Part shown: one piece after another, positions 1 to 64,000 of the stretch
Layout of the letters: every line of letters starts with the position of its first letter
Position numbering within the stretch: the stretch's first letter is position 1
From: Patescibacteria group bacterium
GTDB taxonomy: Bacteria > Patescibacteriota > Patescibacteriia > UBA2591 > UBA6264
Direction of reading: 5' to 3'
Length of the DNA: 64,000 bases
Assembly (NCBI GenBank): GCA_021735685.1
Contig: JAIPGN010000004.1
Location: forward strand, 959 to 64,958
Notes under the pieces: generated by a model
Databases searched by the model: none
Told to the model about the DNA's origin: nothing
Seen by the model: only the letters and a program-made list of their open reading frames with translations
Made by a program: the position numbers and the translations under genes

Positions 1-2
1 AA

Positions 3-1079
3 ATTAACTTAAGCGAAGGACAAGTTTTGGGAACTTTAGAATTTCGCGACGGCTCTTTACTTAAAACTCCTAATCAAGAAGCTGTTTATTTGATTGAGGG
101 TGGAATGAAACATGTTTTCCCACACGTTGCTGTTTATTATTCTTGGGATTATCCGCAAGATTTTTCTACAGTAATGATAGTTTCTCCAGATGTTTTAGAT
201 CGCATTCCGGAAGGGGAGCCAATCCGTTTTAGGGACGGTTCTTTGTTTAGGGGGACAGAGCAAGGCATTTGGGCTAAAGACAAAACAACTGTTTTTTACG
301 TGGAGTGTGGAATGATTCGTCCCATTATTAAAGAAAGCGCTTATCAAAGATTTTTTAGTGATCCTAATTGGAATTTAGTGGTTTGGGTTCCAGATGATCT
401 TCTGGATAAATTTACTTATCCTTTAGGAGATATGATTTATGACGAGGAAGCTTATTTGGGAGGCTGTCGCCATACTTTTGCTGATGGCACTTTAATTAAA
501 AGTAAAGATTCTCAGGTCTACGAAATTGTTGATGGTCAAAGATATCACATTAAAGATTTAGATGAATTAAAACAAAATTATGCTGGTCAAGAGATTAAAA
601 GAGTTAGCGAGGCAGTGGTCAATCATTACCCTCTTTTGTCTAGTAGCCAACTAGCAGCACGAGAAGGGAATAGAGGAATGGTTTTAGGAAGCAAAGATTA
701 TCGAGACGGAGCCTTGATTAAAGGCGATGCTCAACCTACAATTTACATGATGGAAGGGGGAGAAAAACACGCCTTTCTTCACCAAACAGTCTATGAGGCC
801 AGAAATTTTCCGCAAGACTTTAATTCGGTCTTAACTCTTCCTCAAACTGAGGTTGATGATATCCCTGAAGGCTGGGCCGTGAATTTTCAAGAAGGAACTC
901 TTTTAAGGGAAGACCAAGGAGGAACCATTTTTAAGGTAGAGGGCGGGCTTTTGCGTCCTTTTCATTCAGCAGCGGTTTATCAGAGAATCAATAATGACCC
1001 TAATTGGGAATTAGTTAAACAAGTTCCAAATGGTTTATTGGATCAATTTCATTATTCTTTAGGGCCTGTTATTTATTAA
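3..1079 (+). CDS. Secreted repeat protein, 5'-truncated by the window edge. Five tandem ~65-aa repeats of the type (F/Y)RDGSL(I/L)K...VY.IE.G.K...F....W..V..V.
   Basis: The reading frame is open from position 3 with no upstream stop. The track ORF (27-1079) begins at an alternative TTG. Internal repeats are visible in the translation, and the same module occurs in CDS 25494-27446 and CDS 35803-37167. Confidence 0.55.
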   Translation: MNLSEGQVLGTLEFRDGSLLKTPNQEAVYLIEGGMKHVFPHVAVYYSWDYPQDFSTVMIVSPDVLDRIPEGEPIRFRDGSLFRGTEQGIWAKDKTTVFYVECGMIRPIIKESAYQRFFSDPNWNLVVWVPDDLLDKFTYPLGDMIYDEEAYLGGCRHTFADGTLIKSKDSQVYEIVDGQRYHIKDLDELKQNYAGQEIKRVSEAVVNHYPLLSSSQLAAREGNRGMVLGSKDYRDGALIKGDAQPTIYMMEGGEKHAFLHQTVYEARNFPQDFNSVLTLPQTEVDDIPEGWAVNFQEGTLLREDQGGTIFKVEGGLLRPFHSAAVYQRINNDPNWELVKQVPNGLLDQFHYSLGPVIY

Positions 1080-1136
1080 TTAATTTCTCTTTAATTTAAT
1101 TATATTTAATTAATAAATTATAATTAAATAATTATT

Positions 1137-1325
1137 ATGAAATTTTTTAGAACTTGGTCTTTTCGTTGGTGGGAGGTTGGTTTAATGAAATTATGTCTTA
1201 TTTCTTTAGGCATAATTTTGGGAGTATGTTGTCGCGATTATTTGATTAACCTCTTAGGCCTTTGGTGGTTTCTTTTTGCTGTCACTACTGTCTATTTTTT
1301 AATTAAGTGGATCAAGGAAAATTAG
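1137..1325 (+). CDS. Small hydrophobic membrane protein (hypothetical)
   Basis: 62-aa ORF with two hydrophobic segments; no recognisable family. Confidence 0.3.
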   Translation: MKFFRTWSFRWWEVGLMKLCLISLGIILGVCCRDYLINLLGLWWFLFAVTTVYFLIKWIKEN

Positions 1326-1539
1326 AAAGAAAAGGAGAATATTTTTTGATTAGTCTTTATAGCTGAGAAAAGATGAAGTTTTTAAAATTCAATCATTTGA
1401 TTGCCTTGGTTGGGATAGGCGGATATTTTGTTTTATTGTTTTTTCCTGAGCCTCAAACTAACTTTTTGGCATATTTGGCTACAGTTTTATTTTTTTTAGC
1501 TTTAATTATTTTTATAATAAAATTGAAAAATAAAAAATA

Positions 1540-1896
1540 ATGGAATTATTTGTTAGAAATGAGACTTTTTTGGATATAATGAGCTTATTGCACGTTGCTT
1601 CAGGCTTAGGCTTTGGTTTAATTTTGGTTTGTGTTCTTAAGAAGATGAGTTGGCAAAGGTATTTTTTAATCATGTTTGCTTTTTTGTTAATTTGGGAATT
1701 TTTTGAGGCTTTTCTGAGGTCAGTAGAAGAATATTATTATTATCTCAGAAATTTTTTGGATTTTTTGCCAGATGGCTGGTTTTCTTCAGAGACTTTAATT
1801 AATATTTTAGGCGATATGTTAACTGGATTACTGGGAGCCCTTTTGATTTATTTAATTTTTAGAAAATATTATTTTGTTTCTAAGAAGATAAAATAA
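1540..1896 (+). CDS. Membrane protein (hypothetical)
   Basis: 118 aa with several predicted TM helices. Confidence 0.4.
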   Translation: MELFVRNETFLDIMSLLHVASGLGFGLILVCVLKKMSWQRYFLIMFAFLLIWEFFEAFLRSVEEYYYYLRNFLDFLPDGWFSSETLINILGDMLTGLLGALLIYLIFRKYYFVSKKIK

Positions 1897-1913
1897 CTAA
1901 AATATTTTAAGTT

Positions 1914-2438
1914 ATGACCAGATTAATTAAATGGTTTTTTAGAGTTTTAGTTTTAGTCATCTTTGTATGTTTTTTTTATAATCAATTTTTAGCCCCTCAA
2001 AGAGAAAATTTTTTTCAAGAGACAGTTTGTCCTTGGGGCATTAAATTATGCTTAGACGGGTCTTTTGTTTCTAGGGTTCCGCCAGAGTGTAACTTTGCTT
2101 CTTGTCCTCAGGAGAATTTAGTTAAAATTAAAGGCCTAAAGGCTTATGATTTGATCACTAGCCCCTTGGTGATTAAAGGCGAAGCACGTGGTTATTGGTT
2201 TTTTGAAGCTGATTTCCCTGTAAAACTATTAGACCAAGGGGGGAAGGTAATGGCAGAGACCATTGCTCAAGCTCAAGGAAGTTGGATGACTGAAGGTTTT
2301 GTTCCTTTTGAGGCCAGATTAGAATTTGAAGTTCAAGAGGAAGAAGAAGGAGAGATAGTTTTTGAAAAAGATAATCCCTCTGGTTTACCTGAGCAGGAAA
2401 AGGAATTAAGAGTGCCAATTCGGTTTAAATTAAAATGA
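1914..2438 (+). CDS. Secreted/anchored protein with a Gmad2-like Ig-like domain (hypothetical)
   Basis: N-terminal TM/signal segment. The segment LVIKGEARGYWFFEADFPVKLLDQGGKVMAETIAQAQGSWMTEGFVPFEARLEF resembles the Gmad2 Ig-like fold (recalled from memory, not searched). Confidence 0.4.
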   Translation: MTRLIKWFFRVLVLVIFVCFFYNQFLAPQRENFFQETVCPWGIKLCLDGSFVSRVPPECNFASCPQENLVKIKGLKAYDLITSPLVIKGEARGYWFFEADFPVKLLDQGGKVMAETIAQAQGSWMTEGFVPFEARLEFEVQEEEEGEIVFEKDNPSGLPEQEKELRVPIRFKLK

Positions 2439-2515
2439 AATTGAAAAAATTTGCCTTTTGTTTTCTTTTTTGTTAACTTGTATTTAGATTTAATAAAATA
2501 AATTTTTTTATTTTT

Positions 2516-3280
2516 ATGAAAAAGATTGGTTTCATTATTATTTTAATAGCTATTATTATTGTTGGTTTTTTAATCTGGCGAACAGAAACTCAGAATGGCT
2601 CAGAAACAGAGTTAGGTCTTACTTTGGAAGAAAAACAAGAATTGGTAAAAACACATATTCAAGAGAATATTTCTAACCTTTCCCCGGAAAAAGAAGTTTT
2701 GGGCGGAACATTTTATATTACAGAATTTGAATTTATGGACTCGGAAACTTGTTTAATTAATTATGAGGATGGGCACATTGCTTTACAGGCAAAGGTAAAT
2801 TTTAATGTTTCTGCTCAAGGAGATGTTGAAATTGTTTCTTTTGATTTGGTTCCTTTAGAAGAAGAAACGAGGGTGAATTTTTCAAAAGAGGGGAACATTT
2901 TGGAAGTTGATCAAGGATGGGAATTAATTTATGAAGAGCCTGGAGCTCCAGCTTTGCGAGCGCTTTTAGTGTTTGATGATAACTCGATTTGCACTAAAGA
3001 AGGAGAGGAAGATCAAGCTTGTTTTCCAGTTTATTGGCAGAATGGTGATCGAGTCATGGTTGAAGGGGCCAAGACAGGGGAAAGAGTTCGAGTGGTTGAT
3101 TTTAGGCTCATTGATCCCTCTGCAGAGATTGATTTAGGGTCAGATTTGGATTTGAAAAATTCAGAAACAGAAATTTGTGTAGATGTGTGTGGTGATGGAG
3201 TTTGTCAAGAAATGGTTTGCTTGGGTTCAGGTTGTCCCTGCGCTGAAACAGTAGCTACTTGTCCGCAGGATTGTTCTTAA
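2516..3280 (+). CDS. Secreted protein with a Cys-rich C-terminus (hypothetical)
   Basis: N-terminal signal/TM (MKKIGFIIILIAIIIVGFLIW). The C-terminus CVDVCGDGVCQEMVCLGSGCPCAETVATCPQDCS is cysteine-rich. Confidence 0.5.
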   Translation: MKKIGFIIILIAIIIVGFLIWRTETQNGSETELGLTLEEKQELVKTHIQENISNLSPEKEVLGGTFYITEFEFMDSETCLINYEDGHIALQAKVNFNVSAQGDVEIVSFDLVPLEEETRVNFSKEGNILEVDQGWELIYEEPGAPALRALLVFDDNSICTKEGEEDQACFPVYWQNGDRVMVEGAKTGERVRVVDFRLIDPSAEIDLGSDLDLKNSETEICVDVCGDGVCQEMVCLGSGCPCAETVATCPQDCS

Positions 3281-3312
3281 AGATTAAAGAAAAATTATTT
3301 ATGATAAAAGAA

Positions 3313-3340
3313 GAGGAGCGATTGGATCGCTCCTCTTTTA
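3313..3340 (+). terminator. Rho-independent terminator after CDS 2516-3280
   Basis: Hairpin GAGGAGCGA-ttgga-TCGCTCCTC (9-bp stem) followed by a T-rich tract. Confidence 0.5.
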
Positions 3341-3350
3341 ATTTAATGAT

Positions 3351-3380
3351 TTGCCAAGGGGGTGATAATTTTGTTATAAT
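3351..3380 (+). promoter_or_regulatory. Sigma70-like promoter upstream of trxA
   Basis: TTGCCA, 18-bp spacer, TATAAT; sits ~30 nt before the trxA start. Confidence 0.4.
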
Positions 3381-3411
3381 AAGATTCTAATAAAAATATT
3401 TAATTTTTTTT

Positions 3412-3741
3412 ATGTCTCAAATAATTGAAGTTACAAAAAATAATTTTAAGGAAGAGGTTTTGGAATCGGATTTGCCGGTTTTAGTTGATTTTTGGGCTCC
3501 TTGGTGTGGCCCTTGTCAAATGTTGGCACCGATTTTGGAAGAAGTATCTCAAGAATTATCAGGTCAAATAAAAATATGCAAGGTTAATATTGAAGAAGAG
3601 CAAAATCAAGAATTGGCTGCCAGTTATCATATTCAAAGCATTCCCAACATGAAACTTTTTAAAAAGGAAGAAGTGGTTAAAGATTTTGTTGGCTTGCGTT
3701 CTCAGGATGCGTTGTTAGATGAATTAAAAAATGAGATTTAA
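3412..3741 (+). CDS. trxA: Thioredoxin
   Basis: WCGPC active-site motif; 109 aa; thioredoxin fold pattern. Confidence 0.9.
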   Translation: MSQIIEVTKNNFKEEVLESDLPVLVDFWAPWCGPCQMLAPILEEVSQELSGQIKICKVNIEEEQNQELAASYHIQSIPNMKLFKKEEVVKDFVGLRSQDALLDELKNEI

Positions 3742-3755
3742 TTCTTAGTTTTAAG

Positions 3756-4691
3756 ATGACAGAATTAAGGAAAAAATATCCTCTGATTATTGTAGGAGCT
3801 GGGCCAGCTGGCTTAACTTCTTCTATTTATGCTTCTCGTTTTCGAGTGAATAATTTAGTTATTGGTCAACTTTGGGGGGGATTAGTCTCTGAATCTCATC
3901 AGGTTTGTAATTTCCCTACTGAAAAGAAAATTAAGGGTTTGGAGTTAGCTCAGAAAATTAAAGATCACGCTCAAAGCCTTGACGCCTCTTTTTTAAGTGA
4001 TGAGGTAATAGCTATAGAGAAAAATTCTCTTCAGGGTTTTAGAATAACCACTAAGTCTAAAAAAGTTTTCCAAGCAGAAACTGTTTTATTAGCCCAAGGC
4101 ACCAAGCGTCGTAAACTTAACGTTCGGGATGAAGATAAATTTTTAGGGAAAGGAGTGTCTTATTGCGCTACTTGTGATGCCATGTTTTACCAGGATAGAA
4201 TTGTAGCTGTGGTGGGAGGGAGTGACAGTGCTCAAACCTCCTCTCTTTATTTGGCTCAAGTAGCAAAAAAGGTCTATCAGATTTATCGAAGAGATAAATT
4301 AAGGGGAGAGGCTATTTGGATAGAACAGGTAGAAAAAAATTCTAAAATTGAAATTATTTTTAATAGTCAAATTAAAGAATTAAAAGGTAAGGGAAATTTA
4401 GAAGCAGTAGTTATAGAAAATAACCAGCAGGAAGAAAGGCGGTTAGCGGTTGACGGTTTATTTATTGAAATTGGAACAATTCCTCATCAGCATTTAACTA
4501 AATGTTTAGGCTTAGCTGTTAATTCAGAAGGGTATATTAAGGTGAGTGCTGATCAAAAAACAAGCCAAGAAGGGATTTGGGCGGCTGGAGATATTACAGA
4601 TGGCTCTAATAATTTTCGTCAAATTATTACAGCTTGTGCAGAAGGAGCTATTGCTGCTGAAAATATTTTTAAATTTTTGCAAAAAAAATAG
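3756..4691 (+). CDS. trxB: Thioredoxin-disulfide reductase
   Basis: FAD-binding GAGPAGLTSSIYASR and the CATC redox-active motif (SYCATCDA); 311 aa. Confidence 0.9.
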   Translation: MTELRKKYPLIIVGAGPAGLTSSIYASRFRVNNLVIGQLWGGLVSESHQVCNFPTEKKIKGLELAQKIKDHAQSLDASFLSDEVIAIEKNSLQGFRITTKSKKVFQAETVLLAQGTKRRKLNVRDEDKFLGKGVSYCATCDAMFYQDRIVAVVGGSDSAQTSSLYLAQVAKKVYQIYRRDKLRGEAIWIEQVEKNSKIEIIFNSQIKELKGKGNLEAVVIENNQQEERRLAVDGLFIEIGTIPHQHLTKCLGLAVNSEGYIKVSADQKTSQEGIWAAGDITDGSNNFRQIITACAEGAIAAENIFKFLQKK

Positions 4692-4736
4692 TTAGAAAAG
4701 GTCGTTTCTAATTAAATTCTTAGATTATTATTTTAT

Positions 4737-5315
4737 ATGAAAAAAACAATCAAAAATTTAGCTTTTGCTTTTATTGGCGAAAGTCAAGCTCGTAATCGTT
4801 ATACTCGTTATGCTAAAGTTGCCAAAAAGGAAGGTTATGAAGCCATAGCTGCTAATTTTGATTTGACCGCAAATCAAGAAGCAGAACATGCTAAATGGTT
4901 AATGCGAATGATTAATCAATTAAAGGGCGAAGAAAATGCTGAAAATGACGAAATTATTGTTGAATCAGCAAGGGTGCCAACTGTATTGGGCAATACTAAA
5001 GAAAATTTACAATCAGCCATTGAGGGCGAGAATCATGAACACAGTGAGATGTATCCAGATTTTGCCAAGGTGGCCGAAGAAGAGGGTTATCGGGAAATAG
5101 CCCAAAGATTAAGGTCTATTGCTCGGGCTGAAAAAAATCACGAAGATCGGTATCAACAATTTTTGAAAGATTTAAAGGAAGAAAAAGTTTTTGCTCAAGA
5201 AGAGGAAGTAGTTTGGCAGTGTCGTAAATGTGGTTATATACATAAGGGGAAGATGGCAATCAAGGAATGCCCTTCTTGTGGGCACCCTCAAGCTTATTTT
5301 GAGGTTAAGAAATAA
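4737..5315 (+). CDS. rbr: Rubrerythrin
   Basis: Ferritin-like diiron region (E..H motifs) plus a C-terminal rubredoxin-like CxxC...CxxC (CRKCGY...CPSCG). Confidence 0.9.
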   Translation: MKKTIKNLAFAFIGESQARNRYTRYAKVAKKEGYEAIAANFDLTANQEAEHAKWLMRMINQLKGEENAENDEIIVESARVPTVLGNTKENLQSAIEGENHEHSEMYPDFAKVAEEEGYREIAQRLRSIARAEKNHEDRYQQFLKDLKEEKVFAQEEEVVWQCRKCGYIHKGKMAIKECPSCGHPQAYFEVKK

Positions 5316-5327
5316 TTTATTTTTTAT

Positions 5328-5741
5328 ATGTCATCAGATTGTATTTTCTGTCAAATTATTCGAAAAAAGATAAATTCTTGGACAATTTATGAGGACGAGA
5401 AAACACAGGCCTTTTTTGATGTTAATCCAGCTAGCCAAGGTCACGTTTTAGTGATTCCCAAGAAACACTTTAAGAATATTTATGATATCCCCCAAGACGA
5501 ATTAGCTCATTTGATAAAAGTTGTTCAAAAGATTGCTTTGAGCTATCGCCAATCTTTGGGAGTGAATAATGTTCAGATTTTACATTCGGCCGGTAAGTAT
5601 GCTCAGCAAGAGGTTCCTCATTTTCATTTTCATTTAATTCCGCGAAAGGAAAAAGATGGCTTGAATTTATCGTATCCGGCTCATTCTGAATTACAAGAAA
5701 AATTTGATCAACTTCTAGAAAAGGTAAAACAAGAATTGTAG
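5328..5741 (+). CDS. HIT-family (histidine triad) hydrolase
   Basis: Histidine triad HFHFHLIP; 137 aa. Confidence 0.85.
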   Translation: MSSDCIFCQIIRKKINSWTIYEDEKTQAFFDVNPASQGHVLVIPKKHFKNIYDIPQDELAHLIKVVQKIALSYRQSLGVNNVQILHSAGKYAQQEVPHFHFHLIPRKEKDGLNLSYPAHSELQEKFDQLLEKVKQEL

Positions 5742-5750
5742 ATAAAGAAA

Positions 5751-6383
5751 ATGTCAAAAGCGAGTCAAAAAATAACAAAAATAATCGAAAATATTTTAAG
5801 AGTTAGTTTGGTTTTTGCGATTATTTTAGCTATTTTAGAAGGGAGTTGGGAAATTGTTTTCATCTCTCTTTTAACTTTTGTTTTATCTTATTTTCCTTTT
5901 TGGCTTAAGAATAAATATCAGTTAGAGATTCCTTTAGATTTTGAATTATTAATTGTCTTATTTGTCTACGCCAGTTTATTTTTGGGAGAGATTAAACAAT
6001 TTTATGATTTGTTTTGGTGGTGGGACATTATGCTTCATACTGTTTCTGGCTTTGCTTTTGGTTGTTTGGGCTTTATTGTTTTATTTTTTCTTAATAAAAC
6101 TAATAAAATTAAAGCCAATCCTTTTTGGATTTGTCTTTTTGCTTTATCTTTTGCTTCCTTAATTGCCGTAACTTGGGAAATATTTGAATTTTTTATGGAT
6201 CAAGTTTTGGCTACTAATATGCAAAAAAGTTTATTTAATACTATGGTTGATTTAATGGTTGGTGTTGTGGGAGCAACAGTTGCAGTTTGGTCCGGGTTTA
6301 ATTTTATACAGGGCAAACAAAAATCATATTTAAGTAAATTAATTACTTTTTTGGTTGAAAAAAATTCTCACCTTAGTGATTAG
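5751..6383 (+). CDS. Polytopic membrane protein (hypothetical)
   Basis: 210 aa with 5-6 hydrophobic helices. Confidence 0.5.
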   Translation: MSKASQKITKIIENILRVSLVFAIILAILEGSWEIVFISLLTFVLSYFPFWLKNKYQLEIPLDFELLIVLFVYASLFLGEIKQFYDLFWWWDIMLHTVSGFAFGCLGFIVLFFLNKTNKIKANPFWICLFALSFASLIAVTWEIFEFFMDQVLATNMQKSLFNTMVDLMVGVVGATVAVWSGFNFIQGKQKSYLSKLITFLVEKNSHLSD

Positions 6384-6474
6384 ATTAATGTAGATTGATA
6401 ATAAATATTAACAAAAAAGAGTACAATAAATATGGCTAAATCATAGTCAACGCTAAACCCCTTCTCTAAAAAAT

Positions 6475-6499
6475 ATGTACGAGGTTCGACCTCGTACAT
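6475..6499. repeat. 25-bp perfect palindrome ATGTACGAGGT-TCG-ACCTCGTACAT (copy 1 of 3)
   Basis: Read directly from the sequence: 11-bp stem, 3-nt loop, intergenic. Confidence 0.9.
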
Positions 6500-6526
6500 T
6501 TACCCCTAAAACATCTTAACCAAGCG

Positions 6527-6551
6527 ATGTACGAGGTTCGACCTCGTACAT
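6527..6551. repeat. 25-bp perfect palindrome ATGTACGAGGTTCGACCTCGTACAT (copy 2 of 3)
   Basis: Identical to the copy at 6475 and lies 27 bp downstream of it. The flanks TTACCCCTAA and TTAGGGGATA are also inverted relative to each other. Confidence 0.9.
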
Positions 6552-6573
6552 TAGGGGATAGATAAAACAAAAA

Positions 6574-6596
6574 AACCGCCCTAAAGACGGTCTTTT
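6574..6596 (-). terminator. Rho-independent terminator for csp (usable in both directions)
   Basis: ACCGCC-ctaaa-GACGGT hairpin with an A-run on one side and a T-run on the other. Confidence 0.5.
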
Positions 6597-6618
6597 TGTT
6601 TTTATAGAAAAAGTGTTG

Positions 6619-6816
6619 CTAAGCTTTTTTAACTTGTGTAGCCGCAGGTCCTTTTGGGGTTTCATTAACCTCAAAAGTAACAGCGTCACCTTCTCTTAAG
6701 TCACTGAAATCGCAATCAACCAATTCGCTGGCGTGAAAGAATAAATCTTTCTCGCTACCTTCTTGGGTGATAAAACCGAAGTTTTTATCAGTCAACTTTT
6801 TGACGGTTCCTTCCAT
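6619..6816 (-). CDS. cspA: Cold-shock protein (CspA family)
   Basis: 65 aa; GTVKKLTDKNFGFITQEGSEKDLFFH is the cold-shock-domain RNP motif region. Confidence 0.9.
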   Translation of the reverse strand: MEGTVKKLTDKNFGFITQEGSEKDLFFHASELVDCDFSDLREGDAVTFEVNETPKGPAATQVKKA

Positions 6817-7018
6817 AGTTTGAAATTATAATAAATTAACTTGTAGTAATAGATAGAAATTCGACTCTATTCCTACACTTACTAGCTAGTATTAGATTTT
6901 AAAAAAAAGATCTAATATGTTTTATATTATAAACTATTTTTCTTTTTTGTCAAATTGAAAAGAGTGGACAGAAGTGTATTTTTTTGCTATGCTTGAAAAA
7001 TAATAACTTCTAACGACT

Positions 7019-8386
7019 TTGGTTTTTATGAAAAGTGAAAAAATTGGTGCCCAAGTTGCCGATATTTTAATACCTCGCTCGGATTTAAATTTTTATAAAT
7101 GGGCGGTAGTGGCCTGTGATCAATATACTTCTCAGCCTGAGTATTGGAAAGAGGTGGATGGTTTAGTAGGAGAGGATTATTCAACCTTGCGCTTGGTTCT
7201 GCCAGAAGTTTATTTACAGGAGAAGAAAGAGAAAAAAGAAAAAAGAATTGAAAGCATTAATCAAGCCATGGAAGCATATTTAAAAAAGGGCGTTCTGGTT
7301 GAAAAAAAGTCAGCCATGATTTATTTGGATCGTCAAACTTCGCAAAATGACTCTCGTCAAGGACTGGTTTTGGCTGTAGATTTGGAAAAATATGATTATA
7401 CTCGCGGTTCTCAAACTTTAATTAGGGCTACAGAGGGAACAATTCTAGATCGCATTCCTCCTCGTTTACAGGTTCGGGAAAAAGCTTCAATTGAATTACC
7501 ACATATTATGTTATTAATTGATGATCCTGAAGAAACGGTGATTGAGTCCTTATCTCAAAAAATCGATGAATTGGAAAAAATATATGACACAGACTTAATG
7601 ATGAAGGGAGGTCATTTAACTGGTTATTTGATTCAAAGAGAGGGGGTTATCGATCAAATTATAAAGGGTTTTGAGAAATTGATTGATCCTGATGTTTTTT
7701 TAAAAAAATATGAGGTTGATCCTCGAAAGTACAAACCTTTGCTTTTTGCTACTGGTGATGGCAATCATTCTTTGGCTACGGCTAAAGCTCATTGGGATAA
7801 TGTTAAGAAAAATCTAAACAAGAAAGAGAAAGAAAGTCACCCAGCTCGTTTAGCTCTAGTGGAAGTTGTCAATGTTCATGATCAAGGATTAGAGTTTGAG
7901 CCCATTCATCGAGTTCTTTTTCATGTTCAGCCCAATGAGATGATTAAAGATATGCAACTTTATTTCACAAAGCAAGGATTAGAAAACAAGATTATACTCA
8001 CTGACTCCTTAGTAGAAACAAAAGAGAGGTTAAGAGAATTAAACCAAGAGAATCGTCATTTGTTGGCTTTTCAATTTCAGGATCAGCATGGAATTCTAGT
8101 AATTAATGAACCTGTCTTTAATTTGTCGGTAGCTACTTTACAAGATTATTTAGATAGATTTTTAAAACAAAATTCAGAAAGCGAAATAGATTATGTTCAT
8201 GGCGAAGAAATTGTCAATAATTTAAGTTCAAAAAAGGGAAATATTGGTTTTTATCTACCAGCTATGGACAAAAATGATTTGTTTAAAACTGTTATTTTAG
8301 ATGGTTCCTTGCCTCGTAAAACTTTTTCTATGGGTGAGGCTGAAGAAAAAAGATTTTATTTTGAGGCTCGTAAAATTATTAAATAA
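7019..8386 (+). CDS. Conserved hypothetical protein, DUF1015-like
   Basis: An N-terminal KWAVVACDQYTS motif and a later GDGNHSLATAKA motif resemble the DUF1015 signatures (PPYDVIS... and ADGHHR), recalled from memory. Confidence 0.45.
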   Translation: MVFMKSEKIGAQVADILIPRSDLNFYKWAVVACDQYTSQPEYWKEVDGLVGEDYSTLRLVLPEVYLQEKKEKKEKRIESINQAMEAYLKKGVLVEKKSAMIYLDRQTSQNDSRQGLVLAVDLEKYDYTRGSQTLIRATEGTILDRIPPRLQVREKASIELPHIMLLIDDPEETVIESLSQKIDELEKIYDTDLMMKGGHLTGYLIQREGVIDQIIKGFEKLIDPDVFLKKYEVDPRKYKPLLFATGDGNHSLATAKAHWDNVKKNLNKKEKESHPARLALVEVVNVHDQGLEFEPIHRVLFHVQPNEMIKDMQLYFTKQGLENKIILTDSLVETKERLRELNQENRHLLAFQFQDQHGILVINEPVFNLSVATLQDYLDRFLKQNSESEIDYVHGEEIVNNLSSKKGNIGFYLPAMDKNDLFKTVILDGSLPRKTFSMGEAEEKRFYFEARKIIK

Positions 8387-8399
8387 TCCAAAAAATAAA

Positions 8400-9323
8400 A
8401 TGAATTCATTTGAAAATAAACAAAAAGATTCGTCAGAGAAAAAAGAGAAAATTTCTCAAACAGAAAGCAGGGAAGGGCTGATTGATTCTGCTCGTCAAAA
8501 AACCGAAAAACTGATTAAGGAATTGGAGAATAAGGTTTTTTCAGATTTTTTAGAAAAGAAAAGTCAGATTTCTTTTGAAGACTTGACTGATCAAATTTTA
8601 GAAACTGTTAATTTTATCCAAAGAACTAAAATTGGTTTAACTGGCGAAAAGGCAGAGAAAGAAATAGAGAGAGAAGAAGAAAAGGAAAATTCTCAAAAAA
8701 TTATTCTTTCTATTTTTCGGCACGACATTGGCAACAAATTAGCGGCCTTGTTCTCGGCAGTTAATCTTCTTAGGCTAGGAGACAAAGAATATGATCAAAA
8801 ATTCATTTTTCAAGATATGAGAAGTCAAATTCAGCAAATAAGAAATCTTTTGAATGAAGTGGAAAAATTAGAAAAAAGCATAGCTTCCGGAGAATTTATT
8901 CTCCAAGATGTTGAAAAGGTGTCTAAAGATATTCAGGAAGCTTACGATGATTTAAAAATTGAAATTAATCAAGAGCGTTATAAGAGAAGTTTAATTAAAA
9001 CGAATTTTTCTTTTTACTTAATTTTAGATAATATTGTGGCTAATGCAATTCGTCACGGTAAGGCCTCAGAAATAGATATTAAAATTAAAGAAGAGGAGGA
9101 TTTTATTTTGGTGGAGATAGAAAATAATGGCACTAAACTAAAAGAGGGGATTGCGGAAAAAATATTTGAAAAAGGCTTTAAAGACGAAAAAACTGGTAAT
9201 AGTGGTTTAGGTTTAACCTTAGTGCGAGAAAATATTGAAAAAAATCAGGGAAAGATTTGGGCAGAAAATACAGAAAAGGGAGTGAAGTTTATTATTAAAT
9301 TTCCTTTATTAGAGAGAGCTTAA
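8400..9323 (+). CDS. Sensor histidine kinase, soluble, with no TM segment
   Basis: H-box HDIGNKLAAL and a HATPase_c domain with N-box NAIRHG and G-boxes GNSGLGL. I chose the ATG at 8400 because the track start at 8301 overlaps the upstream gene by 86 nt. Confidence 0.6.
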   Translation: MNSFENKQKDSSEKKEKISQTESREGLIDSARQKTEKLIKELENKVFSDFLEKKSQISFEDLTDQILETVNFIQRTKIGLTGEKAEKEIEREEEKENSQKIILSIFRHDIGNKLAALFSAVNLLRLGDKEYDQKFIFQDMRSQIQQIRNLLNEVEKLEKSIASGEFILQDVEKVSKDIQEAYDDLKIEINQERYKRSLIKTNFSFYLILDNIVANAIRHGKASEIDIKIKEEEDFILVEIENNGTKLKEGIAEKIFEKGFKDEKTGNSGLGLTLVRENIEKNQGKIWAENTEKGVKFIIKFPLLERA

Positions 9324-9328
9324 AAATT

Positions 9329-9699
9329 AGGGGACAGTCCCCGTATTTTCCTCTTTCAAACCCCGCTTTCCAAGCGACTTTCCAGCTCATTTTTTCAATT
9401 TGGCGAAAAAATGGGCTTTTTGCTTTTTTAGTTATTTTTCTTTGGGAGCAGGGAAACAGCAGACAGAGAAGAAGCAATCTTCCAAAGAGCCAAGACTTTG
9501 TTTCGCCCCTTTCAGGCAAGGGCTCCCTGCCTGTCGGCAGGCAGGGCAATGACAGCAAAAAATTTGCCGGGCTACTGAAATTAGTAGGGGAGGGCTGAAC
9601 GTTTAAAAATAAGCTGATTTTTCGCCATTTTGGATTTTTGCTCTTGTTTTCTGCTTGGAGAGCTGGTTTTGAGAGCTTGCTTGAGGGGGACTGTCCCCT
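9329..9699 (+). mobile_element. MITE-like structured repeat, copy A (~370 bp), with 14-bp terminal inverted repeats AGGGGACAGTCCCC / GGGGACTGTCCCCT
   Basis: It begins ...AGGGGACAGTCCCC and ends GGGGACTGTCCCCTT. Sub-terminal segments are mutually complementary (TGGCGAAAAA / TTTTTCGCCA, CCAAGC / GCTTGG). There is an internal GC hairpin CCCTGCCTG-tcgg-CAGGCAGGG. A second copy lies at 11657-12001. Confidence 0.6.
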
Positions 9700-9826
9700 T
9701 AATTAAAAGAGTAGACTAGAATAAGGAAAATTAAACAAATACAATAGATGCATAAAAACATAGTTTGAATCTGTGTTTTTTTGCTTTTTACATCTTATTT
9801 AGGTTTGCCCTCGACATTTTTTTAGG

Positions 9827-9857
9827 TTGACAAAGGAGCTAGAATTTGCTATTCTAG
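9827..9857 (+). promoter_or_regulatory. Sigma70-like promoter (TTGACA-17-TATTCT) overlapped by the palindrome CTAGAAT-ttgct-ATTCTAG, a candidate operator
   Basis: -35 at 9827-9832, -10 at 9850-9855, palindrome at 9839-9857. A strong AGGAGG RBS lies 7 nt before the ATG at 9902. Confidence 0.45.
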
Positions 9858-9901
9858 AGCTATAAGTTCTTTAAAAAAAGAAAAAAAGAAAGGAGGATAA
9901 A

Positions 9902-10318
9902 ATGAAAAATATATTTTTCATTTTACTCGTAGTATTTTTTGTCTTTGCTTCCGCTGTGGAAGTAGAGGCAGAAAATGTTTTTTCTTCTGAGGTCGTTTAC
10001 GGCCCAGAAGAAATCCAGGGATCCCTCTCTTGGGATTACTTGGGGGCGGGGTGGCTTGCCCACTTAGGAGCCAAAACCGAGGGAGAACTATCCCTTGGTT
10101 TGGGGATTAATCTCCCAGAACTTGAATTTTTTGATTACAATAGCTTTGAGGCTATTATGGTCAATTTTCAAGCCGCCGGAGGCCTCGTCTTTGTAAAAGA
10201 CGGGGTAGCAGAAGATTACTTTTTTATCTACCCAGTCGTTCAGATAAGCGACTGGGAGGAAAGAATTTTTTTCCGAAGCGAGCAAGTGGCTCGCTTTACT
10301 AAAGAAAGTTTTGGTTGA
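9902..10318 (+). CDS. Small secreted protein (hypothetical)
   Basis: Signal peptide MKNIFFILLVVFFVFASAVEVEA. GC-richer than neighbours, with C-ending codons. Strong RBS. Confidence 0.55.
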   Translation: MKNIFFILLVVFFVFASAVEVEAENVFSSEVVYGPEEIQGSLSWDYLGAGWLAHLGAKTEGELSLGLGINLPELEFFDYNSFEAIMVNFQAAGGLVFVKDGVAEDYFFIYPVVQISDWEERIFFRSEQVARFTKESFG

Positions 10319-10551
10319 TGGGATACCACTAACCAAGTTTTCTTTAATCATGAGGATCATTCTTTTGGATTGTTTTGTCAGACTCATCATAACGGCAAGT
10401 TTTCATTTTCTTTTTTTGGGCCCCTTTATAAGAACAGGGTGTCTAAAAAAATTACGATCGAGGTCTTTCTCGGTATTAATCCCGAGAAAGAAAAAATGGG
10501 GGGAGCGAGATTTAATCTCGTTGTTCCTTAGAACTTAGAAAATCATTTTTT

Positions 10552-10585
10552 AGCTCAGGAAAAATTTCCTGAGCTAATTTTTTTG
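10552..10585 (+). terminator. Rho-independent terminator
   Basis: AGCTCAGGA-aaaattt-TCCTGAGCT followed by TAATTTTTTT. Confidence 0.5.
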
Positions 10586-10689
10586 CTTTTGTGTTTTTAT
10601 TCTGTCAATAATTTATGACAATAAAGAATATGTAAAACCCCTTAAAATAAAGATAAAACTATATTAAATAATAATACTTACAATAGCCC

Positions 10690-10718
10690 TTGACAAAAAC
10701 TAATAATTCTGCTATATT
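10690..10718 (+). promoter_or_regulatory. Sigma70-like promoter TTGACA-17-TATATT
   Basis: -35 at 10690-10695 and -10 at 10713-10718, 48 nt upstream of the RBS-supported ATG at 10766. Confidence 0.5.
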
Positions 10719-10765
10719 TTTAATATCAATGTTCTTTGAAAAAAAATGTCAAGGAGGACAAAAAA

Positions 10766-11629
10766 ATGAAAGAACGAACATTAAGAGATTTAGCCAAATC
10801 TCCCAAAATCGGAGATTTCTTGGCCAGAGAAAAAGAAATCAAGTCTTGGCCAGATTGCTGGTTTGATCCTAACGACCAATCAAAGATGAAAATCTTTACA
10901 AAAAAGGTAGAAACTGATTTACCGGCTTTTGTTCAAAAGATCAAAGAAAAAGGCAGTTTGTCTTTGGATGATATCAGGACAAACCGTGGTGAAGTTCAAG
11001 AAGAAATCAGGGAAGTAACTCAAGATTTAACCCTACTGAAGAAATATGTAGGAATGTCTTATTTCTTTCTGAAAAACAAAATTCCTTTCCCAACAATGTT
11101 ACACAAAGACAAAAAGGAGTCGGGATTGGTGTTTAGCTTTTCTTTAGAGGGCCAGTTTTATAACTGGGACGAAGAAATTGCTTTACTTCACCCTTTTATC
11201 CTTTCTACATGGAAAGGTCCAATAGATTGGCCTTGGGCGGCAAAATGTCGTTGGTTGCAAGGCGTTGGAGATTGGTTATTGATCATTGATCGTTATCTAG
11301 AAAAAGAAAAACAAGGAAATTCTTTCAAGAAAAAACTCCTTTCTTTATTGGGAGTTGATCAAAAAGTTAGAGAAATTATGGACAGAGCTAAGATGAATTT
11401 GGCGGAATTGAAAGCAGTCTTAGGCATCAATGATTTCTTCAAAAATGCTTCTCTGATCGAAAGAATTTGGGCTTCGGTAAGTGGTTCTGATTCTTCTAAA
11501 GTCAGCTTTAACGACAAAGCTCTGTGCGTAATTAAATATTACGGCGGAGCCAGTGATGAAAGAGGATGGGATGTACGCGTGGATCGTTCCACTCTCCATC
11601 TTTTCTATAATTTAAGGGGTTGCCAATAA
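10766..11629 (+). CDS. Hypothetical protein. I preferred the ATG at 10766, which has a perfect AAGGAGG RBS.
   Basis: The track ORF (10736-11629) starts at TTG. The internal ATG at 10766 sits 7 nt after AAGGAGGA. No family recognised; Trp-rich. Confidence 0.55.
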   Translation: MKERTLRDLAKSPKIGDFLAREKEIKSWPDCWFDPNDQSKMKIFTKKVETDLPAFVQKIKEKGSLSLDDIRTNRGEVQEEIREVTQDLTLLKKYVGMSYFFLKNKIPFPTMLHKDKKESGLVFSFSLEGQFYNWDEEIALLHPFILSTWKGPIDWPWAAKCRWLQGVGDWLLIIDRYLEKEKQGNSFKKKLLSLLGVDQKVREIMDRAKMNLAELKAVLGINDFFKNASLIERIWASVSGSDSSKVSFNDKALCVIKYYGGASDERGWDVRVDRSTLHLFYNLRGCQ

Positions 11630-11656
11630 TTTTTTATTAATTAAACAATTAAATCC

Positions 11657-12001
11657 AAGGGGACAGTCCCCGTATTTTTCCCTTTCAAGATTCGCTTTCC
11701 AAGCGACTTTCCAATCCATTTTTTCAATTTGGCGAAAAAATGGGTTTTTTGTTTTTTTGAGTTATTTTTTTTGATAGCAAGGAAACAGCAGAAAGGAAAG
11801 AAGTAATCTTGCAAAGAGCCGAGATTGCTTTGCCCTTATCAGGCAAGGGCAAAGATAGTAATAAATTTACTAAGCCACGGGAATTATTTAAAGGAATGAA
11901 TATTCGAAAACAAGCTGTTTTTTCGCCATTTTGGATTTTTGCTCTTGTTTTCTGCTTGGAGAGCGGGTTTTGAGAGCTTGCTTGAGGGGGACTGTCCCCT
12001 T
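11657..12001 (+). mobile_element. MITE-like structured repeat, copy B (~345 bp)
   Basis: Same terminal and sub-terminal sequences as the copy at 9329-9699 (AAGGGGACAGTCCCC ... GGGGACTGTCCCCTT). The central ~80 bp differ. Confidence 0.6.
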
Positions 12002-12050
12002 GGATAAGAAAGTTTTACTTTTGTTGATAATTTAGTATATTAAAGGAGAT

Positions 12051-12416
12051 ATGTTTAGTTTTAAAAATTTGCAAAAAAGTTTCCAGTCGGCCTTTAAAGG
12101 ATTATCAATTGCTTTTAAGGAGGAACAAACCTTTAGGATCCAGGCCAGTATTGGTTTGGTGGTTTTATTTTTAACCTTTTTTTTGGCTTTAAGAAGTTGG
12201 GAAAAGGTAGTTTTGATTTTATTGATTATTTCAGTTCTAGGTCTAGAATTAATTAATTCTCAGATTGAGAGGATTTTGGACTTTACTCATTTAGGCTTTC
12301 ACCCTAAAATTAAAAGAATTAAGGACCTTTCTGCAGCTGCAGTTTTGGTGGTTTCTTTGGGGGCAGCCTTAGGCGGAGTTTTTATTTTATTGCCTCCTTT
12401 GTTGGCTCTTTTTTAA
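12051..12416 (+). CDS. dgkA: Diacylglycerol kinase / undecaprenol kinase family (DgkA-like)
   Basis: 121 aa, three TM segments, motif GLELINSQIERILD matching the prokaryotic DAGK signature E(L)xNSAIExxxD. Confidence 0.7.
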   Translation: MFSFKNLQKSFQSAFKGLSIAFKEEQTFRIQASIGLVVLFLTFFLALRSWEKVVLILLIISVLGLELINSQIERILDFTHLGFHPKIKRIKDLSAAAVLVVSLGAALGGVFILLPPLLALF

Positions 12417-12507
12417 AAAATTACTCTTTCCTTTTTTTCTCTGCTAATAAGCAGAGATTTTTGTTTACAATTTATTTTTTTTTGGTAAAATAAAGAAAAG
12501 TAAGTTT

Positions 12508-13302
12508 ATGAAAAAACCAAAGATTATTACAATTTGTAATCGTAAAGGAGGTACTGGCAAGACTAGTGTGGCCATTAACTTGGCCGCTTATTTATCTCGT
12601 CTAGGGCACAAGGTTTTATTAATTGATTTAGATCCTCAGTCTAATGCTACTTCGGGCTTAGGCGTTGACAATCGACGTTCTGGTATTTACGAAGTTTTGA
12701 GTGGAGATGCCTCTTTTCAAGAGATAATAATGGCTGCTCGAGGTAATCTTTGGCTAGCCCCAGCCAGCGAAAATTTAGCTGGAGCAGAAGTAGAGATTGT
12801 GGGACGGGAGAATCGGGAATCAATTTTAAGAAAATCTATTAATTCTTTTATTGAAAAACAAGAAATAGATATTGATTTTATTTTAATTGACACCGCTCCT
12901 TCTTTAAGTTTGATTACTATCAACAGCTTGGTGGCCGCTGATCAGATTTTGATTCCCGTGCAAACTGAGTATTTTGCTTTAGAGGGTTTAACTCAGCTTT
13001 GCAAAACTATTGATTTGGTTAAAGAGGGCCTTCAGCCAAATTTAAGTATTTTAGGGGCAGTTTTAACTATGTATGATGGTCGCAATAAACTTTCTTCAGA
13101 AATTTGGCAAGAGCTGTATCGTCATTTTCCTTATTACATCTTTCGTACTGTAATTCCTCGTAATGTTCGTTTGGCTGAAGCTCCTAGTTATGGGCAAAGC
13201 GTTTTAGAATACGCTCCTCGTTCCCGAGGAGCTAAAGCCTTTCATCGTTTAGCTAAAGAATTTTTAGCCCTTAGTCTTAATAATAAGATTAATCATGCCT
13301 AA
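12508..13302 (+). CDS. parA: Chromosome-partitioning ATPase ParA/Soj
   Basis: Deviant Walker A KGGTGKTS, then LIDLDPQSNATSGLG; 264 aa. Confidence 0.9.
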   Translation: MKKPKIITICNRKGGTGKTSVAINLAAYLSRLGHKVLLIDLDPQSNATSGLGVDNRRSGIYEVLSGDASFQEIIMAARGNLWLAPASENLAGAEVEIVGRENRESILRKSINSFIEKQEIDIDFILIDTAPSLSLITINSLVAADQILIPVQTEYFALEGLTQLCKTIDLVKEGLQPNLSILGAVLTMYDGRNKLSSEIWQELYRHFPYYIFRTVIPRNVRLAEAPSYGQSVLEYAPRSRGAKAFHRLAKEFLALSLNNKINHA

Positions 13303-13729
13303 GTATTTAATTTCCTTTTTTGTTTTAGTTTTGATTCTTGTTGTTTTTTGGTTTGGCGTGGTCAAAAAAGAAAAAGAAATAGTTCGTTTTCAGAATTATT
13401 ATTTTGAAGTAGAGTTGGCTCAAAATTATTGGCAAAGGGCGAAGGGACTGATGTTTAAAAAAGATATGGAAGAAAATCAAGGAATGCTTTTTGTTTTTCC
13501 CAAATCCGGATTATATAATTTTTGGATGAAAAATGTAAAATTTCCCTTGGATCTTATTTGGATTGATCAAGAGAAAAAAATTGTGGATTTAAAATTACAA
13601 CAACAACCTTGTTTAAGTAATCCTTGCTCAGCTATTAAACCGAAGGCTAAGGCACGATATGTTTTAGAGCTCAAAGGAGGAATGGCTAGTAAGACGGGGA
13701 TGACCGTTGGTTCTCAGCTAGAATTTTAA
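13295..13729 (+). CDS. DUF192-family protein with an N-terminal TM segment
   Basis: MFKKDMEENQGMLFVFPKSGLYNFWMKNVKFPLDLIWID matches the DUF192 (COG1430) core. The start ATGCCTAA overlaps the parA stop. Confidence 0.6.
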   Translation: MPKYLISFFVLVLILVVFWFGVVKKEKEIVRFQNYYFEVELAQNYWQRAKGLMFKKDMEENQGMLFVFPKSGLYNFWMKNVKFPLDLIWIDQEKKIVDLKLQQQPCLSNPCSAIKPKAKARYVLELKGGMASKTGMTVGSQLEF

Positions 13730-13793
13730 AATTAGCTTTTAGGTAAAAAAATGTTATAATAAAAGATAGAAAAAAATAAATTAAAATAAATTT

Positions 13794-14648
13794 ATGTCTT
13801 TAGGTAGGGGATTAGAGTCTTTAATTCCAGTTTCAAGTATTAAGAAAGTTAGCGATCAGGGTTTAAGTCAAACCAAAGAAGAGGTTTGTGATGTTTTGGT
13901 TAATCAAATTGAGGCCAATCCTGATCAACCCCGTAAAAGCTTTCAAAGAACTAATATGGAAGAGTTGATTAATTCCATTCAAGCGCATGGCATTATCCAG
14001 CCTTTAATTCTAAGTAAAAAAGAAGGAGGTAAGTATGAAATTATTGCCGGAGAAAGACGTTGGCGCTCTGCTAAAATTTTAAATTTAAAAACAGTTCCAG
14101 CTTTAATTCGTCCCATTGATTATAATAAAAAATTGGAAATATCTTTGATTGAAAACATTCAAAGAAAAGACCTTAATGCTATGGAAAAGGCAAAGGCTTA
14201 TCAAAGATTAATGGATGAGTTTAATTTAACTCAAGAAAAAATATCGGAAAGGTTGGGCTTGGCTCGAGCTACAGTAGCCAATGCCTTGCGTTTATTAAGA
14301 TTGCCTCAAATAATTCAAGAAGCCATTGAACAGGAAAAGATTAGTGAGGGTCATGCTAAAATTCTTTGTTCTTTTGATAGCGCAGAGAAGCAAAAAGCTT
14401 TTCTTAAGAGAATATTGGGATTAGGTTTAACGGTGCGCGAAACTGATCAGATGGCTAAAGCAAAGAAATTTAAAAAAAAGAAGATAATGCTCAATCCAGA
14501 ATTAGAGGAGAGAGAAAAGAAGTTGTCGCAATTTTTAGGCACTAAAGTTAAAATAAAAAAGAGTCAATCTAAAATTAAAGTATTAATAGAGGTTTACAAA
14601 TTAGAGGATTTAGATATAATAATTAAAAAGATAAAAGCAGATAATTAA
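13794..14648 (+). CDS. parB: Chromosome-partitioning protein ParB/Spo0J
   Basis: GLGRGLESLIP start, ParB box IIAGERRWRSAKI, and an HTH region. Confidence 0.9.
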   Translation: MSLGRGLESLIPVSSIKKVSDQGLSQTKEEVCDVLVNQIEANPDQPRKSFQRTNMEELINSIQAHGIIQPLILSKKEGGKYEIIAGERRWRSAKILNLKTVPALIRPIDYNKKLEISLIENIQRKDLNAMEKAKAYQRLMDEFNLTQEKISERLGLARATVANALRLLRLPQIIQEAIEQEKISEGHAKILCSFDSAEKQKAFLKRILGLGLTVRETDQMAKAKKFKKKKIMLNPELEEREKKLSQFLGTKVKIKKSQSKIKVLIEVYKLEDLDIIIKKIKADN

Positions 14649-14671
14649 GTTAAATTTGAGATTTATAGTTT

Positions 14672-14890
14672 ATGGCTATTGAAGTTAAAAGAAAACAAAA
14701 AGAAGCGTTAAATGTTTTTTTGCGTCGTTTTTCAGAAAGAGTAAAGCGTAGCGGAATTATTAATGATTTTAAAAAGTCAAAATTTTATCTTAAGCCTAAA
14801 AGCAAAAATTTAAAAAGAAAAAGCGCTTTAGAAAGAAAAAAGAAATCTGAAAAAATGAAATTTTTGAAAAAGGTGGGTAAAGCGAAATAA
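14672..14890 (+). CDS. rpsU: 30S ribosomal protein S21
   Basis: 72-aa basic protein; N-terminus MAIEVKRKQKEALNVFLRRFSERVKRSGI resembles the S21 N-terminal signature; lysine-rich tail. Confidence 0.7.
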   Translation: MAIEVKRKQKEALNVFLRRFSERVKRSGIINDFKKSKFYLKPKSKNLKRKSALERKKKSEKMKFLKKVGKAK

Positions 14891-14907
14891 AAAATTTATC
14901 AAAAAAT

Positions 14908-17900
14908 ATGTTTTTTTCAAAAAATAAAATCAGTTTAATTGTTTTTCTGATTATTTTGCCTATATTTTTTTTATTTATCCTTGCTCCGCTTTCAGCGCAA
15001 GATTTGGGTTCAGGAATAGTAGAAGAAGCGGGAAGTAGTGCCGGTTTAGGAGAAGGTAGTTTGCCAATTGTTTTAGGAAAAATTTTTAAAATAGTTTTAA
15101 GTGTTTTGGGTTTAGTTGCTTTAATTCTTGCTATTGTTGCTGGAGTTCAATGGATGACCTCTGGTGGTAATTCTGAAAAAATAAAAAAAGCGAAAGCCCT
15201 TTTGTCAGCAGCCTTAATTGGTCTGCTGATTATTATTTTAGCTTATGCTTTGGTTAGTTTTATAGTTAATAAATTAACTGGAGTTAGCGGGGGGGGAGGA
15301 GGATGTACGCCAGGCTCGTGTTGTGCAGATGGATTGCGATGCGATGAGAATGGTCAATGCACAATTGCTGATCTTGCCTGTAGCACCACTTTCCCTTCTG
15401 AGAATTTTCTTTTGTCTCGTGGTGAAGCTAATTTTGACGCAAACAATCAAGTTTATTTATGTAGTAATATTAGGGCTGTTTTTAATCATAATATAAAATC
15501 TAATACAGTTAGTGCTGCCCTTAATGCCGATGCTTTGAAGGTGGTGGACACAGATGATAATGACACAGTAGAAGGAGAATGGCAGGTGGCGGGTAAATTT
15601 ATTACTTTTACACCTGATGAATTTTGGGAAGAAAACACGAGTTATGAAATGGTGATTCCTTTAACGATTAGTGACAGCAATAATAAATATTTAAGTGGTT
15701 GTTCGGCCGGTTTTTTGCCTAATGGCAATTGCGCGAGTTTAGCTTCGCAAGTAAAATGGTCTTTCTTGACTAATGATCAGCCTGATGATATTTCTCCCTT
15801 TATTAAGAATTCTTATCCAGTTAAAGATTTAACTACTCCTGATCGTAATGTTTCGCGAGCGCCAGTTTTAGAAATTATTTTTAATGAAAATATAGATTAC
15901 ACGACTATTATTGACACAAATCATGTAGATTATGACGCAGATGATCAAAGCACTTGGCATCCAATAGCAGGTAATTTTCAATTATGCAAAATAGCGAATC
16001 AGAGTACTGAATGTGTTGTTGGGAATGAATACAATAACGATAATCTCAAAGTTTCTTTAACTTCACAGGGTTTTCGCATTTCTTTACTGAATGCTCAATG
16101 GCTAGAGGCTTTTGGGTGGTACGAAATTAAAGTGGATGGGATTGAAGATATGTGTGGCAATGTTATGGAACAATCCGAGGCTTGGACTTTCCAGGCCAAT
16201 GATAGTGTGCCCGGAGTGCAAGAGTGGTGGCCGCAAGGCAATAATGTTTGTCCAGACGCGCCCATTGGTTTACGTTTCGGAACCAGTATGTATGAACAGG
16301 AGGTGTCGGTGGAAGTAATTAATACTGTAACCAATGCTATTGAATTTGCGGGATCCATAAAACCTTCTAATTTTCCCGCTGGTGGTGATTACAGGTCAAA
16401 TTTAACCACTGGTAATGGTTCTTTGCTAGTAATGGATGATAATGATGATGAAATTTCTAATCAATTTAAAATATTTCAATTAGAGTTAAATTCGAATCTA
16501 ACTAATGATAGCGAATACACAATTGAGATTAATACCGACTTAATAATTGATGTTGATAACAATACCTTAGGTAAAGATTGGAGTTTTGAGGTTACTAATC
16601 TGCAAGATTGTGCTTGCGCTCCCATTATTTATCAAACTCTCCCAGCTCAGGGACCGCGAGGCTCTTGCGTCACTGTCACTGGCTATTGTTTTAATGGGAC
16701 GCTAGAGAGACCAGCAACAATTAATGGTTTTTGGTTTGACGATGGTGATAATCCAGATGGAGAAATATCTGCTGAAATCATGAGCTCAACTTCCAATTCT
16801 TTAACCACTGTAATTCCGGCGGATTTTGGAGAGCCAATTGATGATGTTCCTGATGAATTAAGCGAAAGAATTAAAATAGTTTATGAAGATAATGGCGAGG
16901 AAGTAAATATTCCTTCGGCTAATCAATTTACTGTTATTAGCAATCAGTTGGCTCAAGGTCCTTGTATCTGGCGCTTGGCTCCAAACCAAGGTAAGGTAAG
17001 TACTAATTTTGAAATAAAAGGCATTCGTTTAGGTTCAGAAGAAGGAAATAATTATGTAGGGATGAATTCTTGGGCTGATCATTTAAATATTGAGGGGGCT
17101 TGGACCAATGAAGAAATTGATCAAGTAGTGGTTCCAGCTTTCAGCACGGCTGGAGAAAGGGATGTGAAGGTAGCTGTTTTTAATGAGGCAGAGGGTAATT
17201 ATTTATTCAGCAATCCCGCTCCTTTTGATGTTATCTTTGATCAACCCGAGGTTAGAGAATTTGGTTGCAACCCGCCCCCTAATTATTCCTCTCCCAGTCC
17301 TTACAAAAATACGCAAGACGCTTGCACGGGTATTGATTTAATGGTGGAATTTACTAAAAACATGAAAGCATATGGAGCTAATGGTGTTTTGAATGTCGCT
17401 AATTACACCATTCGAAATTGTGGAAGCGAAGAGAATTATAACCCGGCAGATTGTAGCAGTATTTATTATTCTCCCACTAATGCTAATTTTTATGACAGTT
17501 CTCAAAATATAGTTCAACTTTCTTTAGCTTCTTCTTTATCCACTAATACTTGGTATCAGGTCAGCATTCAAGGCAATGTTCGCTCTCAAGAAGAAGTGGC
17601 TATGGGAGAAGATTATATTTGGCATTTCAAAACTCGAGACAATGATCTTTGTCCGGTAGCTCAAATAGATTTAACTCCTCAAAATAGTATGATTACTGGT
17701 TGTTCGGGGAGCCAACAATATACAGCTCAGCCCGTGGCCAGTAATTGTAATTTTTTAACGGCGAGTAATTATACTTATTCTTGGCTTTCTTCTCAAACAG
17801 AAGTAGCTACTGTTGGATCTGGCCAAAATTATCAAAATACAGCTCAAGCCATTGGTGGTGGTTATGCTTGGATTAAAGTCACAGAAGATGATTCTCAAAA

Positions 17901-20900
17901 ATGGACTCGAGAAAAGTTAACAGTTAATTGTTGTTCAAGCGATCAGGATTGTTATGATCCAGATGACGATAGCACTAATCGATGCGCAGGAAGTATTTGT
18001 GATGACACTTATGGAATTTGTACGCCAATAATTAATGATTTTAGCCCTTCAGCTGGAGATCTTGAAGATTGGGTAACTATTAATGGTTGTTGGTTTAATA
18101 ATTATAACCAAAGTTATAGTCAGGTTAGCTTTAACGAAGAAGTTGCTTCTATTCCTTTTGACCGCTGCACTAATTCAGCCTGGCAAAATGAGCAAATTAT
18201 TGCTGAAGTTCCGGCTGAGCAAGGGAACCCTTTTGGAAAGATTCAGGTTGTTTCCGCTCCCTATGGTATTAATTTTGAAGTTTTGTCAGATAGTAATTTT
18301 TTAGAAGGTGATTCTTATGTGGGAATTTGTAATTTAAGGCCAGACCACGGCCCGACTGGTTTAATTACCGCTTTAACCACTAATGATAATTTAGCTCCTA
18401 GAGTGGGCCAAGATGCTGTTCATTATGGCAATCAAAGAGCGATGGCTTATCCAGAGCCTGGTTGGAGTGTGGCCTTTAAAGAAATTCGTTCTCAATCTCC
18501 AACAACTTTGCCTTTAGGGGAAATTTTAGTGAAAGTTAAGCAAGGCGGCCTTGATAGTAATTATTTGTCTTTTAATGTTGATCCAACTGGAGGTCAACCG
18601 GGAGATTTATGCATTGAAGGCTGTGGTCCTCTTTGTGATCTTGGCGCTCAGTTTTGTGAAAATCCTTATTTTTGTTTGCAACGTACCAGTGGCACTTGCC
18701 AAGATTGTCGTTGCTGTTGCCAAATTAGTGATCCAGAATCTTGTGGCACTGAATTAGAGTGTTTGGCTGGACAGGGTAATTGTACTGGAACGGAAAGGGG
18801 ACTTTGTTGTGGTTGTGAAAATGATGTTCAATGCGGAAGTGCTGGTTGTGGATTTTTAGATTCTAATCGTTGTTGCTATGCGCATCCCAGCGCAGTTTTT
18901 AATGCTTGTTCAGCTACTGATTTTCCTCAATTGGTTGGTCTTAACGCTTCTTTTGCTTTAAGCTTTGATCAACCAATGGATCGAAACCGAATGAATAACG
19001 ATTATATTAAAATTTCTAAAGCTGGACTTTGCGGAAATGACTCAGGGGAATATGACCAAGACCAGGGGAGATGTTATTTAGAAGGAGACATAGTTAGCGT
19101 TAATTCTGAAAATAATAATTCTACTGTTTTTTATCCTGATTCCTGCCGTTTAAGCACGAATCAAGAATATAAATTGGAATTCATAAAAGGCGAGAATGGT
19201 GCGGGGATTAGGTCTTTTCAGGGGGTTTCGGCTACAGCCATTGGAACCGAAGCTTGTTCTTGGGATAATTCTTTGTCTTGCGCTAATTTTGTGATTGATA
19301 CGGCCACTCAAGAGCAAGGTGGTTTTTGTGCAATAGAAACTATTAATGTTGAGCCCCGCGATTTTATAATTAAAGGATTAAATAATACGCATAATTTTTT
19401 AGCTTTAGCTTTGGACGAAGATGATAGTCCGGTTTGCGTGTCTGGCTTTGATTGGGAAAGTGAGAATCAAAGTATAGCAGCTGTTCAGCCAACTTTAGGA
19501 TTAGGGACAACGGCTCGCTCCATTAATTATGGAGAAACTTTTATCAAGGCTAGTGCTGAAGGAATAAGCTGTAGTTTAAGTGGAGATCCTTATACTTGTA
19601 CCAAACTAAAAGTTACGCCTACGGATTTACCTCAGGTGGTTGAGCAACAGAGCTGTGAAATTTGTGATTTGGGAGGTCAGTCTCCTTCGCCTTGGAAAGA
19701 TTCAGAGGAAAATTGCCCGAATGCTCAAATAGTTGTTCGTTTTAATCGTTTCTTAGAGCTAACCACTATTAACGTTAGTAATATTTTGGTTAAAGAATTT
19801 AATCCTAATACTCAGACTTATGAAGATTTTGATTATCAATCTTTAGATAAAATTAACGAAAATTCAGAAACCATTATTTACATTGATGGACCATTAAGCG
19901 CTGACAAAAATTATCAAGTTATTTTAAAAAGTGGATTATCTAATGAGGTTGGCGGTTTAAAAGATTTAAGCGGTTTACCCTTAGATGGTAATAAAAATAA
20001 TATTCAAGATGCCTCTCCTTTAGATGATTATGTCTGGGAATTTAGCACTGGTGCAACCAATTGTGTTTTGAATCAAGTTTGCGTTAATCCTCGCCAAACC
20101 ACTCAAATTAATCATCCCGGAAATCAAGTTTATTATACTGACACTTATGCTTCTAATTGTAATTATTTAGAGGCTAGTAATTTTAACGGGAATTACGTCT
20201 GGGCCTTGATCAATCAGCAACCAGCTAATCCCTCACAAGAAGTAGCAGAATTTATTTCCAGCATTGATGATTGGCAATCAGAGTTGAGCTCAAAGCATTT
20301 AGGAGAGGCTGATGTTGAAGTTAGTATTAATTCTCATCCTCAAATCAATGATAATGGCCATTTAATTGTAACTACGGTTCCGAACATAGAGTCTAGTTTG
20401 CCACAAGGAAATGAAGTTTGTCGTAATAGCATTATTCAAATTGGTTTTGATCAAGTCATGGAAGACGATTCTTTAAATGCTGATAATTTAGAAGTTTGGA
20501 GAAAATATAATAGCGCCCAGACTGGTCTGAATTGCGAAGGTAACTGTGATGAGGTTCCTCCTGTTGGTAGCAATTATCCACAAAACTTTTTGGCTAGTTT
20601 ATATTATAAAATTAAAAATATTTTTTATCCTCAGGCAGAAGCAGCTCAATTTCCTTCTGAAGATTGTTGGTGTCAATGGCCGCTTTCGGGCATTTCTTCG
20701 AGCATAGATGAGAATAATAAAAGTTTAGCTCGTCTTGATGCTGGTTTATTAAACGGAGAAGCTCAATATAAAGTGGTAATTAAAAGTGGAGTAGAGAGTC
20801 AATATGGAATTGATTTAGGATTAAATGATGAATGGCAATTTACTACTGGAGAATTATGTGAATTAACAAGAGTGGAAATTAGCCCTAGGGATGTTTATTT

Positions 20901-22245
20901 TAATAGTGCTGGTCTTTTAGAGAATTTAGAGGCGCAAGCCTTTGACGATCAGGGTAATGAAATTTTTGGAGTAAATGGTTATGATTGGGATTGGGGTTGG
21001 CAATCATCTCAACAAACTGTTGTAAATGTTAACTCGGTTGCCGGAGAACCAGAAAAAGCGGAAATTATTTCAGGTAGACAAGAGGGTATCTCTGAAATTG
21101 TGGCTACAGCTCAGTTGAATGTAGGAGGAGAGCCTACTAACACTTTAGTTGATGATCAAATTTCAGCACGAGTCTCTATTTGTGAATATCCATGGGTTTA
21201 TTTTGATGGAGGGGGGGGCGAAGGAACCAATTTTAATTTATTTTATTGTCGCGATCAAGAGCCTCTCTTGCCAAAATTACTTTATAAGGGAGGAGAAGTG
21301 AGTCCTAGTGGCTGTGGAAATGGTATTTTGCAACCCCCTGAGGCTTGTGATCTTTATGTTGGGGTTCCGTCTCATGCTACTTGTTCTTTTAATTGTTTGA
21401 GCTGGGAATGTAACGCGGGTTATTACAAAGAAAACAATATATGTCTTCCTAATATTCCCTTAGCTCCCTCTAATCTAGAAGTTGAAGTTGATAGTGATTT
21501 TCCCGGAAGTCGACTTAATTTAACTTGGAATGATAATTCTGTTAACGAAGAATTTTTTAAGATTGAAAGAAAGTCTAGGGCTTCTAATTGGCAGTTAGTG
21601 GATGAAGTAGGAGCCAATATTACTTCTTATGTCGATTCTGATTTAGATCCAGCCACTAAATATTATTATCGAGTTCGAGCCGGAAATACTTCAGGTAATT
21701 CCTCCTATACTACGGAAAGTTGGGCAATTACCCTTTGTTTAAATAATCAATGTTATTTTAACCAAGCTTGCTATAACTCTGAGCAATGTCAACCTAATTC
21801 TACCCAAATGTGCTTAAATGGCGAATGGATAAATTCTTGCGGAGATGGAATTTTAAATTGTAATGAAATTTGCGATGGGGTTATTGGAAGTATTCCCGGA
21901 AATAATACTCATTGTCAAAATGATTGTTTAAACTGGATTTGTGATGTTGGCTATGGTGATTGTGACGGAAATTCTTCTAACGGATGTGAAATTAATTTAT
22001 TAAATAACAATAGTCATTGCGGAGAATGTAATCAACCTTGTGGCGCTAATCAAAGTTGTGAAAACGGCATTTGTGTTTGTGAAAACAATTATGGTGATTG
22101 TGACGGAAATTCTTCTAACGGATGTGAAATTAATTTATTAAATAACAATAGTCATTGCGGAGAATGTAATCATCAATGTTCTGATACTGATGAATGTGAA
22201 TTTGGGCATTGTGTCGAAATAGCCCCCGCCCCCCCAACTGATTAA
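14908..22245 (+). CDS. Giant (2445-aa) cell-surface protein. The N-terminal double-TM region resembles a type IV secretion pilin (VirB2/TrbC-like). It continues into Ig-like regions, Myxococcus-type CGDG...CD cysteine-rich repeats, one FN3 domain, and C-terminal GDCDGN..NGCE..HCGEC repeats.
   Basis: Single long ORF. The N-terminus VQWMTSGGNSEKIKKAKALLSAALIGLLIIILAYALVSFIV matches the ...YMTSAGNPEKVSKAKK..IGLIIIL.AY motif of T4SS pilins (from memory). FN3: LNLTWNDNS...YYYRVRAGNTSG. Cys repeats: CGNGILQPPEACD, CGDGILNCNEICDG. Confidence 0.85.
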   Translation: MFFSKNKISLIVFLIILPIFFLFILAPLSAQDLGSGIVEEAGSSAGLGEGSLPIVLGKIFKIVLSVLGLVALILAIVAGVQWMTSGGNSEKIKKAKALLSAALIGLLIIILAYALVSFIVNKLTGVSGGGGGCTPGSCCADGLRCDENGQCTIADLACSTTFPSENFLLSRGEANFDANNQVYLCSNIRAVFNHNIKSNTVSAALNADALKVVDTDDNDTVEGEWQVAGKFITFTPDEFWEENTSYEMVIPLTISDSNNKYLSGCSAGFLPNGNCASLASQVKWSFLTNDQPDDISPFIKNSYPVKDLTTPDRNVSRAPVLEIIFNENIDYTTIIDTNHVDYDADDQSTWHPIAGNFQLCKIANQSTECVVGNEYNNDNLKVSLTSQGFRISLLNAQWLEAFGWYEIKVDGIEDMCGNVMEQSEAWTFQANDSVPGVQEWWPQGNNVCPDAPIGLRFGTSMYEQEVSVEVINTVTNAIEFAGSIKPSNFPAGGDYRSNLTTGNGSLLVMDDNDDEISNQFKIFQLELNSNLTNDSEYTIEINTDLIIDVDNNTLGKDWSFEVTNLQDCACAPIIYQTLPAQGPRGSCVTVTGYCFNGTLERPATINGFWFDDGDNPDGEISAEIMSSTSNSLTTVIPADFGEPIDDVPDELSERIKIVYEDNGEEVNIPSANQFTVISNQLAQGPCIWRLAPNQGKVSTNFEIKGIRLGSEEGNNYVGMNSWADHLNIEGAWTNEEIDQVVVPAFSTAGERDVKVAVFNEAEGNYLFSNPAPFDVIFDQPEVREFGCNPPPNYSSPSPYKNTQDACTGIDLMVEFTKNMKAYGANGVLNVANYTIRNCGSEENYNPADCSSIYYSPTNANFYDSSQNIVQLSLASSLSTNTWYQVSIQGNVRSQEEVAMGEDYIWHFKTRDNDLCPVAQIDLTPQNSMITGCSGSQQYTAQPVASNCNFLTASNYTYSWLSSQTEVATVGSGQNYQNTAQAIGGGYAWIKVTEDDSQKWTREKLTVNCCSSDQDCYDPDDDSTNRCAGSICDDTYGICTPIINDFSPSAGDLEDWVTINGCWFNNYNQSYSQVSFNEEVASIPFDRCTNSAWQNEQIIAEVPAEQGNPFGKIQVVSAPYGINFEVLSDSNFLEGDSYVGICNLRPDHGPTGLITALTTNDNLAPRVGQDAVHYGNQRAMAYPEPGWSVAFKEIRSQSPTTLPLGEILVKVKQGGLDSNYLSFNVDPTGGQPGDLCIEGCGPLCDLGAQFCENPYFCLQRTSGTCQDCRCCCQISDPESCGTELECLAGQGNCTGTERGLCCGCENDVQCGSAGCGFLDSNRCCYAHPSAVFNACSATDFPQLVGLNASFALSFDQPMDRNRMNNDYIKISKAGLCGNDSGEYDQDQGRCYLEGDIVSVNSENNNSTVFYPDSCRLSTNQEYKLEFIKGENGAGIRSFQGVSATAIGTEACSWDNSLSCANFVIDTATQEQGGFCAIETINVEPRDFIIKGLNNTHNFLALALDEDDSPVCVSGFDWESENQSIAAVQPTLGLGTTARSINYGETFIKASAEGISCSLSGDPYTCTKLKVTPTDLPQVVEQQSCEICDLGGQSPSPWKDSEENCPNAQIVVRFNRFLELTTINVSNILVKEFNPNTQTYEDFDYQSLDKINENSETIIYIDGPLSADKNYQVILKSGLSNEVGGLKDLSGLPLDGNKNNIQDASPLDDYVWEFSTGATNCVLNQVCVNPRQTTQINHPGNQVYYTDTYASNCNYLEASNFNGNYVWALINQQPANPSQEVAEFISSIDDWQSELSSKHLGEADVEVSINSHPQINDNGHLIVTTVPNIESSLPQGNEVCRNSIIQIGFDQVMEDDSLNADNLEVWRKYNSAQTGLNCEGNCDEVPPVGSNYPQNFLASLYYKIKNIFYPQAEAAQFPSEDCWCQWPLSGISSSIDENNKSLARLDAGLLNGEAQYKVVIKSGVESQYGIDLGLNDEWQFTTGELCELTRVEISPRDVYFNSAGLLENLEAQAFDDQGNEIFGVNGYDWDWGWQSSQQTVVNVNSVAGEPEKAEIISGRQEGISEIVATAQLNVGGEPTNTLVDDQISARVSICEYPWVYFDGGGGEGTNFNLFYCRDQEPLLPKLLYKGGEVSPSGCGNGILQPPEACDLYVGVPSHATCSFNCLSWECNAGYYKENNICLPNIPLAPSNLEVEVDSDFPGSRLNLTWNDNSVNEEFFKIERKSRASNWQLVDEVGANITSYVDSDLDPATKYYYRVRAGNTSGNSSYTTESWAITLCLNNQCYFNQACYNSEQCQPNSTQMCLNGEWINSCGDGILNCNEICDGVIGSIPGNNTHCQNDCLNWICDVGYGDCDGNSSNGCEINLLNNNSHCGECNQPCGANQSCENGICVCENNYGDCDGNSSNGCEINLLNNNSHCGECNHQCSDTDECEFGHCVEIAPAPPTD
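21952..22170 (+). repeat. Perfect 81-bp tandem duplication with a 138-bp period (copies at 21952-22032 and 22090-22170), inside the giant gene
   Basis: The identical string TATGGTGATTGTGACGGAAATTCTTCTAACGGATGTGAAATTAATTTATTAAATAACAATAGTCATTGCGGAGAATGTAAT occurs twice. Each copy encodes YGDCDGNSSNGCEINLLNNNSHCGECN. Confidence 0.9.
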
Positions 22246-22281
22246 ACAAAATTTAAGCCTAAGAGATTTTAAAATTAATAA

Positions 22282-25200
22282 ATGTATATTAAGGTACAAA
22301 AAAATATGATTAGCCGAAAAAATATTAAAAATTTGATTTTCCTCGGCTTGCTAACTTTTTTAGCTGGAATTTTTTGGTTTAATTTGCAAACAGATTTAGT
22401 TCATGCTGATCAAGCGGGCTTGGTTAAAGAATTTTTGTTTACTGTTCAGGGATCATCCGGAGATGCTATTGGAGTTAAAATAATGGAAAATCCACAACGA
22501 TTGACTCCTTCAGCTTGGTATCAACAGAATGTTCAAAATCCGGGAAATCCCAGTATTTTTATGGTCGATGGTTATTATGCTTTACGAGAGGGAAGAACTG
22601 TTTATGTGGGAGCAACTAATGTCAGCGGAGTTTCAAATGAAAACATTTCTTCTTATATTTATATTATTTCTTATAACGAAGGAGCTTCTGCGGAAACTGT
22701 TAATATTTTTAATCAATTACTAGAGAAATTTACTTTTAACACTAATCTTACTAACGCTGATCAAAGAGGAGAGATTCAAAGAGATTTGTTTAGAATTTAT
22801 GATTTAGATCAAATTTCTAGTGAACTAGAATCTTACTATGGTCAGCATGGGTCTTACCCTCCTATATCTTCTGGTTCTTATTTGAAGGGGGAGACCTATA
22901 GTGCTTGGCCTTCTTGGCAATATACTTTTGGCCAAGCTTTGGGGAAATCTTTGCCGGTTGATCCTTTAAATCGTTTTTATGGATCTTGTGCTGGTTGTCC
23001 CGATAACCCTCAACAATCCAATTATCAGTGTGATGGGACTTGTTATAATCCTTTAAATAAAGAATTTGCCCATCCCAACAATTCACATGTTTATGGTTAT
23101 TATACGCCAACTGAAAATGATTGTAGTGGGCAAGGATATGAGTTGTCAGCTAATTTTGAATATTATCCTTTTTCGGCCACTCCTCCTTTGCCAGCAGTAA
23201 GATGGTTAGGGGATAATGAAATTCAAATTTCTTTGCCAGATATCCTTGGTAAAAATAATTATATTGTTTCTCAAGGATTGGGGGAATGTGGTGATCAGGT
23301 TTTAAATGCTTGTGAGGAGTGTGAAATTATTGACAGCAATATGGTTCCTTCTGGCAAAACTTGTGCCAGTTTAGGATTGGGCTCTGGGTCCTTGAGTTGT
23401 GTTGATTGTCATTGGGATGGTTGTGGTAAACTAAGTAATGGAGAAAATTGTTCTTTGGATGTTGAGTGTTCTTCTGGCTATTGCAGCCCAGATGGAGTTT
23501 GTTGTAATACAGCTTGTCAAGGTCTTTGTCAGTCTTGTAATCAGTCTGGTCAAGAAGGCACCTGTCTTTTGGTGCCATCTGGAGAGGACCCAGGAGACGT
23601 TTGTTCGGACACAGCTCCTTGTTTAACTGGTAACTGCGATGGCCTTGGAGCTTGTGAGCTAGAATCAAGTGGTACTTCTTGTGGTGATTGTCAGTATTGT
23701 TCAGTAAATGGACAATGCTTGCCAGTTCCTTTTGGAGAAGATTACAATAATCAGTGTTCAGAAGATTCTAGTAATTGTGAGGCTGGCTATTGCGATGGTT
23801 ACGGCTCTTGTACTTACTATCCCGCTGGTTTTATTTGTGGTGATTGTAGATATTGTAGTAGCGCTTACCCACCTGATTGTAATGTTGTCCCCGGAGGCAC
23901 TAATTGGGGTTTTAATTATTATTGTGATAATAATGGTAATTTTGCTTGTTATGTCAATTGGGGAAATTGTGACGGGGATTGGAATACAGGTTGCGGAACT
24001 AATCTTTTGCTTGATCCGGAAAATTGCGGAGAATGTGATAATTCTTGTAGCGATAATCAAACTTGTCAATCAGGAGAATGCGTTTGTTTGCCTGGATATG
24101 CGGATTGCAATGGTGATCCCAGTGATGGCTGTGAAGCTTCTCTAAATAGCACTGATCATTGTGGTTACTGTGGCAACGATTGTCCTTCGGGTTATGACTG
24201 CTTAAATGGATCTTGCTCTCGTCCTGGTTCTTGCGGAGACGGAATTGTTCAGCCTGATTTTGAAGATTGCGATCCTAACGAAGATCCTATTCTTTCTTGG
24301 AGTCCAGGATTAGGACAACACTGCAACGATGTTTGTGAGATTGTGATTGATTTGAATATTTTACAAAACTATCCAGGAACAACTAATGATATTGATTTAC
24401 CGTCCATTGTTAATGAGTATAAAAATGACTCTGAGTTTCAATTAGCAATGAGAGACGTTGTTGTTACGTCTCAATCTTTAAGTTATTTTAACGATGATCC
24501 CGATTTTTTTATTCCTTCGGGAAACAGATTGGAATATTATAATGTCCTGGTTTTTGGTTGGAAAGATTGCAATGGTTCCGAAGATTTAAGCCCAGAGGCA
24601 GCAGCAGCAGTTGACGATTTTATTGACCAAGGTGGTTCTGTTATTTTTGGACATGATACTATTTGGCAAGAAGCTAATTCTGTTTGCGGAGGAACACATA
24701 CTAATTTTAATACTCTAAAGCATCATGCCGGCATTGGAGAGCTTAATAATTTTTCTGGCGTTGATCTTTTTAATAATGTGGGAGCTAATTTTAATTTAGC
24801 TGGGGGAAAACTTTTTACCATTCCTTATGTTTTAGAAGAAGAATTCGATGTTCTTTCTACTCATTTAAGTGGTCAAGTTTTAGATCCAGACACTTGTGAA
24901 GCTCCTGAAGGACTCAAAGTTTGGTATTATGCTAAAATTGATGGTTCTTTGGATTATAATAAACCTTGGGCTAACACTTGCGGAAAAGTGGAGATGATTC
25001 AATTGGGGCACATTACCGGAGAACCAGAGGATATGGAGAAAAAAGCTTTAATTAATATGCTTTATTATGTCGCTACAGCTGGAACTGATGTAGCTAATAA
25101 TCCTTCTGGCGGAGGAGGCGCACTAGGCACTGGCATATTTGGTGATTCTTGTGAGAGTGATGATGATTGCAGTGGCGACTTAAATTTAATTTGTGGCTTA

Positions 25201-25380
25201 GATGATACTTGTGCTTGTGGTGATGATTGGGGGAATTGTAATGGTAATCCTGATGATGGTTGCGAGACAAATTTATTAACTACTTGGTTACATTGTGGGG
25301 CTTGCACAAATCAATGTGACCCTGACGAAGATTGTGTAGATGGAACATGTGAGGGAGGAGGCGGTGGTAACCAATGGTAA
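22282..25380 (+). CDS. Large (1032-aa) secreted Cys-rich protein with CGDG...CD (Myxococcus-type) and xDCNGxPxDGCE..L....HCG.C repeats
   Basis: N-terminal signal/TM. Repeats include NWGNCDGDWNTGCGTNLLLDPENCGECDNSC, GYADCNGDPSDGCEASLNSTDHCGYCGNDC and DWGNCNGNPDDGCETNLLTTWLHCGACTNQC. The repeat type matches the C-terminus of the giant gene. Confidence 0.8.
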   Translation: MYIKVQKNMISRKNIKNLIFLGLLTFLAGIFWFNLQTDLVHADQAGLVKEFLFTVQGSSGDAIGVKIMENPQRLTPSAWYQQNVQNPGNPSIFMVDGYYALREGRTVYVGATNVSGVSNENISSYIYIISYNEGASAETVNIFNQLLEKFTFNTNLTNADQRGEIQRDLFRIYDLDQISSELESYYGQHGSYPPISSGSYLKGETYSAWPSWQYTFGQALGKSLPVDPLNRFYGSCAGCPDNPQQSNYQCDGTCYNPLNKEFAHPNNSHVYGYYTPTENDCSGQGYELSANFEYYPFSATPPLPAVRWLGDNEIQISLPDILGKNNYIVSQGLGECGDQVLNACEECEIIDSNMVPSGKTCASLGLGSGSLSCVDCHWDGCGKLSNGENCSLDVECSSGYCSPDGVCCNTACQGLCQSCNQSGQEGTCLLVPSGEDPGDVCSDTAPCLTGNCDGLGACELESSGTSCGDCQYCSVNGQCLPVPFGEDYNNQCSEDSSNCEAGYCDGYGSCTYYPAGFICGDCRYCSSAYPPDCNVVPGGTNWGFNYYCDNNGNFACYVNWGNCDGDWNTGCGTNLLLDPENCGECDNSCSDNQTCQSGECVCLPGYADCNGDPSDGCEASLNSTDHCGYCGNDCPSGYDCLNGSCSRPGSCGDGIVQPDFEDCDPNEDPILSWSPGLGQHCNDVCEIVIDLNILQNYPGTTNDIDLPSIVNEYKNDSEFQLAMRDVVVTSQSLSYFNDDPDFFIPSGNRLEYYNVLVFGWKDCNGSEDLSPEAAAAVDDFIDQGGSVIFGHDTIWQEANSVCGGTHTNFNTLKHHAGIGELNNFSGVDLFNNVGANFNLAGGKLFTIPYVLEEEFDVLSTHLSGQVLDPDTCEAPEGLKVWYYAKIDGSLDYNKPWANTCGKVEMIQLGHITGEPEDMEKKALINMLYYVATAGTDVANNPSGGGGALGTGIFGDSCESDDDCSGDLNLICGLDDTCACGDDWGNCNGNPDDGCETNLLTTWLHCGACTNQCDPDEDCVDGTCEGGGGGNQW

Positions 25381-25493
25381 AATAATATCATCCAGAAACA
25401 GAACAGGTTGTTCAATTGTTTGTGGTTGTTAATCAAAAAATATGACTAAATTCAAAATTTATCAAAAGAATTAAAAATAATAATTAAAAAAAT

Positions 25494-27446
25494 ATGTTTG
25501 ATGAAATTAAAACCGAGGGAAATCAAGATAAAAAAAATTCTGATCAAGGATTGAATCAGAAATCAGCTCCCTCTTTTAAAGCTCCTTCTTCGTCTCCACA
25601 ACCAGAAGTTAATTCAGGCAATTCCTCGTCTCAAAAATCAAAAGAATTTGAAGTTCCAGAATTAATCAAAAAAGATATTTTGAAGAAAGTTGAAGATAGT
25701 CAAGAAAAAAAAGAATCAGTGTCTCCTCAAGAAGAAAAAATTTACGTAATGCCTGATAAATTTAAACAAAATTCTGGATCAGGTTCAGGAAGAAAGGGCA
25801 AGAAAGGAGTAAAAATTTTTTTAATTATTCTTTTTGTGCTTTTGATTGGCGGAGGCGCTTATTATTATTTTTGGTCGCAACAATACATTGAACCCGAAAT
25901 AATTGCTCCAGAAGAAGAGGTAATTCCTGAAGAAGGTGAAGGAGAAGAAGTGTTGCCAGAAGAAGAGGTAATTCCTGAAGAAGGCGAAGGAGAAGAAGTG
26001 TTGCCAGAAGAAGAGTTAATTCCTGAAGAAGAAACTGAGGAAGAATTTTTTGAAGAAACTAATATAGAAATTGAAGTCAGAGATCAAGAAGAGATGTTAA
26101 TTTCCAAATTTAATTTTCTTTTACCGGAAGGTTCTTTAGACGCAGGATCAATAGTAGAGGCTAGCGGGACCTGGGACCAAGAGGAGGTTGCCCTCGGAGA
26201 TGACCTGTATACAGTTTTGGGAGCGATTTATGAAATTGATTCTGAAGCAGATTTAGTTTTTTTGAAAACCGCTAGTTTAGAAATATTATATAATCAAGAA
26301 TTAGTGGAAGATTTTTGGGAAGATGAAATTACTTTAGGCTATCTTAAGAATGAAACTTGGACCCCCTTACTTAGCACTGTTGATTCAGAAGAAAATGTAG
26401 TAAAAACAGAATTAGACTTCTTGCCAGCTAATACTATTGCTTTGATTGTAGAGAAAGATAAATTGATTCCGGAGATTGAGAAATTACAGATTGCGCCCCA
26501 TATTTCTTCCAGCCTAGATGATGATAATGATGGTCTGACCAACATTGAAGAATCTATTTTTGGTTCAGAGCCTAATAACCCAGATACAGATGCCGATGAA
26601 GTCCCAGACGGGCAAGAAGTTCTTAATTTAACCGATCCTCTCCAGTCTGATAATCAGCTATCTACTTCTGGACTAATAAAGGTTTATATTAACCCTACTT
26701 TTTCTTATAGTCTTTTTTATCCTTCTTCTTGGTTAACGCGGCCCATTCCAGAAACGGACAATCAAGAAGTTTTAATCGTTACTAATACTGGTGAATTTTT
26801 TAGCATTAATGTTGAAAATAATCCTGAAGAATTAAGCCCAACTGATTGGTATTTGCGTCAATCTCCTAATCTTGATTCAGAAACTCTTTTAGAGGTAATG
26901 GTCCATGAACAGCCAGCAGTTTGGAGTGCAGATCGCTTAACGATTTATGTGTCTCGACAAGATAAAATTTATCTTTTGTCTTATTTGTTGGGAACCAGCT
27001 CAGAAGCTAACTTCAAAACTACTTTTCAGATGATGATTAATAGTTTTCAGTTTGTTACTCAACCTCAGGGCAGGGCTAATGGAACTTTAGTTAGTTATCC
27101 TGATCAACCAGAAGTTTACTTAATTGAAAATAACAAGAAGCGAGCTTTCATCTCTGGAGAAATTTTTGAAAAATTGGGATTTAACTGGGAAGATGTTATT
27201 GAGATTCCTTTAGAAGAAGAATATGAAGATGGCCAAGATATTGTTGGATACTTAGACGGAACTTTAATTAAGTATCCCGATCAATCAGAGGTTTACTTGA
27301 TTGAAAATAACAAAAAACGTGTTTTTGTTTCGGGAGAAGTTTTTGAGGGTTTAGGATTTAACTGGGAAGATGTCATTGAGATTCCTCTAGAAGAAGAGTA
27401 TGAAGATGGTCCTCCTATTGAAAGTGCAGGTGGGGGCGTTAATTAG
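25494..27446 (+). CDS. Membrane-anchored (single TM, type-II-like) surface protein. It has an acidic PEEEVIPEEGEGEEVL tandem repeat, a DDDNDGLTN...DTDADEVPDGQE calcium-binding-like motif, and two C-terminal ~60-aa repeats of the DGTLIK...VYLIENNKKR type.
   Basis: TM segment VKIFLIILFVLLIGGGAYYYFW after a low-complexity Ser/Lys-rich N-terminus. DNA tandem repeats are at 25909-26030 and 27079-27411. Confidence 0.7.
   Translation: MFDEIKTEGNQDKKNSDQGLNQKSAPSFKAPSSSPQPEVNSGNSSSQKSKEFEVPELIKKDILKKVEDSQEKKESVSPQEEKIYVMPDKFKQNSGSGSGRKGKKGVKIFLIILFVLLIGGGAYYYFWSQQYIEPEIIAPEEEVIPEEGEGEEVLPEEEVIPEEGEGEEVLPEEELIPEEETEEEFFEETNIEIEVRDQEEMLISKFNFLLPEGSLDAGSIVEASGTWDQEEVALGDDLYTVLGAIYEIDSEADLVFLKTASLEILYNQELVEDFWEDEITLGYLKNETWTPLLSTVDSEENVVKTELDFLPANTIALIVEKDKLIPEIEKLQIAPHISSSLDDDNDGLTNIEESIFGSEPNNPDTDADEVPDGQEVLNLTDPLQSDNQLSTSGLIKVYINPTFSYSLFYPSSWLTRPIPETDNQEVLIVTNTGEFFSINVENNPEELSPTDWYLRQSPNLDSETLLEVMVHEQPAVWSADRLTIYVSRQDKIYLLSYLLGTSSEANFKTTFQMMINSFQFVTQPQGRANGTLVSYPDQPEVYLIENNKKRAFISGEIFEKLGFNWEDVIEIPLEEEYEDGQDIVGYLDGTLIKYPDQSEVYLIENNKKRVFVSGEVFEGLGFNWEDVIEIPLEEEYEDGPPIESAGGGVN
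25909..26030 (+). repeat. 45-bp tandem repeat (about 2.7 copies) encoding PEEEVIPEEGEGEEVL
   Basis: CCAGAAGAAGAGGTAATTCCTGAAGAAGGTGAAGGAGAAGAAGTGTTG is repeated head to tail. Confidence 0.85.
27079..27411 (+). repeat. ~180-bp tandem duplication, roughly 85% identical, encoding two copies of the ~60-aa surface repeat
   Basis: GGAACTTTAGTTAGTTATCCTGATCAACCAGAAGTTTACTTAATTGAAAATAAC... recurs at 27259. Confidence 0.8.
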
Positions 27447-27486
27447 TCAAAAAATAAATTTTTCTATTGAATTGATTAAATAAAAT

Positions 27487-28233
27487 ATGAAGAAATTTCT
27501 TCCTATCTTTTTTGTAATTTTATTATTTTATGTTTTGTCTTTTCTTCTTCACGGAGAAAATCTTTTTTTTCTTGTTTTTCGTCCCACCCAAAGGTATCTT
27601 TATGATCATCAGCAAAGCTCGGTAGATGAAAAGAAAATTTGTGAAGATTTGAAAACAGAAAATTTAAAATTAAAGTTTCTTCGTTCGGAAAATGAAATTT
27701 TAAGAGAACATCTCGATTTTTTGACTTCCTCTCAAGATAAATTTATTTTAGCTAATGTTTTAGGTCGCCAACAAGAATCAGAGCTTAATTGGATTATTAT
27801 CAACCAAGGCAGGAAAAAGGGATTAACTCCGGGCTTGGCTGTAGTTGACCAAAAGGGGTCTTTAATTGGAACCATAATTGAAGTTAAAGATTATGTTTCT
27901 TATGTTCGGCCTTTAATTAATTTACACTCTCTAGTGGCTGCTGATGTGATTAGCTTTAATTCTCAGAAAGAAAAAAGTCGTATTACATCTGGGATTATTC
28001 AAGGAGAGTACAATTTAATCTTAAAGATGAAAAATGTCCCACTGAGCAAAGAAGTAAAAATAGGGGATTCGGTGATAACTTCTGGACTAGAAAAAAAGAT
28101 TAGAAGAGGACTTCTTATTGGTGAAATTTTAGAAATAAAAAAGACTCCCAATGATATTTTTCAAGAATTAATAATTGATCCCTTAGGAGATCAGAACCCT
28201 CGAATTGTTTCAGTTTTGCTATTAGCTGATTAA
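27487..28233 (+). CDS. mreC: Rod-shape-determining protein MreC
   Basis: N-terminal TM, coiled coil, then GLTPGLAVVDQKGSLIGTIIEV...YVRPLINLHSLVAADV, typical of the MreC beta-domain. Directly followed by mreD and PBP2. Confidence 0.7.
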   Translation: MKKFLPIFFVILLFYVLSFLLHGENLFFLVFRPTQRYLYDHQQSSVDEKKICEDLKTENLKLKFLRSENEILREHLDFLTSSQDKFILANVLGRQQESELNWIIINQGRKKGLTPGLAVVDQKGSLIGTIIEVKDYVSYVRPLINLHSLVAADVISFNSQKEKSRITSGIIQGEYNLILKMKNVPLSKEVKIGDSVITSGLEKKIRRGLLIGEILEIKKTPNDIFQELIIDPLGDQNPRIVSVLLLAD

Positions 28234-28247
28234 AAAATTATTCTGCT

Positions 28248-28760
28248 ATGAGTAACAACAAAAATATTTTTTCTTTATTTAAAATTGTCGCTTTTGTTTT
28301 TTTAATTATTTTCGTTGTAATTATTTCTGTTTCTTGGCCCCATTTTCCCTTGTCCCTTTCCTTGGTTTTTGTTCTTTTGTTGCTTTGTTTTCTTAAAAAT
28401 TGGAAAACAGGAGTTTGGTTGACAATTGTTTTTGGTGGATTTTTTCTAGATCTATATTCTATCTTTCCCCCTGGGTTTTTTCTTTTAAGCTTAGGTTTTT
28501 TTTATTTGGTTATTAAAAAAATTTCTCGACGTTTTAATGTTAGTTCAGGCAGCGGTTTTTTCTTTTTAATTTTGGGTAGCGCCCTGATTTACAAAATTAT
28601 AATTTTAGCCCTATCTTCAATTTTTTATTTTTTGAAACTTTCTAATCAATTAATCGCTATTAACTATTTTTATTTTTTAGATGTATTTTGGTTTATGATT
28701 GTTAATAGTTTTTTTGTTTTTTTAATTTTAGCGACTTTTAAAGTTTGGTCTCAAAAATAA
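28248..28760 (+). CDS. mreD: Rod-shape-determining protein MreD (putative)
   Basis: 170-aa polytopic membrane protein sitting between mreC and mrdA. Confidence 0.45.
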   Translation: MSNNKNIFSLFKIVAFVFLIIFVVIISVSWPHFPLSLSLVFVLLLLCFLKNWKTGVWLTIVFGGFFLDLYSIFPPGFFLLSLGFFYLVIKKISRRFNVSSGSGFFFLILGSALIYKIIILALSSIFYFLKLSNQLIAINYFYFLDVFWFMIVNSFFVFLILATFKVWSQK

Positions 28761-28770
28761 TTATTTAAAA

Positions 28771-30645
28771 ATGGATGAAATTATTTTTAACAATGATGGT
28801 TTTTCGGACGGTCAAGAGTCTATGTTATCTCCGATCAAGATAAAAAAGATTAATGTTTTTTATTTTTTAATCTTCGTTATTTTTTTTGCTTTGGCAGGGC
28901 GTTTAATTTGGCTACAATTGGTTCGTGGAGAAAAATATCGGATGGCTTCAGAAGGTAATCGAGCTAAAATTGAAATCATTAAAGCTAAAAGAGGACTAGC
29001 TTATGATTCTCAAGGCCTTCCTCTAGTTAAGAATATAGCTTCTTTTTCATTATTAATATCTCCACAAAATTTACCCTTTTTAGAAAATGACCGTCAAGAT
29101 GTTTTCAATTTATTCTTGGAACAAACTGAAGGAATCAAGGGTATTGATCAAGAAGTTAAAGAAAGAATAGAAATTGTTCAGAGAGAGATAAACGAAAATG
29201 TTCTTGAGTCTCAACCTTCTATTGTGGCCAAACGATTAGATTATCAATCTGCCATTGAATTGAAATTAATTACTAACAATTTACCTGGCTTTTCGGTTGA
29301 AGTTAGCGCTCAAAGAGATTATCTTTATGGACCAACTTTGTCGCATATTTTAGGTTATGTGGCGCCGGTAACCAAAGAAGATTTGGCTGAACACAAAGAG
29401 TATCAAGTCGTTGATTTTATTGGTCGCACCGGTTTAGAATTGTATTACGAAAAAGAGTTAAGGGGACATGATGGCAAAAGGGTTATTGAAGTTAATGCTT
29501 TGGGACAAGCAAGAAAAATTATTAACCAAGAAGCTCCTCAGGACGGAGATGATATTATTCTAACTGTTAATTTAGACTTACAACAATATGTAAAGAAAAT
29601 TTTAGAAGAATACATTGAAGAGGCCGATAGTTCAGCTGGCACTATTATTGTTATGGATCCTTCTCAAGGAGAAGTTAAGGCTATGGCTAGTTATCCTTAT
29701 TATGATAATAATATTTTTATTCAATCAGATCAGGAAAGATATCAAGAATTAAGTCAAGATCCAACGAATCCTTTTCTTTTTCGAGCTATTGCCGGAGAAT
29801 ATCCTCCGGGGTCCACTATTAAGCCCTTAATTTCTTTGGCCGGCCTTAAGGAGGGAGTAATTGATGCTCAAACTAGTATTTTTTCCCAAGGAGGAATTAG
29901 GATTGGTCAGTGGTTTTACCCAGATTGGAAGGTTGGTGGGCATGGTTCTACTGATTTAATTAAAGCTTTAGCGGAATCAGTTAACACTTTTTATTATTAT
30001 TTAGGGGGAGGTTTTGAGAATTTCACGGGTCTTGGACCAGAAAAAATTAAAGAAAATCTATCTTTTTTGGGAATAAATCAAAAAACCGGCATTGATTTGC
30101 CTGGAGAAAAAGAGGGCTTTATAGGTTCACCATCCTGGAAGAAAGAAGAAAGAGGGAAGCCTTGGTATATTGGCGACACTTATCATTTATCTATTGGCCA
30201 AGGTTATATTTCAGTTACTCCCTTACAGGTGGCAACTTATACTATGGCTTTAGCTAACGCAGGATCTTATTATCAGCCTCATTTTTTAAAAGGATTCCGC
30301 GACTCAAATCAAAATTTTACGGAAAATAAAGATTTTTATTTTAGGGACTTAACTAATGTCTTTTCTGTTGAAGATTTTAATTTGGTGCGAGAGGGAATGA
30401 GAGCGGCGGTTTTAAAAGGAAGTGCTCGTCGGCTTAATAATTTAGAAGTAACTATAGCTGGCAAGACCGGAACCGCTCAAGTTGATAATCATAATTTGCC
30501 TCACGCTTGGTTTACCGGTTTTGCGCCTTACGAAAATCCAGAAATTGTTGTGGTTGTTTTAATTGAAAACGGGGGAGAGGGTAGCGATTTGGCGGTTTCG
30601 GCAGCTCAGAAAATTTTCTCTTTTTGGTTTGCAGAAAATAAATAA
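28771..30645 (+). CDS. mrdA: Penicillin-binding protein 2 (peptidoglycan D,D-transpeptidase)
   Basis: N-terminal TM, PBP dimerisation region, then SxxK (GSTIKP), SxN (ESVN) and KTG (KTGTAQ) motifs. Confidence 0.9.
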   Translation: MDEIIFNNDGFSDGQESMLSPIKIKKINVFYFLIFVIFFALAGRLIWLQLVRGEKYRMASEGNRAKIEIIKAKRGLAYDSQGLPLVKNIASFSLLISPQNLPFLENDRQDVFNLFLEQTEGIKGIDQEVKERIEIVQREINENVLESQPSIVAKRLDYQSAIELKLITNNLPGFSVEVSAQRDYLYGPTLSHILGYVAPVTKEDLAEHKEYQVVDFIGRTGLELYYEKELRGHDGKRVIEVNALGQARKIINQEAPQDGDDIILTVNLDLQQYVKKILEEYIEEADSSAGTIIVMDPSQGEVKAMASYPYYDNNIFIQSDQERYQELSQDPTNPFLFRAIAGEYPPGSTIKPLISLAGLKEGVIDAQTSIFSQGGIRIGQWFYPDWKVGGHGSTDLIKALAESVNTFYYYLGGGFENFTGLGPEKIKENLSFLGINQKTGIDLPGEKEGFIGSPSWKKEERGKPWYIGDTYHLSIGQGYISVTPLQVATYTMALANAGSYYQPHFLKGFRDSNQNFTENKDFYFRDLTNVFSVEDFNLVREGMRAAVLKGSARRLNNLEVTIAGKTGTAQVDNHNLPHAWFTGFAPYENPEIVVVVLIENGGEGSDLAVSAAQKIFSFWFAENK

Positions 30646-30698
30646 AGTGTTAAAATAATAAGCAAGAGGTCGATTTATAAATTAGTCAATTAATTTAC

Positions 30699-31004
30699 AT
30701 GAATATGAAAAATAAATCTTCTAAATTAATTTTAGGAATAGTTCTTTTGGTTATAGCGATTGTGGTTTGGTTAACCGACCTTACTTCTTATTGGGTTTCT
30801 ATTGCTTTGGCGGCCATTGGTTTAATTTTAATTATTTCTGACTCTTCTTCCCCTTCTTTTGAAGAAAAAAAAGAAGCTCCTTTGGAAACTAAAGAGGAGG
30901 AGCTAATAGAAAAAGAAAACGTGATGGAATCTTCTCCTGACGAAGAGGGCTCAGAAGAGGTTGAAGAAGGCGAAGAAGGCGAAGAAGAAAAGAAAAATTT
31001 TTAA
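30699..31004 (+). CDS. Small membrane protein with an acidic tail (hypothetical)
   Basis: Two TM segments, then an EEGSEEVEEGEEGEEEKK tail. Confidence 0.4.
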   Translation: MNMKNKSSKLILGIVLLVIAIVVWLTDLTSYWVSIALAAIGLILIISDSSSPSFEEKKEAPLETKEEELIEKENVMESSPDEEGSEEVEEGEEGEEEKKNF

Positions 31005-31016
31005 TTTTAATAAAGA

Positions 31017-31967
31017 TTATTTTATAATCTGACTTAAGAATTGAGAATAACCGTTAACAAATTCTTTCCCGTTGATAGTATTTTTTCCGGCTATTTGCAA
31101 TTCTTTGAGGATTAAAGCATCTTTCCCGCAGGCAACTGCGGGAATTTTGTTTTGTAAAAATATAGTGCCCGGTTTTTTTCTATGTTTCATTTTAAGTAAT
31201 TCAACTTTAATAATTGTTATTTTTTTTGTATTCAAAAAACCATAACTTCCCGGCCAGGGACGATAAGCCCGAATTGCTCTTTCTATTTTTTCAGCGGTTT
31301 GATTCCAATCAATTTTTCCGTCTTCTTTTTTTATTTTTTTGGTAAAAGAGGCTAAATTATGATCTTGCTCTTGAGGTTTAATTAAGCCATTTAAGAATTG
31401 CGGGAGAGTTAATAAAAGAATTTCGGTGCTTAATTCAGCTAAAGCCATGTTGAGGCTTGGATAATCCATGCTCTCTACTTTTTGGTCTAATTTTTTTTGA
31501 CTAATAATGGGGCCATGATCCACTTTTTCGTCCATTAAAATTAAAGTAGTGCCAGTTTCGGCGTCATTATCTAAAATAGTTTGTTGCAGGGGAGAAGCGC
31601 CGCGATGGCGAGGAAGAAGCGAAGGATGAACATTAAGACACCCTTGGTAAGGAATAGATAAAATTTTAGAAGGTAAAATTAAACCATAAGCTGCCACTAT
31701 AAATAAGTCAGCTTTTGTTTCTTTCAGTTTTTTCTCAATTTCTTTGTTGTTTTTGAAAGAAACTGGTTGCCAAACAGGTATTTTTGCTTCTTTGGCCATT
31801 TTTTTAACTGGAGAAGGCTGAAGAATCCTTTTTCTTCCTTGGGGTTTATCTGGAGCAGTAATTACAATTTGAGGACAAAAAAGAGAACTCTTAATTAGTT
31901 TTTCTAAAATAAGAGCACTAAACTCGGGCGTACCCATGAAAACGATTTTATGTTTTGTTTTTTTCAT
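31017..31967 (-). CDS. fmt: Methionyl-tRNA formyltransferase
   Basis: FMGTPEFS N-terminus and the HPSLLPRHRGASPLQ catalytic motif; 316 aa. Confidence 0.9.
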   Translation of the reverse strand: MKKTKHKIVFMGTPEFSALILEKLIKSSLFCPQIVITAPDKPQGRKRILQPSPVKKMAKEAKIPVWQPVSFKNNKEIEKKLKETKADLFIVAAYGLILPSKILSIPYQGCLNVHPSLLPRHRGASPLQQTILDNDAETGTTLILMDEKVDHGPIISQKKLDQKVESMDYPSLNMALAELSTEILLLTLPQFLNGLIKPQEQDHNLASFTKKIKKEDGKIDWNQTAEKIERAIRAYRPWPGSYGFLNTKKITIIKVELLKMKHRKKPGTIFLQNKIPAVACGKDALILKELQIAGKNTINGKEFVNGYSQFLSQIIK

Positions 31968-31970
31968 ATA

Positions 31971-31999
31971 TTGACAAAAAGACTTAAAATTGTTTTAAT
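31971..31999 (+). promoter_or_regulatory. Sigma70-like promoter TTGACA-17-TTTAAT for thyX
   Basis: -35 at 31971-31976, -10 at 31994-31999, AAGGAGG RBS, ATG at 32027. Confidence 0.45.
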
Positions 32000-32026
32000 T
32001 TAGATAAATGAAAAAGGAGGACAAAA

Positions 32027-32752
32027 ATGAAGATCCTTAAAAATGCAGGGGGTTTTGAAGTTTTAACCCCTTTTAAAAACCTCAAAAGGCAATTATTGGA
32101 CATAGAGAAAGCCGGTAGAACTTGTTATCAGTCAGAAAAAAAAGAGATAACAGAGGGGTCCGCTAAAAAATTCGTCCAAATGTTGATGAAAAGAGGCCAT
32201 TATAGCGTTTTAGAGCATAGCAACATGACGGTGAAATTCAAAAATATTTCTCGTGGCTTTACTCATGAACAAGTGCGACATAGGCTGACGGCTATTTCTC
32301 AAGAATCTACTAGATATGTAGATTATGCCAAAAAAGGAAAAGGGCCGGATTTAATGAAATTTCAGCTTAAATGTGTAGTCCCTCCACATAGGAACGAGGG
32401 GGAAAACGTAGAGTTGGAAAATGGACGCAAACTATCCCTTAAAGAAATGTTTACAGAAATTGAAGATTTTTACAGAGCCTTGCGTAAAGCTGGCTGGGCA
32501 CCAGAAGACGCGCGTCAGATTTTACCAATCGGCATTAAAGCAGAAATTGTTATATCCGCGAATTTCAGAGAATGGAGACATATCTTTAAAATGCGTACTT
32601 CAAAATTTGCTCATTGGGAAATTAGAAAGGTTATGGGTGATCTTTTGGTAAAAACACAAAGGCTAATACCCGGAGTGTTTGACGACTTTGTTCAAACTGG
32701 AGTGGACCAGAATGGCCTGCGCTACTTTGCCCCTCTCCCTCATAATCCATAA
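32027..32752 (+). CDS. thyX: Flavin-dependent thymidylate synthase ThyX
   Basis: ThyX signature RHR-x7-S (RHRLTAISQESTRY) with HYSVLEH upstream; 241 aa. Confidence 0.85.
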   Translation: MKILKNAGGFEVLTPFKNLKRQLLDIEKAGRTCYQSEKKEITEGSAKKFVQMLMKRGHYSVLEHSNMTVKFKNISRGFTHEQVRHRLTAISQESTRYVDYAKKGKGPDLMKFQLKCVVPPHRNEGENVELENGRKLSLKEMFTEIEDFYRALRKAGWAPEDARQILPIGIKAEIVISANFREWRHIFKMRTSKFAHWEIRKVMGDLLVKTQRLIPGVFDDFVQTGVDQNGLRYFAPLPHNP

Positions 32753-32792
32753 AAAACTTCAGAGAGCTCTAGTTGTTTAATCGCTAGAGCTT

Positions 32793-33254
32793 TTATTTTA
32801 TTATTTTCCACTTAATGTCTTTTTCTTCGCCCACAAATTCATGCCATTCTCCATCTTCATCTATCACAAACCATTTTTTCTTGGTTTGGCTCCAAATCAT
32901 GGGACTACCAGCGTAAAAAGGTTTCTTGACAACTTCTTTGGGCTTTAAGCGGTCTATTTCTAACCATTTTTTAAAAACGGTTTCAATAGCATAATCCAAA
33001 TTGCGAGATTGGGCCCATTTAGCTACACGATCAATAGCTTTTTGAGCTTTTTGAACCGAACCGGCTAAATCTAATAATTGTTTAGCTGGACGGGTAAAGC
33101 GAGAATAAATTATTTTTCGCTTTTTAGCGTTATTTTTTATTTCTTCCAAAGATAAACCTTTAGTATAAAAATAATAATTGACAATTTGTTGAATTTCAGT
33201 TTCTTTCTTTTTTTTAGTAATTTTTCTTTTTCCTTTTTGGGAAGAAATGACCAT
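32793..33254 (-). CDS. Hypothetical basic protein
   Basis: 153 aa, K-rich N-terminus, no recognised family. Confidence 0.45.
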   Translation of the reverse strand: MVISSQKGKRKITKKKKETEIQQIVNYYFYTKGLSLEEIKNNAKKRKIIYSRFTRPAKQLLDLAGSVQKAQKAIDRVAKWAQSRNLDYAIETVFKKWLEIDRLKPKEVVKKPFYAGSPMIWSQTKKKWFVIDEDGEWHEFVGEEKDIKWKIIK

Positions 33255-33356
33255 AAGATTTGATGATAAATTTTTTGTATCTACTTAGATTTATCTATAT
33301 GTCTATTATATTTTACCAAATTCTCTATTTTTTATCCAATCTTTTTGCTTAGGAGT

Positions 33357-33381
33357 TACTTAGGAGCCGAGCTCCTAAGTA
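33357..33381. repeat. 25-bp perfect palindrome TACTTAGGAGC-CGA-GCTCCTAAGTA. A partial third half-site CTTAGGAG sits at 33348. The reverse-complement twin is at 58020.
   Basis: Read directly from the sequence. This copy is not followed by a U-tract on either strand. Confidence 0.85.
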
Positions 33382-33422
33382 ATTAAAAAAGTTTGGAAGC
33401 TCAACCTCCAAGCTTTTAGTGA

Positions 33423-33451
33423 TTTACACAATTGAGGAAAGGTGATAAAAT
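33423..33451 (+). promoter_or_regulatory. Sigma70-like promoter TTTACA-17-TAAAAT for the e2b2-RuBisCO operon
   Basis: -35 at 33423-33428, -10 at 33446-33451, ~50 nt upstream of the ATG at 33502. Confidence 0.45.
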
Positions 33452-33501
33452 ATAAATATATAGTTTTATTTTAAAATAGAATTTTATTTAATTTAGTAAA
33501 T

Positions 33502-34422
33502 ATGGATAATTTAATCCAAAAAACTTTTAAAGATATCAAATCTTTGAAAGTCCAAGGAGCAACTGATGTTGCTATAGCCATTATGCAAGCAATTTCAGAT
33601 TATAGCTCCAGAATCAAAACTAATGATTTATCTGTTTTTAAGGAAAAAATTAAACAAGCAGCTGATTTATTGTTGTCAGCTCGACCCACAGAACCCATGG
33701 CTCAAAATGGCATTAAGGCTGTTTTGTCTCAACTAAAAAAAGAAAATAAGAATTTTATTTTAGCTCAAGATATTGTTCAAAGAACAGCAGAAGATTTTTT
33801 GATAATGATGGCTGATGCTGGAGATTTAGTTGTTAAACACGGAGAAGAATTAATTAAAAATAAAGAAAATATTTTTACTCATTGTCATTCCTGGTTGGTT
33901 GAACAAATTTTAATTAAAGCTTGGCAAAATCAGAAAAAAATTAAAGTTTATAATACTGAAACTCGACCCCTTTTTCAAGGCAGAGTGACGGCCCGAGAAT
34001 TATTAGCTGTGGGGATTCCCACTACTATGGTAGTTGATTCTTCGGCCGGTTTTTTAATTTCTCATCACTCAGGAAAAGAATTAATGATGGATAAAATTAT
34101 TTTAGGAGCAGACGCAATTTTATCTGATGGTTCAGTGATTAATAAAATTGGTAGCTTTACTATCGCCCTGGTAGCTAAACAGGAAGGAGTTCCTCTTTAT
34201 GTAGCTGCTAATTTATTAAAGTTTCACGATCAAATTGAAATAAAGATTGAAGAGCGTTCTCTTCAGGAATTATGGAAGGAGGCCCCTGATGATCTTAAGA
34301 TTATTAATTTTGCTTTTGATCGAATCCCTGCCGAATATATTACGGGTGGTATTATTTGTGAAGAGGGAATTATTAAACCCAAACAAGCAAAAACATTGAC
34401 TCAAAAAAATTATCAGCTTTAA
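33502..34422 (+). CDS. eIF-2B alpha/beta/delta-family isomerase. In this context probably ribose-1,5-bisphosphate isomerase (e2b2); MtnA-like is the alternative.
   Basis: Family pattern ...GADAILSDGSVINKIGSFTIALVAKQEGVPLYVAA...; 14 nt upstream of the RuBisCO gene. Confidence 0.7.
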   Translation: MDNLIQKTFKDIKSLKVQGATDVAIAIMQAISDYSSRIKTNDLSVFKEKIKQAADLLLSARPTEPMAQNGIKAVLSQLKKENKNFILAQDIVQRTAEDFLIMMADAGDLVVKHGEELIKNKENIFTHCHSWLVEQILIKAWQNQKKIKVYNTETRPLFQGRVTARELLAVGIPTTMVVDSSAGFLISHHSGKELMMDKIILGADAILSDGSVINKIGSFTIALVAKQEGVPLYVAANLLKFHDQIEIKIEERSLQELWKEAPDDLKIINFAFDRIPAEYITGGIICEEGIIKPKQAKTLTQKNYQL

Positions 34423-34436
34423 TTTAAAAAAATTTT

Positions 34437-35702
34437 ATGAAAGAAAAAAACAAATATCTTCAATTGGAATATAAGCCAAATTATCAAGAAGAAATCATCG
34501 CCACTTTTTATGGAGAATCAAATGGCAGTTTAGAAGAATTGAGTGAGCAAGTGGCTGGAGAGTCCTCAATTGGCACCTGGACTAAATTAACTACCCTTTC
34601 TGACGAGGTTTTTCAAAGATTGGGGGCCCGAATTTTTAGTTTAGACAAAAAGAATAATATTTTTAAAATTGCTTATCCTTTGTCTTTATTTGAAAAGGGG
34701 AGTATTCCTCAGCTTTTGTCTAGTGTGGGAGGAAATATTTTTAGCATGAAAGCAGTAAAGAATTTGCGTTTAGAAAATATAGAATTTCCAGAAAAATATA
34801 TTAAAAGTTATCCTGGTCCTTATTGGGGGATAGAAGGAATTAGAAAAATGTTAAATGTCTATGATCGCCCAATTATTGGTTGCATTATGAAGCCTAAAAT
34901 AGGATTAACTTCAAAGCAAAATGCTCAAATGGCTAGTCAAATTTTTGCTAATGGAGTGGATTTAATCAAAGATGACGAAAATTTAACTAGTTTAAGTTTT
35001 AATAAATTTGAAGATCGAGTTAAAAAAGTTTTAGAATTAAAGAAAAAAGTAGAAAAAAAGACCAATCAAAAGAAAATTTATGTTTTTAATGTTACGGCCC
35101 CAGTTAGTTTGATGTTAGAAAGGGCTCGACTAGTAAAAAAATTGGGTGGTCGTTGCGTGATGGTAGATGTTATTTCTGTTGGTTGGGGAGCGGTTCAAGA
35201 ATTAAGGCGACAAAATTTAAAACTTATTATCCATGGTCATCGAGCTGGACACTCTGCTTTTACTCGTAATAAAAAGCATGGAATTTCCATGCTGGTTCTC
35301 GCTAATTTAGCTCGCTTAGCCGGCATAGATCAATTTCACACTGGTACGGTTGTAGGAAAAATGGAAGGAGGAGAAGAGGAGGTTTGTTCTATTAATGATT
35401 TATTAAGAGAAGATTGGAGAGAATTTGATCAATTGAGGGAAAATTGGGCTTCTTTAAAGCCAATTTTACCAATTGCTTCTGGCGGCTTGCATCCAGGATT
35501 AGTTCCGCAATTGGTTGAAATTTTGGGGCAAAATTTAGTAATTAATTTTGGAGGTGGCCTGCATGGTCATCCCCAAGGAAGCGAAGCTGGAGCTCGAGCC
35601 GCAATTCAGTCTATAGAGGCTGTTCAAAAGGGTATTAAAATAAAAGAATACGCTAAAACTCATCCTGAATTAAAAGTAGCTCTCAATTATTGGAAATTTT
35701 AA
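34437..35702 (+). CDS. rbcL: RuBisCO large-subunit homologue, form III / II-III-like, with catalytic residues retained
   Basis: GCIMKPKIGL (the KPK Lys175 equivalent), GVDLIKDDEN (carbamylated Lys), IHGHRAGHSAF, PIASGGLH (loop 6) and FGGGLHGHPQG. Confidence 0.85.
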   Translation: MKEKNKYLQLEYKPNYQEEIIATFYGESNGSLEELSEQVAGESSIGTWTKLTTLSDEVFQRLGARIFSLDKKNNIFKIAYPLSLFEKGSIPQLLSSVGGNIFSMKAVKNLRLENIEFPEKYIKSYPGPYWGIEGIRKMLNVYDRPIIGCIMKPKIGLTSKQNAQMASQIFANGVDLIKDDENLTSLSFNKFEDRVKKVLELKKKVEKKTNQKKIYVFNVTAPVSLMLERARLVKKLGGRCVMVDVISVGWGAVQELRRQNLKLIIHGHRAGHSAFTRNKKHGISMLVLANLARLAGIDQFHTGTVVGKMEGGEEEVCSINDLLREDWREFDQLRENWASLKPILPIASGGLHPGLVPQLVEILGQNLVINFGGGLHGHPQGSEAGARAAIQSIEAVQKGIKIKEYAKTHPELKVALNYWKF

Positions 35703-35744
35703 AATTAGCTTAAGTCTTTTTAAGCAGTTTTTGAATAAAACAAA

Positions 35745-35776
35745 ACACTGAAGAAATTGATTCTTCAGTGTTTTTT
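35745..35776 (+). terminator. Bidirectional rho-independent terminator between rbcL (+) and the convergent minus-strand gene
   Basis: ACACTGAAGAA-attga-TTCTTCAGTGT (11-bp stem) with TTTTTT after it and AAAA before it. Confidence 0.7.
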
Positions 35777-35802
35777 AGAAATTGTATAAATTTTTGGAAA
35801 AG

Positions 35803-37167
35803 TTAAATTTTAATCATTTCGCCAGCAGAATGAATGTTTAAAATTTCTGGAGATACTTCAATTATTGATTCCCATTGATACCCCAAGGCTTCAAAGGTTT
35901 TTTCTGAAAGAATAGGGCGATATTGGCCCTGACTAATAACATAAACTGCTGGAGACTCTGATGTTTTTAACAAAGAGCCGTCTCTAAACTTAAGGTGTTC
36001 TCCGGTTTGATATCTTTCTAGCTCTTCAGAATCTACTTTAATGATATTATTATAAGGAAAGTTATTTTCTAAAATACTTAAATCAACAATTGGTCTTTTA
36101 ATGATATCTTTAACGTAATAAACTCCTTTGTTTTCTTTATCTTGCAAAAGGGCTCCGTTAGGGTAGGGGGAACTAATTCTGGCTCCTTCTTGATAACTCA
36201 ATAAATCTTTTTCTTCAACTTGAATAATCTCTTCTGGATTGAATCCAATTGCCCTAAACATTTTTTCAGAAATAGGTCTTTTTTGGCCATCAATTAATAA
36301 GAATATCTCTTCTTTATTTTGAACTAAAGAATAATTAGGGAAATTAACTGGGCTCCCAATTTCATATTTTTCTAATATTTTTGGGTCTACTATTTTTACT
36401 TCTTCAAATTTGTGATTTAGTAAAAAGATTGTAGCGGAATGAAAGGGACGTTTTTTGTTATTTTGAATCAACCAGACCCCATTTTCATTATTGGTCCTGA
36501 CTAAAGATCCTTCTTCTATTTGTCCTTGTTCGGGAGGGAACCAATTGTGCCAGAGGATCCAGAAAAGTCGATTGCCGGCGATATGTGGGGTGTAATTATA
36601 AAGAGCGGCTGTGGCTGAATTTTGTGGCACCACTCGTTGCCAACTAATTCTATAAACTTGACCGGATCGATAAGTAAATTCCCAGGGATGTTCTAAAAAA
36701 TATTTTAAACGCCAAGCGGCTCGATCTACCTGAATCGCAAACCCTCGAAAACTTTTTACCGGGCCTCGATGATCATAGCAAGCAAATCCCGTTGCCCAAT
36801 TATAATCATCTAAACTAGGGTTAGTTTTGGTAATTAACCCTTTTTCTTTTTGAAGAAGAGTTAAAATTACTTGTGGATTGATTTGATATTCTTGGGTGAC
36901 GCGATAAATAATTTCTGAAGCTGTTTTCTCTCGACCATCAATATCTTGAGTTTGATAATTTTTAATTCCTCCACCAGAACTTTCTAGAAAATTCTGAATT
37001 TCTTCTTGACTCATTGATTGAAAATTGGTTAATTCATAATCAGAAATAATATAATCAGGTCTAAAAGAAGAGGCTTTTCCTGGCCAAGGAATGAAAACCA
37101 AAGAAGCAATTAAAAGAATTAATATCTTTTCCTTGGTAAGGTTAGTGAACTTGAAAAAATTTTTCAT
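35803..37167 (-). CDS. Secreted protein with an N-terminal unknown domain and three C-terminal ~65-aa repeats of the (F)RDGSLLK...VY.I..G.KR type
   Basis: Signal peptide. The C-terminus LKFRDGSLLKTSESPAVYVISQGQYRPILSEKTFEALGYQWESIIEV matches the repeats of CDS 3-1079 and CDS 25494-27446. Confidence 0.6.
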   Translation of the reverse strand: MKNFFKFTNLTKEKILILLIASLVFIPWPGKASSFRPDYIISDYELTNFQSMSQEEIQNFLESSGGGIKNYQTQDIDGREKTASEIIYRVTQEYQINPQVILTLLQKEKGLITKTNPSLDDYNWATGFACYDHRGPVKSFRGFAIQVDRAAWRLKYFLEHPWEFTYRSGQVYRISWQRVVPQNSATAALYNYTPHIAGNRLFWILWHNWFPPEQGQIEEGSLVRTNNENGVWLIQNNKKRPFHSATIFLLNHKFEEVKIVDPKILEKYEIGSPVNFPNYSLVQNKEEIFLLIDGQKRPISEKMFRAIGFNPEEIIQVEEKDLLSYQEGARISSPYPNGALLQDKENKGVYYVKDIIKRPIVDLSILENNFPYNNIIKVDSEELERYQTGEHLKFRDGSLLKTSESPAVYVISQGQYRPILSEKTFEALGYQWESIIEVSPEILNIHSAGEMIKI

Positions 37168-39792
37168 TTATTTTTTTGCTTGTTGAATAACTATTTTTTC
37201 GTTTTTAGCATCGACCTTAAAACTGGAAAAAGATTGTTCGTCTTTATTTACGATTTGCAAAGCAAGGGGATCGAGAATTTGTTTTTGAATAACCCTTTTT
37301 AAAGGACGTGCTCCGTAAACTGAGTCAAAGCCCAAAGAGACCAAAAGAGTTTTTACCTTTCCTGAAACCTGTAATTTAATATTTTTACTTTTTAATCTTT
37401 CGATAATTAATTTTAATTGTAAATTCACTATTTGACGAATAGCTTTTTTATCAAGTACATGGAAAATTATGATTTCATCAATTCGATTTAGGAATTCAGG
37501 TTTAAATTTTTCTCGCAAAGCTTCTTGAATTTTATTTTTAATATTTGCTTCAGACCCATTTTTTTCATTTTGAGAAAGGAAACCAAAATTTATTTTTTGA
37601 GCATAATCTCGAATTAATTCACTGCCCAAATTTGAGGTCATAATAATTACTGTATTCTTAAAATTTACTTCTCTTCCTTTAGCATCAGTCAAATGACCTT
37701 CATCCAAAATTTGTAATAAGATATTAAAGACCTGAGGATGAGCTTTTTCAATTTCGTCCAAGAGGATCACGCTATAAGGTCTTCTCCTGACCATTTCTGT
37801 TAGCTGTCCTCCTTCTTCATGCCCAACATACCCAGGGGGAGAGCCAATTATCTTAGAAGCTGTGTGCCGTTCCATATATTCAGACATATCTAATCTAATC
37901 AAAGAATTTTCTGTATTAAAAAGAAATTCCGCCAAACGTTTAGCTAATTCTGTTTTTCCCACTCCACTGGGTCCTAAAAAAATGAAAGAACCAATGGGTT
38001 TATCTTCTTCGGCAATTCCAGCTCGAGAGCGACGAATGGCATTAGCCACTGCACTTACTGCCTCTTCTTGGTCAATAAATTTCTTGTGAATTTCTTTTTC
38101 CATTTTTACCAATTTTTTGCTTTCTTTTTCTAGCATCTTAGTAACTGGGATACCGGTCCAAGTAGAAACTACTTTCGCGATCTCTTCAGCCGATATTTCT
38201 TCTTTTAAAATACGAGAATCCTTTTGGATTTTGGCTAATTTTTTTTCCGCATTCTTAATTTTTTTCTCCAAGCTTGGAATTTCGCCATATTTAATTTCAG
38301 CTACTTTTTGCAAACTGCCTTCTCTTTCTGCTATTTCTGCCTTTTGCTTAAGGTGATCAATTTCTTCTTTAGCCTTATGAATATTCGTAATAATGTCTTT
38401 TTCTGTTTTCCAGCGAATTTCAAATTCATTAATCTTTTCTTTAAGGTTGGCAGCTTGTTTCTTAAGGTTCCTTAATTTATCTTTAGAGTCTTTATCTTTT
38501 TTAAGAATAGTGATTTCAATTTCAATCTGACGCAATTTTCTTTTGATTCTATCTAATTCTTCGGGTTGACTTTCTATTTCTAATCTAAGGGCAGAGGCAG
38601 CTTCATCCATTAAATCAATGGCCTTGTCTGGCAAAAAACGATCAGTAATGTATCGATGAGATAATTGAGCGGCAGCAATTAAAGCATCATCAGCAATACG
38701 AATGCCGTGATGAACTTCGTACTTCTCTTTAATTCCTCGTAAAATAGCAATAGTGTCTTCGGGGCTAGGTTCTTTTATTTGTACGGGCTGAAAACGTCTT
38801 TCTAGGGCGGCATCTTTTTCAATATATTTTTGATATTCTTTGAGAGTAGTTGCTCCAACACAATGTAATTCACCGCGAGCCAAAGCTGGTTTAAGCATGT
38901 TGGAGGCGTCAATAGATCCTTCCGCTCCACCAGCTCCCACTAAAGTGTGCAATTCATCGATAAAAAGGATGTATTGGGCGCTTTTTTTAATCTCCTTTAA
39001 GACTGATTTTAAACGATTTTCAAATTCGCCTCTAAATTTAGCACCAGCAATTAATCCTCCTAAATCTAAAGAAATTAATTCGCGACCCCTTAGAGATTCG
39101 GGAATGTCGTTAGAAATAATTCTTTGGGCTAAGCCTTCAGCAATAGCTGTTTTTCCTACTCCTGCTTCTCCAATTAGAACTGGATTATTCTTGGTGCGAC
39201 GGCTAAGAACTTGAATCACTCTCCTGATTTCGTCATCACGGCCAATAATGGGGTCTAATTTTTCTTGCCGTGCCATTTCGGTTAAATTAATCGTATATTT
39301 TTTTAAAGCGCTGTATTGACCTCTTTCATTCCCTTCTTGACCTTCTTCTTGATGAACACTTTCTAAAACTTTAACAACATTTTCATAATTAATTTTTTCT
39401 TCTAAAAACATATCTTTCAAAGGAGAGGGGGTAGACAAGAGGGCCAAAAAAAGGTGTTCAGTGCCCACATATTCATTTTTAAGATGACGCGCTTCTTTAT
39501 TGGCTTTAATTATTGCCTTTTGGAATAATTGAGTAACATATAAATCAGCTAAACCGCTTTCTATGTCTTCAGACTTAATCTTCGGTAAAGTTTCAATATT
39601 TTTAACAATCTTTTTTTCTATTCTTTCTAGATTAGCTTCCATTTTTTTAAGTACAGCCAAAACTACGCCTTCCTCTTGTTTGAGCAGGGCCAAAGCTAAA
39701 TGAAGAATATCTACCTGTTGTTGGTTGTAACGCATAGCAATATTATGCGCTGCTTGAATAGCTTCTTGAGCTTTGAAAGTAAATTTATTCAT
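37168..39792 (-). CDS. clpB: ATP-dependent chaperone ClpB
   Basis: Clp N-domain, two AAA+ modules (GEAGVGKTAIAEGLAQRI and GPSGVGKTELAKRLA) and a middle coiled coil. I chose the start MNKFTF (ATG at 39790-39792); the track start 22 codons upstream is probably spurious. Confidence 0.93.
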   Translation of the reverse strand: MNKFTFKAQEAIQAAHNIAMRYNQQQVDILHLALALLKQEEGVVLAVLKKMEANLERIEKKIVKNIETLPKIKSEDIESGLADLYVTQLFQKAIIKANKEARHLKNEYVGTEHLFLALLSTPSPLKDMFLEEKINYENVVKVLESVHQEEGQEGNERGQYSALKKYTINLTEMARQEKLDPIIGRDDEIRRVIQVLSRRTKNNPVLIGEAGVGKTAIAEGLAQRIISNDIPESLRGRELISLDLGGLIAGAKFRGEFENRLKSVLKEIKKSAQYILFIDELHTLVGAGGAEGSIDASNMLKPALARGELHCVGATTLKEYQKYIEKDAALERRFQPVQIKEPSPEDTIAILRGIKEKYEVHHGIRIADDALIAAAQLSHRYITDRFLPDKAIDLMDEAASALRLEIESQPEELDRIKRKLRQIEIEITILKKDKDSKDKLRNLKKQAANLKEKINEFEIRWKTEKDIITNIHKAKEEIDHLKQKAEIAEREGSLQKVAEIKYGEIPSLEKKIKNAEKKLAKIQKDSRILKEEISAEEIAKVVSTWTGIPVTKMLEKESKKLVKMEKEIHKKFIDQEEAVSAVANAIRRSRAGIAEEDKPIGSFIFLGPSGVGKTELAKRLAEFLFNTENSLIRLDMSEYMERHTASKIIGSPPGYVGHEEGGQLTEMVRRRPYSVILLDEIEKAHPQVFNILLQILDEGHLTDAKGREVNFKNTVIIMTSNLGSELIRDYAQKINFGFLSQNEKNGSEANIKNKIQEALREKFKPEFLNRIDEIIIFHVLDKKAIRQIVNLQLKLIIERLKSKNIKLQVSGKVKTLLVSLGFDSVYGARPLKRVIQKQILDPLALQIVNKDEQSFSSFKVDAKNEKIVIQQAKK

Positions 39793-39983
39793 AAGTGCTT
39801 TAATTAATATTTTTTCTATCTTAATACTTATTTTAATAAAAAAAGAGACGCTTGTCAAAAGATTGACAAAAGACTTAGAAGAGAGTAAAGAGGTGTTACT
39901 TAGAAGTGCAAAACTTTCTGAAGAGTTAAAGAAAAAATTACCCCTATTTTTTTTCTCAAGGAAAAATGTTATAATTAATCAAT

Positions 39984-40868
39984 ATGATATCTATTGTAAT
40001 TACCACTTTTAAAGAACCGGAAACCCTGAAACAGGCTTTAATTAAAATTTTGAAGGAAGAGATAAGAGAGAAGTATGAGATTTTGGTAGTCGGTCCAGAT
40101 AAAGAGACAGAAGATGTAGCTTGGGAATTTTCTCAACATTACACAGGGGTAAAATATCTCAAAGATTCAGGAGAGGGAAAGCCTGCGGCTCTTAACTTGG
40201 CTTTTGAAAAAGCTCAAGGGGATGTTATAATCTCTACAGACGGAGATGTCATAATTGGAAGCAACGCTATTAATCAACTTGTGTCTGTTTTTAAAGATCC
40301 TCGAGTGGGAGTTGCTAGTGGCCAGCCCTTAAGTGTTAATTTACGCAACACTTTTTTGGGTTATTGGTCTCATTTTTTAACGGCAGCCGCTCATCAAACA
40401 AGAAGCAAGAAGAAAATCTGGCCCTGTTCGGGTTATTTATATGCCTTTCGCAATATAATTAAAGAAATTCCAAAAGAGTCATTCTCGGAAGACGGATTAA
40501 TCACCGAAATAATTAGACAAAAAAAATACAAGATAAAATACGTTTCAAAGGCCAAGGTATATGTGAAGTATCCCACTAATTTAAAAGATTGGTTTAGGCA
40601 GAAAATTCGTTCTGCCGGAGGTTATTCCCAGATATTTACGATGAATAATGGCACTAGAATTAAAACAAAAAAAATGAGAAATATTATTCAAGAAATTAAA
40701 GACGGGGCTCTTCTTTTTATCACTTATCCGCGCAACCTCAAAGAATACCTCTGGACCATTTTATTGTTTTTGAACAGAATAATATTGTGGCTGGTAATTT
40801 TTTGGAAAATTAAAATAAAGAAATCAAAATTTTCTTCCATTTGGAAAAGAGTGGAAAGCACCAAATAA
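39984..40868 (+). CDS. Family-2 glycosyltransferase
   Basis: ISIVITTFKE start and a DGD (DxD) motif, with a C-terminal TM. Confidence 0.7.
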   Translation: MISIVITTFKEPETLKQALIKILKEEIREKYEILVVGPDKETEDVAWEFSQHYTGVKYLKDSGEGKPAALNLAFEKAQGDVIISTDGDVIIGSNAINQLVSVFKDPRVGVASGQPLSVNLRNTFLGYWSHFLTAAAHQTRSKKKIWPCSGYLYAFRNIIKEIPKESFSEDGLITEIIRQKKYKIKYVSKAKVYVKYPTNLKDWFRQKIRSAGGYSQIFTMNNGTRIKTKKMRNIIQEIKDGALLFITYPRNLKEYLWTILLFLNRIILWLVIFWKIKIKKSKFSSIWKRVESTK

Positions 40869-40915
40869 CCTAATTTAAAATAAAATTTTAATAAGCGTAT
40901 AATTAAATATTTTTT

Positions 40916-42373
40916 ATGATTCGTGTTCGTTTTGCTCCTTCTCCCACTGGATTTTTGCATATTGGTGGCCTTCGTACTTGTTTTTATAATTGGCTTTATG
41001 CTCGTCAAAATAAAGGTCAATTTGTGCTTCGCATCGAAGATACAGATCAAAAAAGAATGGTACCTCAAGCCATTGAAGGCTTAACTCAAACTTTAAAAAA
41101 GATGGGCTTAGAGTGGGATGAATTTTATCAGCAATCAAATAGGTTAGACATTTATCAAAAATACGTTAAAGAGCTTGTTGCAAACGGTCACGCTTATCAT
41201 TGTTTTTGCTCTTCGGAACGTCTAGAAAAGGTCAGGGAAAGACAAATTGCAGAAAAAAAGGCTCCCCAATATGATCGTCATTGTCGCTTTTTAAGCCAAA
41301 AAGAAATTGAAGAGAAGGTCAAAGCAGGAGAGTCTTATGTTATTCGTTTAAAAGTGCCAGAGAAGGGGATGGGTCATTTTTTTGATTCCATTCGAGGAAA
41401 AATTGAAATAGACTTAGCTAATATTGACGATCAAGTTCTTTTAAAGTCAGATCATTGGCCCACTTATCATTTGGCCAACGTGATTGATGATCATTTAATG
41501 GGGATAACTCATGTCATTCGCGGGGAAGAATGGCTACCATCAACCATTAAACATATCCTTCTTTATCAGTATTTGGGCTGGAAAGAACCAAAATTTGTTC
41601 ATCTTCCTTTATTGTTAAATTCTGATAAATCTAAGCTCTCTAAAAGGCAAGGAGATGTAGCTGTAGAAGATTATTTAAAACAAGGCTATTTACCGGAGGC
41701 TTTGTTGAATTTTATAGCCCTTCTTGGTTGGAATCCGGGAAATGATCGAGAAATTTTTAAAGTTTCAGATTTGATTAAACATTTTTCTCTAAAAAAAGTT
41801 CAAAAAGCAGGAGCAGTTTTCAATCTCGAGAAACTGAATTGGCTCAATGGTCTTTATGTTAGAGAAATGAATTCTGATCAATTACTAGAAAAAATTTTGC
41901 CTTTTTTGAAAAAATCAAAAATAATTAAAAAAATTGATGAAAAATATTTTGAAGTTATTCCTAGCGGAAAAAAGGTTAATCAAAATTGGCTAAAAAAAGT
42001 AATCATTTTAGAGCAAGGCAGAATGAAAAGATTAAAAGATGTTGAAAAACTAGGTTATTGTTTTTGGAATGATAATTTAGAATACAAGCGAGAATCTTTA
42101 CTTTGGAAAAATTTTTCAGTCAATGAAATTAAAAATAATTTATTAAAGATAAAAACAATCCTTGCTAATATTAAAGAAAAAGATTTTCAAAGTGAAACAA
42201 TAAATCAAGAGGTCTTGGAACAAATTCCAGTCAAAGAAAGAGGGGCTTTTTTTTGGCCTTGGCGAGTCGCCTTATCTGGTCAAGAATCTTCTCCTCCTCC
42301 TAATGAAATCGCAGAAATTCTTGGACCTGAAGAAACATTAAAAAGAGTTGAAAAGGCTATTAATAAATTATGA
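40916..42373 (+). CDS. gltX: Glutamyl-tRNA synthetase
   Basis: Class-I HIGH motif (PSPTGFLHIGG) and KMSKS motif (KLSKR); 485 aa. Confidence 0.95.
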   Translation: MIRVRFAPSPTGFLHIGGLRTCFYNWLYARQNKGQFVLRIEDTDQKRMVPQAIEGLTQTLKKMGLEWDEFYQQSNRLDIYQKYVKELVANGHAYHCFCSSERLEKVRERQIAEKKAPQYDRHCRFLSQKEIEEKVKAGESYVIRLKVPEKGMGHFFDSIRGKIEIDLANIDDQVLLKSDHWPTYHLANVIDDHLMGITHVIRGEEWLPSTIKHILLYQYLGWKEPKFVHLPLLLNSDKSKLSKRQGDVAVEDYLKQGYLPEALLNFIALLGWNPGNDREIFKVSDLIKHFSLKKVQKAGAVFNLEKLNWLNGLYVREMNSDQLLEKILPFLKKSKIIKKIDEKYFEVIPSGKKVNQNWLKKVIILEQGRMKRLKDVEKLGYCFWNDNLEYKRESLLWKNFSVNEIKNNLLKIKTILANIKEKDFQSETINQEVLEQIPVKERGAFFWPWRVALSGQESSPPPNEIAEILGPEETLKRVEKAINKL

Positions 42374-43623
42374 AATTTAGAAAAACAAAGAAAATAATTT
42401 TATTTATAAGTTTATTTGCAATTATTCTTTTAGCGAGTAATTCATGGACCTTTTCTGCACAAGGCCTAGAAATTAATAACGAAGAAATTGAAAAAATACA
42501 AAAAGAAATTGAAATCCGAGAAGACAACATTAAACAGCTAGAAGCTCAAAGAAAAATTTATCAAGAAAAAATTAGCATTAAAAGATCAGAAGTTGGTACT
42601 TTAAAAGAAGAATTAAATTTTATTAACAACAAAATTAATAAGAGTCAATTAGAGATTGAAAGCCAAGAAGAAGAAATTAGTAAAACTGATTTATCTATCC
42701 AAAAAATTCAATTAGAAATTATTGCCAAAAAAAAAGAAGCCGAAAAGACCAAAGATCAACTTCAGGAACTATTACTAACGATTCACGAGTATGACCAGAA
42801 AAATCCTTTAGAAATTATTCTTTTAAATCCTTCTCTTTCTAGCGTTTTTAATCATTGGCAGTATTTAAATTCTTGTCAGCAAAAGATGGCTAGAAATTTA
42901 CAAAGAATATCTACCCTTAAGGAAGGTTTAGAAATTCAAGAGGAAAAATTACGACAAGAAAGACAAAATTTAGTCAATCTTAAAAATGAACTTGATGGTC
43001 AAAAAATACAATTAATAGCTGATAAAGAAATTAATGAGTATCTTTTAGAACAAACCAGGGGAGCAGAGTGGAAATTCCAAAGTTTATTGGCTGAGGTGAT
43101 CACCGAACAACAAAAAATTGATCAAGAAATTAACTCTTTGGAGGAAACCGCTCGAGCTAAAATTGCCCAGGAAAAAGAAAGACAAGCAGAATTAATGGAG
43201 AAAGAGGGGATTTTGATCTTCTCTTGGCCAGTTCCTTTAGAGAAAATAACTTCTCCTTTTCATGACCCAGAATACCCCTTTCGTCATTTAATTGGTGAGC
43301 ACTCTGGGATTGATCTTCGAGCGCACCAAGGTATTCCAGTAAGAGCTTCGGCTTCCGGCTATATAGCTCGAGCTAAGGAGGGAGGAGTAGGGGAATACAG
43401 CTATGTTATGATTATTCACAATAATAGTTTTTCTACAGTTTATGGCCATCTCAGCGACGTTCAGGTAAAAGAAAATCAGTATATTAAGAGAGGAGAGGTG
43501 ATTGGCTTAAGTGGAGGAATGCCGGGCACTCCTGGAGCAGGAATGTTTTGTACAGGGCCACATTTACATTTTGAGATAAGAATGAACGGAATTCCGGTAA
43601 ATCCACAGGATTATTTATTGTGA
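42370..43623 (+). CDS. M23-family murein endopeptidase with an N-terminal coiled coil (EnvC-like architecture, catalytic motifs intact)
   Basis: HxxxD (HSGIDLRA) and HxH (HLHFEI); a long coiled coil; 4-nt overlap with gltX. Confidence 0.85.
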   Translation: MKFRKTKKIILFISLFAIILLASNSWTFSAQGLEINNEEIEKIQKEIEIREDNIKQLEAQRKIYQEKISIKRSEVGTLKEELNFINNKINKSQLEIESQEEEISKTDLSIQKIQLEIIAKKKEAEKTKDQLQELLLTIHEYDQKNPLEIILLNPSLSSVFNHWQYLNSCQQKMARNLQRISTLKEGLEIQEEKLRQERQNLVNLKNELDGQKIQLIADKEINEYLLEQTRGAEWKFQSLLAEVITEQQKIDQEINSLEETARAKIAQEKERQAELMEKEGILIFSWPVPLEKITSPFHDPEYPFRHLIGEHSGIDLRAHQGIPVRASASGYIARAKEGGVGEYSYVMIIHNNSFSTVYGHLSDVQVKENQYIKRGEVIGLSGGMPGTPGAGMFCTGPHLHFEIRMNGIPVNPQDYLL

Positions 43624-43681
43624 AAAAAAATAATAGTGTTATAATAAATAAGGTTATTATTTAAATAATTAAAATAAGTTT

Positions 43682-43993
43682 ATGAGAAACTTTAAACTTT
43701 ATTCTGGTGTTAAAAGTCCTAAACAGCAAACTATTTGGATTGGTTGTCTTTTGTTGGTAATTGCTATTGCCATTGCAGTCGTAGGATTTTTTAATTATGC
43801 CAATTTGCCGGCTCGAGATATTCAAGATGCCGATAATTCTTTAGAAAAACTGGTTTTTCAACAATTATATATTGCAGGAGGAATGGGAGTAATTGGCATT
43901 ATTCTTTTAGTAGGAGGAGCTTTTGCTGCTTTTGACATTAGTAATGAAAACGAAAAAATTAAAAAAACACAAATTGATTCAGAGAATAATTAA
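43682..43993 (+). CDS. Small membrane protein (hypothetical)
   Basis: Two TM helices; 103 aa. Confidence 0.35.
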   Translation: MRNFKLYSGVKSPKQQTIWIGCLLLVIAIAIAVVGFFNYANLPARDIQDADNSLEKLVFQQLYIAGGMGVIGIILLVGGAFAAFDISNENEKIKKTQIDSENN

Positions 43994-43995
43994 GA

Positions 43996-44295
43996 ATGTT
44001 AGTTGATAAAAACATTATTAGAAAAAATACGGAACACCTTACTTCTTTTCTAAAAAGAAGTGGAGGAGGTGGATTTAATGGTAGTTGGGGACAAAAAGAG
44101 CTTAGCCCCGCCTTATCTTTTATGATTTTAGGAATGGTTTTGCTGACGGTCTTTGTAATGGGAGCGTATTTTATGAAAGAATACATTAAAGCTTGGGACA
44201 TTGTTACAGAGAAAATAGATTACGATTTAGAATCTTTAATAAATGATTCCCAGAACAATGTTAATCAAGAATTAGACGACCTGCCTTCTATATAA
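43996..44295 (+). CDS. Small membrane protein (hypothetical)
   Basis: One TM; 99 aa. Confidence 0.35.
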   Translation: MLVDKNIIRKNTEHLTSFLKRSGGGGFNGSWGQKELSPALSFMILGMVLLTVFVMGAYFMKEYIKAWDIVTEKIDYDLESLINDSQNNVNQELDDLPSI

Positions 44296-44393
44296 TTATT
44301 ATTCAAAGGAATAATGGGGAAGGGGTATGTTAAGGGACGCACAAGGTAGCTTTTACGACCCAATGTAATAAAGTAATACAAATTATAACAAAA

Positions 44394-44417
44394 AACGGCC
44401 AAATTAGCCGTTTTTTT
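44394..44417. terminator. Bidirectional terminator between convergent genes
   Basis: AACGGC-caaatta-GCCGTT, with a T-run on the plus side and an A-run before it. Confidence 0.5.
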
Positions 44418-44444
44418 ATAATCTAAGAAATAATTTAGTTTTTG

Positions 44445-45392
44445 TTACTTTTCTTCAGTGAATTTATAAAAAATTTTATCACCAAAGCGCAAATCAATAT
44501 ATTCTAAACCCTTTCTTTCTTTAATTTCTTTTTCTATAATGCCAGACAATTTATCTAATTGTTTTTTAAGTTCTACTTCGGAATTAATTAAAATTTCCCA
44601 TCCCTCAGATGATAATATTTGAACATCAATAACGTCTCCAATGTTATTGATTTCGCATTCAAGGAAATAAATATCATGACTACGCAAAATATCGCTTTGA
44701 ACGAAAAATAAGAGATCTTTTAAGAAATTCTGATAATCTTCTTCAGTTAAAATTAAGTCGCTTTGATCATAAAAAACTAAATCGTCATTAAACGCCTCTT
44801 GGTCGTTTTTTGCTTTTAATAAGCCTTCAGGAGCCTTGATTAATTGTCCCTCCTGATTTAAATAATAACTTTGAGTATCTCCCAGAACCTCAAATCTGAC
44901 TAAAGGTTGATACTCTTTTAAGGTAATCTGTAATTTAGCCGGCCATTTCTTTTTGATTCGTATTGATTTTAAACGAGAATCCTGCCCTATTTCTTTTTCA
45001 GCTAAAGAAGTATCAAAGAAAATTAAATTGCGTCCACTCCAAATCCCAGGTGAGATTAAATCGTTCAAAGAATCCATTATTTCTTGATGAGAAATCAGTT
45101 GATAGTCCTCTTTTTTACTAATTTCAACGTCATTGATTTGAAAAAAAGAAGAAAAAAGCAAAAAATAAGTTAAAAGTCCCAATAAAATTAATAAAATAAA
45201 GCCTAAAGCTAAACGTTTTAGGATTTTTAAACGCTTTTGGCGAATATATTTTCGGCTAATCTTTTCTCGAGAAAAGCCCTTTCTTCTTTTCTTCTTTTGA
45301 AAGTCTTTTTTGTTCAAATTTAAAGACTGCACATATTTATCTGACATATTTTTGAAATCTAGTCCTAAAAAAACAGAGATAAAAAAAGTCAC
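44445..45392 (-). CDS. ftsQ: Cell-division protein FtsQ/DivIB-like (POTRA)
   Basis: Basic N-terminus, single TM, then a POTRA-like region; FtsQ-like size and topology. Confidence 0.5.
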   Translation of the reverse strand: MTFFISVFLGLDFKNMSDKYVQSLNLNKKDFQKKKRRKGFSREKISRKYIRQKRLKILKRLALGFILLILLGLLTYFLLFSSFFQINDVEISKKEDYQLISHQEIMDSLNDLISPGIWSGRNLIFFDTSLAEKEIGQDSRLKSIRIKKKWPAKLQITLKEYQPLVRFEVLGDTQSYYLNQEGQLIKAPEGLLKAKNDQEAFNDDLVFYDQSDLILTEEDYQNFLKDLLFFVQSDILRSHDIYFLECEINNIGDVIDVQILSSEGWEILINSEVELKKQLDKLSGIIEKEIKERKGLEYIDLRFGDKIFYKFTEEK

Positions 45393-45452
45393 TCTCTAAG
45401 TAAATTTTATAGGATCATTTTCTTAAAAATGATTTTATTAAATTAAAGAACT

Positions 45453-46751
45453 TTAATATTTTTCTTCGAAAAGTTTTATTAAATTGCTTTTTTCAAATTC
45501 AAAATTTCCCATTTCTTCCGGAGCAATTGGGCTAACCGGCTCAAAATCTTGAGCTAAAGGATTAATCCATTGACTATATTTGCTCATGGCATAATCTAGA
45601 TGACATCCAGTTGAGGTCCCAGTAGTGCCCACAAAGCCAATTATTTGACCTTGAGATACTTTACTTCCGTACTTGATCCCCCTTGCAAAAGCCGAGAGAT
45701 GGCCATAAAAAGTTTTATAAACCCCGTTGTGGTTAATTTCTGCTCGATAACCATAAACGTTATTACGCCAACCAGCAAAAACTATCACGCCATTACCAGC
45801 TGCAGAGACCGGTGTTCCGCAAGGAGCGGCAAAATCAATAGCTTGATGACTGGTATAGGTGTTCCAAACCGGATGCCAGCGCTTTAGACTATAATAAGAT
45901 GAAATATATTTGTAATGTAAAGGAGATTTCAAGAATTGTTTGCGTAAATTATTGCCTTCTAAATCGTAATAATCAAAATTACCTTCTTGGTCCTCATAGA
46001 AAACTGCCCAATGTTTTTCCTCTTTTTTCTGAAAATAGGCCATTAAAATTTTTCCTGGCCGAATAAATTCTCCATCTAAATAATAATTTTCGTACAAAAC
46101 TTTAAACTTATCCCCTGCTCTCACCTCTAAAGCAAAATTAATATCCCAAGCAAAAATGTCAGCCATTTCAATAATAGTTTTGTCAGCTAATCCTGCTCTT
46201 TTTCCGCTTTGAAATAAAGAATCTTCAATGGTTCCTTCGGCAATTTTTAGCTCTGTTTGGTATTCAATTTCTTTGATTTGAGCCTTCAACTGACCGCTGT
46301 CTTCCTTATTTACTTCTAGAGTCCTTTGATCGTCAATTTGATACTCTAGCTTCAAAAAATTATGAGAATCTTGAGGATCGAAAAAAGATCGTAAAGAGTG
46401 TCCCGCTTTAATTTGGGACAAATCATAAATATCTTGAGTTGCTTCTAAAATTTCTTGTAATTTTTTATCAGTTAAACTTAAAGCAGTGTTCATTTTTGAA
46501 AAAACTTCTCCGTTTTCAATGAAATGTTCCTTAATAGTTGGCAAAAGTTCTCGTTGCTCTTCTTCGGTTTTAGTAAAAAAATTTGATTCAGCTTGAGGTT
46601 TTTTTTCTTGATTGTTTATTTTTTGCCAAATCAAAAAAAAGATAACAAAAAGAATGATCCCTCCAAGAAGATAAAGGTTTTTTTTCCTTTTCTCTTTTCT
46701 TTGCTGGGACTTTCTTATTTTAATTCTGGATGGAGGCATTCTGAGTATCAT
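45453..46751 (-). CDS. M23 peptidase-family protein, membrane-anchored. The second zinc motif reads HLD rather than HxH.
   Basis: HQAIDFAAPCGTPVSAAGNG (HxxxD) is present but the later motif is CHLDYAM. Has an N-terminal TM. Confidence 0.7.
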   Translation of the reverse strand: MILRMPPSRIKIRKSQQRKEKRKKNLYLLGGIILFVIFFLIWQKINNQEKKPQAESNFFTKTEEEQRELLPTIKEHFIENGEVFSKMNTALSLTDKKLQEILEATQDIYDLSQIKAGHSLRSFFDPQDSHNFLKLEYQIDDQRTLEVNKEDSGQLKAQIKEIEYQTELKIAEGTIEDSLFQSGKRAGLADKTIIEMADIFAWDINFALEVRAGDKFKVLYENYYLDGEFIRPGKILMAYFQKKEEKHWAVFYEDQEGNFDYYDLEGNNLRKQFLKSPLHYKYISSYYSLKRWHPVWNTYTSHQAIDFAAPCGTPVSAAGNGVIVFAGWRNNVYGYRAEINHNGVYKTFYGHLSAFARGIKYGSKVSQGQIIGFVGTTGTSTGCHLDYAMSKYSQWINPLAQDFEPVSPIAPEEMGNFEFEKSNLIKLFEEKY

Positions 46752-46833
46752 CTTTTATTATTATAACAAAATTAAAATATTTTAAGAAGTAAAAAATCTT
46801 TTCTTTTTTAGCTTAGATTGCTAAAATTAAAAC

Positions 46834-48393
46834 ATGTTAATTTTAAATAAAAAACGAATTATAATTTTTTTATTATTAATTATTTTAGGAGGGGTTATTT
46901 GTTATTCTAATATATTTTCTCATCAATTTCTTTGGGATGATGAATTTCTAATTGAAAAAAATCAATTTATTCGCTCCTTTGACCATCTTCCTCAAGTCTT
47001 TTCTTCCCCAAGCGGAGCTGGGGCAGGACGCTCAGACAACTTTTATCGCCCTTTACAAATTTTAAACTATACCGGACTTTATGCTTTGGCCGGGGCAACT
47101 CCTTGGATTTTTCTTCTAAATAATTTATTTCTGCACATTTTTAGCGGAATTTTAATTTTCTTTTTAATTAGAAAAATCTTTAAAAAAGATTTTTTGGCTT
47201 TTCTGGTATCTTTTTTTTGGATTATTCATCCCGTGCACACTGAGGTCGTTACTTACATGAGCGGAACCGCCGATCCCCTCTCAACTTTATTGGGCCTTGG
47301 GTCCTTTTATTTTTATTTGATTTTTCGTGAAAAAAAACAGTTTTGTTTTTTAATCTTTGCTTTAGTCTCTTTCCTTCTAGCTCTTTTGGCAAAAGAAACT
47401 ATCATTATCTTACCAGGCCTAATTTTGTTTTACGAAATTATTTTTAATCAAAATCCCAAAAAAATATCTAACTACGCTCCCCTTATTTGGTTTTTTAACA
47501 TTGCCTTAGCTTATTTTTGCTTAAGGCTTAGCTTTTTAAATTTTGGCGGAACCCTTAATCTTTACGCGACAAGCAACATTTATACAGAGAATATATTGGT
47601 TCGTTTTTTCACTTTTTTGGCGTCTTTGTTAATGTACTATTCTTTTTTCTTTTATCCTGTCAACCTGCACATGGAGAGAAAATTTTCCGTTTTTTCAAAC
47701 TGGCAATCGCCCTGGGTCCTGTCTTCTTTCTTAATCTTGGTTGGTTTTATTATTCTTGGTTTTTGGGCTCAAAGAAAAAACAAGAAATATATTAGTTTTG
47801 GACTAGGTTGGTTTTTTCTTGCCTTTATTCCTCTTAGCGGTATTATTATCCCAATTAACTCTTTTTTGCTAGAGCATTGGCTTTATTTCACTTCTATTGG
47901 TCTTTTTCTTTGTTTAGCGGGGTTAATTAATGCTCTTTGGGAAAAAATAGCTAAAATAAGAAAAGGTTTATTAATTGTTTTGCTTTTAATAGGCATTCTA
48001 TTAATGAATGGCACCAGACAAAGAAATAAAGTCTGGGAAAACCCCCTCACTTTTTATCATGACATTTTACAATATCATGAAGGAACAGCTAGGATTCATA
48101 ATAATTTAGGAATGGCCTATGCCGACCAAAATGATTTAAATAAAGCGGAAGAACATTATCTAAAAGCTGTTGCCCTTGGTGATCAATACCCTCAAACTCA
48201 TTATAATTTAGCTCAATTATATTTAGAAAAAGAAGAAGAAGAAAAAGCCATAATTCATTTGGAAAAAAGTTTAGTAATTAATCCTCGCTTTTTTTTCTCT
48301 TATTATCTTTTGAGCCAGATTTACCAAGAAGAAGGAGAAATAAAAAAAGCGCAAGAATATTTACAAAAAGCGGAAGCTATTGAGTATTATTAA
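46834..48393 (+). CDS. Polytopic membrane protein with C-terminal TPR repeats (PMT/ArnT-like, TMTC-type putative glycosyltransferase)
   Basis: About 10 TM helices followed by TPR-like repeats (NNLGMAYADQNDLNKAEEHYLKAV..., YNLAQLYLEKEEEEKAIIHLEKSL). Confidence 0.5.
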   Translation: MLILNKKRIIIFLLLIILGGVICYSNIFSHQFLWDDEFLIEKNQFIRSFDHLPQVFSSPSGAGAGRSDNFYRPLQILNYTGLYALAGATPWIFLLNNLFLHIFSGILIFFLIRKIFKKDFLAFLVSFFWIIHPVHTEVVTYMSGTADPLSTLLGLGSFYFYLIFREKKQFCFLIFALVSFLLALLAKETIIILPGLILFYEIIFNQNPKKISNYAPLIWFFNIALAYFCLRLSFLNFGGTLNLYATSNIYTENILVRFFTFLASLLMYYSFFFYPVNLHMERKFSVFSNWQSPWVLSSFLILVGFIILGFWAQRKNKKYISFGLGWFFLAFIPLSGIIIPINSFLLEHWLYFTSIGLFLCLAGLINALWEKIAKIRKGLLIVLLLIGILLMNGTRQRNKVWENPLTFYHDILQYHEGTARIHNNLGMAYADQNDLNKAEEHYLKAVALGDQYPQTHYNLAQLYLEKEEEEKAIIHLEKSLVINPRFFFSYYLLSQIYQEEGEIKKAQEYLQKAEAIEYY

Positions 48394-48394
48394 T

Positions 48395-49081
48395 TTATTT
48401 TTTAAACCGATACTTAAATAAAGTCCAAAGAGCTTTGATGCCGTCTTGATAATTTATTTTTTTGCCTTCTTGGCGAGGAAAGTATTGAATGGGCACTTCT
48501 TTAATTGGAAGGCCCTTTTTTAGTATTTTAGCAGTAATCTCTGGTTCCCACTCAAAACCATTTCCCTCAATGACTAAAGATTTAATTAATTCAGCTTGAA
48601 AGCATTTATAACAAGTAGGTTCATCAGTTAAATGGGAGCCATATAATAAATTACAAAACCAAGTTATCGTTTTCCCCCCCAGAAAAAAAATCCATTTGCT
48701 CCTTTTGTTTTTTTTATTTAACTCTCTGCTCCCATAAACCACTTGAGTCTCCCCTTGTAGAATTGGTTGCAGGCATTTTTTAATATCTTGAGGGTCATAT
48801 TCTAAATCTGCGTCTTGAACGATTATTATGTCTCCTTGTGTCTTTTTTAACCCCACTTTAAAAGCAGCTCCTTTGCCTTGATTTTTTTTCTGTTCTAATA
48901 ATATAATCCCTTCTTGCTTTCTTAAAATCTCTTTAGTTTTATCTTGACTAGCGTCATCAACCACGATGATTTCTTTTTTTATGCCAGGGATTTCTAGGGC
49001 TTTAACTTTTTCCAAAAGAGGAAGAATGGTTTTTTCTTCGTTGTAAGCGGGTATAACGATGGATAATAATTTTTTTTTCAT
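48395..49081 (-). CDS. Family-2 glycosyltransferase (dolichyl-/polyprenyl-phosphate glycosyltransferase-like)
   Basis: LSIVIPAYNEE, VDDASQD and DADLEYDP motifs. Confidence 0.8.
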   Translation of the reverse strand: MKKKLLSIVIPAYNEEKTILPLLEKVKALEIPGIKKEIIVVDDASQDKTKEILRKQEGIILLEQKKNQGKGAAFKVGLKKTQGDIIIVQDADLEYDPQDIKKCLQPILQGETQVVYGSRELNKKNKRSKWIFFLGGKTITWFCNLLYGSHLTDEPTCYKCFQAELIKSLVIEGNGFEWEPEITAKILKKGLPIKEVPIQYFPRQEGKKINYQDGIKALWTLFKYRFKK

Positions 49082-49758
49082 TCTAAATAGATTGAATTAT
49101 CTTTGTTAAACTCCCCTACCCTGGTTCTTTCTAAATCAAATAGATATCCTCCACAATTTAGCTTTTGCCCTAGGTCTCGTGCTAAACTTCTAACGTATGC
49201 TCCTGGACCAGTTAAAACTTTAATTTCTAAATAAGGCCATTGATATTCTAGTAATTCTATGTTCTTGATTTCAACTAAACGAGATTTAATGATTGGCCTT
49301 TGGCCTTGGCGAGCTAATTGATAGGCCCTTTTTCCCTTGATTTTAATTGCACTAAAAAAAGGAGGAACTTGTTCGATTTTTCCTTGAAATTGAGGAAGAA
49401 TTTCTAAAATTTCTTTCTTTGATGGTCGATTAATGTTTTCTTTTATTGTTTTTTTTCCTTCTTGGTCATCAGTAGTACTCTCTTCTCCTAATTTAATAAC
49501 AGCCAAATATTCTTTTTCTTTTTTAACTTCTTTCTCTAAGGATCGACAGGCTGATCTACCTATACCTACCACCAAAATGCCTCGAGCCAGAGGGTCTAAA
49601 GTGCCAGCATGACCTATTTTCTTAACTCCGGTTAAAATTCGTAAGCGCCTAATCATATCAAAAGATGAGGGACCAACTGGCTTATAAACTCCTATAATTC
49701 CTTCTTTTATTTCTTGAGAATTAATCATATAAATATATTTTAACAAAAAAATTAGCAA
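49078..49758 (-). CDS. truB: tRNA pseudouridine(55) synthase TruB
   Basis: GIIGVYKPVGPSSFD...GHAGTLDPLARGILVVGIG, with the catalytic Asp in GTLDP. Confidence 0.9.
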   Translation of the reverse strand: MLIFLLKYIYMINSQEIKEGIIGVYKPVGPSSFDMIRRLRILTGVKKIGHAGTLDPLARGILVVGIGRSACRSLEKEVKKEKEYLAVIKLGEESTTDDQEGKKTIKENINRPSKKEILEILPQFQGKIEQVPPFFSAIKIKGKRAYQLARQGQRPIIKSRLVEIKNIELLEYQWPYLEIKVLTGPGAYVRSLARDLGQKLNCGGYLFDLERTRVGEFNKDNSIYLE

Positions 49759-49823
49759 AAAACAAAGAACCTCAAACAGAATTAAGGTTCTTTATTTCTT
49801 CGCCTTTGATTGCAAATCAAATT

Positions 49824-50591
49824 TTATTTTTCCTGATCACTTTTAATCAAAAGCTTATTATTTTTACTGATTCCCTCAAAAGCTCTTAAAACTTCTAAAG
49901 GGACAGCAAAAACTATGGTATTAGATTGATCTGAGCTAATGTCATTAATAGATTGCAGGGTACGTAAATGCAAAGCTCCAGTAGAAGCTGATAAAGCTTG
50001 AGCAGCTTCCGCCATATTTTTGGCAGCAATTTTTTCCCCCTCGGCCTTGATAATTAATGATCTTTTTTCTCTTTCTGCTTCAGCTTGACGACCAATTACC
50101 CTTTTCATCTCTTCTGGCAAGGTAATATCTTTTAATTCTACATTATCCACTTTAATCCCCCAAGGATCACTAGCCACGTCAATGACTTTTCTAATATTTT
50201 CAGAAACGCTTTCTCTTTCCGAGAGCAATTCATCTAAGCTCACCCCTCCCACTGCGTTGCGCATGGTGGTTTGAGCTAATTGAGAAATGGCATAATAAAA
50301 CCTTTCTACTCCTAAAATTGCTTTTTCAGCATGAATTACTTTATAATAAATAACCGCATTTACGCTAACTGAGATATTATCTTTAGTAATGGCTTCTTGA
50401 TTGGGCACGTCAACTGCCTTAACCCTTAAATCCACTTTCCTATATGATTGAAAAATAGGAATGACTAATCGCCAACCGGGTTGCATAATTCCAGTATATT
50501 TTCCTAAAGTAAATTTAACTCCTTTTTCGTATTCATTGATTTGTTTAATAGAAATCAATAAAATAATGAAAATAATTATTCCTAAAGGCAT
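49824..50591 (-). CDS. SPFH/band-7 (stomatin/prohibitin-like) membrane protein
   Basis: N-terminal TM, then a band-7 core (EYEKGVKFTLGKY...AEAEREKRSLIIKAEGE). Confidence 0.85.
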   Translation of the reverse strand: MPLGIIIFIILLISIKQINEYEKGVKFTLGKYTGIMQPGWRLVIPIFQSYRKVDLRVKAVDVPNQEAITKDNISVSVNAVIYYKVIHAEKAILGVERFYYAISQLAQTTMRNAVGGVSLDELLSERESVSENIRKVIDVASDPWGIKVDNVELKDITLPEEMKRVIGRQAEAEREKRSLIIKAEGEKIAAKNMAEAAQALSASTGALHLRTLQSINDISSDQSNTIVFAVPLEVLRAFEGISKNNKLLIKSDQEK

Positions 50592-50614
50592 ATTTTTCTA
50601 TGTTATTTTTTTAG

Positions 50615-51892
50615 TTAAACGACCTTTGTGGTTTTAAATAATTTTTGAATTCTCTTGCGACTTTCAGTAATAATTTTTTCTTCATCTTTAATTCGATAAT
50701 CACGCATAATAGCTTGACCATTACAGAAAACATCCGAAATTAAACCCGCCGAACTTTGAGCGTAAATTAAATTAGACAAAAGATCGTGATTGGGAATAAA
50801 ATTTAAATGGTTTAAGTCAATTAAGATAAAGTCCGCTAGTTTTCCTATTTTTAATTCTCCAGCATTGAGATTAAAAGCTTGAGCGGCATTTTTAGTAGCA
50901 AGGTTGAAAACTTCCTGAACCGGTAAAAGGCTAGAATTTTCATTTTGTGCCCTTTGCAATAAAGAAGCAAATTTCATTTCCGACCAAAGATTTAAACTGT
51001 TATTTGAGGCAGATCCGTCTGTGCCCAAGCAAATATTGATTCCCGCTTCCTTTAATTGAGAATAAGGGAAAATTCCAGAGCCTAATTTCATGTTAGAGCA
51101 AGGACTATAAACAATTTGGCATTTTTTTTCTTTTAATATTTCAATTTCTTTTTTAGAGAGCCAGATTGCATGCACCAAAAGGGTTTGAGGGGCCAATAGA
51201 CCAATTTCGTTTAAATATTCAACTGGTCTCATTTGATTTGTTTTAAGACAATCTTCAACCTCTTTTTTGGTTTCTGAGCAATGAATATGAATTGGCAATT
51301 TGTTTCTCTGACTAAAATTTTTAGCCCAGGTTAAATTTTCTAAAGAAAGGGTGTAAATAGAATGAGGGGCTAAAGTTAGGGAAAGCAAACTGGTTTCTTT
51401 TTTACTTAAAATTTCCCATTTTTTTTGCACTTCTTCTTTACTCCCCCCGTTTGATTGAGAATCTATTAAAAAAAGACCTAAATGGGCCCTTAAACCCATT
51501 TCTTGGACAGCTAACCAAGAAGCGTCAACTTGCCAATACATATCATTAAAACAAGTGGTGCCAGCTTTAATCATCTTCAAGGCTGCTAATTTAGTAGCCC
51601 AATAAATATCTTCTGAACCTAATTGAGCTTCTTTGGGCCATATTTTTTTCTCTAGCCAATCTTTTAATGGTAAATCATCAGCATAACCCTGCAAAAAAGA
51701 CATTGCTGCGTGAGTGTGACTATTAATTAAGCCCGGTAAAATAGCCTTTTTTGCTTGACAATCAATAACTAAATCAGCTTTTGTCTTAATTTCTTTGGTT
51801 ATTTCCACTATGCTTTCGTTTTCTATATAAAAATCCTTTAAAGAGTGGTCTAAGTCAACAGCATTTTTAATTAAAATAGTTCTTTTTTTCAT
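50615..51892 (-). CDS. Amidohydrolase-superfamily nucleoside/base deaminase (MtaD or guanine-deaminase-like)
   Basis: Metal-binding HxH (LPGLINSHTHAAMS), a downstream HxHxxE-type region, and DG near the C-terminus; 425 aa. Confidence 0.7.
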   Translation of the reverse strand: MKKRTILIKNAVDLDHSLKDFYIENESIVEITKEIKTKADLVIDCQAKKAILPGLINSHTHAAMSFLQGYADDLPLKDWLEKKIWPKEAQLGSEDIYWATKLAALKMIKAGTTCFNDMYWQVDASWLAVQEMGLRAHLGLFLIDSQSNGGSKEEVQKKWEILSKKETSLLSLTLAPHSIYTLSLENLTWAKNFSQRNKLPIHIHCSETKKEVEDCLKTNQMRPVEYLNEIGLLAPQTLLVHAIWLSKKEIEILKEKKCQIVYSPCSNMKLGSGIFPYSQLKEAGINICLGTDGSASNNSLNLWSEMKFASLLQRAQNENSSLLPVQEVFNLATKNAAQAFNLNAGELKIGKLADFILIDLNHLNFIPNHDLLSNLIYAQSSAGLISDVFCNGQAIMRDYRIKDEEKIITESRKRIQKLFKTTKVV

Positions 51893-52032
51893 TTCTTTCC
51901 CTTGGTTAAATCCATAATTGTACGAAAGGTGTCTTTATTCTCTAAATAATCTTCAATAGTTTCAAAGGGAACTCTTTTCATAAAATTATAATTAAAATTG
52001 CTCTTTTCTACTATATTATACTTTAATTTTGA

Positions 52033-52118
52033 GAAAATAAAAAGTGGTGCTTGCCTGGCGTCAAAAAAGGAAATCCTTTCTATCCACCGCCAGAACCGAA
52101 ATTCTGGGCAAGCACCAT
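52033..52118 (-). other. Compound hairpin plus U-tract (second of two tandem terminators, or a cis-regulatory leader element)
   Basis: On the minus strand: GGTGCTTGCC...TGGCG...AAAGGA-tt-TCCTTT...CGCCA-GGCAAGCACC, then TTTTTATTTT. Confidence 0.4.
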
Positions 52119-52140
52119 TAATAAAATAACATAATTATAA

Positions 52141-52178
52141 AAATAAAGCAAGTTAAAAGGGAGGCGCAAGCGCCTCCC
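52141..52178 (-). terminator. Strong rho-independent terminator on the minus strand
   Basis: GGGAGGCG-caag-CGCCTCCC (8-bp all-G/C stem) followed on the minus strand by TTTTAACTTGCTTTATTTTT. Confidence 0.7.
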
Positions 52179-52180
52179 AA

Positions 52181-52475
52181 AGTCTTAATACATCAGGAGT
52201 TTGCCGTAACAACGGCATTCTCCTTTCTTTGATGGGATGTTTGGCGGCTCCGAAGTGAAGCCGTCAACATACTCGGGAACTTGCCCATTACTAGGGCAAG
52301 TTTGTCCCCTGAAGTAAACATCCCCGTTAGACCCCAGAGGCTTAACCTCCTGAAGTCTAACTCCCAAGTAAAAAATTTTTTCCTTCCCGTTTTGGGACAA
52401 AGGAAAAACAATTTCTTGATTTTTTTGATAGGCCCGCAGGGCCGATCTGGTTCGAGAAATGATATTAAAAACCAT
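52181..52475 (-). other. GC-rich, helix-dense ~300-nt segment. Candidate structured ncRNA, or alternatively a 96-aa ORF with atypical codon usage.
   Basis: GC is far above the local ~33%. Several perfect helices: GGGATGTTT...AAACATCCC enclosing CTTGCCC-tagtaat-GGGCAAG; and AGGAG-aat-GCCGT-tgtt-ACGGC-aaa-CTCCT. The ORF has an AAGGAG RBS but uses CTG, CGG, GCC and GGG codons that are rare elsewhere in the window. Confidence 0.3.
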
Positions 52476-52575
52476 TTTTGTCTCCTTTTTTCTTTATTTT
52501 TTAAAACAAAAAGAAAAAACGATGGGTAGTTTCAATTTCATCTCTGCCTCCTTTCACGTTATTATTTTTAGTATA

Positions 52576-53835
52576 TTACTTATTTTCTTTTTTGTCAAGC
52601 TTAACACTATTCCCCACTACCCAGCCGGTAGCCCAGCAAACCTGCAAATTATACCCTCCGGTAGGTCCGTTTAGGTCTAAAATTTCTCCAGCTAAATAAA
52701 GATTATCAATTATTTTAGATTGCATAGTTAAAGGATTAACCTCTTTCAAGTCTACGCCTCCAGCGGTAATAATCGCTTTTTGATAACCATCTAATTTTTT
52801 AATTTTCAATTTAAACTCTTTGCATAAATGCAAAATTATCTTTCTTTCTTCTTTGGTTAAAGAGTGAACCTTTTTGCTTAAAGGAATTTGAGAAAGTTGA
52901 AGAATGACGGGAATTAATTTTTGAGGCAACAAATCATCTAAACTATTTTTAAAAAATCGGTTGCTTTTTTTAGCAAAGTCTTTTTGAATTCTTTGATCTA
53001 ATTGCGAAAAGCTTAAAGCTGGTTTAAGGTCAATAGACAAACAAAGGTCTGCCTTTTTTTCTAATTCTTGGCCTATTCTTGAGCTTAAATCTAAAATAAT
53101 GGGTCCACTCATTCCTTTATGAGTAAAAAGAGCTTCTCCAAAACGAGAATCTATTTTTTTGTTTTTTTGGTATAAACTAATCTCTACATTTTTTAAACTT
53201 AAACCCTCTAATTGGGAGAGAAAATTTTCCGCACAAATTAAAGGAGTTAAGGCTGGCCTTAGTTTATTAATTCGATGCCCCATTTTTTTTAACCAAAAAT
53301 AACCGTCTCCAGTGGATCCGGTTTGAGGATAAGATTTACCGCCAGTTGCTATTAAAAAATTATTAGCTTTAATTTCCTGGCCATCTTCTAAGATTATTTT
53401 CTCAATTCTTCTTTTCTTAATTACTATTTTTTTAACTGGGCTATTTGTTTTAACTTCTACACCCGACTTCTTTAAGTTTTTGATCAAAACCCGACAAACG
53501 TTTTGCGCCGAATTACTTTGGGGAAAAATGCGTCCTCCTCTTTCTGTTTTTAATCGCAAACCCTTTTTTTCAAAAAAATCAATAATTTCTATTAAGCCAA
53601 ATTGATGTAAAGCCGAAAAAAGAAAATTGCCTTGAGGGCCAAATTCTTTGACAAAATCTCTGGGCTGGTTATCTTGATGAGCTAAATTACAACGCCCCTT
53701 GCCGGTTAACAAAAGTTTAATTCCTAATTTTCTATTTTTTTCAAGCAAAATTACTTTAGAACCCTTGGCTGCAGCCCGCCCAGCAGCCATCATTCCAGCT
53801 GGTCCCCCACCAATTACCACTAAATTATATTTCAT
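52576..53835 (-). CDS. HI0933-family flavoprotein (NAD(FAD)-utilising dehydrogenase, BaiN-like)
   Basis: N-terminal FAD motif YNLVVIGGGPAGMMAAGRAA with a GGG..GR pattern; 419 aa. Confidence 0.85.
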   Translation of the reverse strand: MKYNLVVIGGGPAGMMAAGRAAAKGSKVILLEKNRKLGIKLLLTGKGRCNLAHQDNQPRDFVKEFGPQGNFLFSALHQFGLIEIIDFFEKKGLRLKTERGGRIFPQSNSAQNVCRVLIKNLKKSGVEVKTNSPVKKIVIKKRRIEKIILEDGQEIKANNFLIATGGKSYPQTGSTGDGYFWLKKMGHRINKLRPALTPLICAENFLSQLEGLSLKNVEISLYQKNKKIDSRFGEALFTHKGMSGPIILDLSSRIGQELEKKADLCLSIDLKPALSFSQLDQRIQKDFAKKSNRFFKNSLDDLLPQKLIPVILQLSQIPLSKKVHSLTKEERKIILHLCKEFKLKIKKLDGYQKAIITAGGVDLKEVNPLTMQSKIIDNLYLAGEILDLNGPTGGYNLQVCWATGWVVGNSVKLDKKENK

Positions 53836-53836
53836 A

Positions 53837-54475
53837 TTATTTCTCTACTATAATAAATCTTCTTAAATTGACTGCATACGGGATCCAAGCCTCGGGCATA
53901 CAATTTTGATCTTTGAAAAATTTATCATTATAAGTCTCAGTGGATTCAAAATATTTTTTGTGTTGGTAATAAACCTCTTCTTGAGGGGCTTTACTTGCGC
54001 ATAATTTAAAAGATTTTTCATATGCTTTATGTTTACGAAGAATAACTCCAACCTTGGGGACGGTAAAAATTAAACCACTTTCTAAAGTTTTACTCACAAA
54101 AAGTTTAATCCAGGAATAAGTATTAAGCCATTGAGATAAAGATTGCAGAGGAATTGCTACCACACATTTTGGATTACCAAATTTTTGATTAAAAGAAGCT
54201 AAATCAAACCCTTGATCGCGTAATATTTGATGATCATAATTACGAAGAAAAATTAAATTAGGAATGGTTCTTGTTCTTAAAATTTCTTGATGTGCAACTT
54301 TAGGCAGAAAGCGAATCATCACTTCTTCAGATTGATCAACATTAAAAGATAAATTTTTAGAAAGATTTTCGTAAAAAAAAGCTAATTCTCGGGAAAGTTT
54401 CATCATTTCCTTGTCTTCTAACCACTTTCTGTCAAATCCTTTTTTATATTTTCTGAACCCTGTTTGATTATTCAT
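53837..54475 (-). CDS. Hypothetical protein
   Basis: 212 aa; no family recognised; 1-nt gap to the upstream gene. Confidence 0.45.
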   Translation of the reverse strand: MNNQTGFRKYKKGFDRKWLEDKEMMKLSRELAFFYENLSKNLSFNVDQSEEVMIRFLPKVAHQEILRTRTIPNLIFLRNYDHQILRDQGFDLASFNQKFGNPKCVVAIPLQSLSQWLNTYSWIKLFVSKTLESGLIFTVPKVGVILRKHKAYEKSFKLCASKAPQEEVYYQHKKYFESTETYNDKFFKDQNCMPEAWIPYAVNLRRFIIVEK

Positions 54476-54478
54476 GTT

Positions 54479-54682
54479 TTAGATTTCTTTATTCATTTCT
54501 TTCTTTACTTCTTCAAATTCATTTTCCAAACCCTGTAATTGGTGCTTGCTTTCCTTGATTAATTTGCCTCCCTCCTTAATTTTACTTAGGCCTACTTCTA
54601 AATCAATCTCTTTTTGTTGGTCAAACCATTTAACAATTTCTTCTAATTTTTTAAAATTTTGTTTTAATTTGTTGTTTTCCAT
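54479..54682 (-). CDS. xseB: Exodeoxyribonuclease VII small subunit
   Basis: 67-aa helical protein with the LEEIV...E.DLE..L.....G pattern. It sits in the same minus-strand cluster as xseA. Confidence 0.65.
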   Translation of the reverse strand: MENNKLKQNFKKLEEIVKWFDQQKEIDLEVGLSKIKEGGKLIKESKHQLQGLENEFEEVKKEMNKEI

Positions 54683-54683
54683 A

Positions 54684-55517
54684 TTAATTTATTTTTAATA
54701 TTTTTTTTATTTGACTAAGGGCTTCTTGGGTCGACCTCTCCCCTTCTTGAACCACATCTTCAATTTCTCCTTTAATTAATTTTTGCCAACCAATTGAACC
54801 CAAATATCCAACTTGAGGCTCAATAATGATATCAGCGTTCCTTAAGCTTTTTTGAGCTAAATGATATTGCAAACAATGAAAATAACGAGTTAATAGAAGA
54901 TTGTCCCAAAAATTAGTTGTTTTTTCTTTATTTTTAAAATAACTACTATTGTCTAAATTAACAGCAATTACTATTTCCGCTCCCATCTTCTTTACGGCTT
55001 CCACTGGAACTGGCTCTGATAAACCGCCATCACAAAGAAGGTGCTCTTTCCACGATACTGGTTTAAAAAACAAAGGAACCGAAGCACTTCCTCGGATCGC
55101 TAAAGCTATATTCCCTTCGTTTATCCTTACGGACTCGGCATTATTAAAATCTGTAGCCATCACAGATAAAGGAATTTTTGTGTCTTTAAAACTAGAATTC
55201 TTTGTTACTTCTTCTAAAAAATTTTTAAATTTTTCTCCTTTCATTAAGCCTTGTTTCCAAGATAAATCTAAAAGAGAGATAGATTTACTCCAGCCCCTAG
55301 AATTAATTATCTTTTTTATTTCCTCAATTTTGGGATTCAAAGCATAAAGAGAGCCAATGATTGCACCCGCACTACTACCAACAATAAAATCAATGGGTAT
55401 TTTGTTTTCTTCTAAAACTTTAATTACTCCTAGATGAGCATAACCCTTGGCCCCTCCGCTTCCTAAGGCTAACCCTACTTTAGGTTTTCTTTTTTTTAAA
55501 AAATTAAAAGTTCTCAT
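54684..55517 (-). CDS. Patatin-like phospholipase
   Basis: GxGxxG (GSGGAKG), GxSxG (GSSAG) and the catalytic DGG (CDGGLSEP). Confidence 0.85.
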   Translation of the reverse strand: MRTFNFLKKRKPKVGLALGSGGAKGYAHLGVIKVLEENKIPIDFIVGSSAGAIIGSLYALNPKIEEIKKIINSRGWSKSISLLDLSWKQGLMKGEKFKNFLEEVTKNSSFKDTKIPLSVMATDFNNAESVRINEGNIALAIRGSASVPLFFKPVSWKEHLLCDGGLSEPVPVEAVKKMGAEIVIAVNLDNSSYFKNKEKTTNFWDNLLLTRYFHCLQYHLAQKSLRNADIIIEPQVGYLGSIGWQKLIKGEIEDVVQEGERSTQEALSQIKKILKIN

Positions 55518-57028
55518 ATTTTTTTTATTTGATCAATCTTTGTTTTTAACTGACCGTCGCTTAAACGAACATCAACCTGATCACCCTTTTTTAATTTTTG
55601 AATACTTTTAATAATCTTGTTCTTGCGGCTAATGATACTATAGCCCAATTTTAATTGACGTAAGGGATTAACATCTTTTAGCTTGTTTTCAATACTTTTT
55701 AAATATTCTTTTCGAATATTAAAGTTATTTTGCCAAAGTTTAAACCAAGACCCTGGCCAACGATCAAGAGAATTTTTCTTTTCTTTTAAGGTGTATTCCC
55801 AGCGCCAAAAACTTTCTTTAATTTTAGTTTTGAGTAAATTGAATTTTTCAAAAACAAAATTAAATCGAGAAATTAATTGATGAGCCTTGTTTTCTAAATA
55901 ATGATAATTAACCATTAAATTATGTTGATACTGATTAATTATTTTTTCTTGCCAAGCTAGTAGTTGATGTTTGGCTTCGTCCCAAGATTGATTTAGAGTA
56001 ATCGCTGTAGCTGTGGGCGTAGAAACTATTAAATCAGAGGCCAAAGAAGCTAAGGGGACATCTTGATCATGACCAATACCACAAATAACTGGAACTCTGA
56101 AGTTAGCTATTTTACGAGTTAAAATTTCGTTATTAAAAGCCTGTAAGCTCTCTAAACTGCCTCCACCCCTAATTATTACCAGAACCTCAATATCTGCCTG
56201 TTGAAAATAATTTAGGGCCGCAACTAAATCCGTAACTGCTGCTTGCCCCTCTACTCGAGAGCCTTTAAATTTAATTTGATAACCATAATTGCCAAGATTA
56301 TTCAAAAAATCATGAATTACTGCTCCTGTAGAAGAAGTAATTAAACCTATTTTTTGAGGAAATTCTGGGAGAATTCTTTTTTTGGCAGGATCAAACAATC
56401 CTTCTTTTTCTAATTTTTTCTTTAATTTTTCATAAGCTTTTTTCAATGCTCCCTCCCCCACTAATTCTACAGTTTGGGAGCGAAAAGTGAGACTTCCACT
56501 TGGCTTATAAACCTCTGGCAAACCATTAACAATTATTTCCGTGCCTTCCTCTAATTTAATCCCGCAAATTTCGTAATCCCTTCTCCACATAAAACATCTT
56601 AAAATGCTCTTGCTTTGCAAATCTTTGAGAGAAAAAAATAAATAATTAGACCGAATATTAATTTCTGCTATTTCTCCCTGCACCCTTCCTTTAATCTCGC
56701 TTAAACTATCGTTCAATAAATTTAAATACTTTTCTACTGTATAAATAGTCTCCTCTCGTTCTTGCTGTTCTTCTGCCCCTACCTCTTCCTCTGATTCAAC
56801 GGGAGAACGAAGAAAATTAACTATGCTTAAAATTTCTTCTCCGTATTTTTGGTATTTCTTTTCTTTAATCCCCTTAATGCTGATTAATTCATTTTTATCT
56901 TGAGGTTTAAGCCGAGCAACATCTTCTAAAGACTTATTGTTCAAAACTCGAAACAATTCAACTCCTTCTTTTCGGGCTGTTTTTTTTCTCCACTCTCTTA
57001 ATTTTTCTAATAAAAAATTGGGGGGCAT
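55514..57028 (-). CDS. xseA: Exodeoxyribonuclease VII large subunit with an N-terminal HRDC-like extension
   Basis: XseA core: OB-fold region, then IGLITSSTGAVIHDF...IRGGGSLESLQAFNNE...VICGIGHDQDVPLASLASD. The first ~90 aa, LLEKLREWRKKTARKEGVELFRVLNNKSLEDVARLKPQDKNELISIKGIKEKKYQKYGEEIL, match the HRDC pattern of RecQ/RNase D. Confidence 0.85.
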   Translation of the reverse strand: MPPNFLLEKLREWRKKTARKEGVELFRVLNNKSLEDVARLKPQDKNELISIKGIKEKKYQKYGEEILSIVNFLRSPVESEEEVGAEEQQEREETIYTVEKYLNLLNDSLSEIKGRVQGEIAEINIRSNYLFFSLKDLQSKSILRCFMWRRDYEICGIKLEEGTEIIVNGLPEVYKPSGSLTFRSQTVELVGEGALKKAYEKLKKKLEKEGLFDPAKKRILPEFPQKIGLITSSTGAVIHDFLNNLGNYGYQIKFKGSRVEGQAAVTDLVAALNYFQQADIEVLVIIRGGGSLESLQAFNNEILTRKIANFRVPVICGIGHDQDVPLASLASDLIVSTPTATAITLNQSWDEAKHQLLAWQEKIINQYQHNLMVNYHYLENKAHQLISRFNFVFEKFNLLKTKIKESFWRWEYTLKEKKNSLDRWPGSWFKLWQNNFNIRKEYLKSIENKLKDVNPLRQLKLGYSIISRKNKIIKSIQKLKKGDQVDVRLSDGQLKTKIDQIKKI

Positions 57029-57045
57029 TTTTCAACTAACTCTTA

Positions 57046-57147
57046 TTTAAGACGGTTCTTTATTTTTCTTTTTTGGTTCTTAGAAAGTTTTTTTACTCCC
57101 TTCTCTTTAAGAACTTTGGCAATTTTACGTGCTTTTTTTCTGTGCAT
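57046..57147 (-). CDS. Possible 33-aa very basic peptide, MHRKKARKIAKVLKEKGVKKLSKNQKRKIKEPS (speculative)
   Basis: ATG-to-TAA ORF 17 nt upstream of xseA; no convincing RBS; below the track's size cut-off. Confidence 0.15.
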
Positions 57148-57244
57148 AAAAATTCTTAATTAAATTAATAATATTTTGATTAGTTTTTTAATTATAACAA
57201 ATTTGAATAGATAAAAAAAGTTGAAATTTTGAAAAATTTCTGCT

Positions 57245-57994
57245 ATGATCATCTTAATGATTAATTATATTATTTTAGGGACAATTCAAGGCATTTTTGA
57301 GTGGCTTCCTGTTTCCAGCGAAGGAATCACTGCTTTATTTACTAGCCTTTTAAATAAAAATTTTGAGCCAATTGATTTGGCTCTTTTCTTACACTTAGGC
57401 ACCCTTTTGGCGGCCTTAATTTATTTCTGGAAAGATTGGGTTAAACTTTTCAAGGGTCAAAATAAAAAATTACTTCAATTTTTAATAATTTCTACATTTA
57501 CTTCTTTGCTTATTAGTTACCCCCTCTATAAAATAATTAAAAATTTTGCCTTTGGCAGCGGCCTCCTTTTTTTAATGGGATTTGGTCTTTTGGGGACTGC
57601 TTACGCTTCTGAACATAAATTTAAATTTAAAATCAAAAACACATCTTTGGCTCTTTTGTCTGGCCTTTTGCAAGGTTTGGCTGTTATTCCCGGATTATCT
57701 CGTTCTGGCTCTACTATTTTTGGCCTTTCTTTAGGAGAGTTGCCGCCTCAAAAAATATTAAAAATTTCTTATTTGATGTCTGTGCCCATTATCGCTGCTT
57801 CCAGTTTTTATCTTTTTTTAAAAGAGCCAAATTTAATTTGGCAAACTTGGCCCGCTTTAATAGCCAGTTTTCTTGTTGGTATTCTATCTTTGCATTTTTT
57901 GCTTCGTTGGGCTCAAAAAATCAATTTTACTAAATTTGCCCTTATTTTCAGTAGTTTTTGTTTTTTGGGAGCGATTTTAGGACTTTTACTTTAA
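57245..57994 (+). CDS. uppP: Undecaprenyl-diphosphatase (BacA/UppP)
   Basis: GIFEWLPVSSEGIT and SRSGSTIFGLSLG motifs; 8 TM helices. Confidence 0.85.
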   Translation: MIILMINYIILGTIQGIFEWLPVSSEGITALFTSLLNKNFEPIDLALFLHLGTLLAALIYFWKDWVKLFKGQNKKLLQFLIISTFTSLLISYPLYKIIKNFAFGSGLLFLMGFGLLGTAYASEHKFKFKIKNTSLALLSGLLQGLAVIPGLSRSGSTIFGLSLGELPPQKILKISYLMSVPIIAASSFYLFLKEPNLIWQTWPALIASFLVGILSLHFLLRWAQKINFTKFALIFSSFCFLGAILGLLL

Positions 57995-58019
57995 ATTAAA
58001 CCGTTAAGAAAACTAAAAA

Positions 58020-58052
58020 TACTTAGGAGCTCGGCTCCTAAGTATTTTTTTT
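58020..58052 (+). terminator. Rho-independent terminator of uppP. It is the palindrome TACTTAGGAGC-TCG-GCTCCTAAGTA plus T8, the reverse-complement twin of the repeat at 33357.
   Basis: 11-bp stem followed directly by TTTTTTTT. Confidence 0.8.
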
Positions 58053-58456
58053 GTTTAGACTTCGTATAAAAAATCAGGAATCCTTAATCCCAAAAATTAG
58101 AATATTATTAAAACTTTCTCTAACAGTAACAAGAAGGGGCCAAAAGGCCCCGAAAATTTTAAGTTTTCCTCCTTTGAAAGAAAAAGAAAAACTTTCTCTT
58201 ACCTTTGGCTTTAAGCCAAAGGTTGAGATTGACCTTTGGTTTGTAAGAAAGCCAAGGTCTCTTCAAGATTTTCATACAACCTCCTTTCTGTATTTATCAT
58301 CATATCAATTTTAAGCTCTTTTGTCAATCTCCTGTTTTTATAAAAAACAAATCAAGAAAATTTATTTTTTTAAATAATTAAAACAAATTTAATTTTCGGT
58401 ATATATGATTTGCATATTGTAAATAAAAAAGGGATGAATTTAATCCTTCACCCCTA

Positions 58457-58699
58457 TCACCTTAACAATAATAATATAATTATTGTTAAGAATTCAACAA
58501 ACATCAAAAAATAAAAAACTTTTTGATGTTTATTGAAAGATGATGCTTCCGTGGCGCTAATTCCCAAAAGCGCCAAAAAACCAGCAACAACAAACCCCAT
58601 TGGAGGAGCGTCATTGCTTAACGCTAATACTATCATTATAGCCGTTAAGGCTGTACAAATGATAGCAAAAAGACGTAAAAAAAAGACCCTTTTCTTCAT
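58457..58699 (-). CDS. Small membrane protein (hypothetical)
   Basis: 80 aa, two TM helices. Confidence 0.3.
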   Translation of the reverse strand: MKKRVFFLRLFAIICTALTAIMIVLALSNDAPPMGFVVAGFLALLGISATEASSFNKHQKVFYFLMFVEFLTIIILLLLR

Positions 58700-58856
58700 G
58701 TTCGCCTCCCTTGATTGCTTGTAGTATAGTAAAAAATAGACATTTTGTCAATAAAAAATTCTCAACAATCTAAGAAAATTGCTGAGAAAATTTTTAATTA
58801 AAAAATTATTTTCTTGAGCTTGATCATCTTCTTTTGGATTTCCAAACCCACTTAAA

Positions 58857-59345
58857 TTAGTTTAAATGCCAAATAGAATAATTGAGAATACTGGCAAAAG
58901 TAACCCAAAAGAAATAAGGAATTAATAAACAACTAGCCCATTTATTAATGCGCCAAAATTTAATAATTAAAATTATAATTGAAATCCAAAGAATAATGAT
59001 ATTAACTAAGGCTCCAACTGGACTCTTTAGGCCGAAAAAAATAAGAGACCAAAGGCTATTAACAATTAAATGAATCCAAAATAAAGTAAAAGCTTTTTTA
59101 CTTTCCGCTTTTCTTTCAAAAAAAGATGAAGATGTCCAGATTAAATAAATGCTAATCCCCATTAAAAAATAAAGAGTGATCCAAGCTGGCCCAAAAAGCC
59201 AATTAGGAGGATTAAACGACGGTTTGATTAAAAAAGCATACCAACTGGATATTGTTGAACGGGTAAAAAAAGAACCGATAAAACCAGCCAATTGAGGCAA
59301 AAGAAGAGAAATTAAAAATTTTTTAAGGCTTTTTATTTTCAGCAT
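58857..59345 (-). CDS. tspO: TspO/MBR tryptophan-rich sensory protein
   Basis: Five TM helices, Trp-rich, with the NPPNWLFGPAWITLYFLMGIS motif. Confidence 0.8.
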   Translation of the reverse strand: MLKIKSLKKFLISLLLPQLAGFIGSFFTRSTISSWYAFLIKPSFNPPNWLFGPAWITLYFLMGISIYLIWTSSSFFERKAESKKAFTLFWIHLIVNSLWSLIFFGLKSPVGALVNIIILWISIIILIIKFWRINKWASCLLIPYFFWVTFASILNYSIWHLN

Positions 59346-59362
59346 AAATTTAATATTATTTT

Positions 59363-60118
59363 TTATTCAATTTCAATTTGATTCAATTCATCATAAATTT
59401 CATCTATGATCGCTTGTGTAATTTTTCCATTTTCAATGGTTACTACTAAAGAATGAGGGGTAATAACTTGCGCTAAAATTTGCCCTTCTCGATCTCCATA
59501 ACCGGAATAACGAGAATTAAATTGATAAACAAATTGATAACAATCCTCACAATCTACTAAATCAAGTAGCAAAACCTCTTCTAAATTAAGATCCATCCCG
59601 TCAAAAACATAAGTGGGCGCTTGATTAATAATCCAATTTTTTGCAATTTGTTGTGATTGTTCTTCTGTGTAGTTTATTTCTTCTAAGGGGCAATCAATGC
59701 GATCTATCTTCCATTCTTCTTCAATTTTTTTTAAAGTAACAATAGTGGATCTCATGTTGCCATAAAAATTCTGCTCAACTACCACTGAGGCTGAATTCTC
59801 GGTTTGATCAGCTTCTATAAAATTCATGGTTAAAGGTAAATCTTGAGCGCACAAAATTGGATCATAACCCCCTCCTTCAAAAGATTTAATAATTGCATCT
59901 AATTGATCCACTAAAGAATTTGTTAATTTGGGGTATTCTTGATATGCTCGCACTAAAATTGGATTATCTCCGACCTCTTCAGGATAAGACAACCAAAAAT
60001 TATAAAAATTGGCCACCACTTCTTTAGGCCCTTTTGGAGTTTGTGCAGAAGGTTTTAGCCAAAAGAAAACTAAAATTACAGCCAAAATAAATAAAATAAT
60101 AATGTTTTTCTTTTTCAT
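59363..60118 (-). CDS. Secreted hypothetical protein
   Basis: Signal peptide/TM, then a 230-aa soluble region; no family recognised. Confidence 0.5.
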   Translation of the reverse strand: MKKKNIIILFILAVILVFFWLKPSAQTPKGPKEVVANFYNFWLSYPEEVGDNPILVRAYQEYPKLTNSLVDQLDAIIKSFEGGGYDPILCAQDLPLTMNFIEADQTENSASVVVEQNFYGNMRSTIVTLKKIEEEWKIDRIDCPLEEINYTEEQSQQIAKNWIINQAPTYVFDGMDLNLEEVLLLDLVDCEDCYQFVYQFNSRYSGYGDREGQILAQVITPHSLVVTIENGKITQAIIDEIYDELNQIEIE

Positions 60119-60168
60119 TATGTTTTAATTAAATTTAATTATATTAATTAATATTATCTTTAGCTATT

Positions 60169-61437
60169 TTAACCAAACATCAACCAACCTGGCTTAAGAA
60201 TAAGTAATAAACCAATAATTAACATCAAGATTCCTCCAATTAAGCGTGAATAACGAGTGTACTTGGTAGTAATCCCAGTTATTCGTAAAGTAGTCATTGC
60301 TATAAAGAAAACCAAAAGATCGTCCAGCATAAAAATAAAAACATAAAGAAGAATATAGAGATAATATTGCCATTTAGCTAAATTACTCAAAGCTAAAACT
60401 TGAGTATAAACTGCTGGCAAACCAGCTGAACAAATTAATTCTACTAAATTAACCGCAAAAGCCAAAAGAATAATTCCCCCTAAAGCTAAATAGAAACTTT
60501 TTTGATGGGTAATATTTTTTAGTTTTTCAAAAATTTTCTTTCTTTTTTCGCTACCAGTTACCTTGCAACCTGCCTGAGGATTCTTGAAATAATCTTTAAT
60601 ACTGTAACCCCCCCCTCCCAGGGCCACTAAACCAATTAAAATTCTAATCCAAACCACAATGCCAATAAAAAGAATAAAATTAAGCCAAGCCGCCATAAAA
60701 AGAAAATAGACTGAAGCCGAGGCTATGATAAAAGCTGTTCCCAGAATCCACATTCTTTTACGATCTTTCATCCCTAAGAGCAAGCTAATCAAGAACAAAA
60801 GCACCCACATTGCACAAGGATTAAAACCATCTAAGGCTCCTATAATAATAGTCAAAATAGGTAAAGAAAAATTTTTAGTTTCTATTTCTCCTAACAAGGG
60901 GATTTTTAATTTTTCGGGAATAGAAGATTTTTCTTCTTCACAGCCACAATCTTCTTCTTGGTGTTCGTGCCCAATTTGATTTTCTAAACTTAAGACTTCT
61001 TGTCCTAAATCTCGACAACTATTTCTTAAAAGGCATTGTAACGCCTCTTCAATGGCTTTGCCCGTACTTTGCTCATCGTACCAACCAACAAAATGTTTTT
61101 CGCCAACTAAAGTAAAGGGCACGCCTCTAATATCAATATTTAGTTTTTTACCTAAATCTGATAAAAGTTGACGGTTTTCAGAGTTTTTATAAATTTCAAA
61201 ATCGTAAATTTTAATTTCGGAATATTTTTTTTCTAATTTTTCTAAAAAAAGCTCTTCTTGAGCGCAATGTGGGCAACCTTCACCCCAGAAAAAATAAATA
61301 TTGGCGCTATCATTACTTTGCGCTTTTACATTTTGGTTAACAGAGAATAAAGAAAAAATTAAAAAAAGAAAAACTACTATTTTCTTGAACATAATTTTAT
61401 TAATTTTTATTTTTTTACTGATCTTTATATTTTTCAA
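60169..61437 (-). CDS. Fusion of a periplasmic thioredoxin domain with a CcdA/DsbD-type transmembrane electron-transfer domain
   Basis: Signal peptide, thioredoxin CPHC site (FFWGEGCPHCAQ), then TM helices carrying the CcdA cysteines (DGFNPCAMW and LICSAGLP). Confidence 0.7.
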   Translation of the reverse strand: MKNIKISKKIKINKIMFKKIVVFLFLIFSLFSVNQNVKAQSNDSANIYFFWGEGCPHCAQEELFLEKLEKKYSEIKIYDFEIYKNSENRQLLSDLGKKLNIDIRGVPFTLVGEKHFVGWYDEQSTGKAIEEALQCLLRNSCRDLGQEVLSLENQIGHEHQEEDCGCEEEKSSIPEKLKIPLLGEIETKNFSLPILTIIIGALDGFNPCAMWVLLFLISLLLGMKDRKRMWILGTAFIIASASVYFLFMAAWLNFILFIGIVVWIRILIGLVALGGGGYSIKDYFKNPQAGCKVTGSEKRKKIFEKLKNITHQKSFYLALGGIILLAFAVNLVELICSAGLPAVYTQVLALSNLAKWQYYLYILLYVFIFMLDDLLVFFIAMTTLRITGITTKYTRYSRLIGGILMLIIGLLLILKPGWLMFG

Positions 61438-61684
61438 TTAGCCTCAAAAGCTCTTCCTTAGAGGGCTCTCCGCTTAAACGAGTAATTTCTTGATCTTCTT
61501 GGTCTAAAAATACAAAAGTGGGCAAAGTCTGATCAATTTTGTATTTTTCCACCATTTCCTGTTCTTGGTCGTAATCATAATATTCGGTCTTTAAATCAGG
61601 TAACTCTTCTTCAATTTCCTTCCAACGTGGTTTCATAATTATACAACCAGAGCACCATTCTGCTCCAAATTTTAATACCTTCAT
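61415..61684 (-). CDS. Small thioredoxin/glutaredoxin-like protein with a WCSGC active site
   Basis: 89 aa, KFGAEWCSGC; overlaps the downstream Trx-CcdA gene by 23 nt. Confidence 0.7.
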   Translation of the reverse strand: MKVLKFGAEWCSGCIIMKPRWKEIEEELPDLKTEYYDYDQEQEMVEKYKIDQTLPTFVFLDQEDQEITRLSGEPSKEELLRLIEKYKDQ

Positions 61685-61688
61685 AATT

Positions 61689-61991
61689 TTATTGATTAAT
61701 TTTCTTCTTTTGACGAATTTTCTCTATATAAATTTTTTGCCACCAGAAACAACCCGCTGCAAAACCTCCGCAAACCCCCATTACCAAAATAGCTATTTGG
61801 AGAAATGGACTTAAGGCGCAACCATGATAAAAAGAAACTACTCTTCTCTGTTTTTCCGCCCAATTAAGATAAATCAATTCAACTGAAACATGAACCAAAA
61901 AACTTAAAATTATTCCCAAAATTGTCCAAAAAAACAAATAAACTATTTTTTTAATTTTCTTTAATTTTTCAGTCTTAAGATTTGTTTTCAT
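61689..61991 (-). CDS. Membrane protein (hypothetical)
   Basis: 100 aa, two TM helices; first gene of the minus-strand cluster. Confidence 0.4.
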   Translation of the reverse strand: MKTNLKTEKLKKIKKIVYLFFWTILGIILSFLVHVSVELIYLNWAEKQRRVVSFYHGCALSPFLQIAILVMGVCGGFAAGCFWWQKIYIEKIRQKKKINQ

Positions 61992-62045
61992 CTAAATTTA
62001 TTATAACAATTTTTGTAAAAATCTCAAAACTAAAGAAATAAAAAA

Positions 62046-62067
62046 GCCCGAGAATAAATCCTCGGGC
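62046..62067 (-). terminator. Rho-independent terminator for the 62182-62517 gene
   Basis: GCCCGAG-aataaatc-CTCGGGC, followed on the minus strand by TTTTTTATTTCTTT. Confidence 0.6.
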
Positions 62068-62181
62068 TATCGGAATGTTTTGCTACAAAAATACTTTCAC
62101 CAGTTAATGTAAATATTATCCTTTAATTATTTTTGTTAACAATGTTTATAAAATTTCCTAATTATTAAGTAAATCACGATT

Positions 62182-62517
62182 TTAATCCCCTAACAAACAA
62201 TTACAATTCTTGTCTTTTAAGATTTTCTCTTGTTCTTCTTGGGAACAAAGAAATTGATTTTGTTTAATTTGCCCTGTAGCCTTTTTTTGATCCAAAGGAG
62301 AATGATGTTGGTACTCCCTTCTCTTCATTTCCTTAACTAATTTTTCGTGTCTTAAGTACAAGGCTTTTAATTTTCCCTCCCAACGCTTAGTTTCCGGATG
62401 ATTCCGATATCCTTTTTTGTTGTTCACTAAAATGCTCCAAAGAGCATGTAATTCTCGATGCTCTCCTAATAAATGCTGTCGGCATAATTTTTTTGGATTA
62501 ATGTCCCAAATCCGCAT
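62182..62517 (-). CDS. Pyrimidine-dimer DNA glycosylase (T4 endonuclease V / DenV family)
   Basis: The N-terminus MRIWDINPKKLCRQHLLGEHRELHAL parallels T4 endoV [27 protein letters not shown] (catalytic N-terminus and the E..REL region). Confidence 0.6.
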   Translation of the reverse strand: MRIWDINPKKLCRQHLLGEHRELHALWSILVNNKKGYRNHPETKRWEGKLKALYLRHEKLVKEMKRREYQHHSPLDQKKATGQIKQNQFLCSQEEQEKILKDKNCNCLLGD

Positions 62518-62620
62518 ATTTTATATAATTAACAATTAAAATATTATTAAACATCTTACAAGAAAAATAAAAAACAAAAAAGACCCAAAGGCAAATTATC
62601 ATCCTTCGGGTCGATTAAAT

Positions 62621-63106
62621 TCAGGGTTTTGTTGTCAAGGATTCTTTATATCTCTTGGCAACTTTTCTAATAATCTGTAAAATTTTTTTCACAGACCACA
62701 TTGGTGATTCATATAAGCATTGCCCATCTATAAGTCCAAAAACCTCACATTGATGGACGGTGTGCGGCACCCCTAATTTTAACATCTCTATACGAAGCAT
62801 TTCTGCTTTTTTGCTTCCGTCATGATGTAAGCAAAGAATGGGGTTCCATTTTTCCCAAATAAGAGGAGCCTCGCTTTCTCCTTTAAGCCCAAGATCCTTA
62901 GCCAGTTTTGTTACACTTTCATAAGAAATTCTTCTAATTTCAAATAAAACCTGGCCACCCGACCCATGATTAACGTTTAGCTTAAGCCTTTCTGTGTCTG
63001 GGTCATAAGTTAAAAAGTAATGAGACTTAACGAGAAACTCCCTAATAATTTTAGGGAACAAAATGATATCACCAACAATAACCCTATTTTTAAATTCTCT
63101 CATCAT
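62621..63106 (-). CDS. Hypothetical protein
   Basis: 161 aa, no family recognised. Confidence 0.45.
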   Translation of the reverse strand: MMREFKNRVIVGDIILFPKIIREFLVKSHYFLTYDPDTERLKLNVNHGSGGQVLFEIRRISYESVTKLAKDLGLKGESEAPLIWEKWNPILCLHHDGSKKAEMLRIEMLKLGVPHTVHQCEVFGLIDGQCLYESPMWSVKKILQIIRKVAKRYKESLTTKP

Positions 63107-63305
63107 TTACCTCCATTTGTTTTTGGTTGCCTAATAATAAAATAAATAAGTCAGGGCGTCAAGCTATATAAAAAAATGTTTAAAAAATAAAAGCGGAGTA
63201 ATTTCTCCGTCATTTTGCTATTCTAATGATACTTCTTAATCTTCTTTTCCCCTTGTATTTTGGCTATCAAATATTTTAATTAAAAGTTATCTCTGCCTCT
63301 TGCCG

Positions 63306-63719
63306 TTATATTTCGTCTTCGGTGAATACCTTAATATTATTCTTTTTAAGAATTTTAGCGAACACACCATCGCCCTTAATTAATTTCCCGGAAAAAGTAC
63401 CGTCATAGATCTTCCCAGAACCACAGGATGGTGATTTTGATTTTATAATCGCTTCCTCACAATTAACAAGCAAGGCAATTTCCAAAGCTTCTTTCGCTCC
63501 TTTCTCAAATTGAACAGTGACATTTTTTCCGTTTTTGGTGAAAATTTTATCTTTTTTTTGCTCAGCTGGAACCCTGGGTGTAGTTAAACCACCCAACTGT
63601 TCCGGACAGACAGGTATTGCTTTACCTTGCCTAACCAATTCAACCACTTTTTGACAAGGCCTAGATTCACCATCCCATCTACATTTTATTCCCGCCAAAC
63701 AAGCGCTTACTATTTTCAT
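63306..63719 (-). CDS. DUF523 / YbbK-family protein (TudS-like 2-thiouracil desulfidase fold)
   Basis: MKIVSACLAGIKCRWDG...CPE...SPSCGSG cysteine pattern typical of DUF523. Confidence 0.65.
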   Translation of the reverse strand: MKIVSACLAGIKCRWDGESRPCQKVVELVRQGKAIPVCPEQLGGLTTPRVPAEQKKDKIFTKNGKNVTVQFEKGAKEALEIALLVNCEEAIIKSKSPSCGSGKIYDGTFSGKLIKGDGVFAKILKKNNIKVFTEDEI

Positions 63720-63847
63720 AACATTTTATTTTATCTAAAAATTTTATAAACTATTGTTCTTTTAATTGTCATTAAGATCAAGCCTCGGCAGTGCTTAGCA
63801 GGATTTGAGAAAACATGTGGAGATTAAACTTCCAAATACTTTCAAAT

Positions 63848-63872
63848 ATGTACGAGGTTCGACCTCGTACAT
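63848..63872. repeat. 25-bp perfect palindrome ATGTACGAGGTTCGACCTCGTACAT (copy 3 of 3)
   Basis: Identical to the copies at 6475 and 6527; intergenic, ~57 kb away. Confidence 0.9.
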
Positions 63873-64000
63873 ATTTAAAAAATTTCAGAGTTATAATAGA
63901 CGTCGACCTCTTCCCACCAAAAGTGAGTGGGTAAACCGCGTCCTAGCTTAGCTCGGGGGCAGGGACGATGTGGGAACCTTTTTAAGAGATATAAAACGAG

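Follow-up and report, generated by a model that had tools for sequence, protein, structure and literature searches.

An operon of a putative ribose-1,5-bisphosphate isomerase and a form III-c RuBisCO in a Patescibacteria group bacterium

We analyze a 64,000-nucleotide stretch of DNA (the window) from a Patescibacteria group bacterium and find in it a CPR two-gene operon, e2b2-rbcL, that with high probability encodes a ribose-1,5-bisphosphate (R15P) isomerase and a form III-c RuBisCO acting in the salvage of ribose to 3-phosphoglycerate. The pair is an ordinary operon of a kind already described: its RuBisCO large subunit (RbcL) has been deposited and correctly named, and the clade, neighborhood and role of such enzymes were published between 2016 and 2019. 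One minor new point is that in this lineage the cluster lacks deoA, the gene of AMP phosphorylase.

Background

The form III-c clade, its link to e2b2 and deoA and its proposed role in AMP salvage were described by Jaffe et al. (2019, Mol Biol Evol, PMC6389311), and a nucleoside pathway in CPR was reported by Wrighton et al. (2016, ISME J, PMC5113843), who also showed a form II/III enzyme from CPR to be active; the salvage pathway that the original prediction called established for CPR is indeed published in these two works. None of the form III-c enzymes had been characterized biochemically as of PMC6389311. In the proposed route, the isomerase would convert R15P to ribulose-1,5-bisphosphate (RuBP) via a Cys128/Asp204 pair, and RbcL would carboxylate RuBP at a carbamylated Lys178-Mg2+ site, yielding two molecules of 3-phosphoglycerate that would enter lower glycolysis. 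Together the two proteins would carry out the final pair of reactions in the archaeal-type AMP, or pentose-bisphosphate, ribose-salvage route. Its R15P normally comes from AMP phosphorylase (DeoA), but in this lineage the operon has no linked deoA gene.

Results

The features of the locus are collected in Table 1. Pfam assigns both reading frames with E-values that rule out chance (IF-2B, 4e-65; RuBisCO_large, 1e-88; RuBisCO_large_N, 7e-34), and the rbcL product is identical to NCBI MCF7907109.1. No small subunit gene accompanies rbcL at the locus. The DNA is AT-rich, and the closest relatives of the organism are of the Parcubacteria/Minisyncoccia type.

Table 1. Features of the e2b2-rbcL locus, in window coordinates
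Feature	Position	Strand	Basis
Promoter-like site	33423-33451	+	TTTACA-17-TAAAAT + TG extension
e2b2, putative ribose-1,5-bisphosphate isomerase, 306 aa	33502-34422	+	PF01008, R15P-isomerase PDB matches
rbcL, form III-c RuBisCO large subunit, 421 aa	34437-35702	+	TIGR03326, 21/21 active-site positions
Intrinsic-terminator hairpin, bidirectional	35742-35774	both strands	14-bp stem, flanking T-runs

RbcL scores 532.4 bits against the curated NCBIfam equivalog for type III RuBisCO (TIGR03326, cut-off 497.45) and fails both the form II model (271 bits, cut-off 489) and the two models of the type IV protein MtnW (248 bits, cut-off 409; 196 bits, cut-off 514). Aligned with the spinach, Thermococcus and Pyrococcus enzymes, it matches at all 21 active-site positions compared, being identical there to spinach or to form III-b. 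In spinach numbering these include E60, T65, W66, N123, K175, K177, K201, D203, E204, H294, R295, H298, H327, K334, S379-G381 and G403-G404, with RbcL equivalents E42, T47, W48, N100, K152, K154, K178, D180, E181, H268, R269, H272, H301, K308, S348-G350 and G372-G373. At two positions RbcL differs from spinach (T173 to I, L335 to M), both as in form III-b and form II. A dN/dS of 0.085 indicates purifying selection. The KPK (K152/K154), KDDE (K178/D180/E181), SGG (S348-G350) and GGG (G372/G373) motifs listed in the original prediction are all present, and the residue-by-residue alignment to Thermococcus RbcL that it called for retains the carbamylated lysine (K178). Its label of loop 6 for the SGG motif is wrong: this element (spinach S379-G381) lies outside loop 6, the lysine of which is K308 (spinach K334), also present. 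By its residue set RbcL appears to be a catalytically intact RuBisCO, and the passed type III model, the failed type IV models and the intact residues together argue for the true carboxylase that had been proposed over a type IV protein.

The placement of RbcL within form III was examined in a neighbor-joining tree of 207 sequences with bootstraps. RbcL shares 60-70% identity with five sequences that were deposited as "Form III-c", its closest labelled relatives are III-c, and its best match among those listed in a scan of GTDB genomes, which do not include its own species, is 64% identical. Bootstrap support for separating RbcL and these five sequences from the PDB sequences of forms III-b, I and II is 100/100, and from the full set of 64 archaeal loci 51/100; the weak III-c/III-b boundary agrees with the low support given in PMC6389311. 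A 23-member subclade that unites RbcL with P0018, one of the deposited III-c sequences, is also supported at 100/100, and because this clade includes a deposited "Form III-c" sequence, the window RuBisCO is assigned by sequence to form III-c, and neither to the named III-like clade nor to type IV. Phylogenetic placement, proposed as a check on the prediction, likewise puts RbcL with III-c sequences, among references of forms I, II, III-b and III-c. The description "form-III-like" is apt as regards form III and misses as regards the named Form III-like clade, which is a different, deep-branching group whose members mostly carry an insertion of ~11 aa (PMC5113843, PMC6389311). That clade was considered for RbcL and rejected: an alignment with solved III-b enzymes contains no such insertion in RbcL, and its nearest labelled relatives are III-c, in a tree without labelled III-like sequences.

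The adjacent gene was expected to belong to the e2b2 family, and we concur, its nearest solved structures being R15P isomerases and its catalytic and phosphate-binding residues being kept. The protein scores 210 bits on the broad TIGR00524 (cut-off 186), a model that NCBI names after MtnA, and 209.2 bits on the e2b2 equivalog TIGR00511, below the cut-off of 314.1. All six further CPR e2b2 proteins scored, of which five come from clusters that include deoA, fall short of it as well (165-208 bits), so the cut-off excludes the whole CPR group and not just the window protein. The best PDB matches, 3a11 and 5yfj (~1e-41), are both R15P isomerases; against solved structures the protein reaches 145 bits for R15P isomerases and 91-99 for MtnA, and it scores 150 on the mtnA equivalog. 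The catalytic Cys/Asp pair of R15P isomerases is C133/D202 in T. kodakarensis and C135/D204 in P. horikoshii (Pho), and the ligand residues are defined in PMC5789824. The window protein keeps C128 and D204 as the catalytic pair, as well as R61, Q159, K215, S130, K240 and N214, which correspond to 1-phosphate, 5-phosphate and sugar binding. Pho R22 is replaced by Q18, a change also present in RuBisCO-linked homologues from CPR (21 of 22) and from archaea (34 of 37). The AMP-activator site (Pho R124, R190, K194, N209, R229, W231, D290) is not kept, these positions being L117, G183, S187, D209, G229, P231 and T281; CPR homologues show this loss throughout, while R124, R190 and D290 persist in most archaeal loci. 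The dN/dS of e2b2 against a relative (locus L001) is 0.08. We regard e2b2 as encoding a putative R15P isomerase.

The prediction that e2b2 and rbcL form an operon holds, as judged from their shared direction, a 14-nt gap, conserved adjacency, the hairpin terminator and dN/dS values of ~0.08. Across the CPR III-c loci examined, e2b2 sits directly upstream of rbcL in essentially every case, and a terminator follows rbcL only. Located between the convergent rbcL (+) and the reading frame at 35803-37167 (-), the hairpin has a folding energy of -16.8 kcal/mol on the + strand (z -4.4) and -18.2 kcal/mol on the - strand (z -5.7), and is conserved in L001 with a compensatory change from CTG/CAG to CCG/CGG. 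The promoter-like site lies 50 nt upstream of the e2b2 start codon, carries TG at -15/-14 (extended -10), and is the best + strand match (10/12) within 32700-36000. Matches to the consensus are not distinctive in AT-rich DNA, with 15 sites found versus 11.2 expected, and of the two elements only TGnTAAAAT is kept in two relatives (L001 and L006), the -35 hexamer not being kept. The "clear sigma70-type promoter" of the original prediction is thus present as a site with a kept extended -10 element, but neither its -35 hexamer nor its consensus score bears out the adjective. A promoter upstream of e2b2 is plausible, with conservation limited to the extended -10 element, from which the two genes may be co-transcribed. 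Rfam yielded no known RNA or riboswitch at gathering thresholds across the window and none at E<=1 for 33150-33600, and the predicted leader fold 5' of e2b2 is not significant (z -1.3).

AMP phosphorylase is, as had been noted, absent from the window (deoA tblastn, E>1). Most CPR III-c loci carry e2b2-(HAD)-rbcL-deoA, whereas the eight loci of the window subclade carry e2b2-rbcL only, and deoA was not found in the window or in the flanks of these eight loci (8-10 kb per side, less at contig ends). An AMP-phosphorylase homologue directly follows rbcL in 13 of 14 informative GTDB CPR loci among the matches listed; these homologues pass TIGR02645 (522-527 bits, cut-off 435) and fall below the cut-off of TIGR03327 (503-520 bits, cut-off 535). 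Sister lineages (L176, L172 and L020) have e2b2-HAD-rbcL-deoA in synteny with the window locus, at a site flanked by fmt/p153 on one side and LigB/p454/ClpB on the other, from which all eight subclade loci have lost both HAD and deoA; L172 bears a 481-aa form II-like RuBisCO at this chromosomal site. The neighbors p153 and p454 have no Pfam match even at E<=1. The long contigs of the subclade are not among the best 120 matches of a protein search with the closest deoA, that of L020, which also omit deoA genes known to lie beside rbcL on contigs of 564 kb and 148 kb. A metagenome scan with a deoA alignment does not include the target contigs among the 600 matches listed, and none of nine NCBI-sourced deoA candidates has an accession of the MCF79... 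series to which that of RbcL belongs. The deaminase placed 15 kb away (50615-51892) is an amidohydrolase (Amidohydro_1) that belongs with the MTA/SAH/5'-deoxyadenosine-deaminase/chlorohydrolase group and scores under all of the equivalog cut-offs; nothing was found that links it to the e2b2-rbcL operon.

Discussion

The window locus conforms to the III-c systems of PMC6389311 in clade, in catalytic residues and in the position of e2b2 directly upstream, and the identity of its RbcL to solved III-b enzymes (44-48%) matches the ~50% reported there. It departs from them in that the tightest three-gene clustering was stressed for III-c genomes, whereas the window subclade has a cluster without deoA; the window pair is also without an e2b2-rbcL fusion. 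With the AMP pathway of T. kodakarensis, made up of DeoA, E2b2 (PDB 3a11) and a form III-b Rubisco (PDB 1geh/3a12), it shares both enzyme families, the isomerase catalytic Cys/Asp and the full carboxylase residue set, but RbcL is only 45-46% identical, e2b2 reaches only 145 bits, and the Thermococcales AMP-activator residues (P. horikoshii numbering) are replaced; that system is archaeal, whereas the window genes lie in an operon of an AT-rich CPR bacterium. The CPR form II/III and Form III-like enzymes of PMC5113843 have the same proposed role, nucleoside ribose salvage alongside e2b2 and deoA in fermentative CPR, but belong to different clades, the window enzyme lacking an insertion relative to III-b and scoring 271 against a form II cut-off of 489.

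Other accounts of the pair were weighed. Both protein families are common to methionine salvage, in which MtnA (methylthioribose-1-phosphate isomerase) acts with the type IV enolase MtnW, as in Bacillus, and e2b2 passes only the model named after MtnA. We reject this reading as extremely improbable: RbcL falls far below the MtnW cut-offs (196-248 bits against 409-514) and passes the type III model, its carboxylase residues are intact (including K178, D180, E181, H268 and K308), the e2b2 model gives its partner 209 bits and the mtnA equivalog 150, among solved structures that partner lies nearer to R15P isomerases (145 bits) than to MtnA (91-99), and the neighbor in relatives is an AMP-phosphorylase homologue and not mtnK/B/X/D. 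It is very unlikely, too, that RbcL serves a CBB-like cycle fed by phosphoribulokinase (PRK) with e2b2 incidental to it. Such a cycle has been suggested for some Gottesmanbacteria with form III-c, and PRK homologues occur in some III-c-carrying CPR (PMC6389311); they are reported there only in Gottesmanbacteria and Peregrinibacteria, whereas the nearest kin of this organism are Parcubacteria/Minisyncoccia-type, and neither the window nor the flanks examined contain a PRK gene. Because the e2b2-rbcL coupling is tight and conserved, RuBP would come from R15P.

Salvage through R15P isomerase and form III-c RuBisCO remains our preferred explanation, with these observations against it: e2b2 lies below the TIGR00511 cut-off, deoA is absent from the window and the subclade flanks, and the activator site is not kept. 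A variant with the same chemistry, in which the window subclade runs without AMP phosphorylase and obtains R15P by another route, is credible if rather unlikely. Sister lineages keep deoA at the site where 8/8 subclade loci lost it together with HAD, e2b2 and rbcL are still under strong purifying selection, and only 67% of III-c genomes hold all three genes (PMC6389311). Candidate sources would be PRPP dephosphorylation, uptake from a host, or a nucleoside phosphorylase with a ribose-1-phosphate kinase, a route that PMC5113843 cites from Aono 2015 for T. kodakarensis. Against this variant, deoA may have moved to another genome position, and no nucleoside phosphorylase, PfkB-type kinase or PRPP enzyme lies within the 64-kb window. 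The fuller scenario, in which a subclade of Parcubacteria-type CPR deleted deoA and HAD from an ancestral e2b2-HAD-rbcL-deoA cluster and the remaining pair is fed by an alternative R15P source, we consider unlikely.

The locus is a clean example of the core of the pathway, and the finding brings little that is new. Comparison of the syntenic sites exemplifies two themes already in print, the swapping in place of RuBisCO forms inside a conserved e2b2/deoA cluster and a third gene that is only patchily retained. Were the loss of deoA genome-wide, it would suggest that these minimal-genome bacteria obtain R15P in some other way, and the pair would represent a distinct two-enzyme variant of the pathway, supplied by a kinase route, PRPP or a host metabolite.

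Locus organization and putative operon signals

The isomerase gene e2b2 and the RuBisCO gene rbcL are co-directional and separated by 14 nt. Essentially all Patescibacteria (CPR) form III-c loci fetched have e2b2 immediately 5′ of a co-directional rbcL. Purifying selection on both genes is strong, with dN/dS values of 0.082 (e2b2) and 0.085 (rbcL) against the 90%-identical relative at locus L001 (dS ~0.6). The putative terminator hairpin 3′ of rbcL is kept in L001 with a compensatory stem change. Searches for tRNAs and Rfam families across the whole window (GC ~33%) returned no match.

The original prediction described an operon under a clear sigma70-type promoter. Conserved adjacency and the short gap uphold the operon, for which we infer co-transcription, but the promoter had been overstated. 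Consensus matches around the operon are not enriched (15 observed vs 11.2 expected), and the TGnTAAAAT element is kept in relatives L001 and L006 while the -35 hexamer is not conserved, a pattern that we read as a plausible extended -10 promoter only.

Two adjacent strong hairpins occupy the divergent intergenic region just 5′ of the promoter-like site. Both are kept in L001 with altered loops, and the second is followed by TTTTTT on the - strand, in terminator-like fashion; possible roles are insulation of the divergent genes or a leader/attenuator function for the 153-aa gene p153. Pfam and NCBIfam give no match, even at E<=1, for the p153 product, whose gene runs divergently from e2b2. Its position is constant, and its identity across lineages is 72-95%, compared with just 51-90% for e2b2 and 47-86% for fmt in those lineages; by these comparisons it is an unusually well conserved small protein without a family match.

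Features of the window and of related loci (L numbers; coordinates within each locus)
Feature	Coordinates	Strand	Description
e2b2	33502-34422	+	306 aa; full-length PF01008 (IF-2B), 4e-65
rbcL	34437-35702	+	421 aa; both RuBisCO large-subunit domains, 1e-88 and 7e-34
thyX	32027-32752	+	Flanking gene
p153	32793-33254	-	Flanking unannotated 153-aa ORF
p454	35803-37167	-	Flanking 454-aa ORF without family
clpB	37168-39858	-	Flanking gene
Paired hairpins	33354-33417	both	Combined dG ~-30 kcal/mol, z -4.4
Promoter-like site	33423-33451	+	TTTACA-17-TAAAAT, TG-extended; top + strand match in region
Hairpin 3′ of rbcL	35742-35774	both	14 bp; + strand dG -16.8 kcal/mol, z -4.4
parA/parB	12.5-14.6 kb		
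2445-aa protein	14908-22245	+	N-terminal T4SS-pilin-like segment, Big_5 Ig-like domains, C-terminal Fn3
1032-aa protein	22282-25380	+	DUF5057 tail
Amidohydro_1 ORF	50615-51892	-	
xseA	55514-57028	-	Exonuclease VII large subunit; N-terminal HRDC domain (residues 6-70, 8e-22)
L176 cluster	3143-7503		e2b2 - HAD hydrolase - rbcL - deoA; RuBisCO III-c-like
L172 cluster	2993-7503		e2b2 - HAD hydrolase - rbcL - deoA; 481-aa RuBisCO
L020 cluster	1539-5234		e2b2 - rbcL - deoA; RuBisCO III-c-like
L004 and L005 insert	9529-9999		156-aa cytidylyl/adenylyltransferase-family gene between e2b2 and rbcL

RuBisCO identity and clade

The rbcL product, already public as the identical MCF7907109.1 on a 65,237-bp contig, scores 532.4 bits on the NCBIfam type III equivalog TIGR03326 (curated cut-off 497.45), falling far short on the form II model (271 vs 489) and on the type IV/MtnW models (248 vs 409; 196 vs 514). 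Its closest solved relatives are archaeal form III-b enzymes (Pyrococcus horikoshii 2cwx, 3.6e-122; 6hun; Thermococcus kodakarensis 1geh), at 44-48% identity. In an alignment of 207 sequences, including spinach form I and R. rubrum form II references (100% identical to PDB 1ir1/8ruc and 9rub), all 21 positions for catalysis and substrate binding are kept, among them E42, T47, W48, N100, K152, K154, K178, D180, E181, H268, R269, H272, H301, K308, S348-G350 and G372-G373. K178 occupies the carbamylated lysine position; where spinach has T173 and L335, the protein has I and M, which it shares with forms III-b and II.

A neighbour-joining tree of the 207 sequences (100 bootstraps) places the protein in a subclade of 23 members that is recovered in 100/100 replicates and also contains P0018, a deposited III-c sequence; relatives at 60-70% identity carry the deposited name "RuBisCO long chain, Form III-c". 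All 100 replicates separate the window sequence and the five labelled III-c sequences from the solved III-b, I and II forms, and 51 of 100 separate them from the full set of 64 archaeal loci. This weak III-c/III-b boundary matches that of Jaffe et al., who defined III-c at ~50% similarity to III-b with poorly supported separating branches (PMC6389311). "Form III-like" is a separately named clade, mostly with an ~11-aa insertion (PMC6389311), whereas no insertion relative to III-b was found in the window RbcL alignment, which argues that the "form-III-like" of the original prediction, sound as to type, should read "form III-c". Type IV identity is excluded on both active-site retention and clade placement, and the proposal of a true RuBisCO with its carbamylated lysine intact was borne out.

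Isomerase

The top solved relatives of the e2b2 product are ribose-1,5-bisphosphate (R15P) isomerases (T. kodakarensis 3a11, 145 bits; P. horikoshii 5yfj, 142 bits), ranking above MtnA structures (91-99 bits) and eIF2B subunits. Among NCBIfam models it clears only the broad TIGR00524, scoring 209 bits on the e2b2 equivalog (cut-off 314). Six other CPR e2b2 proteins, five from clusters also carrying deoA (the AMP phosphorylase gene), score 165-208 bits, so the cut-off is too strict for the CPR group as a whole. Judged by the crystal-structure residue assignments for PH0208 (PMC5789824), the catalytic pair (C128, D204), the 1-phosphate ligands (R61, Q159, K215), the 5-phosphate ligands (S130, K240) and the sugar ligand N214 are kept; P. 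horikoshii R22 is replaced by Q18, as in 21/22 CPR and 34/37 archaeal RuBisCO-linked homologues. The Thermococcales AMP-activator site (R124, R190, K194, R229, W231, D290) is conserved in no CPR homologue, whereas R124, R190 and D290 persist at most archaeal loci. CPR R15P isomerases are thus probably not AMP-activated, which suggests regulation different from that of their archaeal counterparts.

Cluster content and synteny

Among the matches listed, 14 GTDB CPR III-c loci are informative, and in 13 of them rbcL is directly followed by a ~499-aa gene. Its product passes TIGR02645 and NF003338; on the equivalog for AMP phosphorylase (cut-off 535) it reaches 503-520 bits. The usual CPR III-c cluster is thus e2b2-rbcL-deoA, as described by Jaffe et al., who found all three genes in 67% of III-c genomes (PMC6389311). 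All eight loci of the window subclade (window, L001, L004, L006, L088, L089, L090, L091; RbcL 70-100% identical) carry only e2b2-rbcL, in a shared frame: fmt - (thyX) - p153 - e2b2 - rbcL - (LemA, LigB) - p454 - clpB. As originally predicted, AMP phosphorylase was not found in the window by Pfam scans of the larger ORFs or by tblastn.

Sister lineages in the same frame (ClpB 66-69% and p153 72% identical to the window) hold more cluster genes at sites syntenic to the window pair (L172, L176, L020). The ancestral site thus carried the full cluster, and the window subclade has since lost deoA and HAD from that site. The RuBisCO of L172 most resembles form II (R. rubrum, 39%), so RuBisCO forms have been exchanged in place inside the conserved cluster, consistent with the published lateral-transfer picture (PMC6389311). 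The HAD product may be a phosphatase, e.g. for phosphoglycolate. The gene inserted in L004/L005, from a relative with 73% identical RbcL, matches PF01467 and is weakly RfaE-domain-II-like.

Other features of the window

A deaminase had been proposed at the Amidohydro_1 ORF; deaminases are among its best models (chlorohydrolase, 5'-deoxyadenosine-deaminase, MTA/SAH-deaminase), but all fall below cut-off (e.g. 402 vs 609), and nothing ties it to the RuBisCO operon. The giant 2445-aa protein and the 1032-aa protein next to it probably act together as cell-surface or attachment machinery. An N-terminal HRDC domain is not usual XseA architecture. Between ~36000 and 45000, GC skew, positive at first, becomes negative, genes switch from mostly + to mostly -, and cumulative skew has its maximum near 44 kb, a pattern that fits converging replication forks in a terminus-like region.

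Discussion

The analysis directly shows the identity of the genes, the residues kept, the clade, the synteny and the selection. The operon very probably codes for an R15P isomerase together with a form III-c RuBisCO that carboxylates; we infer both activities, as we do the R15P source. Together the two enzymes would yield two 3-phosphoglycerate from ribose-1,5-bisphosphate, CO2 and H2O. Those reactions end the AMP / pentose-bisphosphate salvage route, which is established in T. kodakarensis and has been proposed for CPR (PMC5113843, PMC6389311). Apart from clade name and promoter strength, this agrees with the original prediction.

To the main variant, that the window subclade feeds the pair without DeoA, we give roughly one chance in four or five. 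A PRK/CBB reading is unlikely, and a methionine-salvage reading (MtnA/MtnW), set against the missed MtnW cut-offs and the lower rank of MtnA structures, is more improbable still.

The salvage system is already known and the window RbcL already annotated; the only mildly new point is that deoA and HAD have dropped out of the ancestral cluster throughout the lineage.

Follow-up and report, generated by a model that had tools for sequence, protein, structure and literature searches.

A probable small-protein gene with a tightly folded mRNA and a leader ORF in a clade of Patescibacteria

The leader peptides of the erm and cat genes are encoded by upstream open reading frames (uORFs) that control the downstream gene through a hairpin sequestering its ribosome-binding site (RBS). 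Dual-function RNAs such as RNAIII/hld, SgrS/SgrT and SR1/SR1P encode a small protein and also act as structured RNAs. Type I toxin mRNAs of the hok/mok/sok type are compact, folded messages in which a leader ORF is needed for access to the main start. In Salmonella, a small intergenic ORF promotes translation of a Mg2+ transporter, and other bacterial uORFs unfold structures that sequester an RBS (PMC8092293).

The locus described here lies on the minus strand of a 64-kb stretch of DNA, the whole of which is henceforth referred to as the window. It resembles leader-peptide control in that a short ORF, predicted to be strongly ribosome-bound, lies immediately 5' of the main ORF in all 8 loci compared, this uORF is predicted to pair through its 3' half with the main RBS, and the uORF stop is predicted to fall in or near the hairpin loop. 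It differs in that neither an inducing signal nor an arrest motif was recognised, the uORF peptides sharing no more than M-x-(I/L)-(L/M)-K-x-P. Additionally, the hairpin is A/U-rich and weak, and the gene that would be regulated encodes a small protein rather than a transporter or resistance function. Like the dual-function RNAs, the locus combines a small ORF with an over-structured transcript in which some helices are compensated, but the ORF fills almost the entire transcript, no separate regulatory domain, seed or target is evident, and the helices are conserved only in part. With the hok/mok/sok mRNAs it shares a compact, highly folded mRNA, a leader ORF and a predicted pairing of the 5' and 3' ends; in contrast, it does not encode a small hydrophobic membrane peptide, no antisense RNA was detected, and the gene is a single-copy, syntenic one on the chromosome. 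As a GC-rich and helix-dense island closed by a terminator, the locus also recalls RNase P RNA, tmRNA, SRP RNA and 6S RNA, from which it is set apart by the lack of a covariance-model match and by conservation at the level of codons rather than helices.

The GC island and its 96-codon reading frame

A GC island was confirmed on the minus strand at 52150-52480, where the initial annotation had described a segment far richer in GC than its surroundings. The GC content of 200-nt windows is 0.43-0.475 at the island versus about 0.30-0.36 in the surroundings, and the value of 0.51 at 52201-52350 is the second highest of any 150-nt piece in the 64-kb window. All of the helices listed at the outset were found on the minus strand, including the helix GGGATGTTT...AAACATCCC, which encloses CTTGCCC-tagtaat-GGGCAAG and GGCTTCACTTCGGAGCC, and the hairpin AGGAG-aat-GCCGT-tgtt-ACGGC-aaa-CTCCT. 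The MFE of 52150-52480 (minus strand) is -134.3 kcal/mol versus -90.0 ± 4.4 kcal/mol for 100 dinucleotide shuffles (z = -10.0), and when both strands of 213 tiles of 300 nt were scored, the locus ranked among the two most extreme. Over the island, ORFs occur in three frames. The ORF of 96 codons (52185..52475, minus strand) is present as originally reported, with AAGGAG located six bases 5' of its ATG.

A word-indexed protein search with the 96-aa translation (ORF96) returned the query as the sole match, a GenBank entry from Patescibacteria group bacterium. This empty result first suggested that the ORF was not a gene, a view overturned by exhaustive HMMER searching and by synteny. The 31 GTDB species-representative loci anchored on the flavoprotein (at most 60% identity) showed neither synteny nor an nhmmer match, back-translated ORF96 patterns were absent from JGI metagenome contigs and from viral contigs, and an amidohydrolase search of metagenome contigs returned nothing. 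The productive route was a search of the neighbouring genes, including a concatenated query of the C-terminal half of the flavoprotein and the 293-aa protein, against a collection of 5.8 billion proteins, followed by retrieval of the contigs. Amidohydrolase relatives at 97%, 82% and 81% identity and flavoprotein relatives 87-91% identical over the C-terminal half were identified in this collection. Their contigs share the gene order exonuclease VII subunits, flavoprotein, a called ORF of 99-103 codons, the 293-aa gene, amidohydrolase, Band 7 and TruB. Against 1.84 billion representatives, phmmer found ten small relatives of 94-157 aa (E 2.4e-13 to 7.5e-4), and the four that were looked up occupy the same slot in more distant genomes. 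Two long repeat proteins also returned by phmmer (P0246 and P0249) were judged from their sequences to be spurious multi-repeat matches.

Homologous ORFs of 94-106 codons were thereby located between the HI0933-like flavoprotein gene and the amidohydrolase operon in at least seven related CPR lineages. The ORF is intact in the window and in L041, L051, L054, L055, L056 and L059, and is cut by the contig end in L053; the comparisons rest on these 8 DNA sequences. A tblastn search of ORF96 against the syntenic loci gave E = 1.8e-18 for L051, 1.4e-17 for L053 and 6e-8 for L041. The protein family appears restricted to one clade of Parcubacteria-type (CPR)/Patescibacteria. The gene is already annotated, as 'hypothetical', and the family is unnamed.

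Within the family, the proteins are 31-47% identical over their full length while the DNA is barely alignable. Nine residues are invariant (I5, P25, P46, L47, F55, G57, D71, G72 and G91), and the shared motifs are Q.I..P, PLG..G..F.G, (V/I)DG.T and a C-terminal YG.L..Y. A codon alignment of the eight sequences showed identity decreasing in the order of codon positions 2 > 1 > 3 in 28 of 28 pairs, with position-3 identity of about 0.25-0.56, near saturation, and dN/dS ranged from 0.19 to 0.52 where dS was computable (not saturated). Seven AT-rich lineages retain one frame without interruption over 94-106 codons, preceded in each by a GGAG-type RBS; start, RBS and stop are conserved, and the stop codon directly precedes the terminator in the family members. 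On these comparative grounds the ORF is conserved and evolves as a coding sequence, and it is presumably translated. The small ORF, put forward originally as the alternative to an RNA gene, is accordingly upheld as a real gene, one of a conserved family of small proteins of about 100 residues found in the same slot in relatives.

With an alignment of 11 sequences, AlphaFold2 predicted a beta-rich fold of six strands and one helix (mean pLDDT 88.8, pTM 0.77, no segment below 50). The product is thus predicted to be a soluble, globular domain devoid of a hydrophobic helix. No significant family match was found in Pfam, NCBIfam, PHROGs, PADLOC or PDB sequences, PADLOC giving nothing for the family beyond one isolated weak match. 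Foldseek likewise returned no structural match, with best E values of 0.9 against PDB and 0.66 against BFVD. A resemblance to WYL/Sm-like proteins (PafBC, BrxR and a phage WYL protein) was non-significant (Foldseek probability 0.2-0.69, E > 0.6) and is retained as a lead only. RNA pairing could account for some of the conservation seen in the protein, given that the motifs EEV.PL, H-N-Y-G and P..GEE coincide with hairpin arms.

Signals flanking the reading frame

A sigma-70-type promoter, TTGACA-17-TATACT, was identified by pattern scan (11/12 matches) at 52570..52598 on the minus strand, within the last codons of the flavoprotein gene. In the relatives, TTGAC and the -10 box are invariant or near-invariant. 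An upstream mini-ORF of 15 codons was read from the sequence at 52494..52541 (minus strand), encoding the putative leader peptide MKLKLPIVFSFCFKK, and its ribosome-binding site, GAAAGGAGG, lies at 52547-52555 on the same strand. Equivalent uORFs of 8 to more than 20 codons, with a AAAGGAGG-type RBS and the K-x-P portion of the peptide motif given above, are present in 8 of 8 homologous loci.

An RBS-sequestering hairpin at 52476..52520 (minus strand) is predicted in all eight homologues, in which the U/C-rich 3' half of the uORF would pair with an A-rich stretch and the AAGGAG (52482-52487) of the main ORF. In six of the eight, the MFE structure has the RBS core paired or the core has an unpaired probability of about 0-0.2; in the window the core is partly paired. 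The hairpin is composed of A/U-rich, low-complexity sequence, and its predicted occupancy in the window is only partial.

An intrinsic terminator was found at 52150..52178 (minus strand), beginning 7 nt past the stop codon; its GC-rich stem has 8 bp, its loop is CUUG and its U-run is short. The terminator hairpin of the initial annotation was confirmed, the pattern scan having found it independently, while its loop and U-run required correction. The structure is GGGAGGCG-cttg-CGCCTCCC; the loop is CUUG on the transcribed strand, 'caag' being the plus-strand reading, and the U-run that follows the stem, UUUUAACUU, is short. A GC-rich hairpin and U-run directly 3' of the stop were observed in every homologue with sequence there. 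As judged from the aligned loci, the promoter, uORF, RBS hairpin and terminator are all conserved.

mRNA folding, divergence and alternative readings

The family as a whole shows excess mRNA folding, and the original intuition of an exceptionally structured RNA was correct in this respect. Each of the seven complete CDSs folds more stably than shuffles of either kind, dinucleotide or synonymous-codon (z between -1.8 and -6.8). In that order, the values are -6.8/-6.2 for the window, -6.4/-6.1 for L059, -4.5/-3.4 for L054, -4.1/-3.8 for L041, -2.9/-3.5 for L055, -2.6/-1.9 for L056 and -2.0/-1.8 for L051. Eight control pieces of 291 nt from flanking genes gave z of -0.8 to +1.7, and the homologous transcripts fold at z of -3.2 to -7.4.

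Two hairpins within the coding sequence show conserved pairing and covariation. Hairpin C (52326..52361, minus strand) contains 16 pairs and spans codons V39-N50, which include the motif ..EV.PL..; L053 retains 15 of the 16 pairs, four of them through double changes that compensate each other, and L054 retains 12. Its covariation score, which like all of the shuffle statistics is inflated by the relatedness of the 8 sequences, is 0.292 versus 0.199 for shuffled alignments and was reached by 1 of 500 shuffles. The C-terminal hairpin (52195..52224, minus strand), AGGAG..TGCCGT-tgtt-ACGGCA..CTCCT, encodes the motif C/H-x-Y-G. Its inner 6-bp stem is retained with double changes in L054, L056 and L059, 74% of cells are paired versus 62% when shuffled, and its covariation of 0.424 versus 0.225 was reached by none of 500 shuffles. 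Compensation in this hairpin includes a change from His CAT to Arg CGT matched by a synonymous change from Tyr TAT to TAC. For both hairpins the compensatory changes exceed shuffled and slid controls, the tested structures being derived from the window sequence and hence favoured over slid controls.

For most of the other helices of the window, distant members lack a counterpart at the corresponding alignment columns, so that the folding is in large part specific to individual lineages and does not follow one common architecture. A single RNA architecture for the family was rejected, the RNAalifold consensus of the codon alignment reaching only -7 kcal/mol. The antisense strand folds about equally well in several members, and strand-specific selection at the RNA level is therefore not proven. 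Pairing between the start and stop regions is predicted in several members. Selection on the mRNA structure itself is considered moderately probable.

A second, unrelated small ORF in the window, at 9902-10318, shows the same habit of a hairpin chain (z = -10.3).

One alternative is a dual-function RNA, in which the transcript encodes the protein and also acts as a structured RNA, for instance as a protein-binding scaffold or as a base-pairing regulator. In that case the conserved hairpins would have a function of their own and would not be stabilisers. The survival of excess folding under synonymous-codon shuffling in seven of seven members, the covariation of two hairpins, the compensation at both amino-acid-changing and synonymous sites, and a degree of folding as extreme as anything in the window are consistent with this possibility. 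However, no overall architecture is common to the family, the window helices being mostly lost in distant members, and no conserved single-stranded seed or loop motif is evident. The hairpin chain of the unrelated ORF at 9902-10318 points instead to a general strategy of expression or stability. A dual function is accordingly regarded as improbable, and a small-protein gene with a folded mRNA is preferred.

Codon usage had originally been taken as a possible sign of horizontal acquisition. The CDS has a GC content of 0.44 and a GC3 of 0.45, versus a GC3 of 0.21-0.26 in neighbouring genes. The CTG, CGG, GCC, GGG and CCG codons that had been flagged sit in predicted stems, and the GC3 of ORF96 is 0.54 at predicted paired positions and 0.25, close to that of neighbouring genes, at unpaired positions, predicted stems being GC-rich by construction. 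Most family members have an ordinary GC3 of 0.27-0.35. Since the GC-rich codons lie in stems, the 'foreign' codon usage is explained without transfer, and the best explanation of the raised GC and of these codons is a by-product of selection for G-C pairs in stems, not a foreign origin.

The gene appears in the alignments as a sharp island of divergence inside conserved flanks. Compared with L041, the neighbouring proteins are 82-97% identical (pS 0.39-0.50, pN 0.04-0.09) and ORF96 is 31% identical (pS 0.88, pN 0.44); compared with L054, pS is 0.29 in the flank and 0.69 in the ORF. DNA identity is 86-94% in both flanks versus 60-71% in the ORF, and the order of ORF similarity differs from the order of flank similarity. 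The metagenome contigs L038, L053 and L054 end in or beside the gene. The divergence could stem from an exchange of alleles between members of the clade, from local hypermutation, or from a turnover of compensating changes imposed by RNA pairing.

Recent horizontal transfer of a small foreign gene would account for the atypical GC and codon usage and for the divergence from L041, and the disagreement between the ORF and flank similarity orders would be compatible with a related lineage having supplied a divergent allele in its place. In its simple form, however, foreign import is unsupported, since synteny of the gene and its signals extends over the whole clade: homologues with the same promoter, uORF and terminator occupy the identical slot in all relatives, down to 57-67% flank identity. 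Furthermore, the family is restricted to the clade, the GC excess is confined to predicted stems, and the gene is flanked by no mobile-element genes or repeats and has no second copy or repeat in the 64-kb window. Import of a foreign gene is thus considered quite improbable, exchange of alleles within the clade being the possible form of such an event. The idea of a repeat, a MITE or a DGR template was set aside on the single copy in the 64-kb window.

A bolder and rather unlikely reading is that the gene is a hypervariable cassette in which RNA pairs and protein co-evolve, and that small stand-alone 'hairpin-chain' genes form a distinct class in these CPR genomes. If this were true, functional hairpins inside the CDS would force paired amino-acid replacements, and pairing would drive, or recombination would preserve, alleles of 31-47% identity in flanks of about 90% identity. 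The ORF at 9902-10318 would then be the second hairpin-chain gene in the window.

Searches for a known structured RNA were negative. Rfam 15 gave 0 matches at the gathering score in the entire 64-kb window, and at E <= 10 the region 51900-52700 returned noise only, with best scores far below gathering. Four homologous loci were also without a match, so that the Rfam check proposed initially came back empty for the window and its homologues alike, and ARAGORN found neither a tRNA nor a tmRNA. The families thus covered without a match at or near the gathering score include RNase P, tmRNA, SRP, 6S and riboswitches, and large non-coding RNAs (ncRNAs) such as OLE, ROOL, GOLLD, raiA and HEARO. Covarying helices lacking a reading-frame signal, the generic pattern of a structured ncRNA, were not observed, as the three-base periodicity is strict and one frame is open throughout. 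The reading favoured by the initial annotation, an unassigned structured ncRNA, is not supported as such, given the absence of Rfam, tRNA and tmRNA matches together with codon-level conservation in the homologous regions, where third positions are the least conserved in 28 of 28 pairs. An empty Rfam search and conservation of this kind are two of the three outcomes that the initial annotation had named as refuting it, detection of a peptide being the third.

A stand-alone ncRNA, whether a divergent RNase P, tmRNA, SRP or 6S RNA or a member of a new class, with the ORF as a GC-rich by-product, would agree with the folding z of -10, with three open frames across the island as is typical of GC-rich RNA in an AT-rich genome, and with the word-indexed search that returned the query alone. 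Set against this are the lack of any Rfam, tRNA or tmRNA match even at E <= 10, a single frame open for 94-106 codons in seven divergent loci with start, RBS and stop conserved, the three-base periodicity with dN/dS < 1, the confident prediction of a protein fold, and a protein that aligns while its DNA is nearly unalignable. This reading is already largely refuted and is considered highly improbable, and the comparative evidence argues with high confidence that the segment is protein-coding sequence and not an orphan structured ncRNA. A type I toxin-antitoxin-like module of the hok/mok style, with a long-lived folded mRNA and a toxic protein made via a coupled leader ORF, is equally improbable: the very structured mRNA, the leader ORF directly upstream with a main RBS predicted to be sequestered, and the start-stop pairing predicted in several members are outweighed by a product of 94-106 aa predicted to be a soluble beta-rich globular domain without a hydrophobic helix, by the absence of an antisense promoter or antisense RNA in a pattern scan, by the one isolated weak match in PADLOC, and by a gene that is fixed, single-copy and syntenic.

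Proposed working of the gene and an adjacent RNA candidate

The segment is very probably an independently transcribed small-protein gene with a tightly folded and putatively uORF-gated mRNA, belonging to a clade-restricted family. The near-consensus promoter in the 3' end of the flavoprotein gene would start a transcript of ~410 nt, on which the strongly ribosome-bound 15-codon uORF would be translated first. Otherwise, the A-rich stretch and the RBS preceding the main ORF would be taken up in pairing with the U/C-rich 3' half of the uORF. This hairpin would be opened by ribosomes as they translate the uORF or terminate on it, whereby translation of the 96-codon ORF would be coupled or gated. 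Such gating or translational coupling is, from the predicted pairing, a proposition on which belief and doubt are evenly balanced. The body of the mRNA would form a chain of stable local hairpins closed by the intrinsic terminator, and these hairpins would most likely shield the transcript from RNases or tune its translation. A role as stabilisers is proposed tentatively, with slightly less than even confidence.

A Y-shaped RNA candidate of 71 nt was additionally identified immediately downstream of the gene, at 52046-52116 on the minus strand. It consists of a 10-bp GC-rich closing stem, an arm capped by UUCG, a second arm and a U-run, and is preceded by a conserved promoter-like motif, TTGCTT-N16-19-TAT..T. 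The element, whose closing stem shows compensatory changes, is present in the window and in L038, L054, L055, L056 and L059 and is absent from L041 and L051. No Rfam match was obtained for it in the window region or the homologous loci, and 283 kb of related loci, searched with a covariance model of the element, yielded no additional copy. The Y-shaped element is a better candidate for a stand-alone structured RNA in this intergenic stretch than the ORF segment, though it may simply be an elaborate terminator or attenuator.

No major concept is changed by these findings. A GC-rich, helix-dense island that ends in a terminator in an AT-rich CPR genome need not be an ncRNA; this locus is, by the comparative evidence, a CDS whose GC excess sits in mRNA stems. 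The analysis has uncovered a conserved small structured RNA candidate next to the gene and, in the gene itself, an unnamed clade-restricted family of roughly 100 residues with a fold predicted confidently and lacking detectable relatives. The family would provide a natural example of overlapping constraints, in which protein sequence and mRNA hairpins are both conserved and compensation includes amino-acid replacements.

A conserved Y-shaped element downstream of ORF96

A conserved 71-nt element with the Y shape of a three-way junction (GGTGCTTGCC...GGCAAGCACC) was identified at 52034-52118 on the minus strand, just downstream of ORF96, the 96-codon small gene. One of its arms is capped by UUCG, the element is followed by a U-run, and its predicted folding is more stable than that of shuffled sequences (z = -5.7). 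Copies were located in relatives at L038:120-202, L054:754-835, L055:4426-4507, L056:4418-4499 and L059:1932-2013; the element is not present in L041 or L051. Compensatory changes were observed in the closing stem, where GC is replaced by AU at column pair 6/71, and double changes were found at three pairs of the element. A promoter-like TTGCTT-N16-19-TAT..T sequence lies upstream, and no match to the element was returned by Rfam. A small RNA is one possible identity of the element; another is an elaborate attenuator or terminator preceding the amidohydrolase operon.

The ORF before the amidohydrolase gene

A 30-codon ORF (MKRVPFETIEDYLENKDTFRTIMDLTKGKK) at 51889-51981 of the minus strand overlaps the start of the amidohydrolase gene (ATGA). 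The same position in relatives is occupied by a gene of unknown function encoding 288-293 aa, for which no Pfam match was obtained. The 30-codon ORF is a remnant of this gene, ~790 bp of whose interior has been lost in the window. The 288-293-aa gene is likewise missing from L059.

The neighborhood of the small gene in relatives

The interval separating the flavoprotein gene from that of the exonuclease VII small subunit contains an unannotated 212-aa ORF in the window, L052 and L053, and a Y1 (IS200-like) transposase gene in L055 (1671-2360). The promoter of the small gene is duplicated in L055 and L056 (CTTGACATAAAATAAAAGAATTGTTA), with the copies separated by an insert of ~120 nt; the duplicated region is located some 120-250 nt 5' of the small ORF.

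In the 81% relative, the contig end (L038:1-45) is a GC-rich, terminator-like sequence (GGAGCGGATCGCCGCCGTCGGTGCCCTCTTTCTTTTTTTT) that differs from the window, where ORF96 has its 3' end and terminator at this position. The L053 and L054 contigs likewise end within or near the small gene. These contig ends are consistent with population-level variability at this site.

Other structured stretches and a second hairpin-chain ORF

Searches for tRNA, tmRNA and Rfam families at gathering level gave zero matches across the whole 64 kb window (1-64000). Strong predicted structure was observed at 6301-6675 (tile z = -8.7, minus strand). This stretch is flanked by convergent genes and lies 3' of a cold-shock-like gene of 65 aa (6619-6816, minus strand); it is possibly a bidirectional terminator or a long 3' UTR. 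The intergenic stretch 58000-58800 (both strands), bounded by a BacA/UppP-like gene and a membrane ORF of 80 aa, is also structured; the part at 58000-58460 has a z of -5.5 on the plus strand. A perfect 16-bp hairpin directly follows the upstream gene, several other hairpins are present in the stretch, and there is no Rfam match.

A stand-alone 138-aa ORF at 9902-10318 (plus strand, within 9880-10330) is spanned, as is ORF96, by a chain of strong hairpins, here ~12. The region has an MFE of -190 kcal/mol (z = -10.3 with dinucleotide shuffles and -7.8 with synonymous shuffles), and GC3 is 0.47 at paired versus 0.26 at unpaired positions. The ORF has its own TTGACA promoter and AAAGGAGG site; its product has an N-terminus resembling a signal peptide and no Pfam match. 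It may be that small genes in this genome tend to have coding sequences of elevated GC that form hairpin chains.

Follow-up and report, generated by a model that had tools for sequence, protein, structure and literature searches.

Does this Patescibacteria locus encode an exonuclease VII (ExoVII) that carries an additional DNA-binding module, and does the lipase gene found within the same gene string belong with it? Conserved among bacteria, the ExoVII nuclease clears trapped topoisomerases and processes the ends of single-stranded DNA. A sequence-only reading of the 64,000-nucleotide stretch analysed here (the window) had proposed that the ExoVII large subunit XseA begins with ~90 residues resembling an HRDC domain, that such a fusion is unusual, and that a patatin-like lipase is inserted between xseA and xseB and co-transcribed with them. 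We followed up these proposals using profile, structure and neighbourhood comparisons. The gene string, in the order of transcription, is as follows.

57043–57147, minus strand: very basic, conserved 34-aa open reading frame (ORF), 14 nt upstream of xseA (from its translation)
55514–57028, minus strand: xseA, large subunit of ExoVII, 504 aa, HRDC domain at its N-terminus (ORF, TIGR00237)
54684–55517, minus strand: patatin-like phospholipase, 277 aa, between xseA and xseB (PF01734)
54479–54682, minus strand: xseB, ExoVII small subunit, 67 aa, divergent (PF02609, TIGR01280, orthologues)
53837–54475, minus strand: 212-aa orphan ORF beginning 3 nt past xseB; the second insertion that varies within the clade
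52576–53835, minus strand: HI0933-like FAD protein, closing the tightly packed string (PF03486, 287.9 bits)

The ExoVII Subunits

XseA passes the NCBIfam equivalog model TIGR00237 with 314.9 bits against a cut-off of 180, and the protein divides into four parts.

56819–57013, minus strand: HRDC domain, aa 6–70 (PF00570; translation checked)
56738–56812, minus strand: linker, aa 73–97, variable, acidic and disordered (AF2 pLDDT, identity, dN/dS)
56459–56737, minus strand: OB fold, aa 98–190 (PF13742; translation checked)
55541–56398, minus strand: ExoVII_L region, aa 211–496 (PF02601)

The OB fold precedes the catalytic domain and is matched by PF13742 (tRNA_anti_2 OB) at residues 98–187 with 56.4 bits, with beta strands predicted at 114–189 in the AF2 model. 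PF02601 (Exonuc_VII_L) aligns to residues 211–496 with an E-value of 4.7e-63 (214 bits, cut-off 35.9), a region that takes in the catalytic domain, the long XseB-binding helix and the C-terminal beta domain; AF2 models a single helix at 338–452 followed by strands at 465–497. E. coli ExoVII (8txr) shares this plan of OB fold, D/R/H/D catalytic domain, long helix and C-terminal beta domain, and it is both the top Foldseek match of the XseA model and a match by sequence (E 4.4e-43), in an alignment of two segments, the C-terminal one of which falls on 8txr residues 389–446. Using 8txr, which is the structure of an H238A mutant, XseA residues D240, R287 (within RGGGS), H320 and D323 (within GHDQD) align with E. 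coli D155, R205, H238 and D241, and all four are invariant in 66 homologues. This catalytic domain is related to 3-dehydroquinate dehydratases (PMC10835039).

The small subunit is helical, as it is in E. coli, and here is encoded in the same gene string as its partner. It is divergent, with 67 aa compared to 80 aa for E. coli XseB, and it scores just under the Pfam cut-off (PF02609, 23.6 bits, cut-off 24) and further below that of TIGR01280 (23.9 bits, cut-off 35, E 3.2e-5). A profile built from its orthologues did not retrieve the solved XseB chains from the PDB sequences. All 12 orthologues examined match PF02609 at E ≤ 0.01, the best at 1.7e-8, and xseB orthologues lie 2–20 nt downstream of xseA in most of ~40 loci. 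As one part of an overall explanation that we consider probable, the locus would encode a two-subunit exonuclease VII, XseA and XseB, that is putatively functional.

An HRDC Domain at the N-Terminus of XseA

The proposed resemblance of the first ~90 residues to HRDC was borne out by a Pfam search. PF00570 matches residues 6–70 with an E-value of 8.4e-22 and 77.4 bits against a cut-off of 23.8, covering profile positions 4–68 of 68 and therefore representing a full-length match, and in NCBIfam the same residues match those segments of the RecQ and RNase D models that represent HRDC. The extension amounts to ~93 residues, with the xseA equivalog alignment beginning at residue 112, at model position 19. 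The best solved relatives are the HRDC domains of RecQ and BLM, the closest being HRDC3 of Deinococcus radiodurans RecQ (DrRecQ; 2rhf, E 2.9e-7), though identity to solved HRDC domains is only ~30–35%. In the AF2 model the domain has five helices (3–21, 25–28, 31–40, 45–49 and 56–72) with a pLDDT of ~85 and is predicted to fold as a compact five-helix bundle, like the HRDC domains of RecQ helicases (2rhf, E. coli 1wud, BLM 2kv2) and of RNase D. A Foldseek search of the PDB with the whole XseA model returned no independent HRDC fold match, as OB-fold matches dominate the list after XseA itself. We take it as confirmed that the N-terminal ~90 residues form a genuine HRDC domain, joined to an XseA that is itself complete.

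Like the HRDC domains of RecQ, Sgs1 and BLM, this one keeps two basic residues where helix 5 begins. K57 and K58 align with DrRecQ K805 and R806, which, along with their equivalents in E. coli RecQ (K587), Sgs1 and BLM, have been implicated in DNA binding (PMC2396406). Across the HRDC-XseA family K58 is invariant and position 57 is K or R, within the pattern IKGI[KR][ED][KR]KF. The domain as a whole is basic, having a net charge of +6 (family median +4.5), while D816 of the DrRecQ acidic patch is not kept, the aligned XseA residue being S68. We infer DNA binding by the XseA HRDC domain.

The extension also shows the marks of a translated and selected part of the protein. Compared with an 85% identical relative, dN/dS is 0.11 for the HRDC codons and 0.56 for the linker, so the HRDC part of XseA is under purifying selection. 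In pairwise comparisons of 66 homologues the mean identity is 57.7% for HRDC, 61.8% for the OB fold and 18% for the linker, making HRDC about as conserved as the OB fold, which the linker is not. The homologues begin with a Met and 3–4 further residues, after which comes a conserved LLxKLKxWR. We therefore give virtually no credence to the extension being an untranslated annotation artefact with the true start downstream, for example near residue 96: nothing favours this except a weak Shine-Dalgarno-like sequence before the ATG at 57028, whereas Met recurs within XseA only at 147, already inside the OB fold, and at 372, the HRDC region is kept from its first residues on in 120 homologues and under the selection just described, and its Pfam score is three times the cut-off.

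Distribution of the HRDC-XseA Architecture

Surveying XseA N-termini showed the fusion to be shared by many genomes besides this one. HRDC, OB fold and ExoVII_L occur together in 120 of the 120 best XseA homologues (48–100% identity), and searching with a single peptide pattern located HRDC-XseA in 45 species-level genomes, nearly all labelled Patescibacteria. Approximately 21 clusters of HRDC-XseA at 50% identity are present among the top 150 HRDC matches. The architecture is thus the rule in this lineage and standard in many CPR bacteria, and the earlier description of the fusion as unusual holds only by comparison with characterised ExoVII such as that of E. coli. We found no description of it in the literature on HRDC with exonuclease VII, XseA or Patescibacteria, and no mention in the literature on RecQ and RecJ in Patescibacteria; HRDC-XseA is an uncharacterised ExoVII variant.

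Relative to E. coli ExoVII, one difference lies in the ~93 extra N-terminal residues that make up the HRDC domain and its flexible linker. Relative to RecQ and RNase D, the domain sits at the N-terminus rather than the C-terminus, and on a nuclease with its own OB fold rather than on a helicase or RNase D core. HRDC is a portable accessory to DNA-processing enzymes, and other fusions from uncultivated bacteria include GIY-YIG with four HRDC domains, UvrD with HRDC, and HRDC with PhoH. These have different catalytic partners, and many carry 2–4 tandem HRDC domains as opposed to the one in XseA. The nearest HRDC domains outside of XseA come from many architectures at no more than 43% identity, with the exception of an HRDC-PhoH protein (P0304), where the domain is also N-terminal and is 50% identical to that of XseA.

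Possible Roles of the HRDC Domain in ExoVII

The explanation that we favour, and hold to be probable, is an ExoVII that has gained a module for DNA binding or targeting on a flexible tether, together with an incidental insertion of a lipase gene. A disordered linker of ~25 residues, with a pLDDT below 50 for residues 75–92, would tether HRDC to the OB fold, and HRDC would serve as an auxiliary nucleic-acid-binding or targeting module, a role modelled on the one it has in RecQ helicases and RNase D. It may capture or orient single-stranded DNA or single-/double-stranded junctions and feed them to the OB fold and the nuclease core. The XseA4-XseB24 complex of E. coli, in which the OB fold is N-terminal, is autoinhibited until DNA opens it, a steric mechanism worked out only in 2024 (PMC10835039), and HRDC could help DNA to compete against this autoinhibited tetramer state. 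The patatin and the 212-aa orphan would be clade-specific insertions independent of ExoVII.

It is possible, though we think it unlikely, that the domain is instead mainly regulatory, docking onto the head of XseA or a partner protein and thereby gating the sequestered active sites or oligomerisation. Some HRDC domains have little or no affinity for DNA and work by contacting other domains, as described for DrRecQ HRDC3, the nearest solved relative, which was proposed to regulate through such contacts (PMC2396406), and for BLM, whose HRDC contacts the helicase core (PMC4446433). Steric autoinhibition does control the E. coli enzyme (PMC10835039), and the acidic linker, with a net charge of −7, could fold back on the basic surface of HRDC or of the OB fold. 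However, this acidity is not conserved, as family linkers of 14–45 aa have a median charge of −2 and range from −8 to +4, and the acidic D816 of DrRecQ has no counterpart at S68. The net basic charge and the retained DNA-contacting K/R-K pair also speak against a mainly regulatory domain, as does the AF2 model of the XseA monomer, in which HRDC has no confident contact and the linker a pLDDT below 50. The tethered DNA-binding or targeting module stays our preferred reading.

A Patatin Gene between xseA and xseB

The presence of an intact-motif patatin between the two subunit genes, overlapping xseA by 4 nt, was confirmed from the ORFs and from PF01734 (117 bits, cut-off 27.7). The xseA stop codon and the patatin start codon lie in one ATGA, and xseB starts 1 nt beyond the patatin stop. 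The patatin has the motifs GSGGAKG (19–25, oxyanion), GSSAG (47–51, GxSxG) and DGG (163–165). These, together with the fold signature and length, are like those of RssA/YchK (NTE family) patatins, which carry GGxxxG, GxSxG and DGG in ~270–300 aa. The RssA equivalog NF007623 is the best-matching patatin model at 147.7 bits; this is below its cut-off of 272, and the place of the gene inside the xseAB string, limited to one CPR clade, is a further difference from RssA. The same patatin family is widespread in CPR genomes as a single-copy gene of ~270 aa, and the protein is probably an RssA/NTE-type lipase with a housekeeping or lipid-scavenging function.

We compared 53 loci by XseA-centred synteny, built a neighbour-joining tree and also read the patatin-centred neighbourhoods. 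In E. coli xseA and xseB are unlinked. Here the patatin gene separates two genes that are adjacent in most relatives. The order xseA-patatin-xseB was found in one clade only (the window, L001/L002, L003, L052 and L053), within which L004 is nested without a patatin between the two genes. The 45 other HRDC-xseA loci also lack the inserted patatin, and xseB directly follows xseA in ~40 of them. More distant patatin homologues, with 49% identity or less, have unrelated genes around them. The patatin is a clade-specific insertion into an ancestrally contiguous xseA-xseB pair, with one apparent loss in L004.

These observations bear on the functional unit of lipase and exonuclease that the sequence-only reading had implied, which we examined from both the xseA and the patatin side and rejected. 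Under this idea the patatin would be a working partner of ExoVII produced by coupled translation, for example in membrane-proximal scavenging of imported DNA and host lipids. In its favour are the ATGA overlap and the 1-nt gap to xseB, and the arrangement is kept in five lineages whose patatins are only 52–55% identical, so that it may bring some selective benefit. There is also a ComEC-like competence gene ~0.7 kb upstream of xseA in L052 and a distant patatin-like ORF ~1 kb upstream of xseA in L016. With that said, the 4-nt overlap occurs only in the window and its 85% relative, while the gap is 8–19 nt in L003, L052 and L053, the gene is absent from L004 and from 45 other HRDC-xseA loci, and close homologues are found in unrelated contexts. 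Furthermore, the next gene junction varies in its content too: the unrelated 212-aa ORF is present there in the window and L003 and absent in L001 and L004, which suggests that these junctions simply tolerate insertions. A functional partnership is, in our estimation, very improbable.

An even less likely possibility is that the patatin, alone or along with the 212-aa orphan, landed in the xseAB operon as an effector of anti-phage defence. PADLOC gave a weak match to a phospholipase effector (45.4 bits), and the NCBIfam models for the DS2_1 anti-phage phospholipase (NF053870) and the CBASS lipase (NF041079) gave 41.9 and 23.6 bits, far below their cut-offs of 400 and 200. These sub-threshold matches span only the generic N-terminal patatin core, and the housekeeping RssA type matches better than any of them. 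The gene has no cyclase, sensor or further defence gene as a neighbour, the string as a whole contains no partner gene of this sort, and the family's wide distribution as a single-copy CPR gene speaks against an effector of this kind. The 212-aa ORF has no match in Pfam, NCBIfam, PADLOC or PHROG and no PDB sequence match; it has an AF2 pLDDT of 39 and forms only 4 clusters in the protein database. The search of PADLOC, PHROGs and NCBIfam thus led us to discard the defence island, and we return to the patatin as an incidental insertion.

Transcription of the Gene String

From xseA onward the genes are spaced by −4, +1, +3 and +1 nt, a packing that makes co-transcription the natural expectation, and xseA, patatin and xseB are likely co-transcribed. 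To this extent the earlier claim of a lipase co-transcribed with an exonuclease stands, though the functional link drawn from it is unsupported: the patatin and the 212-aa ORF probably owe their co-transcription to the tight packing of the genome, and not to shared work with ExoVII. The HI0933-like gene that ends the string is also found after xseB in L001, L003 and L004. At the other end, the 34-aa ORF is called as a gene in relatives, is at least 85% identical in seven loci, and is probably the first gene of the xseA transcription unit. Upstream of it, in the divergent intergenic region, lies a candidate promoter element.

57191–57199, minus strand: TGTTATAAT, candidate extended −10 element, as judged from the letters

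This candidate was not picked up in a two-hexamer consensus scan, in which promoter-like sites were not enriched (14 compared to 15.6 expected). The sole minus-strand terminator-like site in the xseA-patatin-xseB stretch is inside the patatin coding sequence.

Significance

The patatin serves as a caution that overlap and co-transcription in tightly packed CPR genomes do not equal shared function. The HRDC domain is of broader interest, as a large natural subfamily with HRDC at the presumed DNA-entry side of ExoVII is a ready means of studying how the recruitment of substrate is coupled to activation. HRDC-ExoVII is also a clue to DNA repair or salvage in ultra-small CPR bacteria with few genes. 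It is conceivable, if doubtful, that it represents a Patescibacteria solution to processing DNA ends and gaps with a minimal repair set. If true, HRDC would give ExoVII the targeting to single-/double-stranded junctions, forks and protein-blocked ends that other bacteria obtain from RecQ and RecJ, and it might open the autoinhibited ExoVII assembly on DNA. Extending this idea, the enzyme would process imported DNA for nucleotide salvage, and co-expression with a scavenging lipase in one clade would then be more than chance.

Organization of the xse locus

The genes for the large and small subunits of exonuclease VII (ExoVII), xseA and xseB, lie in a minus-strand string that runs from a 34-aa ORF to an HI0933-like gene with nearly no intergenic space.

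Genes of the minus-strand string and its divergent neighbour
57043–57147, minus strand: 34-aa basic ORF, first of the tightly packed string
55514–57028, minus strand: xseA, 504 aa, beginning 14 nt downstream of the 34-aa ORF
54684–55517, minus strand: patatin-like gene, 277 aa, its ATG overlapping the xseA TGA (ATGA, 4 nt)
54479–54682, minus strand: xseB, 67 aa, 1 nt past the patatin stop
53837–54475, minus strand: orphan ORF, 212 aa, 3 nt past xseB
52576–53835, minus strand: HI0933-like flavoprotein (FAD protein), 1 nt past the 212-aa ORF
Starting at 57245, divergent from the string: uppP/bacA

Since there is no space for signals between the genes and a scan for consensus promoters and terminators was uninformative, the genes of the string are likely co-transcribed. 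The sequence-only reading had placed a patatin-like phospholipase with intact motifs between xseA and xseB, overlapping xseA by 4 nt, and both points held: the product scores 117 bits and carries GSGGAKG, GSSAG and DGG, and the ATGA is shared. Among patatin types it comes nearest to RssA/NTE, though its score is under the RssA equivalog cut-off (NCBIfam). The 67-aa XseB scores slightly below the curated thresholds (PF02609, 23.6 against 24 bits; TIGR01280, 23.9 against 35). In about 40 loci an XseB orthologue directly follows xseA, and PF02609 is matched by 12 of the 12 orthologues scanned (best E 1.7e-8). From these comparisons we accept the 67-aa protein as a divergent XseB.

An HRDC domain at the N-terminus of XseA

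The fusion of a helicase-and-RNase-D C-terminal (HRDC) domain to the N-terminus of XseA was borne out by Pfam, where HRDC (PF00570, gathering score 23.8) covers residues 6–70 with 77.4 bits (E 8.4e-22, profile positions 4–68 of 68), followed by an OB fold at 98–187 and the ExoVII large-subunit region at 211–496. The NCBIfam xseA equivalog aligns from residue 112 (model position 19) with 314.9 bits against a cut-off of 180, and the N-terminal stretch is also matched by the RecQ and RNase D models, at their HRDC ends. Against solved structures, residues 6–72 match RecQ and BLM HRDC domains, best of all HRDC3 of D. radiodurans RecQ (2rhf, E 2.9e-7), and the core matches E. coli ExoVII (8txr, E 4.4e-43), which is also the best PDB match of the AlphaFold2 model (Foldseek). 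That model, built from the alignment (mean pLDDT 80.8), has five helices within residues 3–72 (pLDDT about 85) and a disordered segment at 75–92 (below 50), then the OB barrel, the catalytic domain, a single 115-residue helix and a C-terminal beta domain. The E. coli catalytic residues D155, R205, H238 and D241 align with D240, R287, H320 and D323, which are invariant across 66 homologues.

Four lines of evidence show that the HRDC extension is translated: after residue 1 no Met occurs before residue 147, the N-termini of 120 homologues are conserved (Met plus three or four residues, then LLxKLKxWR), HRDC keeps a mean pairwise identity of 57.7% across the 66 homologues (OB fold 61.8%, helical region 39.8%, linker 18.4%), and its dN/dS against an 85%-identical relative is low at 0.11 (linker 0.56, OB fold and catalytic regions 0.05). 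A true start downstream, with the extension untranslated, is ruled out by the position of the first internal Met, at residue 147 within the OB fold, and by the HRDC dN/dS. Both objections that the sequence-only reading had raised against itself, an HRDC mismatch and a downstream start, are answered in favour of the fusion.

Distribution of the fusion

The characterised ExoVII large subunit starts at its OB fold (PMC10835039), and beside it the fusion is unusual, as had been claimed, but within the lineage it is not. PF00570 and the XseA domains are found in all 120 best database homologues (identity down to 48%), and one strict HRDC peptide pattern finds HRDC-OB-XseA encoded in 45 species-representative genomes. 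Their labels are nearly all Patescibacteria (CPR) groups (Parcubacteria/Paceibacterota, Moraniibacteriota, Taga-, Portnoy-, Jorgensen-, Staskawicz- and Azambacteria). The few records under other labels include L025 (candidate division NPL-UPA2 bacterium Unc8, 198-kb contig) and L027 (Ca. Oleimmundimicrobium, Actinomycetota, 3.5-kb contig), which are placed among CPR sequences in the XseA tree, a position that would fit either horizontal transfer or mis-binning. HRDC-XseA is further encoded in several TPA_asm bins labelled Gammaproteobacteria, Bacteroidales or Bdellovibrionales, whose labels may be wrong.

A filter-free search of 1.84 billion representatives with XseA residues 1–95 gave 4851 HRDC proteins at E<=1e-3. 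Of the best 150, about 21 have the length (roughly 500 aa) and the N-terminal HRDC of the XseA fusion. In the remaining hits HRDC is joined to partners that include GIY-YIG nucleases, UvrD and RecQ helicases, HTH_40 and PhoH-like ATPases, a range which shows that HRDC is a promiscuous domain. The same HRDC-only search also found a GIY-YIG nuclease with a zinc knuckle and four HRDC domains (P0241) and a UvrD helicase with three (P0251); another protein, P0304, joins an N-terminal HRDC, 50% identical to that of the window, to a PhoH-like ATPase. No discussion of the fusion came up in full-text literature searches combining HRDC with exonuclease VII, XseA or Patescibacteria, and the architecture can be seen in automatic domain annotation yet appears uncharacterised. 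The database entry identical to the window XseA is named 'exodeoxyribonuclease VII large subunit [Patescibacteria group bacterium]'.

The patatin gene and neighbouring ORFs

Synteny was compared across 53 loci encoding HRDC-XseA, and the patatin insertion proved not to be conserved across relatives. Only L001/L002 (85% XseA identity), L003 (62%), L052 (59%) and L053 (58%) have a patatin between xseA and xseB; it is absent from L004 (60%), which is otherwise syntenic (34-aa ORF, xseA, xseB, HI0933). The flanks of the remaining 45 loci held no close patatin, with xseB usually 2–20 nt after xseA. Because the patatin-bearing loci form one clade enclosing L004 in a neighbour-joining tree (a distance tree without support values), a single insertion and a single loss are suggested. 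Patatin homologues at 52–85% identity occupy the xseA-xseB slot, and those at 49% or less lie in unrelated neighbourhoods. The 4-nt overlap is shared by the window and its closest relative alone, the gap being 8–19 nt elsewhere. The sole other patatin found near xseA, a distant ORF (31% identical) in the unrelated Patescibacteria genome L016 (2044–3033, plus strand), about 1 kb upstream of its HRDC-xseA, is probably there by coincidence.

A defence-system lipase was rejected, as such models match the generic patatin core alone, far under their cut-offs. Co-transcription of the lipase with the exonuclease thus stands as likely from the spacing, but a functional tie is not supported by these comparisons, the insertion being confined to one clade.

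The 34-aa ORF (MHRKKARKIAKVLKEKGVKKLSKNQKRKIKNRLK) is extremely basic, and copies at least 85% identical hold the same position in L001, L003, L004, L007, L052 and L053, where XseA is only about 60% identical; it had no match in PADLOC or PHROGs. The 212-aa ORF is a second variable insertion, at the xseB-HI0933 junction, which the window shares with L003 only and which L001 and L004 lack. Among 5.8 billion proteins it has only 4 clusters (63–100% identity), plus L003; it had no family or PDB match, and its AF2 pLDDT of 39 is too low for use. The HI0933-like FAD protein follows xseB in the window, L001, L003 and L004 within this clade. In the distant L041 (43% XseA identity) an HI0933-like gene lies about 450 nt after xseA, and in L054 the gene after a patatin homologue encodes a protein with weak matches to HI0933-like and FAD domains.

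Elsewhere in the window, GC skew turns from positive to negative and gene orientation from plus to minus at about 36000–46000 (last long plus-strand ORF ending at 43623, minus-strand ORFs from 44445), a convergent pattern that looks like a replication terminus. A 2445-aa ORF lies at 14908–22245 (plus strand). Neither tRNA genes nor Rfam families reaching the gathering threshold were found in the whole 64 kb.

Proposed role of the HRDC domain

E. coli ExoVII is an XseA4-XseB24 assembly with sequestered catalytic domains, in which the N-terminal OB folds participate in the autoinhibited tetramer and DNA ends push the assembly to active dimers (PMC10835039). HRDC is attached on the N-terminal side of the OB fold by a flexible linker of 14 to 45 residues across the family, and its net charge is +6 in the window XseA (family median +4.5). 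At the start of helix 5, K57/K58 aligns with K805/R806 of DrRecQ; K58 is invariant in the family and position 57 is K or R. The DrRecQ site, like the corresponding ones in E. coli RecQ (K587), Sgs1 and BLM, has a part in DNA binding or double Holliday junction dissolution (PMC2396406). The main rival is that HRDC is a regulatory or docking domain without direct DNA targeting, and it is mildly disfavoured, since S68 stands in place of the DrRecQ acidic-patch residue D816 and the acidity of the linker is not conserved across the family either. In the reading that we prefer, HRDC would be an auxiliary module with which the nuclease captures or targets DNA, and it may also help DNA to displace the autoinhibitory contacts.

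On the sequence and model comparisons, we read the locus as encoding a complete ExoVII that belongs to a widespread CPR subfamily bearing an N-terminal HRDC, with the patatin as an incidental, clade-restricted lipase insertion. As HRDC commonly serves DNA enzymes as an accessory, the fusion is not rare and brings no mechanistic surprise. HRDC-XseA is an uncharacterised version of a known enzyme and not a single oddity, and it is a sensible lead on ExoVII substrate recruitment and CPR DNA metabolism.
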